Shown: piece after piece, positions 1 through 64,000 of the stretch
Position numbering within the stretch: position 1 is the first letter of the stretch
Layout: each line of letters opens with the position of its first letter
Virus record (IMG/VR): IMGVR_UViG_3300032268_000293
Coordinates: 1 to 64,000 of that record
Source of the DNA: a virus
Length of the DNA stretch: 64,000 nt
Strand: one strand, 5' to 3'
Position numbers and translations under genes: made by a program
Notes under the pieces: generated by a model
The model's database searches: none
The model's input: the letters and a program-made list of their open reading frames with translations, nothing else
What the model was told of the DNA's origin: nothing

Positions 1-1626
1 AGTCCTAATTTATTAACTGGAATGACTGGAACACAAGCGTATGCTATCAACCAAGCATTAGCAAATGTAGGTGCTGGTGCGATGATACATGGATTTAATT
101 ATGGATATGACTACAGCGTAGCTGGAAGACAATGTGCTATATGGGATCTATTTGGTTTTTGCTTGTCGGGATGGAACTATTCAGACGCAGGAGTTGCCAC
201 TGTTATCACAGATAGTAATAATGCTACTATCTACAGTTCATCTAATACGCACAATGGTGGTAATAATGGAACTTTTGGAACATACAGTAAACAATTTAGA
301 TTTGGAACTTCCAGACAAATAACTACACTTGGTGGCTTTGCTATGGCACCATGGACTAGTGGGAATGCCAGCATAACAAATATGTATAGCAATGCGGTAT
401 ATACAGCAGATCCTTGTTTAGATCCTCTATCTTCACCATCATGTCCAGGTTATACTGCAGCATATTTTACTCAACAGTGTACTGCTAATCCTCTGTATAA
501 TTCTACATGTCCTGGATACGCACAAGCATATTTTACTCAACAATGTACTGTTAATGCAATGTTTGATCCTGCATGTCCTGGATACGCATCAGCATATCTA
601 ACATATCAATGTTCAATCAATCCACTGTTTAGTACTACTTGTGCTGGATACGCACAAGCATATCATGATCAACAGTGTTCTATAAATCCTTTACATGCCA
701 CTACTTGCACTGGATATGCTTCAGCCTATCATAATCAACAGTGTACTGCTAATCCTCTTTACTCTACAACTTGTTCTGGTTATGCTGAAGCATATAAAGC
801 ACAACAATGTTCATTAGATGGATTATACGACAGAACATGCCCAAACTATTCAACTGCTTATGCAACTAAAATGTTACTTGAACAACAAGGCACAGCAGGA
901 ACAGTAGCAACTGCAGGTACAGTGGCACGAAACGATCCTGCCAATCAACCTGTTTCTACAACAACTGCTTCAGCTACAGTTGGTTCAGATGGTGCAGTTT
1001 CTGTTGGGGTTTCTAAAACAGGTGATTCTAATGTGGACAAAGCAATTGCTTCTCCATCACCAACTACAAATTCTTCTGCAGCACCAACTGCTCCAGTTCA
1101 GTTAGCACCACCTCCACCTGCTCCACAACAACAAATGGCTCAGAATGAACCAAAGGGTGGTGGCGATAAACCTGAACCAAGAGGTGGAAATAAACAAGAG
1201 GATAAAAAAGATGATGCTCCGAAAGGCACTGGAGGCAGTTCTCCGTCACAAAATACTAATACTGCTCAAGCGTCATCTGATAAACCAGCAGCACCAACTG
1301 TCCGTCAAGCACTCCAAGAACGAAGAGAAGCTGCAGCAAGAGCAGAAGCAGTAGAAAAAGGTAAAAACCTTGCAAATGAAATGGGTAAAGTTGCTGACAT
1401 GGAATCACAGAAACAAGTTCAAAATGTTGTGATTCAAGCAATGGGATTTACACCTGGTTTTGATTCATATGGTAAGACAATGTTACCAGATGTTGCTGGG
1501 TATAAACCATTCACAGTTTATAACAATCAAAGAAATATTGATAATCGTGCCAACCTAAGAATGTTTGGTGGTACTGATAGATTGCATAATGAAATGGTAG
1601 ATTCTCAATACAACAAAGGAAAGTAA
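1..1626 (+). CDS. Cys-rich repeat protein, 5'-truncated; putative virion or envelope protein
   Basis: Frame is open from base 1; seven ~22-aa C-x-x-NPL-x4-C-x-GY-x-x-AY-x3-Q repeats, then a Pro/Ala-rich linker and charged C-terminal region. Confidence 0.6.
   Translation, partial: SPNLLTGMTGTQAYAINQALANVGAGAMIHGFNYGYDYSVAGRQCAIWDLFGFCLSGWNYSDAGVATVITDSNNATIYSSSNTHNGGNNGTFGTYSKQFRFGTSRQITTLGGFAMAPWTSGNASITNMYSNAVYTADPCLDPLSSPSCPGYTAAYFTQQCTANPLYNSTCPGYAQAYFTQQCTVNAMFDPACPGYASAYLTYQCSINPLFSTTCAGYAQAYHDQQCSINPLHATTCTGYASAYHNQQCTANPLYSTTCSGYAEAYKAQQCSLDGLYDRTCPNYSTAYATKMLLEQQGTAGTVATAGTVARNDPANQPVSTTTASATVGSDGAVSVGVSKTGDSNVDKAIASPSPTTNSSAAPTAPVQLAPPPPAPQQQMAQNEPKGGGDKPEPRGGNKQEDKKDDAPKGTGGSSPSQNTNTAQASSDKPAAPTVRQALQERREAAARAEAVEKGKNLANEMGKVADMESQKQVQNVVIQAMGFTPGFDSYGKTMLPDVAGYKPFTVYNNQRNIDNRANLRMFGGTDRLHNEMVDSQYNKGK
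415..864 (+). repeat. Seven tandem ~66-bp coding repeats (two Cys each)
   Basis: CLDPLSSPSCPGYTAAYFTQQ / CTANPLYNSTCPGYAQAYFTQQ / CTVNAMFDPACPGYASAYLTYQ and four more. Confidence 0.85.
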
Positions 1627-1627
1627 A

Positions 1628-2137
1628 ATGACAGAAGAAATCAAAGATGTCAATAAAAAAATAGATGAAGCGGAAGCAGCAGTAAAAAAGTATGCCAGTA
1701 AAGATACTGTTATCAGTATCGGTGGTTATGAATTTACACCAGCAAAATTAATGGTCGCATTCACAATTGTATCTTCAGTTCTTGGTGGTCTATATGGGAC
1801 ATTCGAAGTTTATAAAGACTATCAGGGTATGAAGAAAAAGATTGCAGAATATGTGTCACCAGATCTAACTGAAATTTACAAGAAGTTAGAGTTGGTTCAG
1901 CAAAGTTCAGAAAAGTCTGTTCAGTATACTCAAGATATCAAGAATGATCTTAAAGCAGACATCCGTCGTCTAGAAGGTGTTGTTGATTCTGTTGAAAGAA
2001 CAGCCAAGCAATCGCAACGTGAGACTGAAGTAGATCTTCGCAACATGAAGAAAGAAAACGAACAATCTCTGAAGCAGCTAAATAAGGACGTAGATGTTCG
2101 TATTCAGCGAGCATTGGATAACCCTTTAGCAAAATAA
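1628..2137 (+). CDS. Single-TM coiled-coil membrane protein
   Basis: TM segment LMVAFTIVSSVLGGLYGTF followed by heptad-rich region. Confidence 0.65.
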   Translation: MTEEIKDVNKKIDEAEAAVKKYASKDTVISIGGYEFTPAKLMVAFTIVSSVLGGLYGTFEVYKDYQGMKKKIAEYVSPDLTEIYKKLELVQQSSEKSVQYTQDIKNDLKADIRRLEGVVDSVERTAKQSQRETEVDLRNMKKENEQSLKQLNKDVDVRIQRALDNPLAK

Positions 2138-2156
2138 TTATTAGAAAGCTGAGGTA

Positions 2157-2435
2157 ATGTTGAACGATAAAAAATTATTTAAATGGCTCGGTATATTAAT
2201 TCTGTTACCATTAGCATTAGCGTATTTTGGTGGTGACAGATTCCGCTATCCGTGCCAAGATCCCAAGAACTGGGATAAAGAGTTTTGTCAAAAACCATTA
2301 TGTGATGTGACTAGAACATGTCCAGAGCATATTTTTAAGGGACAACGAGATCCCAGATTAGGACCACCTGATGAAAAAGCTGCTGCTGCGCCTCAAAAAC
2401 CTGTTACACAAGGAGCAACAAACTGTGGAAAATAA
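2157..2435 (+). CDS. Small exported Cys-rich protein
   Basis: N-terminal hydrophobic segment; four Cys in RYPCQDP...CQKPLCDVTRTCPE; SD GAGG. Confidence 0.6.
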   Translation: MLNDKKLFKWLGILILLPLALAYFGGDRFRYPCQDPKNWDKEFCQKPLCDVTRTCPEHIFKGQRDPRLGPPDEKAAAAPQKPVTQGATNCGK

Positions 2436-2910
2436 CCAAGAATTTATGTATACAGAAGAGCAGTTAATGGCTCGTTTAAGATTCTTTATTGGAATCTGTT
2501 TAGCATTAACATTAACAGGAATTGTTTTCGTTGTTCTTTACTCAATTATTTTTGTAACACAACCACTTAACGCAATTTCTCCAATCGATCAGAAATTTTT
2601 TGAGTTGATCATTCCTATCGCAACATTCCTAACAGGCACGTTGTCTGGTATTATGTTAGCTGGTAATGACAAAGACGCAAAGATGAAAGCATTAGACATG
2701 GCTTCTGGTGTTAACAAACCAACACCATTATCGCCAACACCTAGTCCGATGATGACTAGACCAGCAATGCCACCATCACCAATGCCAATGACAATGAACC
2801 CAACGCCAATGGCATACCCAGATCCAATCGAGCCAGTAATGGTTCCTCCAAGTGTCGCAGTTCCACCAAGAGTTGCAGTTCCACCAATTATTAAAAAACC
2901 AGGAGAATAA
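2425..2910 (+). CDS. Two-TM membrane protein, holin candidate
   Basis: Two TM helices and a Pro-rich tail; directly upstream of the endolysin; GTG start at 2425 after AGGAG. Confidence 0.5.
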   Translation: MENNQEFMYTEEQLMARLRFFIGICLALTLTGIVFVVLYSIIFVTQPLNAISPIDQKFFELIIPIATFLTGTLSGIMLAGNDKDAKMKALDMASGVNKPTPLSPTPSPMMTRPAMPPSPMPMTMNPTPMAYPDPIEPVMVPPSVAVPPRVAVPPIIKKPGE

Positions 2911-2912
2911 CA

Positions 2913-3542
2913 ATGTCCTTTGAATTTGAATTTACATCTCAGAAATTGTCACATATCATTCCAAATGCAGCATATGGTGTTGATGTTTGGTTTAACGAAT
3001 TAAGCGAATTACTTCCAGTATTCGAAATAACAACAGTCGGTAGAGTCGCAGCATTCATTGCTCAAACTGCGCATGAGTCTGGTGGTTATCGTGTTCTGAA
3101 AGAGAATCTAAACTACTCAGCTGATGGTTTGAATAAGATTTTCCCAAAATACTTTGGAGCAAATCGCGACGCTAATCAATATGCTCGTCAACCAGAAAAA
3201 ATTGCCAACGTAGTTTATGGTGGTCGTATGGGTAATGGTGATGAAGCATCTGGCGATGGCTTCCGTTACTGTGGTCGTGGTTTGATTCAGTTAACTGGTA
3301 AAAACAATTATGTTAATTTCGCAAACTACGCTGGTATTTCTCCAGAAGACGCAGCTGAATATTTAGAAACACCACGTGGCGCAGTTCATTCTGGATGCTG
3401 GTTCTGGTATGCAAATGATCTAAACACATTTGCTGACGCAGGCGATTTTGTTGGAATGACTAAGAGAATTAATGGTGGTACGATTGGTCTTGATGATCGT
3501 ATCAAGCACTATAACGAAGCAGTTCACATTTTTGGAGCATAA
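2913..3542 (+). CDS. Glycoside hydrolase family 19 endolysin
   Basis: AAFIAQTAHESGG, ENLNYS, YCGRGLIQLTGKNNY, TKRINGG motifs. Confidence 0.92.
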   Translation: MSFEFEFTSQKLSHIIPNAAYGVDVWFNELSELLPVFEITTVGRVAAFIAQTAHESGGYRVLKENLNYSADGLNKIFPKYFGANRDANQYARQPEKIANVVYGGRMGNGDEASGDGFRYCGRGLIQLTGKNNYVNFANYAGISPEDAAEYLETPRGAVHSGCWFWYANDLNTFADAGDFVGMTKRINGGTIGLDDRIKHYNEAVHIFGA

Positions 3543-3543
3543 G

Positions 3544-3777
3544 ATGAAATACTTACTAAGTTTTTTTGTTGCATTTTCATTCGTTCTTCCAGCATATTCT
3601 GCAGACAAACCTGCCCCAAAGATTGATTGCTCTCAGAAAAAGAATGCTAGTAAAATTGAATGTAAAGAACCACCAAAATCTGATGTAAAACCACAGATTA
3701 AGAAACCAGAAAAAGTAGATCGTAAAGCTCCAGCTGCTACACAGAAAAAAGCAGCTGAAGAAAACGCTAAGAAATGA
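3544..3777 (+). CDS. Small secreted Lys-rich protein
   Basis: Signal peptide MKYLLSFFVAFSFVLPAYSA. Confidence 0.55.
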   Translation: MKYLLSFFVAFSFVLPAYSADKPAPKIDCSQKKNASKIECKEPPKSDVKPQIKKPEKVDRKAPAATQKKAAEENAKK

Positions 3778-3846
3778 TTTTCGATTTCTACGTTATGTTA
3801 TTTCTTGAATTATACTTTTTACCGTATAGAATTATGGGCAGTATGC

Positions 3847-4020
3847 CTACCATGAACCATCATCAATAACTAAGTGAAGACCGAAAAACAAAAGATTTAT
3901 TTTTAAAGTCCAAGTTTTCGGTCCACTTATTTCATCTTTACCATACTCTAATCCCAATCTCCAATGAAAGGGATTTGCAGTAATAGTGATAAACAATCCA
4001 GAATATTTTAACCAATTCAT
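3847..4020 (-). CDS. Hypothetical protein, 57 aa (not in ORF track)
   Basis: MNWLKYSGLFITITANPFHW...HLVIDDGSW; follows the upstream stop codon, with SD GAGGAG. Confidence 0.6.
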   Translation of the reverse strand: MNWLKYSGLFITITANPFHWRLGLEYGKDEISGPKTWTLKINLLFFGLHLVIDDGSW

Positions 4021-4022
4021 AA

Positions 4023-4268
4023 TTACTCCTCTAATGGAACTTCATCAAACTTTTTTTCCTGAATAGTTTTTTCTTTCCAAATCTTTCTAGGATTACCGCA
4101 CATTATACAGTGTGGCTGACCACAATCCATTGCGTGATGCTTAGCATATTTGTGTGGTTCTTTTACTTCGACACCATGCGCCTTCGCAATTTTAACTTGC
4201 CTTTTAACAGCAGTTTTTTTGCTATGAATACGCTTAGAATGTTGTTCTTTAGTTTGGGTATCACTCAT
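4023..4268 (-). CDS. Hypothetical basic protein, possible Zn-binding
   Basis: HHAMDCGQPHCIMCGNPR; translationally coupled to clpP. Confidence 0.65.
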   Translation of the reverse strand: MSDTQTKEQHSKRIHSKKTAVKRQVKIAKAHGVEVKEPHKYAKHHAMDCGQPHCIMCGNPRKIWKEKTIQEKKFDEVPLEE

Positions 4269-4825
4269 TAGTATAGATCCTTTACAATATCACAGAGTCC
4301 GAGTTTTTTTGCTTCTGCTGCAGCAAGCCAGACATCTTGTGGTGGTAGAAGTTTGTCTCTAATTGTTTCTTCGTCTAATCCTGTGCACTTCTTATAATGC
4401 GATATTAACCTTTTGGTCACTAAATCAAATTCTTTAACTTGCGCAAAGAGTTCATGTTCTTTACCAAAAGAACCCCATGAGTATTGATGCGAAAGGATAG
4501 AAGTGTTTGGCGTAAGAACACGTTGTCCTTTCTCTCCTGCAATGAACATGAGCAGACCAGCCGAAGCGATCTGCCCAAGTCCGATAGTTCTAACAGGAAT
4601 ATGGCTACCTTTAATTGTATCAATAACAGCAAACGCTGCATTTAAATCACCACCTGGAGAACAGATGATTAGATTTAAAACATCAAAATTTTCTTCAGAA
4701 AAATTACAATGAAATATCCACTCAACAACATTTTTACAAGAGGAAGTGGATACCTCATCCATAAACAAAAGGAAGTTTTGATTTGAATCACTAGAATCTA
4801 GTTTGATATTTAGTTTGTCTAGCAT
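4268..4825 (-). CDS. clpP: ClpP-family protease
   Basis: ICSPGG, GQIASAG (catalytic Ser), ILSHQ (His), EAKKLGLCD; start adjusted to 4825. Confidence 0.88.
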   Translation of the reverse strand: MLDKLNIKLDSSDSNQNFLLFMDEVSTSSCKNVVEWIFHCNFSEENFDVLNLIICSPGGDLNAAFAVIDTIKGSHIPVRTIGLGQIASAGLLMFIAGEKGQRVLTPNTSILSHQYSWGSFGKEHELFAQVKEFDLVTKRLISHYKKCTGLDEETIRDKLLPPQDVWLAAAEAKKLGLCDIVKDLY

Positions 4826-5348
4826 AGGTATATTCCTCTTTTGGTTTATAAAATATATGACGACCAATTGTTGTGGTCTTGTCGAGTTTCCAACGAGGGT
4901 TTACATAATCTGCGTGATAATATAAAGCACCTTTAGATGGATCCTCAATCACTCCATGGTTAAAATAAACATAGAGTGCTAATTCTCTCGCCTCATTGTA
5001 TATAGCAGGGTTTGGTTTTCTCTGCACAGATCCATCACATAACCATGTAAATTGACATACACCTTGTGTCTTTTGAGTCACAACACCACAGATTGAGGAA
5101 TCAAACTTCTGTGATTTGACACGATTAATTGTAACAGCAGCAACTGCTATTCTTCCTTCTTTTGGTTCATATCCTGCTTCGTAATATATGTTATCAGCAA
5201 GACAATCAACTTCTTTTTTTTCTTTTGTGTTTAAAAACTCGTAAGGAACATTAACAATACTTGACGCTAACATTTTCCCATGAGCAGTAGTAAACAAGTA
5301 AGCAAAAATAACAACGATAATTAACAGAACAGTTGTTATAAACTTCAT
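4791..5348 (-). CDS. Cell wall hydrolase, SleB/Hydrolase_2 family
   Basis: CLADNIYYEA, VTINRV, CQFTW, GALYYHADYVNPRW, IGRHIFY; N-terminal TM. Confidence 0.9.
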   Translation of the reverse strand: MKFITTVLLIIVVIFAYLFTTAHGKMLASSIVNVPYEFLNTKEKKEVDCLADNIYYEAGYEPKEGRIAVAAVTINRVKSQKFDSSICGVVTQKTQGVCQFTWLCDGSVQRKPNPAIYNEARELALYVYFNHGVIEDPSKGALYYHADYVNPRWKLDKTTTIGRHIFYKPKEEYTYARQTKYQTRF

Positions 5349-5411
5349 TCTATCTCCTTAATTAGTTAAAGAAGGCACAAACAACTTGTGCGTGCGCCTT
5401 CCAATCCCATA

Positions 5412-5693
5412 TCAGGTGGACTTCTTGATAGTAGTCTTTTCTTGTGTAGTTTGGGGGATTTGACTTACGAATCCGTTTAATGCATTTGCTTTCGCAATGA
5501 TTTCAGATTCGTTTGGATATGACGGGAATCCTGGATGTTCAGGAATCATGCCACCATTGAGTTTAGCAACCTCGACTTTAGTTGACCAATCGTTGCTAAC
5601 CACTTCACGCTTACCATAATACTCTTCAGTAAGCATATCTTTCGCCATTTTTAAAAGTTCGAGGCGAATCTCGAACGGAGTCATATTTGACAT
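5412..5693 (-). CDS. Hypothetical phage protein
   Basis: TPFEIRLELLKMAKDML...IIAKANALNGFVS; late promoter upstream. Confidence 0.7.
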   Translation of the reverse strand: MSNMTPFEIRLELLKMAKDMLTEEYYGKREVVSNDWSTKVEVAKLNGGMIPEHPGFPSYPNESEIIAKANALNGFVSQIPQTTQEKTTIKKST

Positions 5694-5756
5694 AGTAATT
5701 ACCTTTCTGTGTTGTGTGTGAAAAATTCAAATTTGTGTGTTCATAATATATACACT

Positions 5757-5764
5757 TATTTATA
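5757..5764 (-). promoter_or_regulatory. T4-type late promoter TATAAATA
   Basis: Exact match ~65 nt upstream of the 5693 start. Confidence 0.6.
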
Positions 5765-5766
5765 AT

Positions 5767-6050
5767 GGTTGGTTATTCTGTTACGAGGAAACCAACCGAA
5801 ACCCTAGTCAGCTATTAAGCTGCCAATGCGTAACTTTCGTCATTTGCATTTACTTTATTTGCTTGATTTACGGTCATCGCCTACCGTGTTGCCGTCTCTA
5901 CTATCTAGCCCTGTCGAAACCAATGCATCCCCATCAAAAACGCACTACAAGGTTGCCCATTATTAAGAGGGGTGTAGTGCCCTTTTGGTGGAGATGGGGA
6001 GAGTCGAACTCCCGTCCAGAACTCCTTCGCTTTGAAGGGATTACAACAAT
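5767..6050 (-). ncRNA. ssrA: Circularly permuted (two-piece) tmRNA
   Basis: Acceptor piece ends GGAGTTCGACTCTCCCCATCTCCACCA (CCA at 5986). After a 53-nt spacer the coding piece starts GGGGATG (5932), pairing with CATCTCC including G3:U. Tag frame ANDESYALAA-stop at 5847-5815. Confidence 0.92.
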
Positions 6051-6051
6051 T

Positions 6052-6168
6052 CTAAAAATCTGAATTCTTTTTATCTTCTTCGAAATTACTCCAGTCGTAT
6101 GTTACCAGCTTATACACCCAGTAAACATGTAGAACAATAATCAGCAGAAAAAGAATTAGATTAGACAT
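6052..6168 (-). CDS. Small membrane protein, 38 aa (not in ORF track)
   Basis: MSNLILFLLIIVLHVYWVYKLVTYDWSNFEEDKKNSDF, immediately after the ahpD stop. Confidence 0.45.
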   Translation of the reverse strand: MSNLILFLLIIVLHVYWVYKLVTYDWSNFEEDKKNSDF

Positions 6169-6672
6169 TTAACTATTTAGCACTTTGGCGACGCTGTTCA
6201 TTACCGAAGCAATGCGTCCAATGTCACGAAGTTGTTCAACAGTATAACCTTCTTTCTTCAATGTTTCGTAGTGCGCTTTTACGCAAAAGTGACACTTGCC
6301 AACAATAGAAGCAGCAAGAGAATACGATTCGAATCTTGCTTTAGTTGTACCACCATGTGTAGTAATAGCATTCATACGAAGTTGAGCAGGCAATCCTTTT
6401 AGATTTGGATCATCAGCCATTTCAACATATGGATACCAAACATTATTTTGTGCCATAATACTCGCAGCACACATAGCAGCATTCGCTTCAGCTGGCGCAT
6501 CTGCCAGCAAAACAGAAAGAACTTTACCATTGCCAGTTGCCGCAAGAGCAGCAACTGCGCAACCATATGCCTCATCTGTTGGTAATGTGCTACGATTAAG
6601 GACTGCGTCAAGGTTTAGTTTCGTATCTTTCGCATACTCGGGAAGAGCTTCTTTAATCGCATCAATAAACAT
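6169..6672 (-). CDS. ahpD: Alkyl hydroperoxide reductase AhpD
   Basis: LPEYAKDTKLNL, MAQNNVWY, SIVGKCHFCVKAH (CxxC plus His). Confidence 0.92.
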   Translation of the reverse strand: MFIDAIKEALPEYAKDTKLNLDAVLNRSTLPTDEAYGCAVAALAATGNGKVLSVLLADAPAEANAAMCAASIMAQNNVWYPYVEMADDPNLKGLPAQLRMNAITTHGGTTKARFESYSLAASIVGKCHFCVKAHYETLKKEGYTVEQLRDIGRIASVMNSVAKVLNS

Positions 6673-7217
6673 TATAGAGTCTCTCCACCAACTTGACGAT
6701 TACATGCGCACTTCTCACCAGTTTGAAGAGCATCAAGGATACGTAAAGTTTCCTCAGGTGAACGACCTACGTTTAGATTATTTACTGTGACATGCTGAAT
6801 CACATTATCTGGATCAACAATAAATGTAGCACGAAGTGCTGCACCTGCAGGTGCATAGAATACACCCAGTTGATCGATCAAAGAAACGTCATAATCGCGA
6901 GAAGTATCAGCAAACTGAATGTGCTTCAAATTTTTTAAATCATCATGAGAAGTTTGCCATGCTACTTTACAGAACTCGTTATCTGTAGAACCAGTCAAAA
7001 GAACTGCGTCACGATCTGCGAAATCTTGGAACAACTTATCATAAGCCACAATCTCAGTAGGACACACAAATGTAAAGTCCTTTGGATAATATACGATTAC
7101 TTTCCACTTTCCTGGAAACGATTCTTCCGTAATTGTAAAAAATTGTTCACCTTTACTGCTAATAGGATTGACACCTGTAATAGCAAATCCTTCTAATTTA
7201 TCGCCAACTGTTCTCAT
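6672..7217 (-). CDS. ahpC: Peroxiredoxin AhpC
   Basis: YPKDFTFVCPTEI, RATFIVDPD, GRSPEETLRILDALQ. Confidence 0.95.
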   Translation of the reverse strand: MRTVGDKLEGFAITGVNPISSKGEQFFTITEESFPGKWKVIVYYPKDFTFVCPTEIVAYDKLFQDFADRDAVLLTGSTDNEFCKVAWQTSHDDLKNLKHIQFADTSRDYDVSLIDQLGVFYAPAGAALRATFIVDPDNVIQHVTVNNLNVGRSPEETLRILDALQTGEKCACNRQVGGETL

Positions 7218-7270
7218 TTAAATCTCCTGTGTTTCAAAAAAATAAAGAGGTTTTTCAACCCCATGTATAT

Positions 7271-7299
7271 ATTTTATAATAGTTTTTATTAAATGTCAA
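7271..7299 (-). promoter_or_regulatory. Sigma70-type promoter for ahpCD
   Basis: TTGACA-17 nt-TAAAAT. Confidence 0.6.
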
Positions 7300-7328
7300 C
7301 CATTTTTTCATTGTATTTTTTTATGGTG

Positions 7329-7979
7329 TCAATAACCTCTTTCAATAAAGAATTGATTACGTAGGTCAATAAAACTGTTGATCCATTGATTTCGTTTCTC
7401 GTGAAATATCAATGGTGGTTCGTTATCAACAGACATTAGAATAACAATATTCGGAATAGAAATACCTGTTCGTTCTTCGAATGCTACTGCATAAGCAGAG
7501 CATTGCATAAAATAGTTATGAATGTCATCGCGACGCTTAACTCTACTTGATGTTTTAAAATCTATGACAGCAAGTTTACCTTCGTACTCTGCGATGCAGT
7601 CAACTGTTCCTGCGACTTGTAGGTGGTCAGAATAGAGTGGAGTTTCAAGGCAGTGTATGTTGTTGACTTTTGTGAGGACTGGTTTGAATGAAGACCAAGT
7701 CTCTGCATCAAATATATCTGGCTCAACATGCTCATTATTAAGATAGGATTCGCAGAGTGAGTGGATTCTTGTTCCACGATTTGCTGCTCTGGTTGATATG
7801 CGGTTGGCTTCTGCTTCTCCGACTCGTTTTCTCCAAGCGATGATTGCTTCTTTGCCAAGCAATCCTGTGACGCTTGTAACGGAGGGATAGCGTTTACCCG
7901 AAGGTGTCTCGTAGAGTCTACCTTCGGGAGTCTCAACACGTTGTATTCGCTGTATATCATGATGTATATGTGTAAACAT
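7329..7979 (-). CDS. PD-(D/E)XK exonuclease of T4-like phages
   Basis: YPSVTSV, RGTRIH, AGTVDCI, IDFKTS, YFMQCSAYA. Confidence 0.85.
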   Translation of the reverse strand: MFTHIHHDIQRIQRVETPEGRLYETPSGKRYPSVTSVTGLLGKEAIIAWRKRVGEAEANRISTRAANRGTRIHSLCESYLNNEHVEPDIFDAETWSSFKPVLTKVNNIHCLETPLYSDHLQVAGTVDCIAEYEGKLAVIDFKTSSRVKRRDDIHNYFMQCSAYAVAFEERTGISIPNIVILMSVDNEPPLIFHEKRNQWINSFIDLRNQFFIERGY

Positions 7980-8692
7980 TATTTCCAGTATTTAGAATAA
8001 TCTAATTTGTTCCAATATTCAGTATTGTTTCTGTTCAAAAAATTTTTAATAAGATACCAAGCCATTCCCGTATATCCCATCTTTTGAAATCTTCTACTAT
8101 CTTGCCCAAAATAATGATTCACTAATTTGAATTTCTTAACATCATATTTTTTTGATAAAAAGAAATCCTCACTAGTTCCATATTTTGCAGGGAATCCACC
8201 ATACTCCTCAAATTTATCTCTTCGTGTGAGCATGTATGCGCCAACAGCAAAAGGAACCCAGTATCCCATTATTCTGTTAATTCCATTAAAAATCATAAAT
8301 CCAATTTGTGCTCTAATATCACCATCATAACATTTGGCGTACAATCCAACCAAATCAAGATCATTATACTCCAACTCTCTAATAGTGTCAATTATAACTG
8401 TGTCTTTAAAAAATCTTACATCACTATCAATGAACAGAATATATGGTGTAGTTACAATTTTCGCACCATTATTTTTTGCGATAGAAACTGGTCCACCCCC
8501 AATAACTTCAACATTCAAATCACCTTTGCTCTCTTCAATAACATGTTTTGTGTTATCCGTAGAGGCATCTGCAATAATAATGCGAGTGTTACCAATATTC
8601 TGTTTCTTTAGGTGTTCGAGTAAATGAGAGATATAATTCTCTTCATTCTTACATGGAACAACTATTGTTATTTTATCCCTCAACAACATCAT
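7979..8692 (-). CDS. Glycosyltransferase family 2
   Basis: IVVPCKNEE, DASTD, LFIDSD (DxD), EDFFLS. Confidence 0.9.
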   Translation of the reverse strand: MMLLRDKITIVVPCKNEENYISHLLEHLKKQNIGNTRIIIADASTDNTKHVIEESKGDLNVEVIGGGPVSIAKNNGAKIVTTPYILFIDSDVRFFKDTVIIDTIRELEYNDLDLVGLYAKCYDGDIRAQIGFMIFNGINRIMGYWVPFAVGAYMLTRRDKFEEYGGFPAKYGTSEDFFLSKKYDVKKFKLVNHYFGQDSRRFQKMGYTGMAWYLIKNFLNRNNTEYWNKLDYSKYWK

Positions 8693-9440
8693 CTTTTTCC
8701 TTCGTCCAGGTAACTATTTCCCAACGACCATCGTAATGTTCAACAAGAGCAGTACAAGACTCAACCCAATCACCATCATTCATATAAATGATGCCATCTA
8801 TTTCTTTAATCTCTGCGTGGTGGATGTGCCCACAAACAACACCATCATATCCTCGTTTCTTGCAATACGCTGCAAGATTTTTCTCAAACTGAAACATAAA
8901 GTCAGACGCTTTCTTAACTCTATGTTTTAAATACTTAGATAATGACCAATAACCAAATCCTAGTTTACGACGAACCCAATTGAAGCGAGAGTTCCAATCA
9001 AGAACTAGGTCGTATAGTTTGTCGCCAAGAAACGCAAGCCATGGCGCAAGACGAGTAATCCCATCAAACAAATCACCATGTGTTACAAGATATCGTTTAC
9101 CATTAACACCCAAATGTTCTGTTTGATTTCGTATTTCAACTAAACCAAACGAAAACCCATAGGGAATCATGGGTCTTAGAAACTCGTCATGGTTTCCTGC
9201 TACGTAAATAACTTTGGTTCCTCTTTTTGCATGTCCAAGTATTCTACGAACAACATTAGTATGACTCTGTTTCCATCGCCATTTATTTTGCTGGATTTTC
9301 CAAGCATCAATTATGTCACCAATAAGATAGAGAGTTTCGCAAGTATTATGTTTTAGAAAATTATTAAGTTTATTTGCTTGACAATCACGAGTACCCAAAT
9401 GAACATCACTTATGAATATCGTTTTGTATGTTTTTTGCAT
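8673..9440 (-). CDS. PlcP-like (LpxH2-type) metallophosphoesterase
   Basis: SDVHLG, GDIID, GNHDEFLR, HGDLFD, WLAFLGD, YWSLS, CGHIH, NDGDWVESCTA. Confidence 0.8.
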   Translation of the reverse strand: MQKTYKTIFISDVHLGTRDCQANKLNNFLKHNTCETLYLIGDIIDAWKIQQNKWRWKQSHTNVVRRILGHAKRGTKVIYVAGNHDEFLRPMIPYGFSFGLVEIRNQTEHLGVNGKRYLVTHGDLFDGITRLAPWLAFLGDKLYDLVLDWNSRFNWVRRKLGFGYWSLSKYLKHRVKKASDFMFQFEKNLAAYCKKRGYDGVVCGHIHHAEIKEIDGIIYMNDGDWVESCTALVEHYDGRWEIVTWTKEKDDVVEG

Positions 9441-10208
9441 TTATTTGTTTTCTACATAATCTTCAAACTTTAATTTGGCCAAGATATAATCTTTGACTAG
9501 AGATGAACGAACGATATCATCTACTGTAAATTCGATTCGAGTAAATGCCTTCATGTGTTGGGCAATATCGAAGAATTTAAGAATACCACTGACATCGGTC
9601 TTTCTTTTATTTAGATCCGTTTGGCGGTAGTCACCACACCAGATAATTTTAGACATATGACCAACACGAGTCATAACTGTATCAATCTCATCATAGTTTA
9701 AGTTTTGCATCTCGTCAACGATGATGATTGCGTTATCAAACGACATACCACGAATGAATGATGTAGAGATAAACTGAATATGACCTTGTTCTTCTAGACG
9801 ATCCCATGCGTCTTTGCGATCAAATAACTGATGGCAAATTTGACGATATGGTTGTTCATAGATTTCCATTTTCTCACCAACATCTCCTGGAAGATGACCC
9901 ATCTCACGAGATTGAACTGCTGAACGAACAACAATAATCTTATTGAAAGGATTTGATTTATCTAACACTTCTTCAATTGCTTTATATAGAGCAATAAAAG
10001 TTTTACCTGTTCCAGCTACACCATGTAGTGCTACAAAGTAGTCACCACGTTTATATGCATCATAAAATAACTTTTGATTTTCAGTTAATGGCTGGAATGT
10101 TTTTAAATTATCTAATCTGAGTTTTAATTGATTAGAAGCAACTGGTTTTGTTTCGCGCTCGTCATGATGAATTTCTAATATTTTCTTTGCTGCTGAGGTA
10201 CGAGCCAT
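9441..10208 (-). CDS. phoH: PhoH-family ATPase
   Basis: GVAGTGKT, GHLPG, SFIRGMSFD, VDEMQN, GDYRQTD, DIVRS. Confidence 0.93.
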   Translation of the reverse strand: MARTSAAKKILEIHHDERETKPVASNQLKLRLDNLKTFQPLTENQKLFYDAYKRGDYFVALHGVAGTGKTFIALYKAIEEVLDKSNPFNKIIVVRSAVQSREMGHLPGDVGEKMEIYEQPYRQICHQLFDRKDAWDRLEEQGHIQFISTSFIRGMSFDNAIIIVDEMQNLNYDEIDTVMTRVGHMSKIIWCGDYRQTDLNKRKTDVSGILKFFDIAQHMKAFTRIEFTVDDIVRSSLVKDYILAKLKFEDYVENK

Positions 10209-10217
10209 TAGAATTCC

Positions 10218-10463
10218 TTATAGTTGTGAAGACGTTTTATTTAATTTGCTACCTGGAGATCTCTCATGTACTTTTTGTAATACCTCCTTAAATCCTGTAT
10301 CCATTTTGCGTACACCAACTCTTACTGGATCACAAATCATTGGCGATTGAATAACAGTTTCTAATTGAGGATTCTGTTCCCTAAACGAGTCTAGTTCAGA
10401 GATTTTCATCATCTTCTCAATTTGTTCACCTGTTTCTTTATTTCTAAAAATGTATGTAGGCAT
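10218..10463 (-). CDS. FmdB-like small protein
   Basis: MPTYIFRNKETGE N-terminus; usual position upstream of phoH in T4-like phages. Confidence 0.6.
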   Translation of the reverse strand: MPTYIFRNKETGEQIEKMMKISELDSFREQNPQLETVIQSPMICDPVRVGVRKMDTGFKEVLQKVHERSPGSKLNKTSSQL

Positions 10464-10468
10464 ATTTT

Positions 10469-11161
10469 TTATTTAGTGATATAAGTTCGGTTTAGCATTG
10501 TATGGTTGTGATCAGTTGGACCCCAATCTCCATCTGGATGAAAAGCCACAACAACCATACTTTCATTATCTGTTCTAAAACGATGCAACTCTCTTTCCTC
10601 GATACAGAACAATGTTCCTGGTGTCAAAAGAATTTCTTTTTCGTTGATCTTATCTTCTTTTAGACAAGCATATCCTTTACCAGAAATAACCATACCCAAA
10701 CGGACACTTGGATGGATGTGATATGATTGATTTACCTGCGGAGGAAAAAACAATGCATTTAAAGATGGATCACCTTGTCTCGGTGGATAAACAAGAAGAC
10801 TATCGCTACAACCATCAATGTAAACAAGACGACCAGAGTCCTCAAGTGGACCACCAACCATGTCCTGTCCCTTAAAACCAATTCTAGTAATGATTGCTAC
10901 TTTACCACTATATCTAATTTCTCGACATCCCAACGACCAGCAAGAAAAATACTGACCAGCAGTTGCGTTCATTCCATTGGGAAGTAAAACATCACCAGAG
11001 AACACATAACCATAGATGTTTGAATACTCATTTGTATAAGTAAATCCTTGATCATAATTCCCACTTATACACTCAGATGCGTCATACATCGCTGCTGTAG
11101 ATGGGTACATCGTATTAGTATAATCAAGCCAAACTTCATCTTGTTTAGAATAAATTTTCAT
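10469..11161 (-). CDS. Cupin-domain protein
   Basis: YHIHPSVRLGMVISGKG and ERELHRFRT cupin motifs. Confidence 0.7.
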   Translation of the reverse strand: MKIYSKQDEVWLDYTNTMYPSTAAMYDASECISGNYDQGFTYTNEYSNIYGYVFSGDVLLPNGMNATAGQYFSCWSLGCREIRYSGKVAIITRIGFKGQDMVGGPLEDSGRLVYIDGCSDSLLVYPPRQGDPSLNALFFPPQVNQSYHIHPSVRLGMVISGKGYACLKEDKINEKEILLTPGTLFCIEERELHRFRTDNESMVVVAFHPDGDWGPTDHNHTMLNRTYITK

Positions 11162-12342
11162 TTTTTTGCATACTCCGCAAAGGTATTGTTATTTGTAAAG
11201 AATTCATATCCAGGAAATGTTTCGTGGAACTGCATATTTGTGTCAATCGCATAAACTGATTTTTTTTGTATAACGATTTTCGCTAACGAACCCATCTTGA
11301 CTTTTTCTCTGTAGTATTCAGAGTCTTTGTTAAAGTTGTAGATGATTTCTTTGCATGGTTGTTTATAGGTGTTCCATGTGTTACCAATAAGTTTATCCGT
11401 GTTGTTCATTGCCCACAACTGAAAATCTGGTGAAGAGAAAAACATAAAGAAGTTATCTTCTAATCGTATTGTGTTTCTTCTAATACCCTCAACGAATGAT
11501 AGAATCCTTACGTAGACAGATTGCCATTTGAGTGTGAAATTTATCCACCAAAAGTATTGGTAAGGTGTTGTAATAGGAACAGGGGATTTATCAATAACTT
11601 CCTGTAGAATTCTAAAGATTCTATCGCCATCTCTTTCGAATCTACTCAGTTCAGTTTGTTTCGACTTTTCTAAATTAGAATACATCTTTCTTGTAATAAA
11701 GTCTCTAACAATATCATTATTGATTTCAGAAAACAGTTCTTCACTTCCTCGATCGACCATATAAATTCTAGAAACAGCAGAACCAAACAATTGATCATTA
11801 CCCTCTCCAGTTACAACAATGTAATTAGGATGACCAACATAAAATGGAAACTTGTAGCTTACATCAACATGCATGTATTTCTTGATGTAATTATTATAGA
11901 AATTTCTGTTTTCGCAAACACTTCCATCATTCATCAAGACAACGAAATTCTGTTTAAGTTCTCTTTGAGTGCATATCTTCATAAACGCTACAACAATCAG
12001 TGTGCTATCAATACCACCAGAATACATAATAACAATTTTTCTGTTAGATTTAATAGAGAGTTGTAGTAGTTCTTTTGCTCTTTCCTCGCAAATCTGCTCG
12101 AAAGATTTATCTATCTTGTTAAATTCTGGCATAGCAAGAAACGGCAACAGGTGCGTTCTTACAGGTGTTGTGATAATACCAGTTCTATCATGGAGTGTCA
12201 TATTTGCAGCAAAGACATTAAACATGTTAGAGAACAGTTTAATGCCATCAACCTTTTCTTCTAAGTCCCGAAGAACTGTAGAAGCTGATCTGTCGAATAG
12301 GTCTATGCTGTTGTAGAAAACGAGCTCATTAGATTTTTCCAT
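11158..12342 (-). CDS. Asparagine-synthetase-like PP-loop ATP pyrophosphatase (no glutaminase domain)
   Basis: MYSGGIDST PP-loop and VVTGEGNDQLFG. Confidence 0.7.
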   Translation of the reverse strand: MEKSNELVFYNSIDLFDRSASTVLRDLEEKVDGIKLFSNMFNVFAANMTLHDRTGIITTPVRTHLLPFLAMPEFNKIDKSFEQICEERAKELLQLSIKSNRKIVIMYSGGIDSTLIVVAFMKICTQRELKQNFVVLMNDGSVCENRNFYNNYIKKYMHVDVSYKFPFYVGHPNYIVVTGEGNDQLFGSAVSRIYMVDRGSEELFSEINNDIVRDFITRKMYSNLEKSKQTELSRFERDGDRIFRILQEVIDKSPVPITTPYQYFWWINFTLKWQSVYVRILSFVEGIRRNTIRLEDNFFMFFSSPDFQLWAMNNTDKLIGNTWNTYKQPCKEIIYNFNKDSEYYREKVKMGSLAKIVIQKKSVYAIDTNMQFHETFPGYEFFTNNNTFAEYAKK

Positions 12343-13141
12343 ACAGTCTGCACTCTTTATCAAAATCTTTCATGATAGAAGATATCTTTCTAATATCATA
12401 CTCGTCTTTAATCATTGTTGTGTATTTAATTCTGATATTCTCAGTGTCAGAAAGTTTATGGACATAAGATTTAAACTTGAAAAATATCTCTTGTGCTGCA
12501 TCTGCCAAACTTATGTTTTTAATCAGAGCATAGTCAGTTACAAAAGGATAGATGTGCCTGTTATCTTCAGTAAGTTTTTTCTTGTAAATTTCTTTCGCTT
12601 GTCTGAATTTCTCAAGATAGATCTCAGCTTGAAGTGGAAGGTCTTTATGATGGGGAAGTCTATACGTTGAGATAAACGCATGAATAGTATCAAGAGCAGC
12701 AGATTTTTCCTGCAGTAATTTGAAACGATAAATTCTGGAGATCGAAAGTTCTTCGAAAGTTTTGGCTACTTTATTATCAATTGTGTTGTATTGATACATC
12801 CAACTTTCGGATGTTAAAAACATTCGAGGAAACTGCGTCGCATGAGAAAGATTAAACCATGGTGTGGTGTTTAACATTTCTGTTAAAGCAATAATTGTTG
12901 ATGACCATGTTGACATGCATATAATTCTGCTTGTCTCTGCGTCCATCAAACCATGTAGATTATTCTTAGGATGATAATTGATTGCTAGGGAATGTGGGGT
13001 CAATGATTTATGCACAAGGAAAACTGAGAGTTCATCAATATTCTCATCATAATCGCTTGTTATTTTATCAAAGTTTAATTCTGACAAAACACCAATCATT
13101 TGTTCTCTTGGGTCTACATGATTTACGTCATCAAATTCCAT
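12329..13141 (-). CDS. Hypothetical protein; C-terminal half resembles tail-fibre assembly proteins
   Basis: QAEIYLEKFRQAK...YPFVTDYA...ISLADAAQEI; SD AGGAG. Confidence 0.45.
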   Translation of the reverse strand: MEFDDVNHVDPREQMIGVLSELNFDKITSDYDENIDELSVFLVHKSLTPHSLAINYHPKNNLHGLMDAETSRIICMSTWSSTIIALTEMLNTTPWFNLSHATQFPRMFLTSESWMYQYNTIDNKVAKTFEELSISRIYRFKLLQEKSAALDTIHAFISTYRLPHHKDLPLQAEIYLEKFRQAKEIYKKKLTEDNRHIYPFVTDYALIKNISLADAAQEIFFKFKSYVHKLSDTENIRIKYTTMIKDEYDIRKISSIMKDFDKECRLYGKI

Positions 13142-13149
13142 TTTTTCTC

Positions 13150-13701
13150 CTATGCTGAAACGAACCACTCAGGGATATTTCGCTTTGTCCATTTTGCAAA
13201 ATGCTTCTTCTTTTCTATATAGTATTTTTTATACGATGCGATTGAATCTCCTGGAATTTTACAGTCGTCAGGCATCGCAGGTGTTGGTTCAGTAAAAGAA
13301 CCACTTGAAATATTCTTGGGGAAATTATTCTTGAGTATCTGCATAAGACCACTCCTCTCAACACTATGAATCTTACCATAGCGATGTGTGTATTCTACGC
13401 AGGTACATTCTAGAAGTTCTGCGAGCCACATATAGTTTTGCGTATTCGCTCGGCACCAAATTGCAGATGGGTGATTGATGTGAGATGCTTTAAACAAAAT
13501 ATTCTCAAGTTCAAAATCATCAAGTTTCCATCGCTTGATATTTCTTCCGCTCTCTGTTTTACCAAGATACTCTTTTCCATCAAGAATACGGTGAGCAGTA
13601 GAAAGAAGTTGAGCATACTCAAGAATCATCTTAACGACATGTTTGTCAAGATGCATCTCAGAACAAATGCTTGGGGTTTTGTCAAGATAGAATATATTCA
13701 T
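13150..13701 (-). CDS. Pyrimidine-dimer DNA glycosylase (DenV-related)
   Basis: MNIFYLD, DKHVVKMILEYAQLLSTAH, HINHPSAIW, EYTHRYGKIH, PAMPD. Confidence 0.8.
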   Translation of the reverse strand: MNIFYLDKTPSICSEMHLDKHVVKMILEYAQLLSTAHRILDGKEYLGKTESGRNIKRWKLDDFELENILFKASHINHPSAIWCRANTQNYMWLAELLECTCVEYTHRYGKIHSVERSGLMQILKNNFPKNISSGSFTEPTPAMPDDCKIPGDSIASYKKYYIEKKKHFAKWTKRNIPEWFVSA

Positions 13702-14198
13702 CGTAATGCGTTAACAGCACGTAGTTGTAAAATGATATTGTCGAGTTTCATTAGTGTTTGACGGATAACTGCATCATTGTGTAAAATACCATGCCCACCA
13801 GCAAGAACAAACGGATCAATACAACCAACTGAATCATCAATTAAAATTGATTCTGGTGCTGCATAATTGGCTTTCTCTTGTTTGCTTCTTACAAAATTTG
13901 CTTTGTATGTGATATTATGTTTACGTAACCAAACAAGTTTTTGACGTTTCGCTTCTGCTCCCTGCGCAGGATCAAATGTTCCCATTGATGTAAGCATCTC
14001 AATTTTAATGCCTCTAAGATTCATCACATGAGATAACAGAATATTTGCATTTGGCATTGGATCTAGTTCCTCAAAGATCTTACCGTCCATAACAGCCGAG
14101 CGAAACTTTTTTCGATCCTCTTTGTTAGGATCATATTCTCTGTATGCTTTGTCAAAGTTGGCAACAACACCATCCATGTCAAGGTATAAGGTAATCAT
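13698..14198 (-). CDS. HAD-family 5'(3')-deoxyribonucleotidase
   Basis: LYLDMDGVVANF and ILIDD. Confidence 0.8.
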   Translation of the reverse strand: MITLYLDMDGVVANFDKAYREYDPNKEDRKKFRSAVMDGKIFEELDPMPNANILLSHVMNLRGIKIEMLTSMGTFDPAQGAEAKRQKLVWLRKHNITYKANFVRSKQEKANYAAPESILIDDSVGCIDPFVLAGGHGILHNDAVIRQTLMKLDNIILQLRAVNALR

Positions 14199-14572
14199 TT
14201 TACAAATTTCTCAAAATTAGGTGGCTCCCATCCATCAGGTTTTAGAATTTTCCCATCTTCCCGACGTCTTACTGCTCCAGTTACTAAATCAATCTTTGAA
14301 AGATTTGACTTAGCACCTTCGTCCCATGCTGCCTCGCAGTTCCAACCACGTGCATGCATGTAACCAACGATAACCCAAATCATATCAAAACATGCATCAA
14401 GTTCTTCGGCATCATCAGAAACTGCTTCTGCTTCCCAGAACTCCTCAAACTCTTCACGAATCAAACCTTTATAGAGCTGAGCAAGTTCGGATACTTCAGG
14501 ATCTGGTGTTCTTGGGTATTTCTGCCCACATGCATTCATAAAAACACCAACATCTGTAAATACTTTACTCAT
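14195..14572 (-). CDS. MazG-like / PRA-PH NTP pyrophosphohydrolase
   Basis: LIREEFEEF, LDACFDMIWV, SNLSK, RREDGKILKP. Confidence 0.82.
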   Translation of the reverse strand: MSKVFTDVGVFMNACGQKYPRTPDPEVSELAQLYKGLIREEFEEFWEAEAVSDDAEELDACFDMIWVIVGYMHARGWNCEAAWDEGAKSNLSKIDLVTGAVRRREDGKILKPDGWEPPNFEKFVK

Positions 14573-15078
14573 GATTTCATCCCACAGTTTTTGTCATAAC
14601 AAGTATAATTCTGCATTGTTTTTGTGTCAAGTTTACAAACTGGACAAATCGTTTTAGCCAAAGAAGTTACTTCTTCATTTATTGTAAGATTAATATGTTT
14701 GCCTTGTCCTGTCACACTATAATCAACTTTAGATTCAGAAGGATTGACGACAAATTTCTCAGGCATTTTTGTCAATTGGTCTGCTGTCCAGCTGAATGTC
14801 ATTGGTGAAGTAACATCAGGGTTAATCTGATAGTCAGAAATGTCAACGTTGACTGTATCTAGATTAATATGTGAAAAATCAATTTCTTGATCATCTTCAT
14901 ATGTCGTCTCATTATCATTATCATACACAAAATCAAGTTTACCATCGAAGCGATAACCACAACCACGAAGAAAATCTTCAAAGTAGTATACAACATCTTC
15001 TAATTGATCGACTTCAAATTCTACAGTAGTTTCTGGACTACCAAACCCATGTTGTTTTGATTTAAATGTGAATTTCAT
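14569..15078 (-). CDS. Hypothetical protein
   Basis: Coupled ORF; FEDFLRGCGY; C-terminal CPVC...C...C. Confidence 0.65.
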   Translation of the reverse strand: MKFTFKSKQHGFGSPETTVEFEVDQLEDVVYYFEDFLRGCGYRFDGKLDFVYDNDNETTYEDDQEIDFSHINLDTVNVDISDYQINPDVTSPMTFSWTADQLTKMPEKFVVNPSESKVDYSVTGQGKHINLTINEEVTSLAKTICPVCKLDTKTMQNYTCYDKNCGMKS

Positions 15079-15515
15079 AGTTCTGCTTTCTCACCTTCTT
15101 TTGTAAAAAATACATCAATTTTTTTCTCATCAGACCATGTTTTGCAGTAGTCGTTATCTTCATCGCAAATTTGAATCGCTTCTTCTTCAGTAACTACTCG
15201 ATGAGAAACAATAGTCTCACCAATATGTTCTTGAGAAAATTCTTTCGCTTCATTCATAGTCACAGTATCAAGAGCCCACTCTTTTTTACCAACAGGTACC
15301 TGAACCATGTAACGCATACGAAACTGCGAAACTGTGTCAACAAGAACCCATTCCATATCTTCCTTTAATTTCATAGTCCAGCTTCCATCTTTATTATCTA
15401 ACCACTCAATTATATCTCCTTCTTTCCATTTTGTCAAGTCAAGAATGTCTTGATTTAATGGAAGATAGAGTTCTCCATTTTCATCTTCTTCGATGTTTAT
15501 AATCCAAGATTTCAT
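15075..15515 (-). CDS. Hypothetical protein with AbrB-like N-terminus
   Basis: GELYLPL...WKEGDIIEW..NKDGSW. Confidence 0.55.
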   Translation of the reverse strand: MKSWIINIEEDENGELYLPLNQDILDLTKWKEGDIIEWLDNKDGSWTMKLKEDMEWVLVDTVSQFRMRYMVQVPVGKKEWALDTVTMNEAKEFSQEHIGETIVSHRVVTEEEAIQICDEDNDYCKTWSDEKKIDVFFTKEGEKAEL

Positions 15516-15724
15516 TGCATCGTTTCTTCTGGCCAAGGGTGATCACGCATCACTTCAAGGAACTCTTGGAATTTTTCTTGTGTTGAGTTTGTTCTAAACT
15601 CTTGGGCAATTACACCAAGAAATACACCAAAGACTTCCATCGGTGTAACATCACCCTCAGAAATAACCTCATCATATAAGGAACGAACCCTTTGGTAAAT
15701 TACTTCGAAATTTTTATCCATCAA
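15512..15724 (-). CDS. Hypothetical protein
   Basis: Overlap-coupled ORF in operon. Confidence 0.55.
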   Translation of the reverse strand: MMDKNFEVIYQRVRSLYDEVISEGDVTPMEVFGVFLGVIAQEFRTNSTQEKFQEFLEVMRDHPWPEETMQ

Positions 15725-16151
15725 TTTTCTCCACAGTTACATTACATTTTTTAAGAAATTCTATGCCTATTTCATCACGATAACTATTTCTATAATAAAC
15801 ATTTTTGATACCTGCGCCATATACTAATTTGGCACAGTGAATGCAGGGAGCATGAGTTAGGAACATAGTTGCGTCATTACCAGATTCGCCATCTCTAGCG
15901 AGTTTACTTATCGCATTGGCTTCTGCGTGAATAACTTCGTCTTTAGTTTTTGTAACAACCCCACCATCTTCGTGAACTTCGATAACTTCTTCGCAGGAAT
16001 TATCCCAACCTTCTGGCGTTCCGTTGTACCCGATAGAGATAACTCTATGGTTTTTGACCACGATTGCTCCAACTTGGAGACGCTTTGCGTGGCTGAGTTC
16101 GGCGAACCTCTCAGCCATGTCCAAATACGCATCAACCCACTTTCTCTGCAC
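15714..16151 (-). CDS. dCMP deaminase
   Basis: GYNGTP, HAEANAI, PCIHC. Confidence 0.92.
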   Translation of the reverse strand: MQRKWVDAYLDMAERFAELSHAKRLQVGAIVVKNHRVISIGYNGTPEGWDNSCEEVIEVHEDGGVVTKTKDEVIHAEANAISKLARDGESGNDATMFLTHAPCIHCAKLVYGAGIKNVYYRNSYRDEIGIEFLKKCNVTVEKIDG

Positions 16152-16602
16152 TTTTCACCTTCGATTTTTTTGATGGTTCTGCTACCACCACACCCTCTGG
16201 CAAAACATCAGGAAAGTTTTTCTTGACAAACTCTGCCGTAATTTTTGGATAGAGAGCATCTAGTTTCTGATCTTTTATCGCATTAATGATTTTAACTTCT
16301 GATGCATGTAAAGACTCAAGCAATTGAACATATAACTGTTCACGACGCAGACGTTTAACATCACTGAATTTTGTGAAAATGTAAAACTTCTTAGTCTCCA
16401 TTCGAAGATTCGCTGCAGTCATTCCTATTGGTTGGGGCGCAGGTTTAAATGGCGGTGATCCTTCGGGAAGAACGAATTTATACTCTGTGTCAAAAGCGCA
16501 TTTCAACACAGTCTTAAATGCGAAATCGTCTTTATAATTTGCTACTTTAGATGGATCTTTAACAATCTCATCAAAGACTTCGGTAATGTATTTTGTTGCC
16601 AT
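16132..16602 (-). CDS. T4-like hypothetical protein
   Basis: LPEGSPPFKP, RREQLYVQLLESLH; follows rnh. Confidence 0.7.
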   Translation of the reverse strand: MATKYITEVFDEIVKDPSKVANYKDDFAFKTVLKCAFDTEYKFVLPEGSPPFKPAPQPIGMTAANLRMETKKFYIFTKFSDVKRLRREQLYVQLLESLHASEVKIINAIKDQKLDALYPKITAEFVKKNFPDVLPEGVVVAEPSKKSKVKSAEKVG

Positions 16603-17474
16603 TAGAACTCCTCCACTTCGTCTAGTAATAGTTTACAGCGATGTTCAGTCAGATATTTAAAAACTGACATTTTATCGCCCTTTGGTTTAGTATTTAGAAA
16701 CACTTGGTGTACCTCTTTCTGAATCTCTTCAGGAATATGTTTGAAATCTACAAGAAGAGTATTTCGTCCCCAGTTACGACGCTCTTCATCAGTCTTACAC
16801 GCAATAAAACCATTGTCGAAAAATTCTTGTAGACGTTTTGCTGTAACAGACTTTTGTTTCGTTCCAGTTATAAATGTATCATCAGGAGAAAATATATTGG
16901 GAATACCATCACCTGAATCACCACGAACAACGTGTTCAATAATCTGACGAGTAATTTCAGAATGCTTGCTAGTTACTGCTTTCTTCTGAATCGGCGACCA
17001 TTGTTTCACGTTATCGAACACATGAAGTTGTTTGAAGTCTTTATCGCTGGAGATAATCATAACTTTATCGTTGTGACCAAACTCTTGTGTAAGAAATGTC
17101 AATGATGCGATAATGTCATCTGCCTCAGCACGATCCATGTGAATAACTTTCCAAGGAAAGTGTTCTTGAATCTCAAGACGAATATCGTTTAGAGTATCAA
17201 AGATTAAATTCCAATCAAGATCTGAGTTCTCTCTATGTTTTTTACGCCCAGCTTTGTAGTTTGGGAACACATCGCGACGCCAGTAACGACGACCATCACA
17301 ACAAATAACAACCTCACCATATTCTTTTCCGTATTTCTTTTTGTAGTACTTGATCGTTGATAGAGTTGAGTGGCGAATCAGATTCTTAATATCTGCTGGC
17401 GAACCCTTCTTCAGATCGCTTTGAAACGCAAGGATGTTACTCAATGCAACTTGACTATAATCTATTAGAATCAT
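16602..17474 (-). CDS. rnh: T4-type RNase H / 5'-3' exonuclease
   Basis: MILIDYSQ, YWRRDVFPNYKAGR, EADDII, SSDKDFKQL, GDSGDGIPN. Confidence 0.93.
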   Translation of the reverse strand: MILIDYSQVALSNILAFQSDLKKGSPADIKNLIRHSTLSTIKYYKKKYGKEYGEVVICCDGRRYWRRDVFPNYKAGRKKHRENSDLDWNLIFDTLNDIRLEIQEHFPWKVIHMDRAEADDIIASLTFLTQEFGHNDKVMIISSDKDFKQLHVFDNVKQWSPIQKKAVTSKHSEITRQIIEHVVRGDSGDGIPNIFSPDDTFITGTKQKSVTAKRLQEFFDNGFIACKTDEERRNWGRNTLLVDFKHIPEEIQKEVHQVFLNTKPKGDKMSVFKYLTEHRCKLLLDEVEEF

Positions 17475-18568
17475 TTAAATGCTCTCACTAAAATTGTTTC
17501 TTCGTTGATACGACCATTTGGTTGGGCTTCTTTCGTTTTGATATTACGAAACTCTGGAGTGAGACTGCGCTTCGGAGTTGACAACACTTTTGGTAGGAAC
17601 TCTTCAGGTTTTCTGAGAGTCTTCATACTAGAACCTTTAACAGTGTAGTTGATAATGGTTGTACCTTTAACACCAAGTCCATTACTATCAGCAGAACGAT
17701 AAACTGCTAGACGACGATACTTCGTGCTATAAACCCACAACTCATCAGCACCAATAATGTCGGCAGGATTAATACTCTTAAGTTTTAACTCTGCGAACTC
17801 TTTTAGGTATTTCATCTTAGCAACCTGAACTGAAGCAGGTTTTGCTTTACGAGCACGTGGTTTACGAATTGCTTTAGCAGCAACTTTCTGCTCTTCGCAT
17901 TGTTCAACTAATGACTCGAGAAGAGTAATAAAACGCTTGAGTTCTATTTTCTTAAAATTACTGTATCCCTCAACAAGTTGTTCATCTGTACCTTCGTACG
18001 CTTCTTGCATTTCAGCGATACGTGGTTTGATAAATGAAGCAATGTGTTTTACAATCTGTGCATTGTAGGATTTGATTGGTGTTTTAAATTTGAAATCTTT
18101 CGGGCAACCAGAAAGAACAAACTCATCAATCTCACCTTCAATCTCACCACCAACCTCACGTGCTTTCTCAAGAATACGATCTTGAATATTGACAACAACA
18201 GTTGGTGCTGCTACCTTTGCTTTTGGTTTATTGATTTTTTTTGTGGTGAGTTCTTTGATTTTGTTGTTTAGAAACAACTGTTCAGATTCTTGGAGTTTGC
18301 CACCAAGGTCAACTGAACGAATAAGAACACCGATAGTGTGAAAGTCAAAATCAGGCAACGAGTCAAGATGCTCTGCTAGTTGCGCATGCTTTTGCTTTTT
18401 GTAATGTTTGACGACCCATGATTTACGAGATTTCGAATCTGTGTTTTTGGCATGCCAATTCAACACAGCATTCAAATCGTAATCATCATCAGACAAGAAT
18501 GGTTCGTCGCTTTTGCCAGAAACTCGATCAATGAGTTTCTGACGCTTTTCTGCTTTATCACTAGACAT
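17471..18568 (-). CDS. Hypothetical protein, 365 aa
   Basis: Long ORF with its own promoter and SD AAGGAG; KTLRKPEE, NGRINEETIL. Confidence 0.75.
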   Translation of the reverse strand: MSSDKAEKRQKLIDRVSGKSDEPFLSDDDYDLNAVLNWHAKNTDSKSRKSWVVKHYKKQKHAQLAEHLDSLPDFDFHTIGVLIRSVDLGGKLQESEQLFLNNKIKELTTKKINKPKAKVAAPTVVVNIQDRILEKAREVGGEIEGEIDEFVLSGCPKDFKFKTPIKSYNAQIVKHIASFIKPRIAEMQEAYEGTDEQLVEGYSNFKKIELKRFITLLESLVEQCEEQKVAAKAIRKPRARKAKPASVQVAKMKYLKEFAELKLKSINPADIIGADELWVYSTKYRRLAVYRSADSNGLGVKGTTIINYTVKGSSMKTLRKPEEFLPKVLSTPKRSLTPEFRNIKTKEAQPNGRINEETILVRAFK

Positions 18569-18590
18569 AGAAGTCTCCTTTCAAGTATAT

Positions 18591-18619
18591 ATTATACCTG
18601 AAAACATAATAATTGTCAA
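18591..18619 (-). promoter_or_regulatory. Early sigma70-type promoter
   Basis: Perfect TTGACA-17-TATAAT. Confidence 0.85.
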
Positions 18620-18622
18620 GCA

Positions 18623-18814
18623 TTATTTACTGCCAGAAATCCTCAGTCCAGAGACTCCTGCAAAGAGAATTGCTGCTGCAGCCCAAGTCTCAATTGTGTA
18701 TTGGATTGCCAATACTGGGAACAGAGTATTAAGAGACCAGATTGTAAGAATCGGTCCAATAACAACAAGAAAGATAATAAACGCAATTAGAAACAACACT
18801 TTAGTCATAATCAC
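18623..18814 (-). CDS. Small membrane protein
   Basis: Two hydrophobic segments. Confidence 0.6.
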   Translation of the reverse strand: MIMTKVLFLIAFIIFLVVIGPILTIWSLNTLFPVLAIQYTIETWAAAAILFAGVSGLRISGSK

Positions 18815-19041
18815 TTCCCTTTAATAATTGCCATTTTCTCACAAGTAGAACGAACATCTTTATTACCAGTAGATAATTGAGATGCACATGCTGCGACAGT
18901 TGGATCAATACCACGTGCAATCGCAGCATTAACAATCTCTTTAGAATTATTACTCTCAATCACATTGTAGTATGTCACACAACCAATCAAAGTTGTAGCG
19001 ATAATACCCAACACACTAATAAACATATTACCTTCATTCAT
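18811..19041 (-). CDS. Small membrane-anchored protein
   Basis: Likely start MNEGNMFISVLGII; AIARGIDPTVAAC. Confidence 0.55.
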   Translation of the reverse strand: MNEGNMFISVLGIIATTLIGCVTYYNVIESNNSKEIVNAAIARGIDPTVAACASQLSTGNKDVRSTCEKMAIIKGK

Positions 19042-19423
19042 TTTCTTTTTCCTCTTCAAGAACAACTGGGTCTGGATGTGGTGGATAATCTTCTGTAAGT
19101 TCTCCACTGAATTCAATAATCGATTCGTAACGGAAAGATCTCCAATCTTGTTTATCAAGATCAAAAACTGCGATTGAATCTTCAGGAGATTTTCTTTTAC
19201 CGTTTCCAGTAGACTTCTTATCTTCTGGGATAAGTTCTTCATTTAACGTACACCTCATCTTTCTAATTTCACCATTCACTTTCTTGAATGTGAGATTAAC
19301 CTCAATCTCTTTCAACAATCCAGCGAACCATTTTTTAAAGTTGGGATGATTAAGTTCTTCTTTGCGTCTCTTCTCTTCCTCAACATCTATAACGTCTATA
19401 ACATCAATAATATCATTTGTCAT
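19034..19423 (-). CDS. WYL_2/Sm-like SH3 beta-barrel protein
   Basis: TFKKVNGEIRKMRCTL, VFDLDKQDWRSFR. Confidence 0.7.
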   Translation of the reverse strand: MTNDIIDVIDVIDVEEEKRRKEELNHPNFKKWFAGLLKEIEVNLTFKKVNGEIRKMRCTLNEELIPEDKKSTGNGKRKSPEDSIAVFDLDKQDWRSFRYESIIEFSGELTEDYPPHPDPVVLEEEKENE

Positions 19424-19751
19424 TTACTTCTCTCCATAAATCAGTACCCTCAAGAATAACACCCTTCTTTTGCGGATATGCTACACTAAATCTTTCACTC
19501 AATTCGTCTTTTGTCCCACCTTGGCAAATGAATGCTTGGTTAGTTGTGTTGTATAAGAAATATTCGCTGTTGTGTTTCTCAACACGCATAGGAACAACGT
19601 TCTCTTTAAACTGTTCTTGTATTTCAGCAAGATCGTTCGATAATTCATTATGTAATTGTTTTACAAGATATTTCGCATAAAGTTCTCTAAGAACCCAACC
19701 AGTATGAACTGCACCAATAATGATGGCAACTAAAAATAACAGATCAATCAT
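19413..19751 (-). CDS. Membrane-anchored hypothetical protein
   Basis: N-terminal TM; coupled ORF. Confidence 0.6.
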   Translation of the reverse strand: MIDLLFLVAIIIGAVHTGWVLRELYAKYLVKQLHNELSNDLAEIQEQFKENVVPMRVEKHNSEYFLYNTTNQAFICQGGTKDELSERFSVAYPQKKGVILEGTDLWREVNDK

Positions 19752-20416
19752 AACAACTTATCTTGTTTGTACTCAGACAGGTCAACTTCCATAGGAACAA
19801 CCTTCCAACCAATTGCGTTCAAGTCGTTCTGAACTTCATCATCAATATTACCTTCACCACCAGAGCAGTACCAATTCAAGTAGTCGCCTTCGCCGAGGAT
19901 ATCAGCAATCAAACCACCAGTAGCACGCCAGCTGTAACCTGTAGTGTAGTCGCCGTATACTAAGTCGTTATTACACAAAGTTGCGTAGAAACGGACACAG
20001 TAGTTTCTACTATTACGCATCTTAGTTTTGATGGTATCGGAGTCTTGAATATTGCGTATAAGATTTGGTTGTTGAAGATCGATATGATCTTTGTCATCAG
20101 TAATGAAGTCTGTTTGCTTTTCAAAATCAGCCATCCACTCTTGACGTAGTTTCTCAAGAGTACCTGCTCGATCGCGTAGATAAACCTTGCTATGAACAGT
20201 AGAGAAAAAACTACTGAATGTGTTAAATTGTTCTTCAGTTAAAAACATCTCAAGTTTGTTAAAATCCAACTTACCAGAGTTGTCAGTCTTACCAATCATC
20301 ACATGAATGTAATCAGGATGAGCATCGAACACATTAATATATGTGGTTACGTCGCCATGGTCGATCTCCAAGTGTTCATGAATTTCAGTCTCAAGTTTAT
20401 CAATTTGACTGTCCAC
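19748..20416 (-). CDS. Hypothetical protein
   Basis: SD AAGGAG; YATLCNN, SWRATGGLIAD, DYLNWYCSG. Confidence 0.7.
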   Translation of the reverse strand: MDSQIDKLETEIHEHLEIDHGDVTTYINVFDAHPDYIHVMIGKTDNSGKLDFNKLEMFLTEEQFNTFSSFFSTVHSKVYLRDRAGTLEKLRQEWMADFEKQTDFITDDKDHIDLQQPNLIRNIQDSDTIKTKMRNSRNYCVRFYATLCNNDLVYGDYTTGYSWRATGGLIADILGEGDYLNWYCSGGEGNIDDEVQNDLNAIGWKVVPMEVDLSEYKQDKLL

Positions 20417-20549
20417 GATGCTTCTCCTTGCGTGTGTATTTCTTTTTGTTTAACTCAACTCGACAACGATATTTTGGTGTGCGCAAATCCTTAGCAATCC
20501 AATTTCTTGGTTTACTTACGGGAATAACCAGCGCACATCGAGTATCCAT
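20400..20549 (-). CDS. ArfA-like basic peptide, 49 aa (not in ORF track)
   Basis: MDTRCALVIPVSKPRNWIAKDLRTPKYRCRVELNKKKYTRKEKHRGQSN resembles the ArfA core N-x-I-x3-L-x2-P-x-(F/Y)R-x-RVE-x-NKK...Y-x-RK-x-KH; SD AAGGA. Confidence 0.6.
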   Translation of the reverse strand: MDTRCALVIPVSKPRNWIAKDLRTPKYRCRVELNKKKYTRKEKHRGQSN

Positions 20550-20697
20550 CATCATGTCCTTGTGTATATTGTTGCATACCTAGAGTATTTAAATAACTCT
20601 CCAACTCTTTATATTTTACCTCGGAAATATCATTAATGTCAACCCCCAAGATTTGCAGGACTCGAACAGTGGCAAAATCAAGTTCGCTCTGATACAT
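20512..20697 (-). CDS. Hypothetical protein
   Basis: Overlap-coupled ORF. Confidence 0.5.
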   Translation of the reverse strand: MYQSELDFATVRVLQILGVDINDISEVKYKELESYLNTLGMQQYTQGHDDGYSMCAGYSRK

Positions 20698-20926
20698 CTT
20701 CGCGATCTTTCTTATTCATTGACCATGGTTTATTTTTTGCGTCACGTTCTGCAAGTTCTGCTTGAATCATCTGTCGTTTAAATGTATTTCTTTCATCTTG
20801 AGATTTGAAAGGCATTAAAGCCAACAGTCTCTTTACTGTTTTCGACATAACATATGTTGATGTTGGTTTCTGTGTCCAAGAAATAAATTCAACATGCTCT
20901 GTTTTTCTAACTTTCTTTTTAGCCAT
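20678..20926 (-). CDS. Hypothetical basic protein
   Basis: SD GAGGAG; MSKTVKRLLA...FKRQMIQAEL. Confidence 0.65.
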   Translation of the reverse strand: MAKKKVRKTEHVEFISWTQKPTSTYVMSKTVKRLLALMPFKSQDERNTFKRQMIQAELAERDAKNKPWSMNKKDREDVSERT

Positions 20927-20935
20927 AATTTCTCC

Positions 20936-21220
20936 TCATAGCATTCTTATTAAACCAATAGTATCAATTGTTGTTAGCAGGATGTAGTTAGCCAACATGC
21001 CAAATGATTTCCGAGTATAACTAGCCCAAGCATACATAGCACAACCAAAGATCCAGATAGGATATAAAACAAGTAAGGGAGGATTAGGGACTGTGAGTGC
21101 CATAGTGATCGAACACCCGATAGAGATCGCCCAAGCCAAAACCTCAACAACGAAACGTAATTTGTTACTTTTCCAATCATCTTTTATCCATGCAAATGTA
21201 TTTATCAAAAATCCTAACAT
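20936..21220 (-). CDS. Small multi-pass membrane protein
   Basis: Three hydrophobic helices. Confidence 0.65.
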   Translation of the reverse strand: MLGFLINTFAWIKDDWKSNKLRFVVEVLAWAISIGCSITMALTVPNPPLLVLYPIWIFGCAMYAWASYTRKSFGMLANYILLTTIDTIGLIRML

Positions 21221-22095
21221 ACTTCCACCACTTTTAGTTCAAAGGTATTAGAGATACCTTCGTAACCGAGATATCCACGAGGATTACACACAACACGTGT
21301 GTTCCCGATCATATAATCATATCGCTCATGCGTATGACCATGTGTCCACAATTTAATTTGGGGGTGATCTAAAATATATTCTACATAGTCGTTGTGATAA
21401 CCACCATTCATGTACTCATCGTCAGAGTAACGAGGATGCATAGATTGCCTTGATGGGGTGTGATGTCCAACAACAACTACTTTATCGTTTTCAGAAACAA
21501 TGTGTTTGATGTAATCAAAACATTTTTTGTTTTCTTCAACAGCATCTTCAGGACAAAACGTCGCGACACGTGTTTTGAATGATGGGATTTGACGCCCATC
21601 TTCCGTAACCTCAAATGTTTTGTAACTTACCTCACGATTGCTGTTTTTTACACAGTTAAAATCGTTCATCATACTTTTGATGTGATACATTGTCATTGGA
21701 TCTTCATTGTTCATGTTAGTCCACAATGTACCACCAACAAATGTAATGTCATCAATCTTCAAAAGTTCTTTATCAAGAACATGAACATTCGTCAAGTATT
21801 TGAATTTGTGCTTCAACGAAGACAACGTATATCTGAAGTCGCCATGGTAATGTTCATGATTACCAGCTACATAGATAACATGTGGAAACTCAGAAGCGCA
21901 ATCCTGAAAGAATCTATGATACATGTTCGATTTGTTTCTTGCGAAACCAGTCTCGACTTGTTGTTCGTTCCATTCATCAAGATCGTTCTCAACTAGAATG
22001 TCACCAGAGAGGATGAGTACATCAACATCTCCAGGATTCTTTAGGATAAGTGGTCCGAACTCTAAATGAACATCGGAACATACTGCAATTTTCAT
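21214..22095 (-). CDS. Calcineurin-like metallophosphoesterase
   Basis: SDVHLEF, LSGDI, GNHEHY, GHH, HGHTH, CNPRGY. Confidence 0.9.
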   Translation of the reverse strand: MKIAVCSDVHLEFGPLILKNPGDVDVLILSGDILVENDLDEWNEQQVETGFARNKSNMYHRFFQDCASEFPHVIYVAGNHEHYHGDFRYTLSSLKHKFKYLTNVHVLDKELLKIDDITFVGGTLWTNMNNEDPMTMYHIKSMMNDFNCVKNSNREVSYKTFEVTEDGRQIPSFKTRVATFCPEDAVEENKKCFDYIKHIVSENDKVVVVGHHTPSRQSMHPRYSDDEYMNGGYHNDYVEYILDHPQIKLWTHGHTHERYDYMIGNTRVVCNPRGYLGYEGISNTFELKVVEVC

Positions 22096-22098
22096 AAA

Positions 22099-22476
22099 TT
22101 AACCTCTACGCATTCTTGAAATATCTTTCGCTTCCTCTTCGCTAAAAACAGGAACAGCGTTAGACTTATGTAAAGTGCCGATACCAATAATTTTGGTACC
22201 AGTGTAAACTGGATTTGGTTTTAAAGTGCCACCATGAGAATTACCAGTGCTGACGCTAGGATAGTGGACAGATTCTCCCCGAGGTGGAGTACTACGATTT
22301 GACTTGTAAGTGTCACTGACTGATACAGTTGTTTTAGGTTTGACATCGTATTTCCTTTTCAAAATTTCCCATGATTCTTGTTGAGCAAAAAATCTGCGTT
22401 TTTCCTCAGCAGATTTAAATTTCTGCTTACGTTTCTTGGTAGAAGTGGTGGTAAAAAAAGCAGGCATCATACCCAT
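22099..22476 (-). CDS. Hypothetical early protein
   Basis: YTGTKIIGIGTLHKSNAVPVF; directly behind a promoter. Confidence 0.7.
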   Translation of the reverse strand: MGMMPAFFTTTSTKKRKQKFKSAEEKRRFFAQQESWEILKRKYDVKPKTTVSVSDTYKSNRSTPPRGESVHYPSVSTGNSHGGTLKPNPVYTGTKIIGIGTLHKSNAVPVFSEEEAKDISRMRRG

Positions 22477-22496
22477 AAGTTTCTCCTTGTAAGGAT

Positions 22497-22525
22497 ATTA
22501 TACTTTAGATTCGTATTATTGTCAA
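22497..22525 (-). promoter_or_regulatory. Early sigma70-type promoter
   Basis: Perfect TTGACA-17-TATAAT. Confidence 0.85.
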
Positions 22526-22549
22526 GCATTAACCCTACTGTAAGTAAGG

Positions 22550-23575
22550 TTATTTTACCTCAATACTGTAAGACGCTACACGAGTAGCAAGAGAATTGTC
22601 CAGCAGAAATTCTATATTAGCTGGAGTTTTTTTGTTTGTTTGTATTACAACTGTATCTGTTTCAAAATAATTGTTCGTATTGAAAAATACGTAGTTGTTT
22701 TTTCTAGATGAACCAGCAGGATAAAACTCAATCATCTTAAGATCGTGTGACGTATGTTTCATTTGTTTCAAAACAGAACCATTGGAATCTTTCAATGTTA
22801 TAATAAAATAATTTACGTTATACTTAGAAATATTCTCTAAGTCAAACCCAACATCATGGCAATCTTTTGAGTCGACTTGTTTACTTTCAGTAAAACAGTA
22901 TGTATTTCCATTTCTTGTTTTTGTTTTTGCAGGATTCATGAATATCGATCCAGCAATTAGAACAGGATGATAAAACGAACTTCCATAATAAACATTACTT
23001 TGAAAATCTCTGTCTACTGATTCTTTACCAGCGTATTTTGCGAAATTCTGAAAATCATTTACCCACTTATGTTGCCATGAAACAAAACCATTAATCGAAA
23101 CTCTAGTGCTAATGTCGTGAGGATAAACGTCAATCTTGTTTGTTGAGAAATGATAAGCAGATGTTTGAGAGATTTTTTCAATCATAGTTCTACGATTGTT
23201 CATCTCATCAATCTTAGATTTAATTCTGTCATCAAATAATGGTTTATCACGTTCGATTTGAAATACACTCGGTTTCGTTTCATCAACAACAGCACGAATA
23301 GTTACTATCCAATGCTGGTGAGTTCTTTGAGAACGCAAAACTTCTGACTCGAGTATAATTCCTGAAACATAATCATCTATTTCTTCGGAATACTGTTTAC
23401 CATCAGTTTTTCTATGACCAAGATTAAAAGAACCTGTCACTTTCTCAACTGCTTCAATTTTTGCTCTGCGTATTGCTTCTTCTTGGGTATCGCCTTTACC
23501 TGTTGTCTCAACAGTCACGGCAGCAAATGTTACATTAGTAAAAAATAAACAAGCAATCAAGAAATGTGGTTTCAT
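22550..23575 (-). CDS. Secreted protein with LPP20/FlgT-N-like N-terminal domain
   Basis: Signal peptide; VETTGKGDTQEEAIRRAKIEAVEKV. Confidence 0.55.
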   Translation of the reverse strand: MKPHFLIACLFFTNVTFAAVTVETTGKGDTQEEAIRRAKIEAVEKVTGSFNLGHRKTDGKQYSEEIDDYVSGIILESEVLRSQRTHQHWIVTIRAVVDETKPSVFQIERDKPLFDDRIKSKIDEMNNRRTMIEKISQTSAYHFSTNKIDVYPHDISTRVSINGFVSWQHKWVNDFQNFAKYAGKESVDRDFQSNVYYGSSFYHPVLIAGSIFMNPAKTKTRNGNTYCFTESKQVDSKDCHDVGFDLENISKYNVNYFIITLKDSNGSVLKQMKHTSHDLKMIEFYPAGSSRKNNYVFFNTNNYFETDTVVIQTNKKTPANIEFLLDNSLATRVASYSIEVK

Positions 23576-23694
23576 TTGGATTTAACCCAGTCTCCGACTT
23601 TCTTAAGATCTTCGCCAGCACCCGAAAGGGTGCCACCTACTGTTCCGCACCCAATCAATGCAGTAGTCAAAACAAGCATAACAAGTTTTTTCAT
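23572..23694 (-). CDS. Entericidin-like small lipoprotein, 40 aa (not in ORF track)
   Basis: MKKLVMLVLTTALIGCGTVGGTLSGAGEDLKKVGDWVKSK; lipobox LIGC and GAGEDL motif. Confidence 0.7.
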   Translation of the reverse strand: MKKLVMLVLTTALIGCGTVGGTLSGAGEDLKKVGDWVKSK

Positions 23695-24362
23695 TATCGT
23701 AATCCCTCAATCATTGCTTTTAGTTGATGCGAAGCAGCAATAGAATGTTTAGAAACACGAACTTCCACTGATACTAGGTTGCTATCTTTCTCAATGTTTC
23801 GATTTGTAATGACAAGACCACGCAAAAGAGCAGCAGAATTGTCTGTCATTTGTTCTTTAACATAAGTAGCAACACGCTGACCACGATTACGTTCTTCAGC
23901 TGTCATAGTTTCTGAATTGCCACCACCATCTTCAAGATCATCAAGATTTGATGCTTTATCATTTCCCTCAGTCTTATTGGATTTTAAAGATTCATTTGCG
24001 TCAGTTTTGAGCAAAGTCTTTGTGATTGTTTTTGAGAATTTATTTGAACTTACATCGTTTGATAAAAACTCAGCAACATTTCGTTTAGCACGCATCAATG
24101 CAATATTATATGCGTCTTCACGTGAAGATGTGTGATTTGTTTGGATGTAAGCAGTGCCTGTAGAAACAAGACCAAAGAAATTCCCCTGTTCGTCAAACTC
24201 AACTTTAATGAGTCCGTTCGATTTTAAGAATTGGGCTTCTTTCTTTTCCAGTTTAGCAACTGGAGCAGGTGCTTCGGGTGGGAGTTGTGTGACAGTTTTG
24301 GTTGACGAACAACCAGCAACGAACAGCGCACAAACTGACATAACAATAACACTTCGTTTCAT
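23694..24362 (-). CDS. LPP20-like lipoprotein
   Basis: Lipobox VAGC; AYNIALMRAKRNVAEFL. Confidence 0.65.
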   Translation of the reverse strand: MKRSVIVMSVCALFVAGCSSTKTVTQLPPEAPAPVAKLEKKEAQFLKSNGLIKVEFDEQGNFFGLVSTGTAYIQTNHTSSREDAYNIALMRAKRNVAEFLSNDVSSNKFSKTITKTLLKTDANESLKSNKTEGNDKASNLDDLEDGGGNSETMTAEERNRGQRVATYVKEQMTDNSAALLRGLVITNRNIEKDSNLVSVEVRVSKHSIAASHQLKAMIEGLR

Positions 24363-24394
24363 AATTTAGATCCTTTTCAAGTTAAGGTAGAATA

Positions 24395-24423
24395 ATTATA
24401 CCTTACATACTATTTTTTGTCAA
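24395..24423 (-). promoter_or_regulatory. Early sigma70-type promoter
   Basis: Perfect TTGACA-17-TATAAT. Confidence 0.85.
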
Positions 24424-25589
24424 GCATTATCTTGTGATCTTCTTGAGTTTGGGCGAACAGGAACAGGTTGCTTTACAGTTTCTTCAGTTTTTTGTTCGTT
24501 TTCGTTCCAAGGATTTTTCGGATCAAAGTCTTCTTCCTTCTTTTTAAAGAAATCTTTGACTACTTTGAAAAATTCTTTTGGTGGTTCTTCGGCTGGTGGT
24601 CCCTGTAAAATTGAGGGATCCCATTCTTGCGTTTTTGGTTCTGTTGGTTGATAGACTGCAGTAATTCCAGTGTATGGATCGTAATTCAAATCTCCTGGTT
24701 TCATCTCAGAACCTTGGATCGAAGAAACAATTTTATTCCATCTGTTCTCAGATTTTTGTTCATCAACTTCTTCGTCTAGCAAACGAGCACGTTCTTTACC
24801 CTTCTTAAACCAATTGGTAATTTCTTCGTCTTCAGATTTCGTTTTATTTAATAAAGATTCCCTATTCGCTGCAATTAATAATAAAACGGCAAGTGGATCA
24901 AACACGAAAACAATCATGAGGATGACGATACGCACAGCAGACTCAAGTAAAGAGTCGTCCATCGTATCGCCATACATCAATGCTGCGATGTATTTTATTG
25001 GTCCGACTTCGGCTTCGACTTTACGGACTTCGCTGGCGATTGGCGCACGCTCTTGGTTGAGACTTGCGATTTCGGTTTGGGACCTCTGGATTTCGTTGAT
25101 GAGGTTGGTTCGCTCTTTGGCTTGTCGCTGTCTGATGGAGACTGCGTTTGCGGCTCCTCGTTCGTCGCTACTTCTTGCGAGGGTTTGGTCGACTTGCGCA
25201 TCCAGTTGAGTAATTGCTTTACGAGCTGCATCTATATTCTCCTTTTGTGTTTTTATTTTCTCATCGATGAGGGATAATTTAGATACAATATCACCTGTTG
25301 GCACTGCTTGGTCTAAATGTGCTTTTGACAAATAACCAAAGATACCCATTGATGTGAGTATCATTAACACAACAACAGCAGTTGTGAAATATGTTTTAAG
25401 TAGTGTTGGGATTGTTGACCAGCTTCTATACAGCCATGATGCTGCAACAAGTTTGCTTACTTCAAGAGCAGTTCCCATTATTGCGATGGGCACAACAGCA
25501 GTTGAGAAAATAGCAATAAGACCCATCACAGAATAATACGCTGCTATTGCAGACAATAATAGTCCGCAACCAAATAGTAGGTATATCAT
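24420..25589 (-). CDS. Multi-TM coiled-coil membrane protein
   Basis: Three N-terminal TMs, SMGIFGYLSKAH, coiled coil, EVGPIKYIA, VFDPLAVLLL. Confidence 0.75.
   Translation of the reverse strand: MIYLLFGCGLLLSAIAAYYSVMGLIAIFSTAVVPIAIMGTALEVSKLVAASWLYRSWSTIPTLLKTYFTTAVVVLMILTSMGIFGYLSKAHLDQAVPTGDIVSKLSLIDEKIKTQKENIDAARKAITQLDAQVDQTLARSSDERGAANAVSIRQRQAKERTNLINEIQRSQTEIASLNQERAPIASEVRKVEAEVGPIKYIAALMYGDTMDDSLLESAVRIVILMIVFVFDPLAVLLLIAANRESLLNKTKSEDEEITNWFKKGKERARLLDEEVDEQKSENRWNKIVSSIQGSEMKPGDLNYDPYTGITAVYQPTEPKTQEWDPSILQGPPAEEPPKEFFKVVKDFFKKKEEDFDPKNPWNENEQKTEETVKQPVPVRPNSRRSQDNA
24995..25231 (-). CDS. Candidate overprinted nested gene, 78 aa
   Basis: AAGGAG 7 nt before ATG; local GC rise matches the overlap; amphipathic N-terminus and S/K/P-rich tail. 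Confidence 0.5.
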   Translation of the reverse strand: MQLVKQLLNWMRKSTKPSQEVATNEEPQTQSPSDSDKPKSEPTSSTKSRGPKPKSQVSTKSVRQSPAKSVKSKPKSDQ

Positions 25590-25975
25590 TTCTTTATATG
25601 TTTCCTGTGAGTTTTAATCATAATCCATTCATTATAATAATTGTCTTCTAAAAGTACATTATTGTCAAATTGGAATTTCGCTTCCCAATAATTAGTGTTA
25701 CCTCTAGTCGGACACAACATCAAAATTTTGCGTGTGAAACTTTCCTTACCATATTTATCAATATCTGCAAGTAGTTCTTTGTTCGAACCCCAGTAGTCAC
25801 GCCAATCACTCTCAACTCTTGTTCGTTTTTTCTTACCTTTTACTTGCCTAGTTTTTGCTTGGCTAAAGTATTTACGACCAATGTATTTTTTTCCTGTTGT
25901 ATTGTTTGTAATTTCGTATATGAACCCATACCAATCTTCAGGGTCATTCAGGGGTTGGTTGTTGTATATCCACAT
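25586..25975 (-). CDS. GIY-YIG endonuclease
   Basis: YGFIYEITN...KYIGRK, YWGS, YWE, YYN. Confidence 0.85.
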   Translation of the reverse strand: MWIYNNQPLNDPEDWYGFIYEITNNTTGKKYIGRKYFSQAKTRQVKGKKKRTRVESDWRDYWGSNKELLADIDKYGKESFTRKILMLCPTRGNTNYWEAKFQFDNNVLLEDNYYNEWIMIKTHRKHIKK

Positions 25976-26093
25976 TTTCTGGTTTCTTGTCAGTCAATCC
26001 TTCTACTTGAGAAGTGTCTAATGATTGACCTTGTGGATTTTTAAGTTTACTGAACCAGTCGTCGCCTTGTAGTTCTGATGTGTTTTCAGGCAT
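25944..26093 (-). CDS. Small hypothetical protein
   Basis: MPENTSEL..., SD GAGGAGG. Confidence 0.4.
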   Translation of the reverse strand: MPENTSELQGDDWFSKLKNPQGQSLDTSQVEGLTDKKPENVDIQQPTPE

Positions 26094-26241
26094 CTTCTTC
26101 CTCCTCAAAGTCTTCCTCTTCATATATATCACCACCACAGAATGGGCAATATACAACATCGGTTGACTGAAGATCGTCTACCTTAAATGAGATTTTTCCA
26201 TGCGATCCGCATGATTCACAATCAAAATATTTAACTGCCAT
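26086..26241 (-). CDS. Small zinc-ribbon protein, 51 aa (not in ORF track)
   Basis: MAVKYFDCESCG...VYCPFCGG plus acidic tail. Confidence 0.65.
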   Translation of the reverse strand: MAVKYFDCESCGSHGKISFKVDDLQSTDVVYCPFCGGDIYEEEDFEEEEDA

Positions 26242-26941
26242 CTCTTACCTTCGTTAATCCGAGTTTATTAAAAACCTTAAACCACATCCAACCAATATCA
26301 AACTCTACTGGTTTTCTACTTAATTTTGGGTTTGCTGGATCACCATGATGGTTATTGTGTAATTCTTCACCACCTATGATAATTCCCCACGGAATTATGT
26401 TAGTCGATTTTTCTTTGGTGTCATAATTTCTATAACCATAATAATGTCCCATACCATTTATAACACCTGCTGCCCAGAATGGAATCCATACCATTTGAAC
26501 TGCCCAGAACCAAATTCCCCACCAACCGAACAGAATTAAACTAATTACCAACATTAAAACAATTCCAGCATATGGAAATTTTGAATAAACATTTCTTTCC
26601 ATCCAGTCATCTGGAGTTCCAACACCATACTTCTGAATCATTTCTTTATCTCTTGCGGATTGAACATAGCAAGAAACCCCAGCGAATAAAACAAACCAGA
26701 TACCCTCATTGTGAGGACTATGAGGATCGCCCTCTTTGTCCGAGTTCTGATGATGTTTACGATGTATCGCAACCCATTCTTTTGTTACCATGCCAGTTGT
26801 TAACCACAACCAAAAGCGCATGAAATGGGATAGAACTGGATCAAACTCTATACCTCTATGTGTTTGTCCTCTGTGTAAATACAGTGTAACACAAACAATG
26901 GTAATGTGTGTCATTACCAACAGATAAATTATTTCAATCAT
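26231..26941 (-). CDS. Delta-9-type fatty acid desaturase
   Basis: His boxes HRGQTH, HRKHH, HNNHH; GDPHSP; EFDIGW. Confidence 0.92.
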   Translation of the reverse strand: MIEIIYLLVMTHITIVCVTLYLHRGQTHRGIEFDPVLSHFMRFWLWLTTGMVTKEWVAIHRKHHQNSDKEGDPHSPHNEGIWFVLFAGVSCYVQSARDKEMIQKYGVGTPDDWMERNVYSKFPYAGIVLMLVISLILFGWWGIWFWAVQMVWIPFWAAGVINGMGHYYGYRNYDTKEKSTNIIPWGIIIGGEELHNNHHGDPANPKLSRKPVEFDIGWMWFKVFNKLGLTKVRDGS

Positions 26942-27572
26942 CTTGCCTTTCGTACATTACGGTATTGGTATCTCCCAATGACCATTTTGCATTTGTTTCG
27001 ACAGACCAGCGTTTAGTAGCCACTCTAAAATCTGGCGTCTTAAGTTCTTTAGGATTACTGCTTGGCTCTAATATAATTAAACGATTATTAGGCTGAGCAG
27101 CAAACTGCCCATTATCACACTGAATGAAATTATAAGACTTGTGATCTTCGGGGTCTTCAGAAAACCCTGTATCAAGTATGTTAAAATCAGGATGAGCACT
27201 ATCAACTGTAAAAAGATAAACACCATGCTGCCAATCTCCATTCTTTAATTTAAACTTACAACGCATTGATTGTAGTTGTGCTTTCTTTATGACAGTTATA
27301 TCGTAAGAAAGGCAATCCCACAACTGTAGATAATCTAGTGGTAATGGCTCACCCTCAATAGGTTTCCAGCAGTAAGCATGTAGTGGTAGCTTATCGTATA
27401 ATGCACCATAATTATTCAAGTAAGATTCAATACGAAATGCTTGCCCTCTTAGCGACTTAATACTTACCCACCAACATGGTTCAAGTTCTCCGTGACCCTT
27501 TTCAAAGTCATAGAGAAACTCTCTACGAACAAAACATTTTACTGGTGGTAAGTTGGCTAGAATATGTGACAT
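26934..27572 (-). CDS. Hypothetical phage protein
   Basis: MSHILANLPP, GALYDKLP, LQLWDC, EDHKS, NGQFAAQPNNR. Confidence 0.7.
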   Translation of the reverse strand: MSHILANLPPVKCFVRREFLYDFEKGHGELEPCWWVSIKSLRGQAFRIESYLNNYGALYDKLPLHAYCWKPIEGEPLPLDYLQLWDCLSYDITVIKKAQLQSMRCKFKLKNGDWQHGVYLFTVDSAHPDFNILDTGFSEDPEDHKSYNFIQCDNGQFAAQPNNRLIILEPSSNPKELKTPDFRVATKRWSVETNAKWSLGDTNTVMYERQDD

Positions 27573-27895
27573 TAAAACCCCACCGATGAACCACAACCAC
27601 AAGAAGTTTTTGTTTTAGGATTAGTAATTACAAATCGAGACTCAAAGGGTTGCTCTTTATAATCAAGTGTTGCTTCGTTCAAATATTCCATTGACATGTA
27701 ATCTACAATCAATTTAACATCCGATGCTTCAAAAACAAAATCACCATCATCTATTGTGTTTTCAAAAGTAAACACATACTCGAAACCATTACAACCACCA
27801 CCACGAACAGCAACCCTAAGACCTTTAAGTGATGAGTCATTTTCTTCAATAATTAAATCGCGGATTCGTTCAGAGGCATTAGATGTCAATTGCAT
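27572..27895 (-). CDS. A-type Fe-S carrier (IscA/ErpA, HesB family)
   Basis: LRVAVRGGGCNGFEY and SCGCGSS. Confidence 0.92.
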   Translation of the reverse strand: MQLTSNASERIRDLIIEENDSSLKGLRVAVRGGGCNGFEYVFTFENTIDDGDFVFEASDVKLIVDYMSMEYLNEATLDYKEQPFESRFVITNPKTKTSCGCGSSVGF

Positions 27896-28890
27896 TAAGC
27901 AGCCTTACCCCATACGTCGCCCCAGTCACCAGACAACGCACCCTTGGCATAATCAGTAGCACGATTTTCGAAGAAGTTGGTATGGGTTGGGGCATTAATC
28001 ATTTCCTCTACCCATGGTAGAGGATTCTTTTTAACTTTGAAGATTCCCTTCAAGCCAAGAGAGATAAGACGACGATCTGCGATGTAACGAATATACTTCT
28101 TGACTTCTTCAGCCGACAGGTCTCTCATGTCACCCATACTGAATGCGAGATCAATAAACTTATCTTCAAGTTCAACCATCTTTTCAGCAATAGCATAAAT
28201 CTTGCTCTTCAAATCATCATTCCACAATTCTCTGTTTTCTTCTACATATGTTCTGAACAATTTAATCATTGACTCTGCGTGCATTGTTTCATCAACAATA
28301 GACCATGTAACGATTTGTCCCATACCCTTCATCATACCATGACGTGGGAAGTTCAACAACATAATGAAAGAACTAAACAACTGCATACCTTCAGTGAATG
28401 CTGAGAATGCTGCGATGTTTGTTGCTACTGATTCTGCTGTTCCATTTGCTTTAGACAAAGCCATAAAGTAATCATGCTTGTCTCTCATTTGCGCATATTC
28501 TAGAAACTCGTTATAGGTTGCTTCTGGCATACCAACTGTTTCAATCAGATGAGAATACGCAGCAACGTGCAATGCTTCTCTAGCAGAGAAACCAAGCAAC
28601 ATCATACGCACTTCTGGTTGCTTAAAATATGGTAAGTAATTATTTACGTAACCACCAGCAACATCAACGTCACCTTGAACAAAGAATCTGAAAATGTTTG
28701 TCAGGAAATGTTTTTCATGTTCTGTCAGTTTTTTCTTCCAGTCCTTCACATCTTCCATCATCGGCACTTCTGTATGAAGCCAGTGCGCTTGCTCATGTTT
28801 TAACCAAGCATCATATGCCCATGGATAATTAAATGGTTTAAACGAATTTCTATCGTCTGTTAATTTTAGTTTTTCTTTCTTCGACACCAT
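27895..28890 (-). CDS. nrdB: Ribonucleotide reductase class Ia beta subunit
   Basis: FFVQGDVDV, REALH, EGMQLFSSF, DETMH, NFFE. Confidence 0.95.
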   Translation of the reverse strand: MVSKKEKLKLTDDRNSFKPFNYPWAYDAWLKHEQAHWLHTEVPMMEDVKDWKKKLTEHEKHFLTNIFRFFVQGDVDVAGGYVNNYLPYFKQPEVRMMLLGFSAREALHVAAYSHLIETVGMPEATYNEFLEYAQMRDKHDYFMALSKANGTAESVATNIAAFSAFTEGMQLFSSFIMLLNFPRHGMMKGMGQIVTWSIVDETMHAESMIKLFRTYVEENRELWNDDLKSKIYAIAEKMVELEDKFIDLAFSMGDMRDLSAEEVKKYIRYIADRRLISLGLKGIFKVKKNPLPWVEEMINAPTHTNFFENRATDYAKGALSGDWGDVWGKAA

Positions 28891-28914
28891 CTGTGTTTCC
28901 TTTAGTTTCTAGTA

Positions 28915-30711
28915 TTATCCCTCGCAAGCAAGGCACTCATTTCCTTCAGCAAGAGATTTTAAATCGATCTCCTGTATTACTTCTCGTTCTATCTTCTTAG
29001 ATACTTTATCTGCCTTGCCAATCTTTTCGGATCTGCAGTAGTAAAGTGTTTTTAATCCTTGTTTCCATGCTTGGAAGTGCACTGCGTGAACATATTTAAT
29101 GTTTGAGTCAGGTCTGAAGAATAAGTTAAGCGACTGGGCTTGATCAATATATTCTTGTCTGTCTGCTGCATGCTGTACAAGCCATCGTTGGTCGAGTTCC
29201 ATTGAAGTTTTGAAAACATCTTTTGTCCATTCATCAAGGAACTCGAGATGTTGAACACTTCCATCGTTGGCGATAATACTTGACCAGATTTCGTTATAAT
29301 CCAACTTACTTTCTGCATCACACTTCTCCTTAATAATTTTATCAAGCCACTTGTTTTTATTCAGCGAAGAACCCGAAAGAGTATCCTGCCTATAAGCATT
29401 GGCACGATAAGGTTCAATACTAGGACTAGTGTTGCCCATAAGAATGGAAGAAGAAGCATTGGGAGCAATAGCCATGAGATGACTAAAACGATTCCCAGTG
29501 CCCACTGCATCAGGTGCTTCACCACGCTCCAATCCGAGTTCTTTATTTGCACGATCTAACCCTTCTCTAATGTGTTTAAAGATTTGTCTGTTTCTTCCGA
29601 CGGAGAGTGCTGATTCCCACGGCATGTTATTTCGTTGTAGATAAGCATGCCAACCCAAAGCACCGACACCAATGCTGCGCTCACGTATGGCACTATACCT
29701 TGCACGCTCAATGGAGGTAGGAGCATTAAGAATGAAATACTCCAAAACATTGTCAAGCATTTCAGCAACATCACGAAGAAAGTTAGGATCTGTTCTCCAT
29801 TCATCATAGTACTCCAAATTTAAAGAAGATAAGCAACACACTGCAGTGCGTTCTTCGTTGGTTGGTAAAATAATTTCAGAACACAAGTTTGACTGGTGAA
29901 CTTTAAGACCTTTGTCTTTTAACCACTGTGGTAAATGGCGATTTGATGTATCAACGAAGTGAAGATATGGCTCACCTGTCATCATACGCAACTCTAAAAT
30001 TTGTTGCCATAATGCACGAGCAGAAACCACTTCTCTTATGTCACCACTGTGTGGATCTTTCAATTCCCATGAATCATCTGCTTCTGGGTCTAACATACAC
30101 TTTTCAATAATCTGCATAAATGCGTCAGGAATATTGATTGCGTGATGTAGATTTAAACAACGGAGATTCTGATCTCCTGTTGGTTTGCGCATTTCTAGGA
30201 AAGGAATAATATCTGGATGGCTAATGTCGAGATAAGCAGCATAACTGCCACGACGAGTGCGTCCCTGACGGTAAGCCAAAGAACTCGCATCGTAAATCTT
30301 GAGGTGTGGCATAACACCAGTCGATTTATCATCTGCCGAACGAATGCCAAAACCAATACCGACACCGCCACCGAGCATACTAAGCCAATTAGTTTCACTA
30401 AGATTATCAACTAAACCCTCCGCTGTGTCTTCAATATAATTTAAAAAACAAGAGATAGGCATACCCCTCTTGCTTCTCCCAAAGGATAGAATTGGTGTTG
30501 AATATGACAACCAATGCTTGGATGAATAGTCGTACAACCTTTGAGCATGAGCAGGATTACTGCCAAATGCATTCGATACATACGCAAATCTTTCTTGTGG
30601 GGATTGTTCTTCTTCTTTCATGTAAGATTCACGTAGACGTTTAACACCTAATGAATCAAATAAACTGTCTCTACTATAATCTACTACCAGACCATTAATG
30701 GTATCTTGCAT
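28915..30711 (-). CDS. nrdA: Ribonucleotide reductase class Ia alpha subunit
   Basis: PISCF, SNLCSEI, IAPNASS, KTLYYCR, C-terminal CLACEG. Confidence 0.95.
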   Translation of the reverse strand: MQDTINGLVVDYSRDSLFDSLGVKRLRESYMKEEEQSPQERFAYVSNAFGSNPAHAQRLYDYSSKHWLSYSTPILSFGRSKRGMPISCFLNYIEDTAEGLVDNLSETNWLSMLGGGVGIGFGIRSADDKSTGVMPHLKIYDASSLAYRQGRTRRGSYAAYLDISHPDIIPFLEMRKPTGDQNLRCLNLHHAINIPDAFMQIIEKCMLDPEADDSWELKDPHSGDIREVVSARALWQQILELRMMTGEPYLHFVDTSNRHLPQWLKDKGLKVHQSNLCSEIILPTNEERTAVCCLSSLNLEYYDEWRTDPNFLRDVAEMLDNVLEYFILNAPTSIERARYSAIRERSIGVGALGWHAYLQRNNMPWESALSVGRNRQIFKHIREGLDRANKELGLERGEAPDAVGTGNRFSHLMAIAPNASSSILMGNTSPSIEPYRANAYRQDTLSGSSLNKNKWLDKIIKEKCDAESKLDYNEIWSSIIANDGSVQHLEFLDEWTKDVFKTSMELDQRWLVQHAADRQEYIDQAQSLNLFFRPDSNIKYVHAVHFQAWKQGLKTLYYCRSEKIGKADKVSKKIEREVIQEIDLKSLAEGNECLACEG

Positions 30712-30729
30712 TTAACACTCCAATTATTA

Positions 30730-31383
30730 TTATTGTACAAATTCCTTAGACAAAGGAAATATCTTTGCGATGACCTCGGCACATGCTTTGGCGATGAGTG
30801 TGTGTTCTTTTTGTGTTCCGTTTGCTGAGCGTAACTGTATATAGTGTATCCAAGATCTCAGTGTTCCATTCATGTAAAGTTTAGACTCAATAAGACCTTC
30901 TGGCAAAACAGCACGAGCCTGTTCTTTAGCAATACCATTTGCGATCGCCCACTCATATTCCCTCTTTGCTGCATAAATCACTCTTTGTTGAGCACGTTCC
31001 CACTCAATTTGAATCATTTTATCCTCAGTTTCCACACTATTTTGTCTATTTTTTTCATCTTGAAGACGTGCCTCACGAATGACAAAATTAAGATCTTTTG
31101 TAGGATCAGCATAGCGTTGAGAGAATTCTTGGAAAGAGAAACTACGGTGGCGTAACATTTGTCTAGCAATATCACGTGTTGTAGTAATTTCCAAACATAC
31201 GTTCACCATCTCAAGTGGTGACCAATGTTGATTTTTAATTAGATACTTAATTAGTTTTTCACTTGTATCTTTGTTACTTTGATTGCTTGGATTACTAACA
31301 CGTGCGCAGAATGCCACAAGATCCGTCATGTTTTCAGCAAAGTATTCGGCAGGTTGCGAATATGAGATTAATTCTACTTTCAT
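30730..31383 (-). CDS. thyX: Flavin-dependent thymidylate synthase
   Basis: RHRSFSFQEFSQRY, HWSPLE, KEQARAVLP. Confidence 0.95.
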   Translation of the reverse strand: MKVELISYSQPAEYFAENMTDLVAFCARVSNPSNQSNKDTSEKLIKYLIKNQHWSPLEMVNVCLEITTTRDIARQMLRHRSFSFQEFSQRYADPTKDLNFVIREARLQDEKNRQNSVETEDKMIQIEWERAQQRVIYAAKREYEWAIANGIAKEQARAVLPEGLIESKLYMNGTLRSWIHYIQLRSANGTQKEHTLIAKACAEVIAKIFPLSKEFVQ

Positions 31384-31445
31384 TTTGTTTCCTTCATCAA
31401 TAACTCTTTGAGCCCACATTTCCTCATTCTCAAGAATAGGAATAT

Positions 31446-32459
31446 TCAAATTTTCTTCCATACAGTATATCTCGCTTTCGCTTCTAAACCACTAACAGTG
31501 TATTCATCGATAAGTTTCAAAACCTTTTCTTGCGTGTAACCAGCAAGAATTAATTCATTTATATCTTTATATCCTGTCTCTGGCATTAAGGAAACAGTGT
31601 AACCAAGATCAATACACTTCTCAATTTGCTTACACAGTTCTTTATTTCTTGGTTCGTTATCAAAAACTACAACGAGATTAGTAGAAAGACCGCGAAGATA
31701 GAGACTATCAAAACTTGCTCCTGCAACAGCAATGGTGTTTGATAGAAAAAGAGAGTCAATCGGTCCTTCAACCGCATAAACTTTTTCAGCAAAATTGACA
31801 CGTTCAAGTCCATAAATTCTCTCCATATCATCATCAAGTTTGATTGTCATATATCTCGGTTGTTCATCGCCGAAAGCTCTACCCTGAAAAGCAAAAACTT
31901 TTCCGTGTTCATTAAAGAAGGGGATTACTAATCGAGGATGATCATTATCTTCTGAGGTGTATGTATATTTAACTCTGTTAACATACTTCTTCCACTTTGG
32001 CGCATAAAAAAGATTTTCATAATGTGTGCGTGGAATTTTACGTTTCTCAACATATAACACAGCAGGATGATCTGCTGGCATTGTATCAATCCGTCTAAGA
32101 CCACTAAGAGTATCATCTTGTAACTCGACAAAAACTGGCTTTGTGTCAGCAATTTCTATCGTTTTATGCGCATTATATCTCTTTGGACCCGACTTATAAC
32201 GCTCCATTACATACTGCTCATAAAGGTATGGGTCAACGTGTTTAATCAGATTGCCTGCGTTTGTTGACACTCCACAATTATGACACTTGTAAAACAAGTC
32301 ATTTTTTGAGGGATATGCGTATCCTCTTGCCTTCAGTTTGTTCTTGGTGCTATCGCCACAGAAGGGACAGGAGAAATTGAAGGTGTTGTCTTTCTTCTCC
32401 TTGAAATTTCGAAGGCGAGAAGAAAGTTGGGTGATGTATTTTAGATCAATGTATAGCAT
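31446..32459 (-). CDS. DNA primase (T4 gp61-like)
   Basis: CPFCGDS...CHNC zinc finger; FQGRA; VEGPIDSLF; FDNEPRN. Confidence 0.93.
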   Translation of the reverse strand: MLYIDLKYITQLSSRLRNFKEKKDNTFNFSCPFCGDSTKNKLKARGYAYPSKNDLFYKCHNCGVSTNAGNLIKHVDPYLYEQYVMERYKSGPKRYNAHKTIEIADTKPVFVELQDDTLSGLRRIDTMPADHPAVLYVEKRKIPRTHYENLFYAPKWKKYVNRVKYTYTSEDNDHPRLVIPFFNEHGKVFAFQGRAFGDEQPRYMTIKLDDDMERIYGLERVNFAEKVYAVEGPIDSLFLSNTIAVAGASFDSLYLRGLSTNLVVVFDNEPRNKELCKQIEKCIDLGYTVSLMPETGYKDINELILAGYTQEKVLKLIDEYTVSGLEAKARYTVWKKI

Positions 32460-32466
32460 ATTGTAT

Positions 32467-32495
32467 ATTATACCCCGAATGGGGTTAAAGAGCAA
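32467..32495 (-). promoter_or_regulatory. Sigma70-like promoter of primase
   Basis: TTGCTC-17-TATAAT. Confidence 0.55.
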
Positions 32496-32531
32496 ATTTT
32501 ATTTTAGAATTTTATACTGCTGTAAACGATG

Positions 32532-33785
32532 TTACCAAGTACCAGCACTATACGCTGTACGTTTCCATATATCAGTTGAATTATTTACATAATTCGCTAC
32601 GCAATAGTATATGTAAGAAGTATCAAAGGCTATCATACCTGTTTTATCACCAGCTGCGCCATAACTATGAGTAGGAGGATTAGTTGATAAAATTAATCTA
32701 TCAGCATTGATATACTGACTGTATGAAATAGCTGCCAGTGAAATGCCACCAAATGTAGAGTTTGCTTTATCATAAACAGAGTGTAGGATAGAATAATATC
32801 CACCGAAACTGTTTCTTGACACATCTGTTAAAGTAGGTATCAATGTCTGACTATTGTTTACTGTTATTATTGAACCAGCACTTTGTGTTATGGCATTAGA
32901 AGTATTAGTAGCAGAATACACAAGTGTATCAGAAAGTTGTAGTGTTCCCGCTGTTAAAACTACTGGTCCCATTGTAATAACACCTTTAACTAAAACTCCA
33001 GCAGAAGCATTATTTACAGTCACAGTACCATAATTACCACCAACCATAATAGTTGTACCACTACCAGTAATGCTTAATGTAGATGAAGATAAATCGCATC
33101 CTCTAAATACTGTGTATGCAGATGATGTTTTTGTAGCTGCTGTTGTTACTGTACAACCAATAAGATCAACTGTTCCTGTTGTATTATCTGCTGAGATAAC
33201 AAGATTTGTCATCTTTAGACCATCAATGGTACAACCTTTTGTAATGGTCAAAGTACCAGACAGTGTAGTATTTTTACCCACCAATTCATGTGTGGTTAAA
33301 ACAGTAAACTGAGTATTAATTGTTACATTTTCTGTATAGTCGCCTGGATGTAAAATAATTGTTTTTCTTTGTCCGACACCAGTTGTTTCAAATGCCAAGG
33401 CTGCTAATACTTGTGCTTGAGCAATAGTCTTAACTGGATCACCAATAGTTCCATTACCACTATTATCAAAAGCAACAGGGCTAACATGGATTTCTGGACC
33501 ATATCCTGTAATGTATGGACTTACAGCATCTAATTTATTGCTATATGTAATCGCACCAGTTGATTCGTTATATTGTAAAACTCGTTTAGTTGCATATGCG
33601 CTCGTACCACCACTTTGAGTAATAGCTCCAGTTGTGATTGCTATACCACCTGGTGTTACACCGTCGGATATTTTTAATGCACCAATTTCTGGATCATAGA
33701 ACAATTCACCAGTTACACCAATATGAGAGGCAGCAGGATTGCCACCCATTTTATCGGCGAATAGTTTATATGTTTTATTTGACAT
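32532..33785 (-). CDS. Tail fibre/spike-like structural protein
   Basis: N-terminal GELFYD...LKISDGVTPGG; Thr/Gly-rich beta-helix-like body; C-terminal GDKTGMIAFDTSYIYYC...WKR. Confidence 0.65.
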   Translation of the reverse strand: MSNKTYKLFADKMGGNPAASHIGVTGELFYDPEIGALKISDGVTPGGIAITTGAITQSGGTSAYATKRVLQYNESTGAITYSNKLDAVSPYITGYGPEIHVSPVAFDNSGNGTIGDPVKTIAQAQVLAALAFETTGVGQRKTIILHPGDYTENVTINTQFTVLTTHELVGKNTTLSGTLTITKGCTIDGLKMTNLVISADNTTGTVDLIGCTVTTAATKTSSAYTVFRGCDLSSSTLSITGSGTTIMVGGNYGTVTVNNASAGVLVKGVITMGPVVLTAGTLQLSDTLVYSATNTSNAITQSAGSIITVNNSQTLIPTLTDVSRNSFGGYYSILHSVYDKANSTFGGISLAAISYSQYINADRLILSTNPPTHSYGAAGDKTGMIAFDTSYIYYCVANYVNNSTDIWKRTAYSAGTW

Positions 33786-33842
33786 TTTATTTCCCTTGTT
33801 ATAAGATAATGTCCTTTTTCAAGGGAAATTAAATTGTTAGTT

Positions 33843-34169
33843 TTAGTTTATGAACTTTGCAAAGAAATCTGAATGGCCAATAACATATCCAAGAACTACT
33901 GCACCGCCAATGAGCATCCATCGCCACTTCTCAAGAACATCAACACGATTGTCAATCTTATGCATCTGATCTGACAGAGATTGATGTTGAGTAGTAGCGT
34001 CATGTTTAATTGATGCTGTCGAAGCATCAATTTTGTCAACGATTTCTCTTGTGGTAGTTGTAATTCTAGAATGCACTTCTTTTACATCGGAACGAATTTC
34101 GGAAATATCCTCTTTTAGATTTTCGACATTCGTCTCAAGAGAAGCGACTCTCTCTTCTACTGGACTCAT
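33843..34169 (-). CDS. Coiled-coil plus C-terminal TM protein (XhlA-like, lysis-associated candidate)
   Basis: ERVASLE heptads; RVDVLEKWRWMLIGGAVVLG. Confidence 0.55.
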   Translation of the reverse strand: MSPVEERVASLETNVENLKEDISEIRSDVKEVHSRITTTTREIVDKIDASTASIKHDATTQHQSLSDQMHKIDNRVDVLEKWRWMLIGGAVVLGYVIGHSDFFAKFIN

Positions 34170-34780
34170 TTTACTTCCTCGTATATTTGCTTTTGAGTTC
34201 GATACCATTCTTGCCATCCCTTCAACTTGCTTCTTACTTCGTAGCAGGTTGCGTAGTTGTCGACGACGACTTCAAGGACTTGACTGGCTTTAACATCGGA
34301 GGTTCCTCCATCAGTTCCTTGGGTGCTTCTGGAAACTTGATTTTGACTGGCACTGTCGTGGAGCACGACTGCAGAGTTAGGCAAGCTGCACTGATTATCG
34401 AGATCTTTAGCAACGACATCTTTAATGATTTGTTTGTTTTCATTAGCAGTTTCCCTTACTATTTCTATTTGTTTTACAACCTTTTCAACAATCTTTACAT
34501 TCTGTTGCTTTGACTTTTCTTCAGCAACTTGAACTTTTCTCTCAAACTCTTTCGTTGCTTCTATCCAAGTTTTAGAAGCATAGTGATAGCCTTCTAAGAA
34601 TAAACCAGCAACTAAAAATATTCCAGCAATTGCCTTAACAATATTTCCATATAATGATATGAATGGAAGTTTGGAACCAACTGTTCCAATTATAATACCG
34701 ATAATACCAATACTAAAAATAGCATGAATTGCATAGGCAATCCACTCGGCAGGAATAAACGATAACATCCAAATACTCAT
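34166..34780 (-). CDS. Rz-like inner-membrane spanin
   Basis: N-terminal TMs, coiled coil, DNYATCYE..KLKGWQEWY. Confidence 0.65.
   Translation of the reverse strand: MSIWMLSFIPAEWIAYAIHAIFSIGIIGIIIGTVGSKLPFISLYGNIVKAIAGIFLVAGLFLEGYHYASKTWIEATKEFERKVQVAEEKSKQQNVKIVEKVVKQIEIVRETANENKQIIKDVVAKDLDNQCSLPNSAVVLHDSASQNQVSRSTQGTDGGTSDVKASQVLEVVVDNYATCYEVRSKLKGWQEWYRTQKQIYEEVK
34234..34443 (-). CDS. Rz1-like outer-membrane lipoprotein spanin nested in the Rz-like gene
   Basis: Lipobox LQSC then Pro-rich STTVPVKIKFPEAPKELMEEPP; alternate frame. Confidence 0.65.
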   Translation of the reverse strand: MKTNKSLKMSLLKISIISAACLTLQSCSTTVPVKIKFPEAPKELMEEPPMLKPVKSLKSSSTTTQPATK

Positions 34781-34781
34781 G

Positions 34782-35279
34782 TTATACTTTCTTTATTCTC
34801 TTTAACATTCTTATCTGCTTCACTTTCTTTCTTACGATAGGTTCGTCAGTGGAAACGGCAGAACCAGTGGCATTTGTTGGCACTTCTTCTGATAAGAACT
34901 TCTCTACTAGTAGAAACTCTTCACAGAGAATTATATCTTCTCTTCTAATTTTTGTCAAAAGATTATCGTAATCTTCTTCCAAATTTACCATTGATCTTTT
35001 ATTCTCAACACATTCTCTCACAAGAAAATATGCAGTGGCTAATGTCCCAAGTTTTGATCCAAGACCTGGAACTTTTTCCATAATTCGTTTAATTCTAAAG
35101 ACCATTCTATGTAACATAGAATACTGATCTTTCTCAGTCCATGTCATATCTTTCAGTTTCTTTAAAGGATTTCCCTTTTGATCGATGATGCCGAGTTGAT
35201 ATGCTTTTGTCTCTTCGAATGGAGTAACAAGCATACTTAGAATTCTAAACGCAATTAAATTATCAACTAACTGTGACAT
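34782..35279 (-). CDS. T4-like hypothetical protein
   Basis: LVTPFEETKAYQLGIIDQKG, HRMVFRIKR. Confidence 0.7.
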   Translation of the reverse strand: MSQLVDNLIAFRILSMLVTPFEETKAYQLGIIDQKGNPLKKLKDMTWTEKDQYSMLHRMVFRIKRIMEKVPGLGSKLGTLATAYFLVRECVENKRSMVNLEEDYDNLLTKIRREDIILCEEFLLVEKFLSEEVPTNATGSAVSTDEPIVRKKVKQIRMLKRIKKV

Positions 35280-35650
35280 TAAATTTTCCTTAACTCTGAA
35301 ATGATATTTTCATCAAGTTTTATATCAGAGGAAATGATGTTTGTTCCTGGTATAACTTCTGGCATTTTATTTAAAAAAACTAAAAATGTTACTAGTAAAT
35401 TCCAATCGTTTTTCTCTATTTTATAGAACAGCATTTTTATTGCTGATTCTCCAAATATGTTAAAAAGAACGATAAGGTGATTAAGAATTAATCTTTCTTT
35501 TAACTCATCGTTCTTTTTATATCGTGTAAATAATTTTTTAATGTATAGAAATTTCTTCAGATCTTCCTCAAACTCTGTAACAGTAGAGCATTGAGGATTA
35601 TCGTAATTATGCATTGCATATTGAAGAAATTCAGCATCACTTTTAAACAT
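35279..35650 (-). CDS. T4-like hypothetical protein
   Basis: YDNPQC, EFEEDLKKF, ERLILNHLIVLFNIFG. Confidence 0.75.
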   Translation of the reverse strand: MFKSDAEFLQYAMHNYDNPQCSTVTEFEEDLKKFLYIKKLFTRYKKNDELKERLILNHLIVLFNIFGESAIKMLFYKIEKNDWNLLVTFLVFLNKMPEVIPGTNIISSDIKLDENIISELRKI

Positions 35651-35669
35651 AATGTATTAAAAAAATCAA

Positions 35670-36608
35670 TTACGCATTTGTAAATGTAATACCTTGAGTT
35701 GGTGCTGATGTAGAACCAGAGGAACTTGTCGCTGCTCCAGCAGAAGCAACAGGAATCCACTTACCGTTACCGTCAGCATATGCCCAAGCCCACTGAGTCA
35801 TATACAATCCAGCTACTGCAGCTGTTCTTGCTTTATAGTATAATGATCCTCTTTCGCCTGAGTTAGCTGGCTCAATTGACATTGTGTTAGCTGAAGTTAC
35901 GTTCATAATAAACGTAAATACTTTACCAGAATCACCTGCTGTCATTGATGGAAGTGTTACGTTCCATGCGCCACCAGACATGTTAAGTTGGATAAGAGAG
36001 TTAACAGCCAACTGAGATGTGTTCAATGAAGTGTTAGCAGAAATAGTAATAATTTGTGTATTATTTGTAATACCACCTGTTGTTCCTACGAATCCTAGAG
36101 AAACAAACTTAGGATAGTGGAAATTGTGGAATACGTTACCAGAAACGTCAACAGAAGCTACTGGAGTGCCACCAACACGTAGACTTAATAATCTACTTGA
36201 TGCATTCGACAATGTATTTGTAATATTTAAATCGAGTGCTGTGTGAATAACAGAAGAACTGTTCCATGTCTCAACCAACGCTAGTGATGTTCCACCAACT
36301 GTTGCTAAATCACCAATCTGGAATGTAAACTTAGTTGCGCCAACATTACTTAATGTTAATGATGGTAAGTTAGATCCACTTCCAGATATACGGAAAGCTC
36401 CATTAGTAGCATTACCACCAGACGCTTTAACAATAAAAGAGTTTGTTGTTAAAGTGAGAGTTGGGTTTACAGAATTACTGCATGTTAAACCACCAAGCAG
36501 AGAATCTAATGTGAGTTTTCTATTGTCACCAGATTGGACAATTAAAAACAACTCTGCGCCAGTCAAAGCTGACGCTGAGTTTAATTCAGATATCTTTTTA
36601 GATGCCAT
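35670..36608 (-). CDS. Tail-fibre-like structural protein
   Basis: MASKKISELNSA...IVQSG N-terminus; Ser/Thr/Gly-rich. Confidence 0.6.
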   Translation of the reverse strand: MASKKISELNSASALTGAELFLIVQSGDNRKLTLDSLLGGLTCSNSVNPTLTLTTNSFIVKASGGNATNGAFRISGSGSNLPSLTLSNVGATKFTFQIGDLATVGGTSLALVETWNSSSVIHTALDLNITNTLSNASSRLLSLRVGGTPVASVDVSGNVFHNFHYPKFVSLGFVGTTGGITNNTQIITISANTSLNTSQLAVNSLIQLNMSGGAWNVTLPSMTAGDSGKVFTFIMNVTSANTMSIEPANSGERGSLYYKARTAAVAGLYMTQWAWAYADGNGKWIPVASAGAATSSSGSTSAPTQGITFTNA

Positions 36609-36643
36609 TTTTTATTCCTTATAAGGTTATCTCAATGTATTTA

Positions 36644-37894
36644 TTAACTATCTGGGAACTCGATATCATCAGCAGCATCGCCAGTGATTAGAGAACGACC
36701 AGCAACTAATGTTTCATACTGAACACGACCAGCACGACCACCAGTTCCCTCAGTTCTTAGTACCCATCCTGGAGACATAACTGCTGCTGGCTCACCAGAA
36801 CCAAGATCAGCAACGGCAGTAGCTTGATCAGCTGCAGCTTGGATTTCAAAGTACTGAGCATTGTTACCAGTACCAGAAATGTCAATAATAGTTTCTGTTG
36901 TATATGTAAGACCAGTCAATGTACCAGCAGTTGTAACAATCGCAGAACCAGCGTTAGTTTGTAAAGTAAAACCAGTTACGTTTGGTGATGTGCCAGTTAC
37001 TGCAGATACTTTATATGTTGTTCCACTTGTATATCCAGTAATAGTTCCTGTTCCACCTAATGTCCCAGTAATAGTAACACGATCGCCAGCAGCTAATGAA
37101 GAATTACCGCAAGTAAATTGACCACCAGTTCCTGAAGTAGCAACAGTTGCTGCAATAGTACCAGTTGTATTTGCAGCTTTTACGCTAAACACACCAGTTG
37201 CGAAATTAGCAGTAGCAACATAATATGATGTATTGTTTGTTAGTCCAGTTGCGGCAGTACCACCACCATGGAAATATTTAACTTCTTCTCCAGCAACTAA
37301 ACCATGAGTTGCATATGTAACAGTATCAGCAGCAGTTGTTATTCCAGATGTTGGAATGATGCGAGCAGGTTTAGCGATAGCAACTGTTGGCACTGATGTG
37401 TAAGAAGAACCTACGTTTGTCACAGCGATTGCTGTTACTGCGCCACCAGAAATAGTTGCTGTTGCTGCAGCTGATGAACCACCACCACCAGAGAATGTTA
37501 CTGCTGGTGCAGTTCCGAGATATCTTGTACCAGCAAAAGAAATGTTAACATCAACAACATTGTCGCCACCAGCTTGCGCTTCTGTAGCATCAACACCGTA
37601 TGTATTTCTCTTGTCTGCCAGAGACAAATTCTTAGGTGATTGCTGAACACGAACTGGCTCGGAAGCGATCGTTAGCGTTGCATTCGATCCTTCAAAATTA
37701 CTTGTTAGTGTTAGAGCAGTATTGCTTGTGATAGATAATACTTTATATTTTACTGTTCCGATAATTAATGTATCGCCAGCGTCGATGTCGGTAAGGAACG
37801 TTGTTCCTGAACCTGTTACTGCTGCTGATCCGTTGGTTACATCAATCGATGTTCCTGTTGGCGTCGCAGCGTCTTGTTTTCCCCAAAGTGCCAT
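36644..37894 (-). CDS. Virion structural protein (fibre/decoration-like)
   Basis: MALWG N-terminus, GWV...GRAGRVQYETLVA C-terminus; Thr/Gly/Ala-rich. Confidence 0.7.
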   Translation of the reverse strand: MALWGKQDAATPTGTSIDVTNGSAAVTGSGTTFLTDIDAGDTLIIGTVKYKVLSITSNTALTLTSNFEGSNATLTIASEPVRVQQSPKNLSLADKRNTYGVDATEAQAGGDNVVDVNISFAGTRYLGTAPAVTFSGGGGSSAAATATISGGAVTAIAVTNVGSSYTSVPTVAIAKPARIIPTSGITTAADTVTYATHGLVAGEEVKYFHGGGTAATGLTNNTSYYVATANFATGVFSVKAANTTGTIAATVATSGTGGQFTCGNSSLAAGDRVTITGTLGGTGTITGYTSGTTYKVSAVTGTSPNVTGFTLQTNAGSAIVTTAGTLTGLTYTTETIIDISGTGNNAQYFEIQAAADQATAVADLGSGEPAAVMSPGWVLRTEGTGGRAGRVQYETLVAGRSLITGDAADDIEFPDS

Positions 37895-37911
37895 TTTAGT
37901 TTTCTCCTTGT

Positions 37912-39996
37912 TTATCTAGAATTAGGAAGATGTAATGGATAACCTGTCATCTCTACACCACTTCCTTTTTTCTTTGGTGTTGACCCCTTTTGTCTTGCGC
38001 CAGATGCAGAACCTTTCGGTCTACCACGCCCACGTTTTTCTGTTGATGATTCTTTTTCATCATCAGCATCATATCCCTTTTCATCCTTATCCTTTTCACC
38101 CTTATAGTATTCTGTACCATATTTACCAGTTACTTTACGAGAAGGAAGATCTGACATTTTAATTTCATCAAGATTAAATCCTTTAAATGAAACCAACTCT
38201 ACTTCTTCTTTCTTGGTTCCAAGATCTGCTGATAATTTTGCAGCGATTGCCATCTGGCGACGCTTTTCCATAGATTTGCCAGCAAATTGTGGAGCATCTG
38301 ATTTCTTAAAGTCTTTAATAACATCGCCCATAGATGCTTTTGTCATATTCATTTTTTCGGCGATCTCGATGAACTGCTCGATTAACGCCAATTCTTCTTG
38401 GGTAAATTCCATCTCTATTTCCTCGTTAGTAGGTTTTGGTAAGTGTGGGGTTACTTTGAACTTATGTAGTTTACCATCACCCAACTCTTTATGAGCCTGG
38501 ATATGTACATTCTTACCATCGTTCTTAGTTACTTTTCCTTGCATCTTGTCACCAGTCTTACTGGCGTAGAAGTCGACATGCTGATCAGATACTTTATGAA
38601 TATCCATCTTAGCGTGGTCAGGATGCATAACACCTTGTGATGCGTATTCGCGACCATTAATACGAGCTTCTTCTATCTGAACTTCTTCAGACCACTCTCT
38701 GCGTTTTCTCATAAACTCAGAACGACCTCTTCCAACAGTACCACCGATTCTATCTGTTTTCTTTGCTGCAGTTTGAGCATTGTTGAAATGGCGGTCTTCT
38801 CCATCCATGTCGCCTTTAGCATTTGCTTTTGCTGCTTTTTTCATGTGACCCATAACTACATCACCATGAACTTTTCTGACTACCTTTTCAGTTGACTTAG
38901 TGTCATTACCATTGACATGTGCATTTGCAAATTTGTTGTAGAGAGTTCGAACTGTTAAATCGCCTTCTTCTAGTTCAACTTCTTCTTTCATTTTCTTTTT
39001 CGCTAATGCCTGTTTAGCAAGTTCACGTGCACGGCTCATTGGCGATTGCGTTGTTCCATCTGAATTTTTAACAGGTTTAGATTTTGTATATGGACCATCA
39101 AATGGTACATTATCTTTACGACTTAATGTTGCTCGTGAATTTGGTGAGAAGTTTGTTGAAGAACCGCCACCGATTTCATCACCTTTACGACGATAAGCAG
39201 ATGCTGGCTTTTCGTAGTATCCTTCTTCTACTTGTTCAGCTTCTTCTTTTTTCATTAGACCCTTAACAGCACCCTTTACCATGTTGATCTGCTTTTGACC
39301 AACTTTATGGAAGAAACCTTTTTTACTGTCTTCTTTGTCTGACTTCAATTTTGCAATTCTGTCATCAGATTGTTTATCGATAGATTTCTTTGCATGATCT
39401 GCAGCATCAGAACGCAATTTCTTAATCTGATCGTCTGTTAATTCATTAATCTCTTCTTCTTTTACTGGAACGCAGTTAGGAACTTTCTTTCCGTTCTTCA
39501 TTTTCATACCAACTGCAGTGTAACCTTTCCAGCAAGCATCCTTTAAATCTCCAGTTGCTTTTTCAACTTCATCGATTTGCTCAACTTCTTCTTTATACGC
39601 TAGTTTCGATGCTGCCTTCAAAACACCACTAAGACGCTTTGCTGACTTCTTAGATGCATCAGCAGACTTACCCATCTCGTGTTTTTGAACAGCTTGATTT
39701 GCTGACTTAGCAAACGCCAACTTAGGATCTTTAGCACGTTTCTCTGCATCTTTTGCTGAAGAAGCACGTCTCTCTGACTCACGTGCTTTATCTGTAGCAT
39801 CGCCAGCAGCTTTATAAGCATAAGAAGCAAGAGTCTTTTTATCTAACTCATCTAATTCTTCAACTTCTTCTTTCATTTTCTTCGCACGCAGCTTGGCCAG
39901 ATCTTCACCTTCGATCTTTCCGTCTTTATCTACATCGATTTTTTGCTGTCCGCCTTTTAACGCTTCCAGGTATACTTGTCTAAATGGGTTGCTCAT
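37912..39996 (-). CDS. Putative internal head polyprotein with repeated acidic linkers
   Basis: About eight KEEVE(L/Q)xE-type linkers separating basic modules. Confidence 0.6.
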   Translation of the reverse strand: MSNPFRQVYLEALKGGQQKIDVDKDGKIEGEDLAKLRAKKMKEEVEELDELDKKTLASYAYKAAGDATDKARESERRASSAKDAEKRAKDPKLAFAKSANQAVQKHEMGKSADASKKSAKRLSGVLKAASKLAYKEEVEQIDEVEKATGDLKDACWKGYTAVGMKMKNGKKVPNCVPVKEEEINELTDDQIKKLRSDAADHAKKSIDKQSDDRIAKLKSDKEDSKKGFFHKVGQKQINMVKGAVKGLMKKEEAEQVEEGYYEKPASAYRRKGDEIGGGSSTNFSPNSRATLSRKDNVPFDGPYTKSKPVKNSDGTTQSPMSRARELAKQALAKKKMKEEVELEEGDLTVRTLYNKFANAHVNGNDTKSTEKVVRKVHGDVVMGHMKKAAKANAKGDMDGEDRHFNNAQTAAKKTDRIGGTVGRGRSEFMRKRREWSEEVQIEEARINGREYASQGVMHPDHAKMDIHKVSDQHVDFYASKTGDKMQGKVTKNDGKNVHIQAHKELGDGKLHKFKVTPHLPKPTNEEIEMEFTQEELALIEQFIEIAEKMNMTKASMGDVIKDFKKSDAPQFAGKSMEKRRQMAIAAKLSADLGTKKEEVELVSFKGFNLDEIKMSDLPSRKVTGKYGTEYYKGEKDKDEKGYDADDEKESSTEKRGRGRPKGSASGARQKGSTPKKKGSGVEMTGYPLHLPNSR

Positions 39997-40427
39997 TTAA
40001 GGTGACTCCTTATCATCCATCCGTGTTTTTCGTGAGTATCTATTCTGCCAGCGAGAAAATCAGCCAAACCTTGCTTGTTTTCTCTCGTAGCGATCTCCAT
40101 TGATTTATTTAGGGATTCTAAAACTCCATCATTCGCATTTTGAAGATCTTGGAGCATTTGTTCAACTGTAACCGACACATTTCCCTCATTTAATGTCTTA
40201 TATTCGTATATTTCGGAAATAGTCCTTGGAGCATATTCCCTCATAGCACGAATTTCTTCTGCGATATGGTCAATAGAACCATAAACATCTTCATACAACT
40301 TACCAAAGAAATCGTGAAACTGGGAAAAGTTTATTCCTTCTACATTCCAATGGTGTGATTGCGCTTTAAAATACATAACAAATGTATTTCCAAGTAAAAC
40401 TCTAAGCGACATTACTAATTCATTCAT
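39993..40427 (-). CDS. dps: Dps / ferritin-like protein
   Basis: HWNVEG..FSQFHDFF..LYE, DHIAE, HEKHGWM. Confidence 0.92.
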   Translation of the reverse strand: MNELVMSLRVLLGNTFVMYFKAQSHHWNVEGINFSQFHDFFGKLYEDVYGSIDHIAEEIRAMREYAPRTISEIYEYKTLNEGNVSVTVEQMLQDLQNANDGVLESLNKSMEIATRENKQGLADFLAGRIDTHEKHGWMIRSHLK

Positions 40428-40709
40428 TTAACAATCCCATGCTTTTCTAGACCAATAATTTGCGCTAGTCTTATCATTAGTATTTCCCTGTCCAGCTGAT
40501 CTTGCGCAGTAAGATTTTTTGCGAGCAGGAATATGTTTTTTAATGGAAAGGTTTTTATCCCCAAAATTTACCTTTTGTGCTTTACCATCTCCGTCTGGGT
40601 CAACGTAAACCTTTGACTTTTTTACATCACCAGACATAGGTTTATTAAGTGTAACGTTCTTTCCCTGATATGTAGCTTCGTTTAACAAGTATTCTTTGAA
40701 GGGAATCAT
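40428..40709 (-). CDS. Small basic protein with capsid-targeting-like N-terminus
   Basis: MIPFKEYLLNEA; VNFGD, RKKSYCAR, ANYWS. Confidence 0.7.
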   Translation of the reverse strand: MIPFKEYLLNEATYQGKNVTLNKPMSGDVKKSKVYVDPDGDGKAQKVNFGDKNLSIKKHIPARKKSYCARSAGQGNTNDKTSANYWSRKAWDC

Positions 40710-43700
40710 TTCGTGAACCTCTTGTGTTGTAATCTTGATTTTTCGATTTGACGAATTCTCGGAGCAACTCTACGTGCTAGTCTATCAACCAACGCTTTTC
40801 TAGTTTGCAAGAATCTCTCAACTCTTTCTTTTTCTGGTAATGTTGCTTTGTTTGGATCTTTACGGAGCATTCTGCGCTTGATCATTGATGTAGCCAAACG
40901 ACGAGCACGCTTGTTTATTGTAGATTGATTTGATGTTTTTCTCAATGCGATTTGCGCACGAACCTCACGTTTTGATTTGGTTCTAGCAAAACGCTGTTTA
41001 CGACGGATGCGTTCCATACGAGAGATCTCGAGAATGACAATCTTATCTTCTTTGAGTTTTGCTTCTTCTTCATCATCTTCGTAACCATCAGTATCTAATT
41101 CTTCACCAGTCTCGTCATCAACGATTGCTATCTCATCGTCTTCATATGCGTCAATGATATGCTCTGGTTCTGACATTCCAGTAATTTCGTCTTCAAAATC
41201 ATCGTCCTCGAAATCTTCTTCTTCACTTTCTTTCTCTTCTTCTTCAGTCATATGTCTTTTTTGCATTGCAGTAAAAGAAGACTTTTTATTAAGATCATCT
41301 AATTGAGAAATATTTTGAATACCAAGGAATCTCTTTATACTTTCGTAGGACATTTTTCCTGTGTCGCCTACCTTAAATTTATCATCCTCTTCGCAGCCAC
41401 AATCTTCATCTAATTGAGATTCTTCTTTAACTTGTTTCTTTTGCTCTGCTTCTTTTTTCTCACGTGCTTGACGTTCTTGTTTAGCAAGACGTGACATCTT
41501 CTTTAGGAAAGATGGTTTGTTGTAGTATGCAGTAGCCTCGCCAAGTTCTTCTCTTGACTGCAAATAATCTCTAACAGTAGTGATGTAATCTTGCGCTAGT
41601 GTAATTTTAGATTGAACCCACTCTGGCATATTCTCATCATCTTCGATCATGTCGATCAAATCTTCGCAATTACGTAGAGTAGTTTGTAGTTGCGTGCGAG
41701 CCATTTGACCTTCATAGTCATACTCGCCTTTGTCGATTGTTTTTGCTGCTTCTTCTAGAATATCAAAGTCTTCTTTTAAACCAAACGCTGCGGCAACTTT
41801 CTTGTCGCCATGCTTAGTGCGCAGATAGTGAGAGATAGCGTGGTCTTTAGTTTTGAATTCAGAAGTATCTATAATCTTATGTTGAGTCTTGATTAATCCA
41901 CGTAGAGACTTAATATCATGATTCTTCTTAAGAGAGTCGTACTCTGCCTTAATATCTTCATCGATCTCTTCAGCTTCTTCTTTAATGTTTGTTGGCTTGT
42001 CTTTATATACTGTACCAAGATGCTTTGCGCCAGACTTATGTAACGAATTACGTCCATTGGCATTCATGGTGTGGTTGACATCATAACCACCAGATTTATG
42101 CTTATACACTTCAATACCATCTAAGTTATCGCGATGTGTTTTAACTTTGTCAGTAGCATAAGAAACTGCTTGATCTAGTTTTTTGAATGGAGCATTTTCG
42201 CTTAGTTCAGTTTCTTCTCGCATCTGCTTGTATTTATCGAGGAGATCTTTGTTCTTAGCATAATCTTTTGTTGGCATAGCATAACGAGCAGTCTTAGCAT
42301 TATCTAAATGATACAGTGATTTTTTTGAGTCACCTTTCATATGCGCAGCAACTGCCTTATCCATATGGTACTTAAAAGTGCCTTCTTCTAAGTCATCTTC
42401 TTTTGAAGCATTCTTAAAACGCAATTTATGTGCACGAATCTTTCTACCATGTTTGTCTAACTTAGTGTCAGAAGTCGAAACCTCATCATATCCCTCAGTT
42501 ACTTTTTGTGGTAGTAATTTCTCGTCGTAGTTAATACCAGCTTCTCTTGCTGTTTGAAGCATGTTTTTTACAACTGAAAGATATTCAGCACGCATTGGTT
42601 TGTTTCTAATTTTTCTTAATGCATTATTAACAAGCTGGTCAGCAGAAGAAGACTTCTCGACATCTGTAACACCAAGAGCATCAGCAATAATTCTTGCCAC
42701 TTTTATTTTATCTGATGAACTAAACTTCATCTCTATTAGTTCTTTAAAAGTTTTCATAGATTCTTCCATGCCCTCTTCTTTTTCCATGTGATATTGTGCT
42801 CGAACTTGGTCAATATCGTGTATTGCGTGATTGATATAATCTGCGTGGTGATGTAGAACACCGAGTTTAGCAAGATATTCTTGTGCTTTCTGAGCAGAAA
42901 TGTTAAATTGCTCAAATTCTTCGTCTGTCATCTCATCATTGCCAACTGCTTTATTTAAAATACCGTAATAATCATCAGTTGCTTTCAATGCATTTAAAAT
43001 AGCAACTGGGTCTAAATCTTCTTGTTTAGTTAAATGATGAAAAGCATCCAACACTTGTGGATGCTGTAAATTTTTTGGTGTGTAGTTTTTATAAGAGAAC
43101 TTTGTTGGCTCATCTGCTACTGTGTAATCCTCAACCAACGTCACATCGTGCAACCACTTACGATGTGTATTACCATCAGAATCAACGACAGTAAGATAAT
43201 TACTACCTCTATTAAGTATTTCATATTTGTGATCATTAGACTCAACGATCTGACCAACTTTAAACACTTCACCTCTATAATAGGACTCTCTCAACCAATC
43301 TGTTACTGTAACTTGTTCTTTTACTGCGTCAAGACCCATTGCTTGTCTCAACTCATTCATCAGTCTGCGACCATCAGCTGTGGTCAATGTGGTTGGAAGA
43401 CCTTTCTTAAATGTATCAAAATCGCCTTTTTTAGCAGCATCACGCATTTTGGTACCAGACATTCCAGATGCGTCATCGCTATCTGGATCACGCTCTCCAG
43501 CCGAAACTACTTGTATGGTGTTGAAATTGAACTCTTTACCGTTGTACTGATTCAACAGTTTTGTATATTCCATAACACGATCGCTTCCTGCGACCATGAT
43601 AATGTCTTTGTATTTTTTGTTGAGTTCTTTGGCGACTTCGATAAATGTTCTTGTGGTTGGACCAGCAGCCATAAAATTGGCTGTTGGGAACATTCTTTTT

Positions 43701-43915
43701 AGGAAATAGACTTTGCGGTCTACTGGGAGAGGGTTTTTGGTTTTGTCCTGAGTTCTGGACGCATAGATTACATGAGAAGCATTATGTGTAGATGCAAGAC
43801 GCTCTACAGCACGAACCAACAGTTCGTGACCTGTCGTTGGTGGCTGGAAGCGACCAAACGCAAAAACTACTTTTTTGGAAGGGAGTTCCTTCAGAAATTG
43901 GGTATATGCTTTCAT
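40706..43915 (-). CDS. Cytidylyltransferase-like domain fused to a long multi-module polyprotein
   Basis: FAFGRFQPPTTGH, VAGSDR, SAGERDPD, MSGTKMR; many (L/I/V)xE linkers downstream. Confidence 0.75.
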   Translation of the reverse strand: MKAYTQFLKELPSKKVVFAFGRFQPPTTGHELLVRAVERLASTHNASHVIYASRTQDKTKNPLPVDRKVYFLKRMFPTANFMAAGPTTRTFIEVAKELNKKYKDIIMVAGSDRVMEYTKLLNQYNGKEFNFNTIQVVSAGERDPDSDDASGMSGTKMRDAAKKGDFDTFKKGLPTTLTTADGRRLMNELRQAMGLDAVKEQVTVTDWLRESYYRGEVFKVGQIVESNDHKYEILNRGSNYLTVVDSDGNTHRKWLHDVTLVEDYTVADEPTKFSYKNYTPKNLQHPQVLDAFHHLTKQEDLDPVAILNALKATDDYYGILNKAVGNDEMTDEEFEQFNISAQKAQEYLAKLGVLHHHADYINHAIHDIDQVRAQYHMEKEEGMEESMKTFKELIEMKFSSSDKIKVARIIADALGVTDVEKSSSADQLVNNALRKIRNKPMRAEYLSVVKNMLQTAREAGINYDEKLLPQKVTEGYDEVSTSDTKLDKHGRKIRAHKLRFKNASKEDDLEEGTFKYHMDKAVAAHMKGDSKKSLYHLDNAKTARYAMPTKDYAKNKDLLDKYKQMREETELSENAPFKKLDQAVSYATDKVKTHRDNLDGIEVYKHKSGGYDVNHTMNANGRNSLHKSGAKHLGTVYKDKPTNIKEEAEEIDEDIKAEYDSLKKNHDIKSLRGLIKTQHKIIDTSEFKTKDHAISHYLRTKHGDKKVAAAFGLKEDFDILEEAAKTIDKGEYDYEGQMARTQLQTTLRNCEDLIDMIEDDENMPEWVQSKITLAQDYITTVRDYLQSREELGEATAYYNKPSFLKKMSRLAKQERQAREKKEAEQKKQVKEESQLDEDCGCEEDDKFKVGDTGKMSYESIKRFLGIQNISQLDDLNKKSSFTAMQKRHMTEEEEKESEEEDFEDDDFEDEITGMSEPEHIIDAYEDDEIAIVDDETGEELDTDGYEDDEEEAKLKEDKIVILEISRMERIRRKQRFARTKSKREVRAQIALRKTSNQSTINKRARRLATSMIKRRMLRKDPNKATLPEKERVERFLQTRKALVDRLARRVAPRIRQIEKSRLQHKRFTK

Positions 43916-44023
43916 TTAATCCATCTATATGAGTAATAATCAATTATTTAGTCATCTTTTATTCTCATAGTACCTTTACAGGCGATACCGTTAATACTAC
44001 AGATGCTGTACCTTTTAAATCGC

Positions 44024-44260
44024 TCATACTATTGCTAGCAATCCTTGTGCTGCTGCTACAATCCAACGGCAAGCAACTTCGTCGTTAGCCAATTCTTGTT
44101 GCGCTCTGATCTCGGCGACTTCTTTAACAAGAAAATCATATTCTTCTTTAGTTAATTGACCACTTGTATATTGCTCGTAAAATGAGATCAAATCATTAGC
44201 AAGAACTCCTGCTGCTCCACCCATTCCTGCTTGTTGCTGTAGTTGTTCTAATAGATTCAT
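44024..44260 (-). CDS. Hypothetical protein
   Basis: Coupled to the upstream lipoprotein gene. Confidence 0.55.
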   Translation of the reverse strand: MNLLEQLQQQAGMGGAAGVLANDLISFYEQYTSGQLTKEEYDFLVKEVAEIRAQQELANDEVACRWIVAAAQGLLAIV

Positions 44261-44601
44261 CTTCCTCTCCATACATTAGTAATTATTTCTACTCTTGTTT
44301 TCTGTAGTTTTAATACACCTTCGCAGAATTTTTCATTGCTAGATGCTTGGGCTTTTTTCAACGCTTCTTCTAAATCACCCAACGCTTGTGCTTGCGGGTC
44401 TTTTCTTAAAGTAGCATAGGTTTTTAATTGCTCAACTTTCGAAAATGTTGTTTTCCAATCTCTATCAACGCAATTTAGTTTATCGACTGACAATTTTACT
44501 TCAACTAATCTATCGAACATAACTGGATCGTGTGGTTTTGGCATTATGAAAGAGCAACCTGTTAGCACAACTAATGCTATACCTGCTATTAGTTTCTTCA
44601 T
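44257..44601 (-). CDS. Lipoprotein
   Basis: Lipobox LTGC. Confidence 0.7.
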   Translation of the reverse strand: MKKLIAGIALVVLTGCSFIMPKPHDPVMFDRLVEVKLSVDKLNCVDRDWKTTFSKVEQLKTYATLRKDPQAQALGDLEEALKKAQASSNEKFCEGVLKLQKTRVEIITNVWRGR

Positions 44602-44603
44602 GT

Positions 44604-45815
44604 TTACCTCGGTCTATTTAAAAAGTTATTTCTAGAAAATTCAAGACGATCAACCAATTTAACAACACGATCTCCCTGAACAGCTACGAATCCTTCTGGT
44701 GTTGTAGGAACAAGAGAATTACCTCGCTCAACAAAACCAGAAACCCCTGTCTCTAATTTATTTAATTTGTTTACAATTATCATTTTACATGTAACAATCA
44801 AAGAAAACGCTTCATACGCTTTCTCAAGAACAACTCTGTTCTTATCGAGAAAGTCAATTATCTGCTGTCTCTCATCATTCTTCTTTTGTTTGGTGGCAGC
44901 TGTTTTAACTTTATCAATATCTTTTTGCAGTTCATCATGAACATACTGAGCAAACCCATGCGCCTGAGAGACACCAACGTAACTACCAGCACGAACATTA
45001 GCATTATTGTATTTTGCCATCAATGGATACAGCTGCTTATGTGTTGAGAGATAAGATAAGAATGATGTTGGTATTGCTACTTTAAGTTTCTCTAACTGAG
45101 CATGTGCTTTTAGAATAGTGGCTTGCTCTGATGCAGAGAGCGATAGATCCTTTGTTTTGTCTTTAAGGATAGCGTCATCAACAAACACATTCTTTGATTT
45201 CTTTAATCCAGCAATAGAATAACCGAAATTGGCTTTCATTGTAGCAGGATCAGAGCCAGTGTAGTAAGTATGAAAAATAATACCCATTTTACTTGCGATG
45301 ATTCTTCTACCAAGATCACTATCAGCAACGACAGCATATACAATAGTATTGGGTTTGAAAGTAACATGTTTTACTCCATCAATTGTTTGTGGCTTTAGAT
45401 CGCCTTCAGTATAAAGAAAATCGCCCTGAACAGTTCCATTAATACCAAGATCTCTGCAGTATTTTAAAGCATACTTCATTTTCTCAACAAGACCTGGAGA
45501 ATGTCCATGGTTTGCGATAATATCTGCTTCTGTTCTGTTAAGTTTCGGATTCGCATTGAATGCTGACTTTGAAGCGACCCAATAATCTGTTCCTGAATCG
45601 TGAACAATAATTGAAGGAGAACCATCCCACTTCGTAGTAATTAATGTTCCTGATGGTTTATTATACAAAGCATTGACATAAATCTGAATACTCTCTATGG
45701 CAAAATCTAAACCTGCCTTACCTTCCTCGAACATCAAATCTTCTAGATGCGAGAGATGTTTTAAACGAGTAGTATCGTTTACTGCTTCTGCTATGTAACC
45801 TTTTAAATTATACAT
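44604..45815 (-). CDS. Ligase-like nucleotidyltransferase fold protein of T4-like phages
   Basis: HLSHLED, TTKWDGSP (KxDG), QGDFLY, PEGFV, VKLVDRLEFSRNNF. Confidence 0.6.
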   Translation of the reverse strand: MYNLKGYIAEAVNDTTRLKHLSHLEDLMFEEGKAGLDFAIESIQIYVNALYNKPSGTLITTKWDGSPSIIVHDSGTDYWVASKSAFNANPKLNRTEADIIANHGHSPGLVEKMKYALKYCRDLGINGTVQGDFLYTEGDLKPQTIDGVKHVTFKPNTIVYAVVADSDLGRRIIASKMGIIFHTYYTGSDPATMKANFGYSIAGLKKSKNVFVDDAILKDKTKDLSLSASEQATILKAHAQLEKLKVAIPTSFLSYLSTHKQLYPLMAKYNNANVRAGSYVGVSQAHGFAQYVHDELQKDIDKVKTAATKQKKNDERQQIIDFLDKNRVVLEKAYEAFSLIVTCKMIIVNKLNKLETGVSGFVERGNSLVPTTPEGFVAVQGDRVVKLVDRLEFSRNNFLNRPR

Positions 45816-45823
45816 TTCTTGCC

Positions 45824-47125
45824 TTATTTGATTACGATGTATAGAGAACTATCAGTGCTCAACTTCTTAGAACTAAAATAACAGAATGTCATATTCTCCT
45901 GAAATTTGGTTTTCGGTGAAATCATGAAACTATAAAGATATGAGATCAAGTTCGCGAATCTATCTTTAGTTAATTTATCTGCCTTACTGAACAATGCTTC
46001 TGCTTGCTTGTAGTCTTTAATCGTATTTGATAAACGTGGGAATTTGGTAAACATCTCTTTTAATTCTGTTTTGGCTTTGGTATAATCGCTTGCTGATACA
46101 CCAACACCACTACGAACAGTATAACCATACTTCTGCTTTTGATGTGGTCCATACTGTTTAGCATCAACAGCACCAAGTTGATAACCTGCACCAATAAATC
46201 TACCTTCTAGAGATACATTTAATGTTGTGGCAGATGCTTTAAAACCACAACGAACAGCAAAACCAGATTTCGTTTGGACAATAAAATTAGCAAAAGTATC
46301 TGACAAATCTACTTTAGAAAATGTCATGTCATAATCTAATTTCTGATTCATTTGAGATGCTGGGTCAGTTATCTCGAGAACAGCTTTATCTTCAGTAACT
46401 TGCTTTAAAGAAATAGGAATAAGATCTTTCTTCTTGAATGCTGCAGCAATACCATTATTCAGTTCTTCAATAGAAGTTGCATTTACAAGTTTCTTAATGT
46501 CGTATGTTTTCTTAATCATCCAAACGTCAGCTGGATTCCAGTTGTCATTTGCTTTACCAGATAATTTTCTGCCAGTCTTATACAAGTTATCAGTTAGATT
46601 TGACGCTTGTCTTTCATAATGATACCCTTTGTTACTGCCCATAAACTTCTTTATAACAACTGTTTGTTTTGCAGCGGATTCATAATAAATTGATTGGTAT
46701 AAGTTTTTCTTGCTACCAATTTTCTGCATAATCTGTTCTTCAGTTAAGGTTTTGTTCGATTCAATTGCTGCCTCAAACATATACATGCTAATCAATTCTT
46801 TTAACTCAGTAAGAGCACCTGTGTTGCTCTTGGAATTTTCGCTGAAATGATTAAAACAATTATTGATTGAACTTTCAGAACCTTTTATAAGAACAACTTT
46901 TTTATTGGCATCAATTAGAGTTATAGTATCTTTACCAGATGCTAATTCAATTACAAGACTTATGTCTTTTGTCTTTGCTGTTTTTGTGATGGTGAACACC
47001 GATTCACCAAGTTTATACTTGTTATCAGTAAACTTCTTTCCTGTTGATGGTGGAATCTTATCTGATTCCTTTAGAACTATTTTATGTCCCTCACCATACT
47101 TTGAACTACCAACAATTGATGCCAT
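45824..47125 (-). CDS. Hypothetical protein, possible PD-(D/E)XK nuclease
   Basis: TELKE...DNWNPADVW...IPISLK. Confidence 0.5.
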   Translation of the reverse strand: MASIVGSSKYGEGHKIVLKESDKIPPSTGKKFTDNKYKLGESVFTITKTAKTKDISLVIELASGKDTITLIDANKKVVLIKGSESSINNCFNHFSENSKSNTGALTELKELISMYMFEAAIESNKTLTEEQIMQKIGSKKNLYQSIYYESAAKQTVVIKKFMGSNKGYHYERQASNLTDNLYKTGRKLSGKANDNWNPADVWMIKKTYDIKKLVNATSIEELNNGIAAAFKKKDLIPISLKQVTEDKAVLEITDPASQMNQKLDYDMTFSKVDLSDTFANFIVQTKSGFAVRCGFKASATTLNVSLEGRFIGAGYQLGAVDAKQYGPHQKQKYGYTVRSGVGVSASDYTKAKTELKEMFTKFPRLSNTIKDYKQAEALFSKADKLTKDRFANLISYLYSFMISPKTKFQENMTFCYFSSKKLSTDSSLYIVIK

Positions 47126-47137
47126 ATTTTTCCAAAA

Positions 47138-47857
47138 TTAACTCTGTTTTTTTCTTTGCTTACAAAGAACTCTCTCATATTTATTGTTCCATTTAATGAC
47201 TTGTTTAAACAACTTGGGTATTGCTTGGTTGTTGTGAGCATCGTAATTAAATGTTCTGAGATAGTATCGTAGAGTTTTTGAATCTCGACTTTTTCTGGCT
47301 CTAGAAAGTAATTGAGTTATTGGAACATTTGGTCGATTTCTTTTAAAGTCCAAGTATATACAATGGGCATATGCTTGTATTTCATCAAACTCCGAAAGAT
47401 ATTTTCTTTCTTCGTTCTTTTTAAGCTGTTTTACTTTTTTGTAGGGAAGAACATAATTTGACCACTCATCACATCTTCTATCAAACTGCATAAAATGCAC
47501 AAGTTCATGCATAGCAATTTGAATGAGTCTGAATTTAAATTTATTCCACGTTGTTTCTGTAAACGGGAATTTGTCAAAGTAATCTGTATAAATGTGTATA
47601 GCACACTGTCGTTCTTGTGGGTCATATTCACCACCCATTGCGACGTTTGTTAAATAGAATTTCGACTTCAGTTTCTCTGGGCGATACTCAACTTTAGTGC
47701 GCCATTTTTTGAAGTAGTTTGATAGACCCTTAGAATCGTTGCGATACAGGTCTAAATCGTTCCAAATTTTTGATGGAATGAATTTTGCTCTGAACGGACG
47801 TTCAGAGAAAGGTAGAAAATCTATGAAATCGATATTTACTTGTTTGAGATGTTCCAT
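47138..47857 (-). CDS. Putative zincin metallopeptidase
   Basis: HELVH and downstream DEIQAYA. Confidence 0.65.
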   Translation of the reverse strand: MEHLKQVNIDFIDFLPFSERPFRAKFIPSKIWNDLDLYRNDSKGLSNYFKKWRTKVEYRPEKLKSKFYLTNVAMGGEYDPQERQCAIHIYTDYFDKFPFTETTWNKFKFRLIQIAMHELVHFMQFDRRCDEWSNYVLPYKKVKQLKKNEERKYLSEFDEIQAYAHCIYLDFKRNRPNVPITQLLSRARKSRDSKTLRYYLRTFNYDAHNNQAIPKLFKQVIKWNNKYERVLCKQRKKQS

Positions 47858-47891
47858 AGCAACCCCATAAGGTCAGGAATATTTATCCTTT

Positions 47892-47920
47892 ATTATACCT
47901 TATGGGTTGTTCGGTGTCAA
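47892..47920 (-). promoter_or_regulatory. Sigma70-type promoter within an inverted repeat
   Basis: Perfect TTGACA-17-TATAAT; ATAAATA just downstream. Confidence 0.75.
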
Positions 47921-47925
47921 ACAGT

Positions 47926-49275
47926 TTATCCGAAAAATTCGTCTAAACTCTGGGTTTCTTGCGTTTCGAAGTGTTCATCGAACATATTTCGCGAATTTTT
48001 AGCCAAGTTTGGATCGAAATTCGTTTTTGTAAGAAGTTCGTTTAGATACCCAGTTGGCTTTTGTTCAGCCAAATCAACATAATGCTGGGCAATACGCTTA
48101 CGATCAAACTGCTGGATTAACTCATAGTTGTTGTTGACGATACGCATATACTCAGTCTCTGGCATATCGCAGTACTCAGCGATCTTTTCGCCATATTCTT
48201 TTGGTGTATAGGACTTCTTAAGCATACAGTAGTTGACCCCTGCTTTCAGAAGAACACCATTACCTTCTTCGTTGTTGGAAACGCCATAGTTCACAGCGAT
48301 GGGCACAGTCCCGATACGCATAGCATCCACGACAACCCGATTGAAATGCTCACCAAAAGTGTTAGACCAACTAGAATCAATAAGAAATCTAGAAGTTGAT
48401 AAAATCTCGTCACGTTTTCCTCCAGAAATAAAACCAAGATACTCGAAGTTGCCTGAGTTTTCGGCATTTTCCCAAATACGTTTACCTTCCCTATCAGGTG
48501 TTACGTCTGGGTCATATTGCCTAGTAGCAAAATAATCTTCTTTACATTTTTCCTTCGACATCATGTATGCTGCTTCAATACCATAACCACCAACAAGGGT
48601 TTTGACATTTTTCATGTAAGGTACTGCACGAATAAGGTCGTCCACACGCTTCCAGCGTTTAAATGTCTGTATTGACAGGATTTTGTTCTCGCGACCAGCA
48701 AACTGCGGAGTAGGTGGTACGCCAGCGATATCCTGAGGGTTTAAAATTAACGCTCGAGGTGTGGACATAAAATCAGCTGAGTCATACGCAGCAGGGTGTA
48801 CGCATGCGAGACCAGCAAAATGTTTTTCAAATATACTAATCCAAGGATAGAGTTTCTTTAGATTTGCGTCATGAATAATTACAATTTGTTTTGCTTTGAC
48901 ATTCTCAATCATTGGCAACCAATCTTTATATTTCTCGGTGTCCTTGTTTTTAAAACCGAAAATAGATTGCCAAATAATAATATCGTGTTTGTTTGCGTCT
49001 TCAACAAATTTGTCGATGGACTCTTTTACTTTATAAGAATAATATGGTGCCATCCAACCATCACCTTGATGAACAGGATAACCAGAACCAATACCAATCT
49101 CCCATCCTTCCTTCAATTCAGAAGGAATCTCAACAGGACGAACTGTCTTTGTGCCTTTAAGGTAGGCAAAATTTACTTCATGACCAAGTTCTTTTAATCC
49201 TGCCATTAGATGTTCGCAGTGATTAATGATTCCACCAAAGTTGTTGAAGGTGTGCATTACCATTAAAATTCTCAT
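47926..49275 (-). CDS. GT-B (GT4-like) glycosyltransferase, candidate DNA glycosyltransferase
   Basis: N-terminal FGGIINH, FKRWKR, EHFNRVVVDAMRIGTVP; ends SLDEFFG. Confidence 0.75.
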   Translation of the reverse strand: MRILMVMHTFNNFGGIINHCEHLMAGLKELGHEVNFAYLKGTKTVRPVEIPSELKEGWEIGIGSGYPVHQGDGWMAPYYSYKVKESIDKFVEDANKHDIIIWQSIFGFKNKDTEKYKDWLPMIENVKAKQIVIIHDANLKKLYPWISIFEKHFAGLACVHPAAYDSADFMSTPRALILNPQDIAGVPPTPQFAGRENKILSIQTFKRWKRVDDLIRAVPYMKNVKTLVGGYGIEAAYMMSKEKCKEDYFATRQYDPDVTPDREGKRIWENAENSGNFEYLGFISGGKRDEILSTSRFLIDSSWSNTFGEHFNRVVVDAMRIGTVPIAVNYGVSNNEEGNGVLLKAGVNYCMLKKSYTPKEYGEKIAEYCDMPETEYMRIVNNNYELIQQFDRKRIAQHYVDLAEQKPTGYLNELLTKTNFDPNLAKNSRNMFDEHFETQETQSLDEFFG

Positions 49276-50102
49276 GTCCAAAGTCCTTGTCTAATTTTAA
49301 TCAAACGAATCATCATGTCTTCGTCTTCTTGTTCATAGCGTTGCTCAATTTCAGTGCACAAGTCAAGTGCTTTTTTAGTTTCTTCTTTTTCTTCTTCGGT
49401 ACGATCCTCAAAGTCAAGGAATCCTTTATCAGCCTCGCGACGTTTATCGCAAATAGCAGACCAACCAGATGCTTCGTGGGCATCAACACGTTTTGGTCGC
49501 TCAACTGTCCACCAAGTATATAGATCTAGAATTTCTTGCGCTTTAATTGCTTGGTGAGTTAATTTACCAAAACCCTCATCATCGGGTTTGAGACCCCAAT
49601 CTTCACCAGCTGTCAATTTACGTTGCCATTCTAGATTAGCAAGTCCGCACTCTGGATTGCGCCAAGTGCGCCAACGGAACCATCCTGTGGCATACCAAGG
49701 TGATTTAAACTTCTTGCGTGACTCTTCATCCCAAACAACATGCCACCACGCAAGTTCTACTTCCACAAAATCGACAAGTTCATTGAAGAGGCATGGTAGG
49801 AAGCGATTTCCGACATCACACCAGTTTCCTGGCTTAATGTCACGAGGGTGGGCAGTAAGAGAATGAGTGCGAGTAACCCAGCGATTATTGATGTAGTATT
49901 TAACAGAGTAAATCGCATCAGGAATGTATAGAATTGCTCCCTGAATCGCATCAAGACCTTCTTCGGCAAGCCAGTATCGAAATTTGTGTGCTTCTTTTGC
50001 AGCTGCATTCCAGTTTCTCCATCCCTTTGATGTTTCTGCGTGTGGCTTTGGTGTCCCACGAAGCCAGTCGGCGAATTTAGTGCATGACCAATAGTTGCGC
50101 AT
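49272..50102 (-). CDS. Trp-rich hypothetical protein
   Basis: Coupled ORF; FNELVDFVE, LYTWWT, MIRLIKIRQGLWT. Confidence 0.7.
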   Translation of the reverse strand: MRNYWSCTKFADWLRGTPKPHAETSKGWRNWNAAAKEAHKFRYWLAEEGLDAIQGAILYIPDAIYSVKYYINNRWVTRTHSLTAHPRDIKPGNWCDVGNRFLPCLFNELVDFVEVELAWWHVVWDEESRKKFKSPWYATGWFRWRTWRNPECGLANLEWQRKLTAGEDWGLKPDDEGFGKLTHQAIKAQEILDLYTWWTVERPKRVDAHEASGWSAICDKRREADKGFLDFEDRTEEEKEETKKALDLCTEIEQRYEQEDEDMMIRLIKIRQGLWT

Positions 50103-50105
50103 GTT

Positions 50106-50321
50106 TTACCTCTTTAAATTTATGTATTCTTTAAAATAATTATCAAATTTGTTAATTAAGCTCTCAATGTCACTGCTGTTTGTAAGATCCTCAACTATGC
50201 GCTTCTCATCCATATTAAACTGTTTCGCATATCTTCTTGCGATACTTAGAAGAGTCGCAACTCTCATGTTAGGACTCTTCAAATTTAATGAAAGTTTTTG
50301 TCTTTCTTCACGAAAACTCAT
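50106..50321 (-). CDS. Hypothetical protein
   Basis: Overlaps the dioxygenase stop. Confidence 0.55.
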   Translation of the reverse strand: MSFREERQKLSLNLKSPNMRVATLLSIARRYAKQFNMDEKRIVEDLTNSSDIESLINKFDNYFKEYINLKR

Positions 50322-51631
50322 ACAAAGAATTCATCAATATCAGCCTTTACCGCATTGGGATGATACTTCGCCAAATCTTCTTCACCAAGTTTGTTGCGAA
50401 GGTAATCATACCACTCTTGTTCTTCCCACATTCCTGGGGAAACACCATTCCATAGTTTTTTCCATAGAGGGTGTTCTTTGTTCAATCTACGAGACTCAAC
50501 ATATTCATATCTAGTATTTTCGTATTCGTACGATCCAAGTTCTAACATGTTTTCACGCAAATAAACAACAAGCGAAACACGCTCAGAACCTTCTTCGCAT
50601 ACGATTGGTGTGTTACCATGAATAACCTCATGATTGTTTACCAACAACAAATCTCCTGGACGAACATTTACGGCAATACGAATTTCAGGGAAAATCAAAT
50701 AACCACCTGTGTATCTACCATCATTAGAAAGTGTCAACAGATTTGAAAGACCATCAGAAAAGTCGCCAGCATCACGATGAGCAGCAGTTCTAAATGTTTT
50801 ATTTACTGTTACTGTAGTAAAAGGTGTCTCAGGAATAACAAATCTTGGATCAATTTTATCTGTTGCTACTTTCTGAGCGGAATATCTTGTTGGTAATAGT
50901 GTCTCAAAACCTCTAGCCAAATGCTGAAGGAAGGGATACGCCATCTTAAACTTCTCAAAATTATCACGAGTATATGTAGTCGCACGACCAAACGGAATAC
51001 GAGGATAACGATCGAACCAACCTGCGATACCAGAATCAACTGGATTACCATAGGATGTTTCACTAACCATCTTCATAGTTTCTTGTGTTGATTCTGCTCT
51101 CTGCGCAGGTGTCAACGGAATAATACTGTCAACCCACTCATCAAAATTAAATTTGTTGCGGAAACGTGAGATAACCCAAACATTATTCTTACCCGAACCC
51201 AATGCTTTCAAACGTGACTCTGGTGTTGGATAACGTGAACGAATTTCTTCAATAACATCCTCATCTCCGAGTTTGGCTTTTTCTGCGTTGAGTAAAGCAA
51301 GCATTAGTTCTTCCTGATAATTTGTTACCCACTCACGACCTTCGCCTGTTACCGATGTCCCTTCTTTGATACCAGAAGCAAGTCCACGATTTTCAGTACG
51401 AACAGCAGCCTCACGCAATCCAGCATATGCTGCGTCTTGTTCTTCCTTTGAGAAAAAGTTTTTTCTAAACTTAAAGGCAATATGCCTTTCGTCTGGATCA
51501 ACTCCATAACCAGATGGAAGATAACAATCCGTATCCTCTTCAATCAAAATATCATAATTGGACTCATCAACAAACATACCAAGTAAATGTTCGCAGTCAT
51601 GTTTTTGTTCTAGTTTAATTACACGTGTCAT
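50318..51631 (-). CDS. TET/JBP-family 2OG-Fe(II) dioxygenase
   Basis: FTTVTVN..FRTAAHRDAGD (HxD), GGYLIFPE, IHGNTP, ERVSLVVYLRE; ends IDEFFV. Confidence 0.85.
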   Translation of the reverse strand: MTRVIKLEQKHDCEHLLGMFVDESNYDILIEEDTDCYLPSGYGVDPDERHIAFKFRKNFFSKEEQDAAYAGLREAAVRTENRGLASGIKEGTSVTGEGREWVTNYQEELMLALLNAEKAKLGDEDVIEEIRSRYPTPESRLKALGSGKNNVWVISRFRNKFNFDEWVDSIIPLTPAQRAESTQETMKMVSETSYGNPVDSGIAGWFDRYPRIPFGRATTYTRDNFEKFKMAYPFLQHLARGFETLLPTRYSAQKVATDKIDPRFVIPETPFTTVTVNKTFRTAAHRDAGDFSDGLSNLLTLSNDGRYTGGYLIFPEIRIAVNVRPGDLLLVNNHEVIHGNTPIVCEEGSERVSLVVYLRENMLELGSYEYENTRYEYVESRRLNKEHPLWKKLWNGVSPGMWEEQEWYDYLRNKLGEEDLAKYHPNAVKADIDEFFV

Positions 51632-53022
51632 ACTTTAAACCCTTCGAAATTGTTTTCTTCTATTCTTTTACCAAAAGAACTTTGATCAAATAGAGGAACA
51701 TCATTATCAACTTTACCCATACCACCCAAATTACTTTGAGCACTCATCTCAACATCATATAGACGCATATGTTTACGATCAACTCCAACAATAAATCTCT
51801 TATAGAAATTTGGATCAGAATAACGATTCTTCAACTGTTTCACCATAATCTGATTCAACTCCGCAAGTTCCTCTGTACTAATTAGAGCAATCATTAAGTC
51901 TGCTGTTGCTGGCAAACCGAAAGATTCAGAAGTATCTTCAAGACCAACATCAGTGTTACTATAACCAGAACGTGTAGTTTGTGTAGCAGAAACAATTGGC
52001 ACTTTATACTCAACAGCCAAACCACGAAGTTCTTCTGCGATTGCTTTAATATATGTATAAGAGTTTACATTTCCACTCAGTTTCAAACGCTGACTTGCAC
52101 AAATATTAATATAATCGATAAAGATAATGTCTGGCGTAAAGTCTTTCTTCAATCTCAACTCTTCAAGCAAAGCACGGAAATGACCAGCATGAGCAGAAGT
52201 GGTAGGATATTCTTTTACGACCAATTTACCATTCGTCTTTTCTTTCAACTTCTCAACACGAGAATCAAAGACCCTACGCTCAACCATCTTCAATCCTTCC
52301 ATAGAAAGATCAAGTAGGTTTGCGTCAATACGTTCTGCAATCTTTTCCTCAGCCATCTCCATGGTTATGTATAAAACATTAACACCCTTCATCAACATAG
52401 ACGAAGCAAAATGACACATTGCCAAAGATTTACCAACACCAGTACCAGCAAGAATAATGTTCAGCGTTTTCTTACTGACTCCTCCGTTCGTGATTTTATT
52501 GAGAAGTTCAATGTCGAAAGGAATCTTCTCTTCAACCCTGTGATAAAAATCATAACGATCAGCAGCATTTTCAAGATAGTCATGACCAACATGATTATCA
52601 AATGAAACGGCAAGAGCATCGCTAAGAATAGAAACAATCGCATCTTGGTTACGGTTTTTATCTTTTCCATCAATTATTTTGATTGAACTGAGAATAGCAT
52701 TATAAACTGCTTTATCTTTACAGAATTTTTCTGTTGATTCAACCAACCACTCCTCATTAGAATGTTCATCCGCAAAATCTTCAACAAGTTCGTTAATGTT
52801 TTTTACTTGTTCGTCAGTAACATCAGTTCTATTACTTACTTCAATTTTAACAATATCTTTACTTGGAACCTTACCATACTTGTTAAAGAATTTATCAATT
52901 TCCTCAAAAACAATACGATCTGTTCTCTCAGTAAAATACTCAGGAACCAGAAAGGGCATAACCTTTCTGGAATATTCCTCATTAGAAATTAGATTTGAAA
53001 AAATCTGATTTTCAATTCTCAT
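51628..53022 (-). CDS. Replicative helicase (T4 gp41-like)
   Basis: [37 protein letters not shown]. Confidence 0.95.
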
Positions 53023-54070
53023 TCAATTCTTCCTCTAGTTCTTCAATTTCTTGCTCAACGTCACTACCATAATTATACTTTGATTTACAATATTTGTCAA
53101 GTTGAGTTAAGATATCCTCAGTGAAGAAATTAGAGGGATTGCTTGCAATGTTTTTACCGAATACTTTTCTACCATCATGAACCTCGATACGACCACCCTG
53201 CGCTTTCCAGATTCCTGCTTCAACAGCAAGATCGGTTAGACCATGATGACGATCTAGACCTTTAGTGAAAGACAATTTTGTTTCAACCATAGATTTCTCT
53301 CTTGTGAAACGAGACTTCTCAAGTTTACACTTGATAATATTACCAACAACTTCAGTTCCGTCTTTATCTTGCGACTTAGAAAGGAACACGATTGTTGATG
53401 CTGCATATTTCAAGCCATCGCCACCACCCATAACTTTAGTTGGAATGTAAGCACCAACTGCTGCGTAAGTATGATTAGTCACAACCATAGCAATATCGAG
53501 TTTAGCCAACTTCAAAGATAGCACCCTGAAAGCACCTCGAATCAACTGCGCACGAGTCATATCTCGTGTATCTTTCCCCTCAAGCGTATCTTCCATTTCT
53601 TTAGCAGTTGAAAGCATACCCAATGAATCAAGGAACAACATCAAAGGTGGGCGATCTTTCTTTGGTGTCTTTTCATAAGCATCTAGAATCTTAGATGCTT
53701 GAGTGCGGAATTCTTGAATCGTAGAAACAGGAACAATAACAAAACGCTTGGTGTCAATACCACGTTCCTGAAGCATGTCCTTCGTCAACGCACCTTCTGT
53801 TTCAAAGTAAACGACTCCAGCTTGTTCATTAGTTCGAAGAAAATTTCCCGCAATGCCAAGAGCATAAAAGGTTTTTCCTGTGGAAGACTCACCAGCCAAA
53901 GCTGTAACTTTGTTGCTAGGTAAACCACCATAGATGCTACCACTGATAAGAGCATTAAAGGCATAAGAACCAGTATCGATAAAACTGCCAGTATCACCAA
54001 CCACACCATCATCAGCCAATCCCGCATATTCATTATCAAGTTCCTTTACAATATTTTTTAAAAAACTCAT
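53012..54070 (-). CDS. uvsX: RecA-like recombinase
   Basis: [31 protein letters not shown]. Confidence 0.93.
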
Positions 54071-54279
54071 TCTTTTGTCTCCTCTTCATCTTGTTTCACA
54101 TACTGAATCTCCTGCGCAATCATTGCCAAATATTCGACAGCGCAAACTAAACAATATGATAATTTTTCGTAACCAAATTCGGGCATGTTTACACGAAACA
54201 CGTAGTCATCTCTAACTTCACCATGTTTCGGACATACACACTTTGGTGGTTTTTCTAGTTGTATATTTTCAGTTTCCAT
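54067..54279 (-). CDS. Small putative Zn-binding protein
   Basis: CPKHG...YCLVC. Confidence 0.55.
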
Positions 54280-54285
54280 AATAAG

Positions 54286-54314
54286 ATTATACCTCTTTTC
54301 TGTTTAAATGTAAA
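54286..54314 (-). promoter_or_regulatory. Sigma70-type promoter
   Basis: TTTACA-17-TATAAT. Confidence 0.7.
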
Positions 54315-54318
54315 GTAA

Positions 54319-56799
54319 TCATGCGAAGAATTCATCTAGATCGTTTTTCTCAACAATACTCCAGTCAATTGCCTCAAGAATTATTGAAAGTGGATCAAGA
54401 AACACCTTCTCAAACTGTTTATCATAATCTATGTATTTATGTAGATTCAGCTCATTTGGTAAAGTACCAACAAACGAAATAATGTTTTCGTGTATTGTGT
54501 TTGGTTCACGCAAGTAAACGAATTTAATTTTATCACCATTCTTAATCAATTGATATTTGTTTAAGAGATTCATTTCTTTCATGTAGTGATTATATAACAA
54601 AGCACCACGGACATGAATTGGCGTAGCCTTTTTATAGATTGTTGATGAAGATTTATAATCATTCAAGTCATTTACGCCACGTGGGAAAGCAATCTCTTCC
54701 ACACTCATCGTATTAAATTTCTTTTGAAAGTCAAGAACGAACTTCCTTAGTTCTTTCTCATCACCACCCATAATCACTTTAATGGCATCTTTTAAAGTCT
54801 CACGAATAGTAGCAGGTGTTGACGACTTAACCACCTCAAGACCCATAATCTTCATCTTGGGTTGCGCATACTGAACACCCTCAGAGTTATGGACATTGAG
54901 AACGTAGCGTTTCTTAGCAGTCCATATACCTTTGTCGGCGATAGACTCACGCTTCATAATCATTTTTTGATCATAAGCATTCTGTCTTCGAGCAAGTTCT
55001 TGATAACATTTATCGATGAATGGTTGAACCTTGTCTTCGCATATCTTGTCGATTGTAACTATTACTTTTTGGGTGTCTTTTTGTTGTTCTTCTGTGAAGA
55101 TAGAATCAACAAGCGGAGCCATATTAATATACACAGAGTCAGTATCAACAGCAATAACATAGTCTGCTCCTTCAGTCTTTAACAATTTGTTGAAATATTC
55201 ATTGAGTCTATCGTGGATCCAACGAATAGAAAGTTGACCAGAAAGTGTAATACCTTCTGATAATCGTTTATCGTAGTATCGGAAATATTGATTAGCCAAA
55301 GCACCATAAGCAGAGTTAAGAGCAATCTTTAATGCCATCTGTAGGTTGTTGAGTCTAGATATCTCATTAGTCAATGCATGATTCTTTGTGTTCTCATATT
55401 CCTGCTGCACTTTCAGCATCTGCTTCTTTGACTTGCTTCGATCAGTATACATTTTCTCCATCAACTCAGGGAGGAAACCACGTACGTCTTTACGATAACA
55501 CCATCCATTCGCAGAAACAGCAAGTCCATTATTATCTGGCTCTTCTTTCAGAAACAAATCTACTCCACCAGAAACGCTTTTAACAATAGTCTCGGGAGAC
55601 ATATTATACTGCATAATCAAATGCGGATACAGACTATTCAAGTCAAACGAAACTACCCACTTATGAAATCCAATCAGAGGATCTTTAACATACGCACCTT
55701 CAATTGCTGTGTCTTTAGAGTTACCAGTCTTTGGTGGTATAACAATCTTTTTTGCACGCAAATGATTGTAGATTATAGTATCCCACATGCGAACCTGCGA
55801 AAACACATCTTCGTAGTTCACCTTTGCGTTATAAGCCATAACAATCGCCAACTCGACAAGTTTCATCTTGTCTTCAAGCATGTCAACAAGAGAGGTGTCA
55901 TGAATATTATAGTCAACGAAATCACGCCAGTGGTTTGTATAGAAATCTTTGAAAGAATCTCCTGGGTTTTCTTTCTTACGCTCACCAAGTTCCACAAAAG
56001 CAATATGGTCAAGACGATACGATTCCTGCATCGTATAAGTAAACTTCTTATAGAGATCGATGTAGTCAAGAACACTTACGCCAATAATATCATACGCAAT
56101 TTCTTTATTGCCTTTGATGTAGATTTCTCTGCGTGTGATCATATTCCAAGGCGACATCTTCTTAGAGTCATCTTCGCCGAGAACGTTGTGAATACGTTGA
56201 ATCAGATATGGGATATCGAACAGATTGATGTTCCAACCTGTAACAATATCTGGTGTGTTCTTACGCCAAAATGTTAAGAACTCGCGAAGCAGTTTTGCTT
56301 CCGAGTCACAGTGAATGTAGAAAGGACATTGACCATCGTAAGGTTTGCGACCAAACACAGTTAGACGTTTGGTCTTGTTGTCCATCAACGAGATTAGAAG
56401 TATTTCCTCATTCGCCGTTTCGATGTTAGGAAAACCATCCTCAGTCTCAGTTTCAATATCAATAGAGAAACACCTAATCTTGTCCTTGTCGTAAACAATT
56501 TCTGACGGATAATTATCCGAGATGTATTGGTAAGCATAATTTAAATTTCCATAAATTTTAAAACCCTCAACACCCTCGTACTTCTCGATAAAGTCTCGTG
56601 TGTCTTTAATATTACCTGGAGAGAATGAATACACAACTTCGCCATCAAGTGTGCGCATCATCTCTTTTGAATTTTTATGTTTTGATGTTACGTAGAGAGT
56701 TGGGTGGAAATCTATCTTCTCTTTAAATGTCTCACCATTCTCATAACCTCGAACGAGAATTTTATTCCCGATAGAACAAATGTTCGTATAAAACTGCAT
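54319..56799 (-). CDS. Family B DNA polymerase (T4 gp43-like)
   Basis: DIET exonuclease motif, SFDLNSLYP, KIALNSAYG, DTDS, KKRY; ends LDEFFA. Confidence 0.97.
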   Translation of the reverse strand: MQFYTNICSIGNKILVRGYENGETFKEKIDFHPTLYVTSKHKNSKEMMRTLDGEVVYSFSPGNIKDTRDFIEKYEGVEGFKIYGNLNYAYQYISDNYPSEIVYDKDKIRCFSIDIETETEDGFPNIETANEEILLISLMDNKTKRLTVFGRKPYDGQCPFYIHCDSEAKLLREFLTFWRKNTPDIVTGWNINLFDIPYLIQRIHNVLGEDDSKKMSPWNMITRREIYIKGNKEIAYDIIGVSVLDYIDLYKKFTYTMQESYRLDHIAFVELGERKKENPGDSFKDFYTNHWRDFVDYNIHDTSLVDMLEDKMKLVELAIVMAYNAKVNYEDVFSQVRMWDTIIYNHLRAKKIVIPPKTGNSKDTAIEGAYVKDPLIGFHKWVVSFDLNSLYPHLIMQYNMSPETIVKSVSGGVDLFLKEEPDNNGLAVSANGWCYRKDVRGFLPELMEKMYTDRSKSKKQMLKVQQEYENTKNHALTNEISRLNNLQMALKIALNSAYGALANQYFRYYDKRLSEGITLSGQLSIRWIHDRLNEYFNKLLKTEGADYVIAVDTDSVYINMAPLVDSIFTEEQQKDTQKVIVTIDKICEDKVQPFIDKCYQELARRQNAYDQKMIMKRESIADKGIWTAKKRYVLNVHNSEGVQYAQPKMKIMGLEVVKSSTPATIRETLKDAIKVIMGGDEKELRKFVLDFQKKFNTMSVEEIAFPRGVNDLNDYKSSSTIYKKATPIHVRGALLYNHYMKEMNLLNKYQLIKNGDKIKFVYLREPNTIHENIISFVGTLPNELNLHKYIDYDKQFEKVFLDPLSIILEAIDWSIVEKNDLDEFFA

Positions 56800-56824
56800 G
56801 ACACTCCTTCATGTTTATCTTACT

Positions 56825-56853
56825 ATTATACTTAGAGCGGAGTTTTTTGTAAA
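56825..56853 (-). promoter_or_regulatory. Sigma70-type promoter of the polymerase gene
   Basis: TTTACA-17-TATAAT. Confidence 0.7.
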
Positions 56854-56854
56854 A

Positions 56855-57421
56855 TTATTTTCCATGCACCAACTGCATAATATCATATGCGCAGTCGTGA
56901 ACAGGATGGTGCTTAATTACATTGGCACCTTTATCGAATGGAATCTTAAGATCGCAATATCCATTCTTCGTTGTTTCGCAAAGACAATCTAGAGCAGTTC
57001 GAACATCACGCCAACAGTTATATGGCGCAAGCAAATCAACATCTACTGCTTTACATAAACTATCAATTACCATCTGATCAAGAGAACCACGTGACCAGAA
57101 TGTTGGGTTACTTGGTTTACCAATGTAGTCACGCAACTTCTCAATCCCATCAAGAACAGAAATATCATTCTTTGACGGAACAAAACTCACTTCTCTAATC
57201 GAAGGATGAATTTTACTCCACCATTCAATAGTAGATTTGTCAATCGTGCGATTATAATTTTTTACTTGTTCCTCAACATTCAATTTAACGAACAACGCAT
57301 CTTGTAGATAGTCGTCGTAAGTTTTTTCTGTATTTGTTGGGTCAAATCTAATAATCGCAGCAGACAAAATAACACTGGTGGATTCTACACCAATAGTCTC
57401 TACGTCAAACATATACATCAT
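56855..57421 (-). CDS. DEDDh 3'-5' exonuclease (DexA-like)
   Basis: FDVET, TIEWW, WSRGSLD, RDVRT, HHPVHD. Confidence 0.82.
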   Translation of the reverse strand: MMYMFDVETIGVESTSVILSAAIIRFDPTNTEKTYDDYLQDALFVKLNVEEQVKNYNRTIDKSTIEWWSKIHPSIREVSFVPSKNDISVLDGIEKLRDYIGKPSNPTFWSRGSLDQMVIDSLCKAVDVDLLAPYNCWRDVRTALDCLCETTKNGYCDLKIPFDKGANVIKHHPVHDCAYDIMQLVHGK

Positions 57422-58131
57422 TCGATTTGTTCCTTCACTAATGTATCAAGTTCTTCTTCAGTAAGTTCTTGCATCAAACCGCACCACTGAGTAGGTTTAA
57501 TTTTCTTACCATCCCAATACTCACCCCATGATTTACCATCCCATGTGGCAAATTGATCATAGTCACGATCTTTAGTTTTAATGATATAGCGACCAATCTT
57601 TTCTGGTTTAATTTTACCATCAATCATTTCTGTTCTAGGTAATCCCCACAAAACATCAGTAGTAATATTATCTATGTAGTCTTCATGCGCATTCTCTAAA
57701 CCTGCGAAATCTATTACATCACTAGGCAGCGAATCAATAGAATCTTTATCAGAAAGACTGTATTCATAACAATCGTCATGTCCCTCAATAAACTGCCCAG
57801 CATATCCCATTCCTGGCTCGTGGTAATATGCTTCCACATCCCACCCCTGCCCATCAAGATATTCATAAAGAGATGTTGGTGGGGACCATGCTGATTCGAA
57901 AGCAATCCAAATACAATTATCTTCCTGTCGTTCCCAGTCTATAATACCCATCTCCCATTTTGTTCCCCAATTATTGACTGACCAATCATACTCCCACTCA
58001 CCAGAAGGATTTGGGCGCAAGTGCTGGAATACTTGTTGATTTTCTTTATCTTCTAAAACCTTTTGTAAGGTATCAATTTTAGTTACATCATCATTGCGAA
58101 AATATGCGCTGTTATCACACCAATTAGGCAT
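57418..58131 (-). CDS. DUF1281/YubB-like protein
   Basis: MPNWCDN, NWGTKW, FESAWSPP, YHEPGMGYAG. Confidence 0.75.
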   Translation of the reverse strand: MPNWCDNSAYFRNDDVTKIDTLQKVLEDKENQQVFQHLRPNPSGEWEYDWSVNNWGTKWEMGIIDWERQEDNCIWIAFESAWSPPTSLYEYLDGQGWDVEAYYHEPGMGYAGQFIEGHDDCYEYSLSDKDSIDSLPSDVIDFAGLENAHEDYIDNITTDVLWGLPRTEMIDGKIKPEKIGRYIIKTKDRDYDQFATWDGKSWGEYWDGKKIKPTQWCGLMQELTEEELDTLVKEQIE

Positions 58132-58275
58132 CTTGATTCTCCTGTTCAATAATCTTTACTTCATCATAAAATTCTAATTCGATTAATTCTGTAGCTTTTA
58201 TTTCGGCTTCCATTATGTCCATACATGTCTCTGATCGGACAACTTTACTATTATTATAACATTTAACAAAAAAGA

Positions 58276-58404
58276 TCATTTAACATTCTCCTTGATAACT
58301 ATTTGTGTTTGGTTAACAAATCCATCAAGGTATCTAGCAATTCCAGTAAACCCCACAGTAGCAACAGCAATGCCAAGAAAAAATCCCACAATCAAATTAA
58401 TCAT
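58276..58404 (-). CDS. Small membrane protein, 42 aa (not in ORF track)
   Basis: MINLIVGFFLGIAVATVGFTGIARYLD... Confidence 0.55.
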   Translation of the reverse strand: MINLIVGFFLGIAVATVGFTGIARYLDGFVNQTQIVIKENVK

Positions 58405-58946
58405 GAGGAAAGTTCCTTTATTGTTTTTACTTCAAACTCTCCCCATCGTTTCTCAGCAGAGTTTGTCAATGAACCATCTTTACTCGAAAAAGAAAACGAA
58501 ATACCTGTTTTGGTCATACGGTTTTTCCAGATCGGAAATGGTAATACAAACATACGATAACCGATCTTATTAATATTCTCATCCATATATGTTATAAAAA
58601 TACGCAACGCACCTTTCTTATTTCTAACAGATGCTGGCGACAAACAGCACCATGTGCGTTGAACATCCTTACCTTTGTATTTACTGTGATTCAATGAACG
58701 AGCACGCATATACTTTGCGTCAGAATGATCATTAAAATCTTCACCATCTTCATTACTACGTTTGAGTTGTTTGTTGTTGTCAGCAATAACCTGCTCAAGC
58801 AAATTAGAAACTGACAACAAACCTGTTTTGGTCAACTCAATGGCTTGCTGTTTTGTTACACCACCATTTTTCTTAAGATGTTCCCAAAGATATTCAACTG
58901 CGAGACCATCTGTTATTGCAGAATATTCGGTGTGATTCGCAGCCAT
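58401..58946 (-). CDS. Hypothetical protein
   Basis: LLEQVIA...DFNDHSDAKY (possible nuclease-like D..DAK). Confidence 0.6.
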   Translation of the reverse strand: MAANHTEYSAITDGLAVEYLWEHLKKNGGVTKQQAIELTKTGLLSVSNLLEQVIADNNKQLKRSNEDGEDFNDHSDAKYMRARSLNHSKYKGKDVQRTWCCLSPASVRNKKGALRIFITYMDENINKIGYRMFVLPFPIWKNRMTKTGISFSFSSKDGSLTNSAEKRWGEFEVKTIKELSS

Positions 58947-59140
58947 TATTTGCTCCAAGCAGTTTTACGTGGGAATGAGGATGCGAAACCAGAAGTGCCA
59001 AGATTAAACCCACGGGAATTTTTTCCAGTCATTTTAGACTTTGGGTTTTTGGTAGATTTATAGACAGTGACAGTGCAATTGAGCACAGGGTCAACATAAG
59101 TGGTCAGAACATTACGAGGTTTTTTCATCACGATCTCCAT
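58946..59140 (-). CDS. Small basic early protein
   Basis: First ORF behind a consensus promoter. Confidence 0.55.
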   Translation of the reverse strand: MEIVMKKPRNVLTTYVDPVLNCTVTVYKSTKNPKSKMTGKNSRGFNLGTSGFASSFPRKTAWSK

Positions 59141-59157
59141 ATCAAGTTTATAGAATA

Positions 59158-59186
59158 ATTATACTATAAACCCGAATATTTGTCAA
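59158..59186 (-). promoter_or_regulatory. Early sigma70-type promoter
   Basis: Perfect TTGACA-17-TATAAT. Confidence 0.85.
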
Positions 59187-59215
59187 GTATTAACCCTACA
59201 TTGCATAGGGGTATT

Positions 59216-59449
59216 TTATTCGCCTGGAGGTGAGTGCAGACGGGACTCTTTTTCAACAAGCATCTCCAACCAATTAACAGCTTCGTTCTGATTCTTGAAA
59301 TGTCTTGTGTGAAACTCGCAAGTTGCTGGATTGATAGCAACGATCATAACATATTTGTCTCGATATACAGATGCTTTGAATACCCAGTCCCCTCTTCGGA
59401 CTGGTATAAATGAAACAAGTTTACCGTATATTTTTGATTTCTGCATCAA
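59216..59449 (-). CDS. Hypothetical protein
   Basis: 77-aa ORF. Confidence 0.55.
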   Translation of the reverse strand: MMQKSKIYGKLVSFIPVRRGDWVFKASVYRDKYVMIVAINPATCEFHTRHFKNQNEAVNWLEMLVEKESRLHSPPGE

Positions 59450-59453
59450 AATA

Positions 59454-59479
59454 TTTAGGGGAACCGAAGTCCCCCTAAA
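59454..59479 (-). terminator. UUCG-capped hairpin, probable terminator
   Basis: TTTAGGGGGAC-TTCG-GTTCCCCTAAA followed by TATTTT. Confidence 0.65.
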
Positions 59480-59560
59480 CAGTTTTATTTCACTTTACTG
59501 GCGTTGGTGTTTTACCATTCACCCAATCCCAATCATCATCTGTCATTGGGATCCAGTTTG

Positions 59561-59698
59561 TCATTTGCATTCTCCGTATTGTCGCATTAAGTCTTGCGCT
59601 TCTTTATACTTTCCATTTCTAGAAAGTTCAGCAGCAGCACGAGCATAGCCAATACCTTTCAACATGACATAAAATTTGCGGAAAAATGTTTTCATCAT
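59561..59698 (-). CDS. Small protein, 45 aa (not in ORF track)
   Basis: MMKTFFRKFYVMLKGIGYARAAAELSRNG...; ATGA overlap with the hsp20 stop. Confidence 0.5.
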   Translation of the reverse strand: MMKTFFRKFYVMLKGIGYARAAAELSRNGKYKEAQDLMRQYGECK

Positions 59699-60171
59699 TT
59701 CCCCTCAGTCAATAACTGTTTCTCAGCTTTTGACTTAACTGCGATTTTCTTTGGTTGCTTTGCTTCTGGAACCAAACGCTCCAAAGCAATTTTAAGCATA
59801 CCATTAAAAATCTCGGCATCTTTAACTTCTACTTCATCATTCAATACGAATGAACGAGTGAAGGCACGATTGGCGATACCTTTGAACAAGAAACCATCTT
59901 CTTGGTCTTCAGCTTTAATATTACCACGAACAACCAATTTACCACCATCAATTTCAATATCAATGTCTTGCTGAGCAAAACCTGCGACAGCAATCTCGAT
60001 CGTGTAATGATTCTCACCATTCTTGCGAATGTTATATGGTGGATAATTAGGAATGTTTTTGGCTACATCATCATGTAGTTTTTGTAAACGATGCCAATGT
60101 TCATCGAAACCTACAAAAAATTTGTCAATGTCTTTAGTGCCCCAGAAAGTGGGGATAAAATCGTGTCCCAT
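59695..60171 (-). CDS. Small heat shock protein Hsp20 (IbpA-like)
   Basis: NYPPYNI, IEIAVAGF, GIANRAFTRSF, NGMLKIALER. Confidence 0.95.
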   Translation of the reverse strand: MGHDFIPTFWGTKDIDKFFVGFDEHWHRLQKLHDDVAKNIPNYPPYNIRKNGENHYTIEIAVAGFAQQDIDIEIDGGKLVVRGNIKAEDQEDGFLFKGIANRAFTRSFVLNDEVEVKDAEIFNGMLKIALERLVPEAKQPKKIAVKSKAEKQLLTEGK

Positions 60172-60181
60172 AATTTTCTCC

Positions 60182-60406
60182 TTACTTAGTTGCGAATGCT
60201 TTTTTGGCATCAAAAGAAGTTGCAGCTGAACCCACTGTAGTGAAAAAATCTACAGAAGATTTGGCGACATTCTTAGCAAATGATTGCTGAGCATCGATAT
60301 AAGTTTGGAGTTGTTTTGCGACTGCCTCGTTTTGAACGAATGTCTTAACGAATTGAGTCTTTGCACCAGAAATGGTGTCGATAGTTGTGTTGATTGCTTG
60401 TAACAT
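60182..60406 (-). CDS. Small helical protein, phasin-like candidate
   Basis: Ala/Gln/Thr-rich amphipathic helices; SD AGGAG. Confidence 0.45.
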   Translation of the reverse strand: MLQAINTTIDTISGAKTQFVKTFVQNEAVAKQLQTYIDAQQSFAKNVAKSSVDFFTTVGSAATSFDAKKAFATK

Positions 60407-60419
60407 ATTTTCTCCTATT

Positions 60420-60556
60420 AAGCGAGTTAAATTAAAAAATGCTACCCCGAAGGCATAGCGATCCTGCTTACTGTTTACAGGGACACCTTATCGTAGTGTC
60501 AGCCTTAAGACGCTCCTAAGGTAGTAGAGTCTTTACGTTCCCATCCCGATTGGGAC
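60420..60556 (-). ncRNA. Candidate structured leader RNA of the hsp20 operon
   Basis: Five consecutive hairpins, including GCTATGCC-TTCG-GGGTAGC, between a late promoter and the SD. Confidence 0.5.
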
Positions 60557-60561
60557 AAAAA

Positions 60562-60569
60562 TATTTATA
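60562..60569 (-). promoter_or_regulatory. T4-type late promoter TATAAATA
   Basis: Exact match. Confidence 0.65.
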
Positions 60570-60574
60570 ACAGG

Positions 60575-60757
60575 TTACTTCTTTTCTGCAGGTTTTTTAT
60601 CATCTTTTTTCGCAGGTGCTGGCGCAGATGCTGCTGGCTTTGCGTCCTTAGCGACTGCTGCTGGCTTCGCTTCTTCTTTCTTAGCTGGTGCTGCTGCTTG
60701 AGCAAAAACGGATGTTGAGAAAACTGCTGCTGTAAACAATGTTGCGATTGATTTCAT
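60575..60757 (-). CDS. Small secreted Ala/Lys/Pro-rich protein
   Basis: Signal peptide ending SVFA; low-complexity tail. Confidence 0.7.
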   Translation of the reverse strand: MKSIATLFTAAVFSTSVFAQAAAPAKKEEAKPAAVAKDAKPAASAPAPAKKDDKKPAEKK

Positions 60758-60781
60758 AAGATATCTCCTATCATGTTAAAA

Positions 60782-60949
60782 TTACTCAGCTTTTGGAACC
60801 TCGGAATCTTTTTGAAGTTTCTCAAACTGAGGTACTGCTTGCGTCCTAATTTTATTAATTAGTTCTGCAACTTTGATGAAGGGTTGGTCACCCAATGCGC
60901 CAAGAATAACATCAATTTCTTCTGGCTTAAATTTCAATTCAATATTCAT
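60782..60949 (-). CDS. Hypothetical protein
   Basis: ILGALGDQPFIKVAELINKIRTQA; SD GGAG. Confidence 0.65.
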   Translation of the reverse strand: MNIELKFKPEEIDVILGALGDQPFIKVAELINKIRTQAVPQFEKLQKDSEVPKAE

Positions 60950-60989
60950 ATACTCTCCAATAATATAACGCTCCAAGTATTAATTTGGT

Positions 60990-61415
60990 TTACTTGTTTA
61001 CGTTTTTTTTCCCAATATTATATTTTGGTACTAGTTCCCATTCATCTTTCTCTTTAAAAGAAAGAACCTTTATTTGCGAAAGTGATGCTTCTGGTCTCGA
61101 TTCTTTCGATTTTGTTACAGAAAGCAAACCCCAATCTTGCAGTAATACTGCAACTGTGTTTCTTCGCTCAATATCGCTGCTAGTTAGATTAGACTCTTTT
61201 CCGTCTAAAGCAAATAACTCTTTGAAATGCACAATATAGTATCTACCTTGTTTGTGCAAAATATGACAGGATTGGTAAAGTTTCTTTTCTTTTCTTGACG
61301 CAATACCAATACGTGTCAATGTCTCCTTAATTTTAAGGAAGTTATCTGGTTCGGGTAATGTCACCTCGAGCATGCTGTCTGGAGTCCAGTCATAGTAAAC
61401 AGTCTCAACAGTCAT
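60990..61415 (-). CDS. regA: Translational repressor RegA
   Basis: DNFLKIKETLTRIGIAS, LYQSCHILHKQGRYYIVHFKELFALDG. Confidence 0.95.
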   Translation of the reverse strand: MTVETVYYDWTPDSMLEVTLPEPDNFLKIKETLTRIGIASRKEKKLYQSCHILHKQGRYYIVHFKELFALDGKESNLTSSDIERRNTVAVLLQDWGLLSVTKSKESRPEASLSQIKVLSFKEKDEWELVPKYNIGKKNVNK

Positions 61416-61789
61416 AATTTTCCACCTTTTTCGAATTTTTGTTTTATCATATTAAGTTGTTCTTCGGATAATATGGAAAGAGCAACTTTTGCCTTTTCTC
61501 TACTATAATTATAGTAGTTCATTACCATAGTCAAATCGTCTCCAGTTTCCAGCTTGTGCCATTTAGAGAATCGCTTTTTCTTGGTAATACTATTTAGCAA
61601 ATAACGAAATTGCCACTTTTTTGGTATATAGTGGCGAACATTCATCTCATTTGCTTGTAGGCATGAGTCAACAAAAAATGAAAGACCTTTATTTACGATG
61701 TATGGATCGTAAAATTTTTGAAAAGATGGATCGTCCGATAAATCGTCCTTTGTAATATTAATACAATTTAGATAGTCAAATGGCGACAT
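61412..61789 (-). CDS. Clamp loader small subunit (T4 gp62-like)
   Basis: ANEMN, KKKRFSKW, YYNYSREKA; synteny. Confidence 0.9.
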   Translation of the reverse strand: MSPFDYLNCINITKDDLSDDPSFQKFYDPYIVNKGLSFFVDSCLQANEMNVRHYIPKKWQFRYLLNSITKKKRFSKWHKLETGDDLTMVMNYYNYSREKAKVALSILSEEQLNMIKQKFEKGGKL

Positions 61790-61796
61790 CGCACCC

Positions 61797-62735
61797 TCAC
61801 TTAAACTTACAGCCGACCATAATTTCAGTCATTGCTGCGATATTATTAAGTTCTGGGTTTGCGACAAATGCTGCTTTGTATTGATAATCTGCTAAAATCA
61901 AAATAAGTTTTGGTACTGAACTTGCGTCCATAAAATCAACTGCATTGTCGTAAAGAGTCTTAAACAACTGAGAGGTGTCAATATCAGAATTTTTAGCAAT
62001 CCATTTGCGTGTGTTTGCGAAATCCTTATCTTTTAGATAACCAATGAGTTCTTTAAAAGAGTCATCAGAAAGATTGATAAGAATACCAGTGTCGATTCGA
62101 CCATTCACCGAATAACGCTGAAGTTCGTTCAGAACTCTACGGAAATCGGGGAAATATGTCTCAACAAGTTTCGCGACTGCTTTACTATCTACATCAGCAA
62201 CACCCTCTTGTGAGAGGATATCCATTACTCTGCGATAAAACGCAGCAGCAACTTTTGGTTTTTCTGCTGAGGGGATTTTAAATTCAATTACTGAACATCT
62301 TGACCAGAGTGGTTCGATGATTTTGTGCTTGAAGTTGCAGGTGAAGATAAATCGACAATTGTTGGAAAATTCTTCGATAAAAGAGCGCAGGGCTGCTTGG
62401 TTTGCTGTTGTGAGATTGTCTGCTTCGTCAAGGATGACAACTTTCGTTGATGATTCGAGACTAACAGACGAGGCAAAGCTCTTGATTTTTGTACGTAGGA
62501 TGTCAATTCCGTTCTCCTCAGATCCATTAATAAACATATATTCAGCACCGACTTCTCGGCACAATGCTTTTGCTATGGTAGTTTTACCTACACCTGCTCC
62601 ACCTGAAAATAGGAACATAGGTAATTCACCACCAGCAACAAAATTCTTAAATGTTTCTTTTAGTGATTCTGGAAGAATACACTCATCAATCGTTTGTGGG
62701 CGATACTTCTCTACCCAAAGAAAATGGTCTTTCAT
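61797..62735 (-). CDS. Clamp loader large subunit (T4 gp44-like)
   Basis: WVEKYRP, GGAGVGKT, LDEAD, SRC, PDFRR. Confidence 0.95.
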   Translation of the reverse strand: MKDHFLWVEKYRPQTIDECILPESLKETFKNFVAGGELPMFLFSGGAGVGKTTIAKALCREVGAEYMFINGSEENGIDILRTKIKSFASSVSLESSTKVVILDEADNLTTANQAALRSFIEEFSNNCRFIFTCNFKHKIIEPLWSRCSVIEFKIPSAEKPKVAAAFYRRVMDILSQEGVADVDSKAVAKLVETYFPDFRRVLNELQRYSVNGRIDTGILINLSDDSFKELIGYLKDKDFANTRKWIAKNSDIDTSQLFKTLYDNAVDFMDASSVPKLILILADYQYKAAFVANPELNNIAAMTEIMVGCKFK

Positions 62736-62755
62736 AATATAGTCCTGAAGTAAAA

Positions 62756-63421
62756 TTATTCAGCAGTTGAGCCAGTCTCAACAGCAACGTAATATGCTAG
62801 TTCTGCGCTTGTGTTCTTAAAACGACAAATCTTCATTTTAGCAATAGTAACGTCATATGCTCCAGGAAGCATCTTAAGGTTTTCAACTTTCAGATATGCT
62901 GTAAAATTTCTATCAGTTGTACCAAGATCAATTTCGAATTTATTACTTAGCGGATTCTTGTTGTCGAATACACGTGCAGTAACATTAGCACCATCACCAG
63001 AAATAGAAACATCGTTTACTTTCAAAATACCAGCAGAACGGATGACATGGTCTAGATCGCCTGATGTAAGTTTAAAAGAAATGTTTGTGTCATCCTCTGG
63101 GAATGCGATAGATTTGGTAGGTGCTTTCAATGTATTAGTGTCTGCTGCTTTGTACTTGATAACATTCTTACCTTGTTTAACTTCGACGATGTCGTTATTA
63201 AATGTAAACTCTGGGTCTTCGAAGAGTGAAACAACACCGAGGAATTCGTTTACATCATAGATACCAAAATCTTGTGGAAAAGATTCCTTTACAGTTGCTT
63301 CAGCAAAAACATTATTACCTTCGTTCTTTGTCGAAAGTTTATTACCCTGCTTAATTAGCAGATTCATGTTGATGGAGGCGAAGTTCTTCACGAGAGTTTG
63401 TGTTTCTTTAGTCAGTTTCAT
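62756..63421 (-). CDS. Sliding clamp (T4 gp45-like)
   Basis: KNFASIN, FGIYDVNEFL, ENLKMLPGAY; synteny. Confidence 0.92.
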   Translation of the reverse strand: MKLTKETQTLVKNFASINMNLLIKQGNKLSTKNEGNNVFAEATVKESFPQDFGIYDVNEFLGVVSLFEDPEFTFNNDIVEVKQGKNVIKYKAADTNTLKAPTKSIAFPEDDTNISFKLTSGDLDHVIRSAGILKVNDVSISGDGANVTARVFDNKNPLSNKFEIDLGTTDRNFTAYLKVENLKMLPGAYDVTIAKMKICRFKNTSAELAYYVAVETGSTAE

Positions 63422-63450
63422 ATTTTCTCCTTGTCATAATATGTATAAAG

Positions 63451-63479
63451 ATTATACCGCAATTGTGTGTTTGTGTCAA
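63451..63479 (-). promoter_or_regulatory. Sigma70-type promoter of the gp45 operon
   Basis: Perfect TTGACA-17-TATAAT. Confidence 0.8.
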
Positions 63480-64000
63480 ATAAAATTTCTACTGTTCGCG
63501 GAATGCTTTACACTCCAAGGAACATCGAAAACGAAAGTGACTCTGTCAACAGAATCAATGTTTAATGCTGAATGTTGTTTCTTGTTATCAAACCAAAAGA
63601 ACGTTCCTGGTTCAATTATATGAACTTCGCCATCAACTTCATAACGATATCTTCCCTGAAGAGAAAGATGAAATCTATCTTTGTTGAGATAGTATGTTCC
63701 ATCGTCTATGTGTTGACCAACACCATCTCCTGGTTTTAATCTGAAGAATGCTGCTCTAGCAGTTTGAGAAATACCCTGATCCCTCAACCAAAGTCGTATT
63801 TCTCTATACTTCTTGTAGAGTGGTGTCTTGTATAAACCCTCCACATTTTTTGGATTCTGTCCTTCTGGAACAACAGCCATAACCAGAGGTAAGAACCCAT
63901 ATGGATTTTTATCACCACCAATATTTTTATACGTGCTGACTGCTTGCCAATCTTGTTCATTAGCAAGAACCTTGTCTCGAATTTTACTTATGTCGAGATT
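63476..64000 (-). CDS. Aspartyl/asparaginyl beta-hydroxylase-like 2OG-Fe(II) oxygenase, 5'-truncated
   Basis: HID, RFHLSL, WFDNKKQHSALN, RVTFVFD; frame open to the window edge. Confidence 0.8.
   Translation of the reverse strand, partial: NLDISKIRDKVLANEQDWQAVSTYKNIGGDKNPYGFLPLVMAVVPEGQNPKNVEGLYKTPLYKKYREIRLWLRDQGISQTARAAFFRLKPGDGVGQHIDDGTYYLNKDRFHLSLQGRYRYEVDGEVHIIEPGTFFWFDNKKQHSALNIDSVDRVTFVFDVPWSVKHSANSRNFI

Follow-up and report, generated by a model that had tools for sequence, protein, structure and literature searches.

Shared C-terminal tails on the polymerase, TET/JBP dioxygenase and glycosyltransferase of an uncultured T4-like phage: predicted docking of base-modifying enzymes on the sliding clamp

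An uncultured T4-like phage encodes, within its replication region, two putative base-modifying enzymes that end in the same short peptide as its DNA polymerase, and the question is why. The record comprises 79,831 bases and is 49% complete; the window, meaning the whole stretch of DNA analysed here, covers 64,000 nt of it. The nearest GenBank phage matches by megablast were ∼72% identical and lay within the helicase gene of cyanophages only, so at the DNA level no cultured phage is closely related to this one. The three tailed genes and those located between them are as follows.

54319..56799, minus strand: Pol, gp43-type family-B DNA polymerase, 826 aa; ends NDLDEFFA (tail codons 54322-54345)
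53012..54070, minus strand: UvsX recombinase (Pfam RecA, phrog_97), between Pol and TET; no clamp tail
51628..53022, minus strand: gp41 helicase (Pfam DnaB_C, phrog_19), between Pol and TET; no clamp tail
50318..51631, minus strand: TET/JBP (5mYOX) 2OG/Fe(II) DNA dioxygenase, 437 aa; ends ADIDEFFV (tail codons 50321-50344)
50106..50321, minus strand: ORF71, small open reading frame between TET and ORF276; no Pfam or PHROG match
49272..50102, minus strand: ORF276, Trp-rich conserved protein between TET and GT; ends RQGLWT, no clamp tail
47926..49281, minus strand: GT, GT-B glycosyltransferase, 451 aa; ends QSLDEFFG (tail codons 47929-47952)

A preliminary description had assigned (L/I)DEFF tails to Pol, TET and GT, and the three reading frames were found on the minus strand with exactly these ends. 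Pol matched DNA_pol_B (1.5e-28), DNA_pol_B_exo1 (5.5e-25) and phrog_262 (E=0), and aligned with T4 gp43 over its full length at 31.5% identity, through the last residues. TET matched Tet_JBP (PF12851; 1.3e-22, 80.2 bits against a cut-off of 34.9) and phrog_24024 (5.5e-144), and its best PDB folds were TET2-DNA, CcTet and NgTET1 (E values of 1e-10 to 1e-9). H285, D287, H338 and R351, corresponding to the HxD...H iron triad and the 2OG-binding Arg, were invariant in 53 sequences. GT matched Glycos_transf_1 (PF00534) over residues 194-385 (5.6e-10, 39.5 bits against a cut-off of 26.4). For ORF276, no Pfam or PHROG match was found, the Atlas returned viral hypothetical proteins only, the AF2 model was poor (pLDDT of 62) and the 11 distinct orthologues were confined to the closest clade. 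No orthologue of ORF71 was detected by blastp in the related loci.

The tail proved to be unique within the window, as had been claimed: no further open reading frame of at least 40 aa had such an end, the remaining regular-expression matches being two short plus-strand reading frames with unrelated ends. Across the whole 79,831-base record, a DNA pattern encoding D-E-F-F occurred three times on the minus strand and never on the plus strand, and the only DEFF strings in the six-frame translation were these three tails, each separated from its stop codon by a single residue. The number of [LI]DEFF tails expected from the proteome composition was 1.5e-4 among 124 open reading frames versus the 3 observed; for tails of the looser clade consensus, the mean after shuffling was 0.017, again versus 3. 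The 3′ ends were alike in the motif codons, the three genes matching at 15-20 of the final 24 nt, while the 39 nt upstream were identical at only 10-12 positions, which is the chance level. A duplicated 3′ DNA cassette was thus ruled out, the nucleotide likeness being confined to the motif codons. A chance resemblance or recent gene conversion, for which nothing speaks beyond the shortness of the motif, can be discounted almost entirely: the expected number is far below the number seen, DNA similarity stops at the motif codons, and conservation data refute such an origin, the tail persisting at identities as low as 41-52% and in phages that have been cultured.

The position of the Pol tail is that of the gp45-binding peptide of T4 and RB69 gp43. 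In T4, the C-termini of gp43, gp55 and gp33 are interchangeable hydrophobic-acidic clamp epitopes located behind unstructured linkers (PMC2988020); gp43 ends ASLDFLFG and gp55 ends PSLDFLYEAND, both of which match the pattern. The window resembles this system in having a short hydrophobic-acidic C-terminal peptide, a variable linker and several clients. In the TET alignment, 0-8 variable linker residues preceded a tail formed by the last 6-7 residues, and in the GT alignment a conserved body extending to 'HF(E/K)' was followed by 2-8 variable linker residues and the conserved tail. The AF2 model of TET was confident (mean pLDDT of 83) except for the tail (pLDDT of 48), its only low-confidence segment. 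T4 DNA ligase carries an internal LDFLF loop belonging to the same class of trimeric-clamp ligands (clamp structures 1B8H, 6DRT and 7D7D). The lineage consensus, (S/T/D)-L-(D/E)-x-(F/L/M)-F, in most cases with a single small residue after it, is nearer in its L-(D/E)-x-Φ-F core to the RB69 peptide SLFDMF of entry 1B8H than to T4 LDFLF. The carriers differ: in T4 and RB69 they are replication and transcription proteins, whereas here they are base modifiers, namely, TET/JBP and GT-B and, in relatives, TAGT, ADDT, GNAT and Dam.

Conservation was assessed in 131 related IMG/VR loci, with TET identities of 52-96% and counts referring to distinct sequences. As the preliminary description required, the tails were conserved, being present on all 38 Pol orthologues, on 88 of 93 TET orthologues (degenerate in the other 5) and on 21 of 22 GT orthologues. 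None was found on orthologues of gp41 (0/57), UvsX (0/32), the exonuclease (0/29), gp45 (0/22) or ORF239 (0/27) in these loci. Almost all of the other tail carriers in related loci were DNA-modifying enzymes adjoining TET, comprising ADDT (PF18724), TAGT (PF20691), two GNAT groups and a Dam-like D12 methylase. No gp55 gene is present in the 79.8-kb record; the complete relatives have gp55 motifs of the form NLESFLG..., DLDDFLG... or GLEKFV..., the sequence near the C-terminus being NNLESFLGDENGS in genome G010 and DLDDFLG... in G002. The baseplate-hub protein of three complete relatives also has an (L/I)DSFF-like end, so that the pattern is not strictly exclusive.

The proposed co-variation of the enzyme tails with the polymerase tail held up poorly, being weak at the level of residues. 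The tails of G001 diverge from one another (Pol SLEDFF, TET TLENMF and ADDT GLEALW). At the −3 position (F/L/M), TET agreed with GT in several groups and Pol agreed with the TAGT-like protein in phage Cr30, but this agreement was dropped as evidence of co-variation because of exceptions (G001, L043 and L054) and confounding by relatedness.

Two cultured T4-like phages have the same arrangement. In Stenotrophomonas phage DLP6 the tails are TLDSFFA (Pol), TLGDFFV (TET) and DLSSFFN (TAGT), and in Caulobacter phage Cr30 they are DLSSLFD (Pol) and DLSKLF (TAGT-like protein). In DLP6 the DNA-acting TAGT and TET are tailed while the neighbouring sugar-nucleotide transferase is untailed, a distribution which supports the earlier suggestion that the tail points to DNA as the GT substrate. 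GenBank labels these TETs 'SNF2 DNA repair protein'.

The short TET forms of other phages (∼300 aa) are without the tail and have a different conserved C-terminal motif, R..GDPL(Y/W/H). The neighbourhood of distant tail-less TETs was examined in two loci, L117 and L118; a ParB-like gene precedes the short-form TET in L117, and the ADDT or GT adjoining TET in these loci is untailed.

The cognate clamp and clamp loader are encoded near the end of the window.

61412..61789, minus strand: gp62 clamp loader; PHROG match (the gp62/gp44 pair matched phrog_225, 1.7e-38, and phrog_168, 5.1e-120)
61797..62735, minus strand: gp44 clamp loader; PHROG match and blastp match to T4 gp44 (5e-64)
62756..63421, minus strand: gp45 sliding clamp, 221 aa; phrog_223 (7.5e-64)

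The gp45 protein had full-length matches to gp45 of T4 (1CZD, 6DRT and 7D7D) and RB69 (1B77 and 1B8H) with E values of ∼1e-24, and its homologues carry PF02916 and PF09116. Three features of the gp45-binding peptide class were found together: a C-terminal motif behind a linker, its occurrence on Pol and on the gp55 of relatives, and an encoded clamp with its loader. The structure prediction that had been called for was carried out with a gp45 trimer and TET residues 398-437, using our own alignments, and scored 0.64, with the best of three controls scoring 0.01. Of 80 solved complexes, 58 attain the mark for this score, compared with 2 of 110 mismatched pairs; since we supplied the alignments and modelled a trimer, these counts apply only roughly here. 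Runs agreed in at least 65% of contacts, with a partner pLDDT of at least 45. TET residues 427-437 (I432, F435 and F436) were modelled into the known ligand pocket of gp45, contacting residues 35-39, 101-108, 178, 197-198 and 211-216; most residues within 101-108, 197-198 and 211-216 do not vary among 54 homologues. As solved look-alikes exist (1B8H, 6DRT and 7D7D), the model demonstrates likeness rather than binding, and its passing the mark may reflect memory of solved clamp-peptide complexes; it supports, but does not show, the predicted binding of TET to gp45.

The explanation that we consider likely is that the tailed TET and GT dock on gp45, coupling hypermodification of bases, likely thymine, to replication. 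The Pol tail would correspond, in this lineage, to the clamp-binding peptide of T4/RB69 gp43, and TET/JBP and GT-B would have acquired the same peptide behind a short variable linker. Loaded by gp44/62 onto phage DNA that is being replicated, the clamps would take the modifying enzymes with them along the duplex. TET would probably oxidize thymine to 5-hydroxymethyluracil (5hmU) and GT would glycosylate the product, and the coupling would make hypermodification fast and dense. Chemical masking of the phage DNA, probably at thymine, is therefore probably carried out by clamp-borne enzymes on newly synthesized DNA. We infer all three of clamp binding, an effect on activity and the thymine substrate; with respect to docking as first proposed, the position, conservation and restricted distribution of the tail and the pocket model are in its favour, the binding itself being modelled.

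Three other roles for the tail were considered. The description's own proposal, that the tails bind gp45 mainly for self/non-self discrimination such that only DNA of the phage replisome is marked and host DNA stays unmodified, draws on the same docking evidence and on clamps being loaded mostly on replicating phage DNA. It seems unlikely to us: the sequence data are silent on discrimination, any primer terminus or nick is a loading site for gp45, modified host DNA has no evident cost to the phage, and speed, density or completeness, and processivity account for the tail equally well. A role in binding some other common partner (gp32, a helicase loader or a chaperone), or as a degradation or localization signal, gains something from the baseplate-hub protein with its similar end and from the modelled nature of clamp binding. 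Such a role is very unlikely, given that the Pol tail is the positional homologue of the gp45-binding tails that experiments have defined on gp43 of T4 and RB69, that the gp55 of relatives carries the motif as T4 gp55 does, and that the tail is modelled in the canonical pocket.

The gp45 trimer offers only three pockets to several clients with one motif, and the tails could accordingly serve to compete with Pol or gp55, timing replication or late transcription rather than delivering enzymes. We regard such competition as highly improbable, since the motif occurs on five or six unrelated families whose sole common feature is acting on DNA bases, neighbouring small-molecule enzymes are without it, and a regulator would need no catalytic domains with invariant active sites. 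An extension of clamp docking, which we offer as speculative and consider rather unlikely, is that gp45 acts as a tool belt holding Pol, dioxygenase and transferase at once, so that thymine would be converted via 5hmU to a glycosylated, base-J-like base inside the replisome itself, and that 5mYOX enzymes use two kinds of clamp: gp45 through the LDEFF-type tail in T4-like phages and a ParB-type CTP clamp through R..GDPL(Y/W/H) in other phages.

The substrate base was addressed by gene content. No PF00145 C5-methyltransferase was detected in the record or in five relatives at least 90% complete, and no ThyA-family enzyme was found in four of these five; the search for thymidylate synthase families detected ThyX. 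These absences in the relatives indicate that the chemistry is probably conversion of T to 5hmU by TET and then to glycosyl-hmU by GT, a reading drawn from absent genes, with completeness at no more than 49% for the record that holds the window. The C5-cytosine methyltransferase expected as partner in a 5mC-oxidizing pathway being missing, the system was not assigned to that pathway and was given a thymine-oxidizing role. Most phage 5mYOX enzymes are reported to have no C5-methyltransferase partner and probably to make 5hmU (PMC13229309). Neither the record nor any of four complete relatives had a ParB-like (PF02195) match above the cut-off, so the enzyme was not placed in the ParB-dependent subclass of T-dioxygenases (PMC13229309). 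Oxidation of 5-methylcytosine, as described for phage TETs by Burke et al. 2021, with the sugar placed on 5hmC, has in its favour that GTs follow the characterized TET43-type enzymes, whose substrate is 5mC (PMC8256090), and the incompleteness of the record leaves it some room. It is nonetheless quite unlikely, as there is neither a PF00145 methyltransferase in the genomes searched nor a ThyA-family enzyme able to make 5-methyl-dCMP, and relatives pair the same TET with ADDT, a thymidine-hypermodification family.

Clamp-bound modifying enzymes have precedents, by analogy, in DNMT1 with PCNA and T4 alpha-GT with gp45. DNMT1 binds PCNA through a PIP box, and modification follows the fork; the likeness is functional only, the clamp family and the motif being different. 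We know of no use of PCNA by JBP or JGT. The base J pathway likewise converts T to 5hmU and then to glucosyl-hmU with a TET/JBP enzyme and a GT (PMC2655668). Binding of T4 alpha-GT to gp45 (Sommer et al. 2004) was confirmed on re-test (PMC13216743), and this system, like ours, combines a phage DNA glycosyltransferase with the sliding clamp, modification having been proposed to be concomitant with replication. However, alpha-GT has no polymerase-like tail, ending ...QFDIITK, and bound gp45 despite a C-terminal His tag, so that its mode of binding differs; moreover, T4 makes hmC before replication, whereas the first step here is performed by an enzyme acting on DNA. Since gp45 binding does not set the share of glucosylation due to alpha-GT in T4 (PMC13216743), tethering need not dominate activity. 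Published phage 5mYOX and GT pathways similarly use TET/JBP followed by GT or other DNA transferases after DNA synthesis (PMC8256090; bioRxiv 10.1101/2023.12.21.572611; PMC13229309); these papers note polymerase, clamp and clamp-loader neighbours but make no mention of a clamp-binding tail. The GT preprint found post-replicative pathways in uncultured sequences only (bioRxiv 10.1101/2023.12.21.572611), unlike the cultured phages DLP6 and Cr30, which carry them. The claim of an undescribed system is accordingly narrowed: we found no description in the literature of a clamp tail on TET, GT or ADDT enzymes, while alpha-GT binding to gp45 and the TET plus GT chemistry are already published.

The reason for modifying DNA after rather than before replication has been called 'a mystery' (PMC13229309). 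Post-replicative hypermodification must outrun host nucleases, and a polymerase-type tail shared by all of the pathway's DNA-acting enzymes provides a concrete, testable answer, namely, that the enzymes travel on the replication clamp. Cr30 and DLP6 could serve for experiments. The 5mYOX enzymes in published work were purified with C-terminal His6 tags (PMC8256090), which would alter a motif needing a free C-terminus. The tail also provides a cheap sequence marker for unannotated neighbours that act on DNA in T4-like genomes.

The polymerase, the TET/JBP dioxygenase (TET) and the glycosyltransferase (GT) ended in NDLDEFFA, ADIDEFFV and QSLDEFFG, respectively, exactly as given in the preliminary description. 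Its further statement that no other protein in the window ends in this way held for the whole record (79,831 bases, estimated to be 49% complete, the window being the first 64 kb): DEFF occurred three times in the six-frame translation, and each occurrence occupied positions -5 to -2 of one of these open reading frames (ORFs). The composition of the proteome itself predicted 1.5e-4 (L/I)DEFF tails versus the 3 observed, while shuffles gave an expectation of 0.017 versus 3 for a looser clade consensus, whose only additional proteome match was internal. Mutual similarity of the 3′ ends of the three genes was confined to the motif codons, ruling out a copied DNA cassette as the origin of the tails and indicating that the similarity is maintained at the protein level.

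The tails lie in a T4-type replication block on the minus strand, listed here in gene order together with two other genes of the window.

Genes of the replication block, with ORF239 and ThyX
62756-63421, minus strand, gp45 sliding clamp
61797-62735, minus strand, gp44 clamp loader
61412-61789, minus strand, gp62 clamp loader
60990-61415, minus strand, RegA
59695-60213, minus strand, Hsp20 small heat-shock protein, between RegA and the exonuclease
56855-57421, minus strand, exonuclease, after Hsp20 and before gp43
54319-56799, minus strand, gp43 family-B polymerase, followed by a 70-amino-acid ORF
53012-54070, minus strand, UvsX, after the 70-amino-acid ORF
51628-53022, minus strand, gp41 helicase, between UvsX and TET
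50318-51631, minus strand, TET/JBP dioxygenase, followed by ORF71 and ORF276
49272-50102, minus strand, ORF276, between TET and GT, Trp-rich
47926-49281, minus strand, GT-B glycosyltransferase, last in the block as ordered
47138-47857, ORF239, directly downstream of the GT
30730-31461, ThyX flavin-dependent thymidylate synthase

The window gp45 matched T4 and RB69 gp45 over the full length (1CZD, 6DRT, 7D7D, 1B77 and 1B8H). Among GenBank phages, DNA-level similarity was remote and confined to the helicase gene of marine cyanomyoviruses (∼72% identity). Burke et al. (PMC8256090) observed that genes for heat-shock proteins occur near phage TETs. The gp41 helicase has a conserved short C-terminal motif of its own, distinct from the clamp tail (NNFEGFKV in the window; ESFDGFKF, EGFSGFKF or TGFADFKF in orthologues from related loci L119 to L167), which may mediate docking to a different replisome component (for example, the primase or a loader). 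ORF276 was conserved in the closest clade with an invariant LIK(I/V)R(Q/H)(G/S)LWT end, fell into no family and gave a poor structure model. ORF239 carries an HExxH motif (MHELVH) and was conserved in at least 27 loci, some of which have no GT; it lies outside the modification module and is possibly a metallopeptidase-like core gene.

Two scans of IMG/VR yielded 131 loci with TET orthologues of 52 to 96% identity, in which distinct sequences were scored for a C-terminal [LIVM]-x-x-[FLMW]-[FLMWY] followed by at most one further residue. All 38 polymerases had the tail, as did 88/93 TETs and 21/22 GTs; it was absent from all orthologues of gp41 (0/57), UvsX (0/32), the exonuclease (0/29), gp45 (0/22), ORF239 (0/27) and ORF276 (0/11). 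Alignments of both TET and GT exhibited a conserved body, then a short stretch variable in sequence and length and then the conserved tail, an arrangement typical of linear docking motifs. Among the other distinct ORFs of at least 100 amino acids in these loci, 37 of 1,562 matched the pattern, and nearly all of these were enzymes encoded beside TET with known or presumed activity on DNA bases: amino-acid:DNA transferases (ADDTs; ending in GLEALW, GLEAFL or GLEEFF), TET-associated glycosyltransferases (TAGTs; TLESFFG or TLEDFFG), two groups of GNAT proteins (SLEEFLV and VDLNSFL) and one Dam-like D12 methylase (NLDDFF).

Three complete relatives were assembled (G001, 173 kb; G002, 162 kb; G010, 165 kb), all with the strict tail on the polymerase, TET and local transferase. 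In gp55 of these relatives, a classic client of the clamp, a short acidic extension follows the motif (G010, NNLESFLGDENGS; G002, DLDDFLGDNNGELDN); T4 gp55, which ends in SLDFLYEAND, has the same layout. The sole outsider in these genomes was a baseplate-hub protein (phrog_150), ending in (L/I)DSFF or LDFFE in all three (recorded ends IEGIDSFF, LEGILDFFE and LEGLDSFF); as this is a structural protein with a clamp-tail-like end, the pattern is not perfectly exclusive.

Baseplate-hub protein in the complete relatives
G010 24723-25433 (within locus L109)
G001 39880-40596 (L090:1880-2596)
G002 57088-57816 (L101:88-816)

Long-form TETs were also found by tblastn in two cultured phages of the T4-like kind, DLP6 of Stenotrophomonas (47% identity) and Cr30 of Caulobacter (41% identity). 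The ends in DLP6 were TLDSFFA (polymerase), TLGDFFV (TET) and DLSSFFN (TAGT); the adjacent nucleotidyl-transferase, which has a small-molecule substrate, had no tail. In Cr30, the polymerase ended in DLSSLFD, a TAGT-like protein in DLSKLF and TET in GATLF, while the ADDT was untailed. Both phages encode a TAGT, and the Cr30 ADDT adjoins an inositol-1-phosphate synthase. In GenBank, these TETs and that of the cultured phage S-CBWM1 carry the label "SNF2 DNA repair protein," apparently a misannotation that has propagated.

TET/JBP dioxygenase loci
DLP6, KU682439.2 27179-28525
Cr30, KF301602.1 59353-60681
S-CBWM1, MG450654.1 3867-5123

TET was also used to scan 1.84 billion proteins. Among the best 150 cluster representatives, long forms (∼430 to 480 amino acids), alignable end to end, were mostly tailed; forms of ∼300 amino acids, sharing only the catalytic core, were almost never tailed. 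Many of the latter had a different conserved C-terminal motif, roughly ERAK..R..GDPL(Y/W/H) (P0174, P0184, P0199, P0233, P0236, P0250 and others; L117:3077-4036; L118:3546-4487), possibly the C-terminal extension of the subclass that PMC13229309 describes as ParB dependent. No T4-type replication genes were detectable in two viral loci with short TETs, L117 and L118, and the adjacent ADDT or GT lacked the acidic-hydrophobic tail; the L117 TET is preceded by a portal gene and, immediately upstream, by a weak ParB-like gene. So far, these two loci suggest that the tail accompanies the T4-type replisome rather than the enzyme families themselves.

TET residues 398 to 437 were modeled in complex with the gp45 trimer, with a separate alignment for each, and the complex scored 0.64, compared to 0.01 for the best of three controls. 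The mark used was reached by 58/80 solved complexes and 2/110 mismatched pairs, counts that apply only approximately here, as the model involved a trimer and separately built alignments. At least 65% of contacts agreed between runs, with a partner pLDDT of at least 45. Confident contacts involved TET 427 to 437, chiefly I432, F435 and F436, and gp45 residues 35 to 39, the interdomain connector (101 to 108), 178, 197 to 198 and the C-terminal strand (211 to 216), most of them invariant in 54 homologues. This face is the ligand site described for T4/RB69 gp45 (PMC2988020, PMC6212786), consistent with the preliminary proposal of docking; as clamp-peptide complexes of this family have been solved (1B8H, 6DRT, 7D7D), the high score may reflect memorization of these structures by the predictor, and the model supports binding by its likeness to a clamp ligand rather than establishing binding of this particular copy. 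An AF2 model of full-length TET (pLDDT of 83) had the fold of TET2, CcTet and NgTET1, with a low-confidence, briefly helical tail.

With regard to chemistry, 5mC is an improbable TET substrate. Neither the record nor any of five relatives at least 90% complete yielded a C5-cytosine methyltransferase, and no ThyA-family enzyme was found in the record or the four complete relatives searched; ThyX is present. According to recent papers, PMC13229309 among them, most phage 5mYOX enzymes occur without a methyltransferase and probably make 5hmU. Relatives pair the same TET with an ADDT, a family known from the hypermodification of thymidine. The likeliest pathway from gene content is, therefore, one in which TET would convert T to 5hmU and the GT would convert 5hmU to glycosyl-5hmU. 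ParB was not found over the cutoff in the record or four complete relatives. A subthreshold ParB_N-like match (17.7 bits; G001 115121-115228) lies inside a 445-amino-acid open frame flanked by TET (111081-112373) and ADDT (115812-116840); this frame may encode a kinase or activator of that pathway.

T4 α-GT was reportedly found to bind gp45 in 2004, and DNMT1-PCNA is a eukaryotic analogue. The T4 interaction was confirmed in 2026 in a study which concluded that the share of glucosylation is set by expression level and not by the clamp (PMC13216743). Unlike the window GT, T4 α-GT has no polymerase-like tail. T4 ligase contacts gp45 through an internal LDFLF loop (Kd, ∼10.7 μM; PMC6212786), and gp43, gp55 and gp33 carry interchangeable C-terminal clamp epitopes (PMC2988020). 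Papers on phage TETs, GTs and T-dioxygenases name genes for the polymerase, clamp and clamp loader as neighbors; no clamp-binding tail is mentioned in them, and C-terminal His tags were used (PMC8256090; bioRxiv 10.1101/2023.12.21.572611; PMC13229309); full-text searches found nothing else combining a clamp tail with TET or GT. What is new is thus the classes of client, the docking peptide itself being known.

Self/non-self marking, proposed initially as the purpose of the tail, is unsupported. Both elements of the core proposal, docking of the modifying enzymes on gp45 and action of the GT on DNA, have good support from the comparative data and the controlled model, the binding being predicted. 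TET and GT would dock on gp45 through their tails and be tethered to the clamp, and base hypermodification would thus be coupled to replication, a clamp-tethered arrangement that we regard as quite probable.
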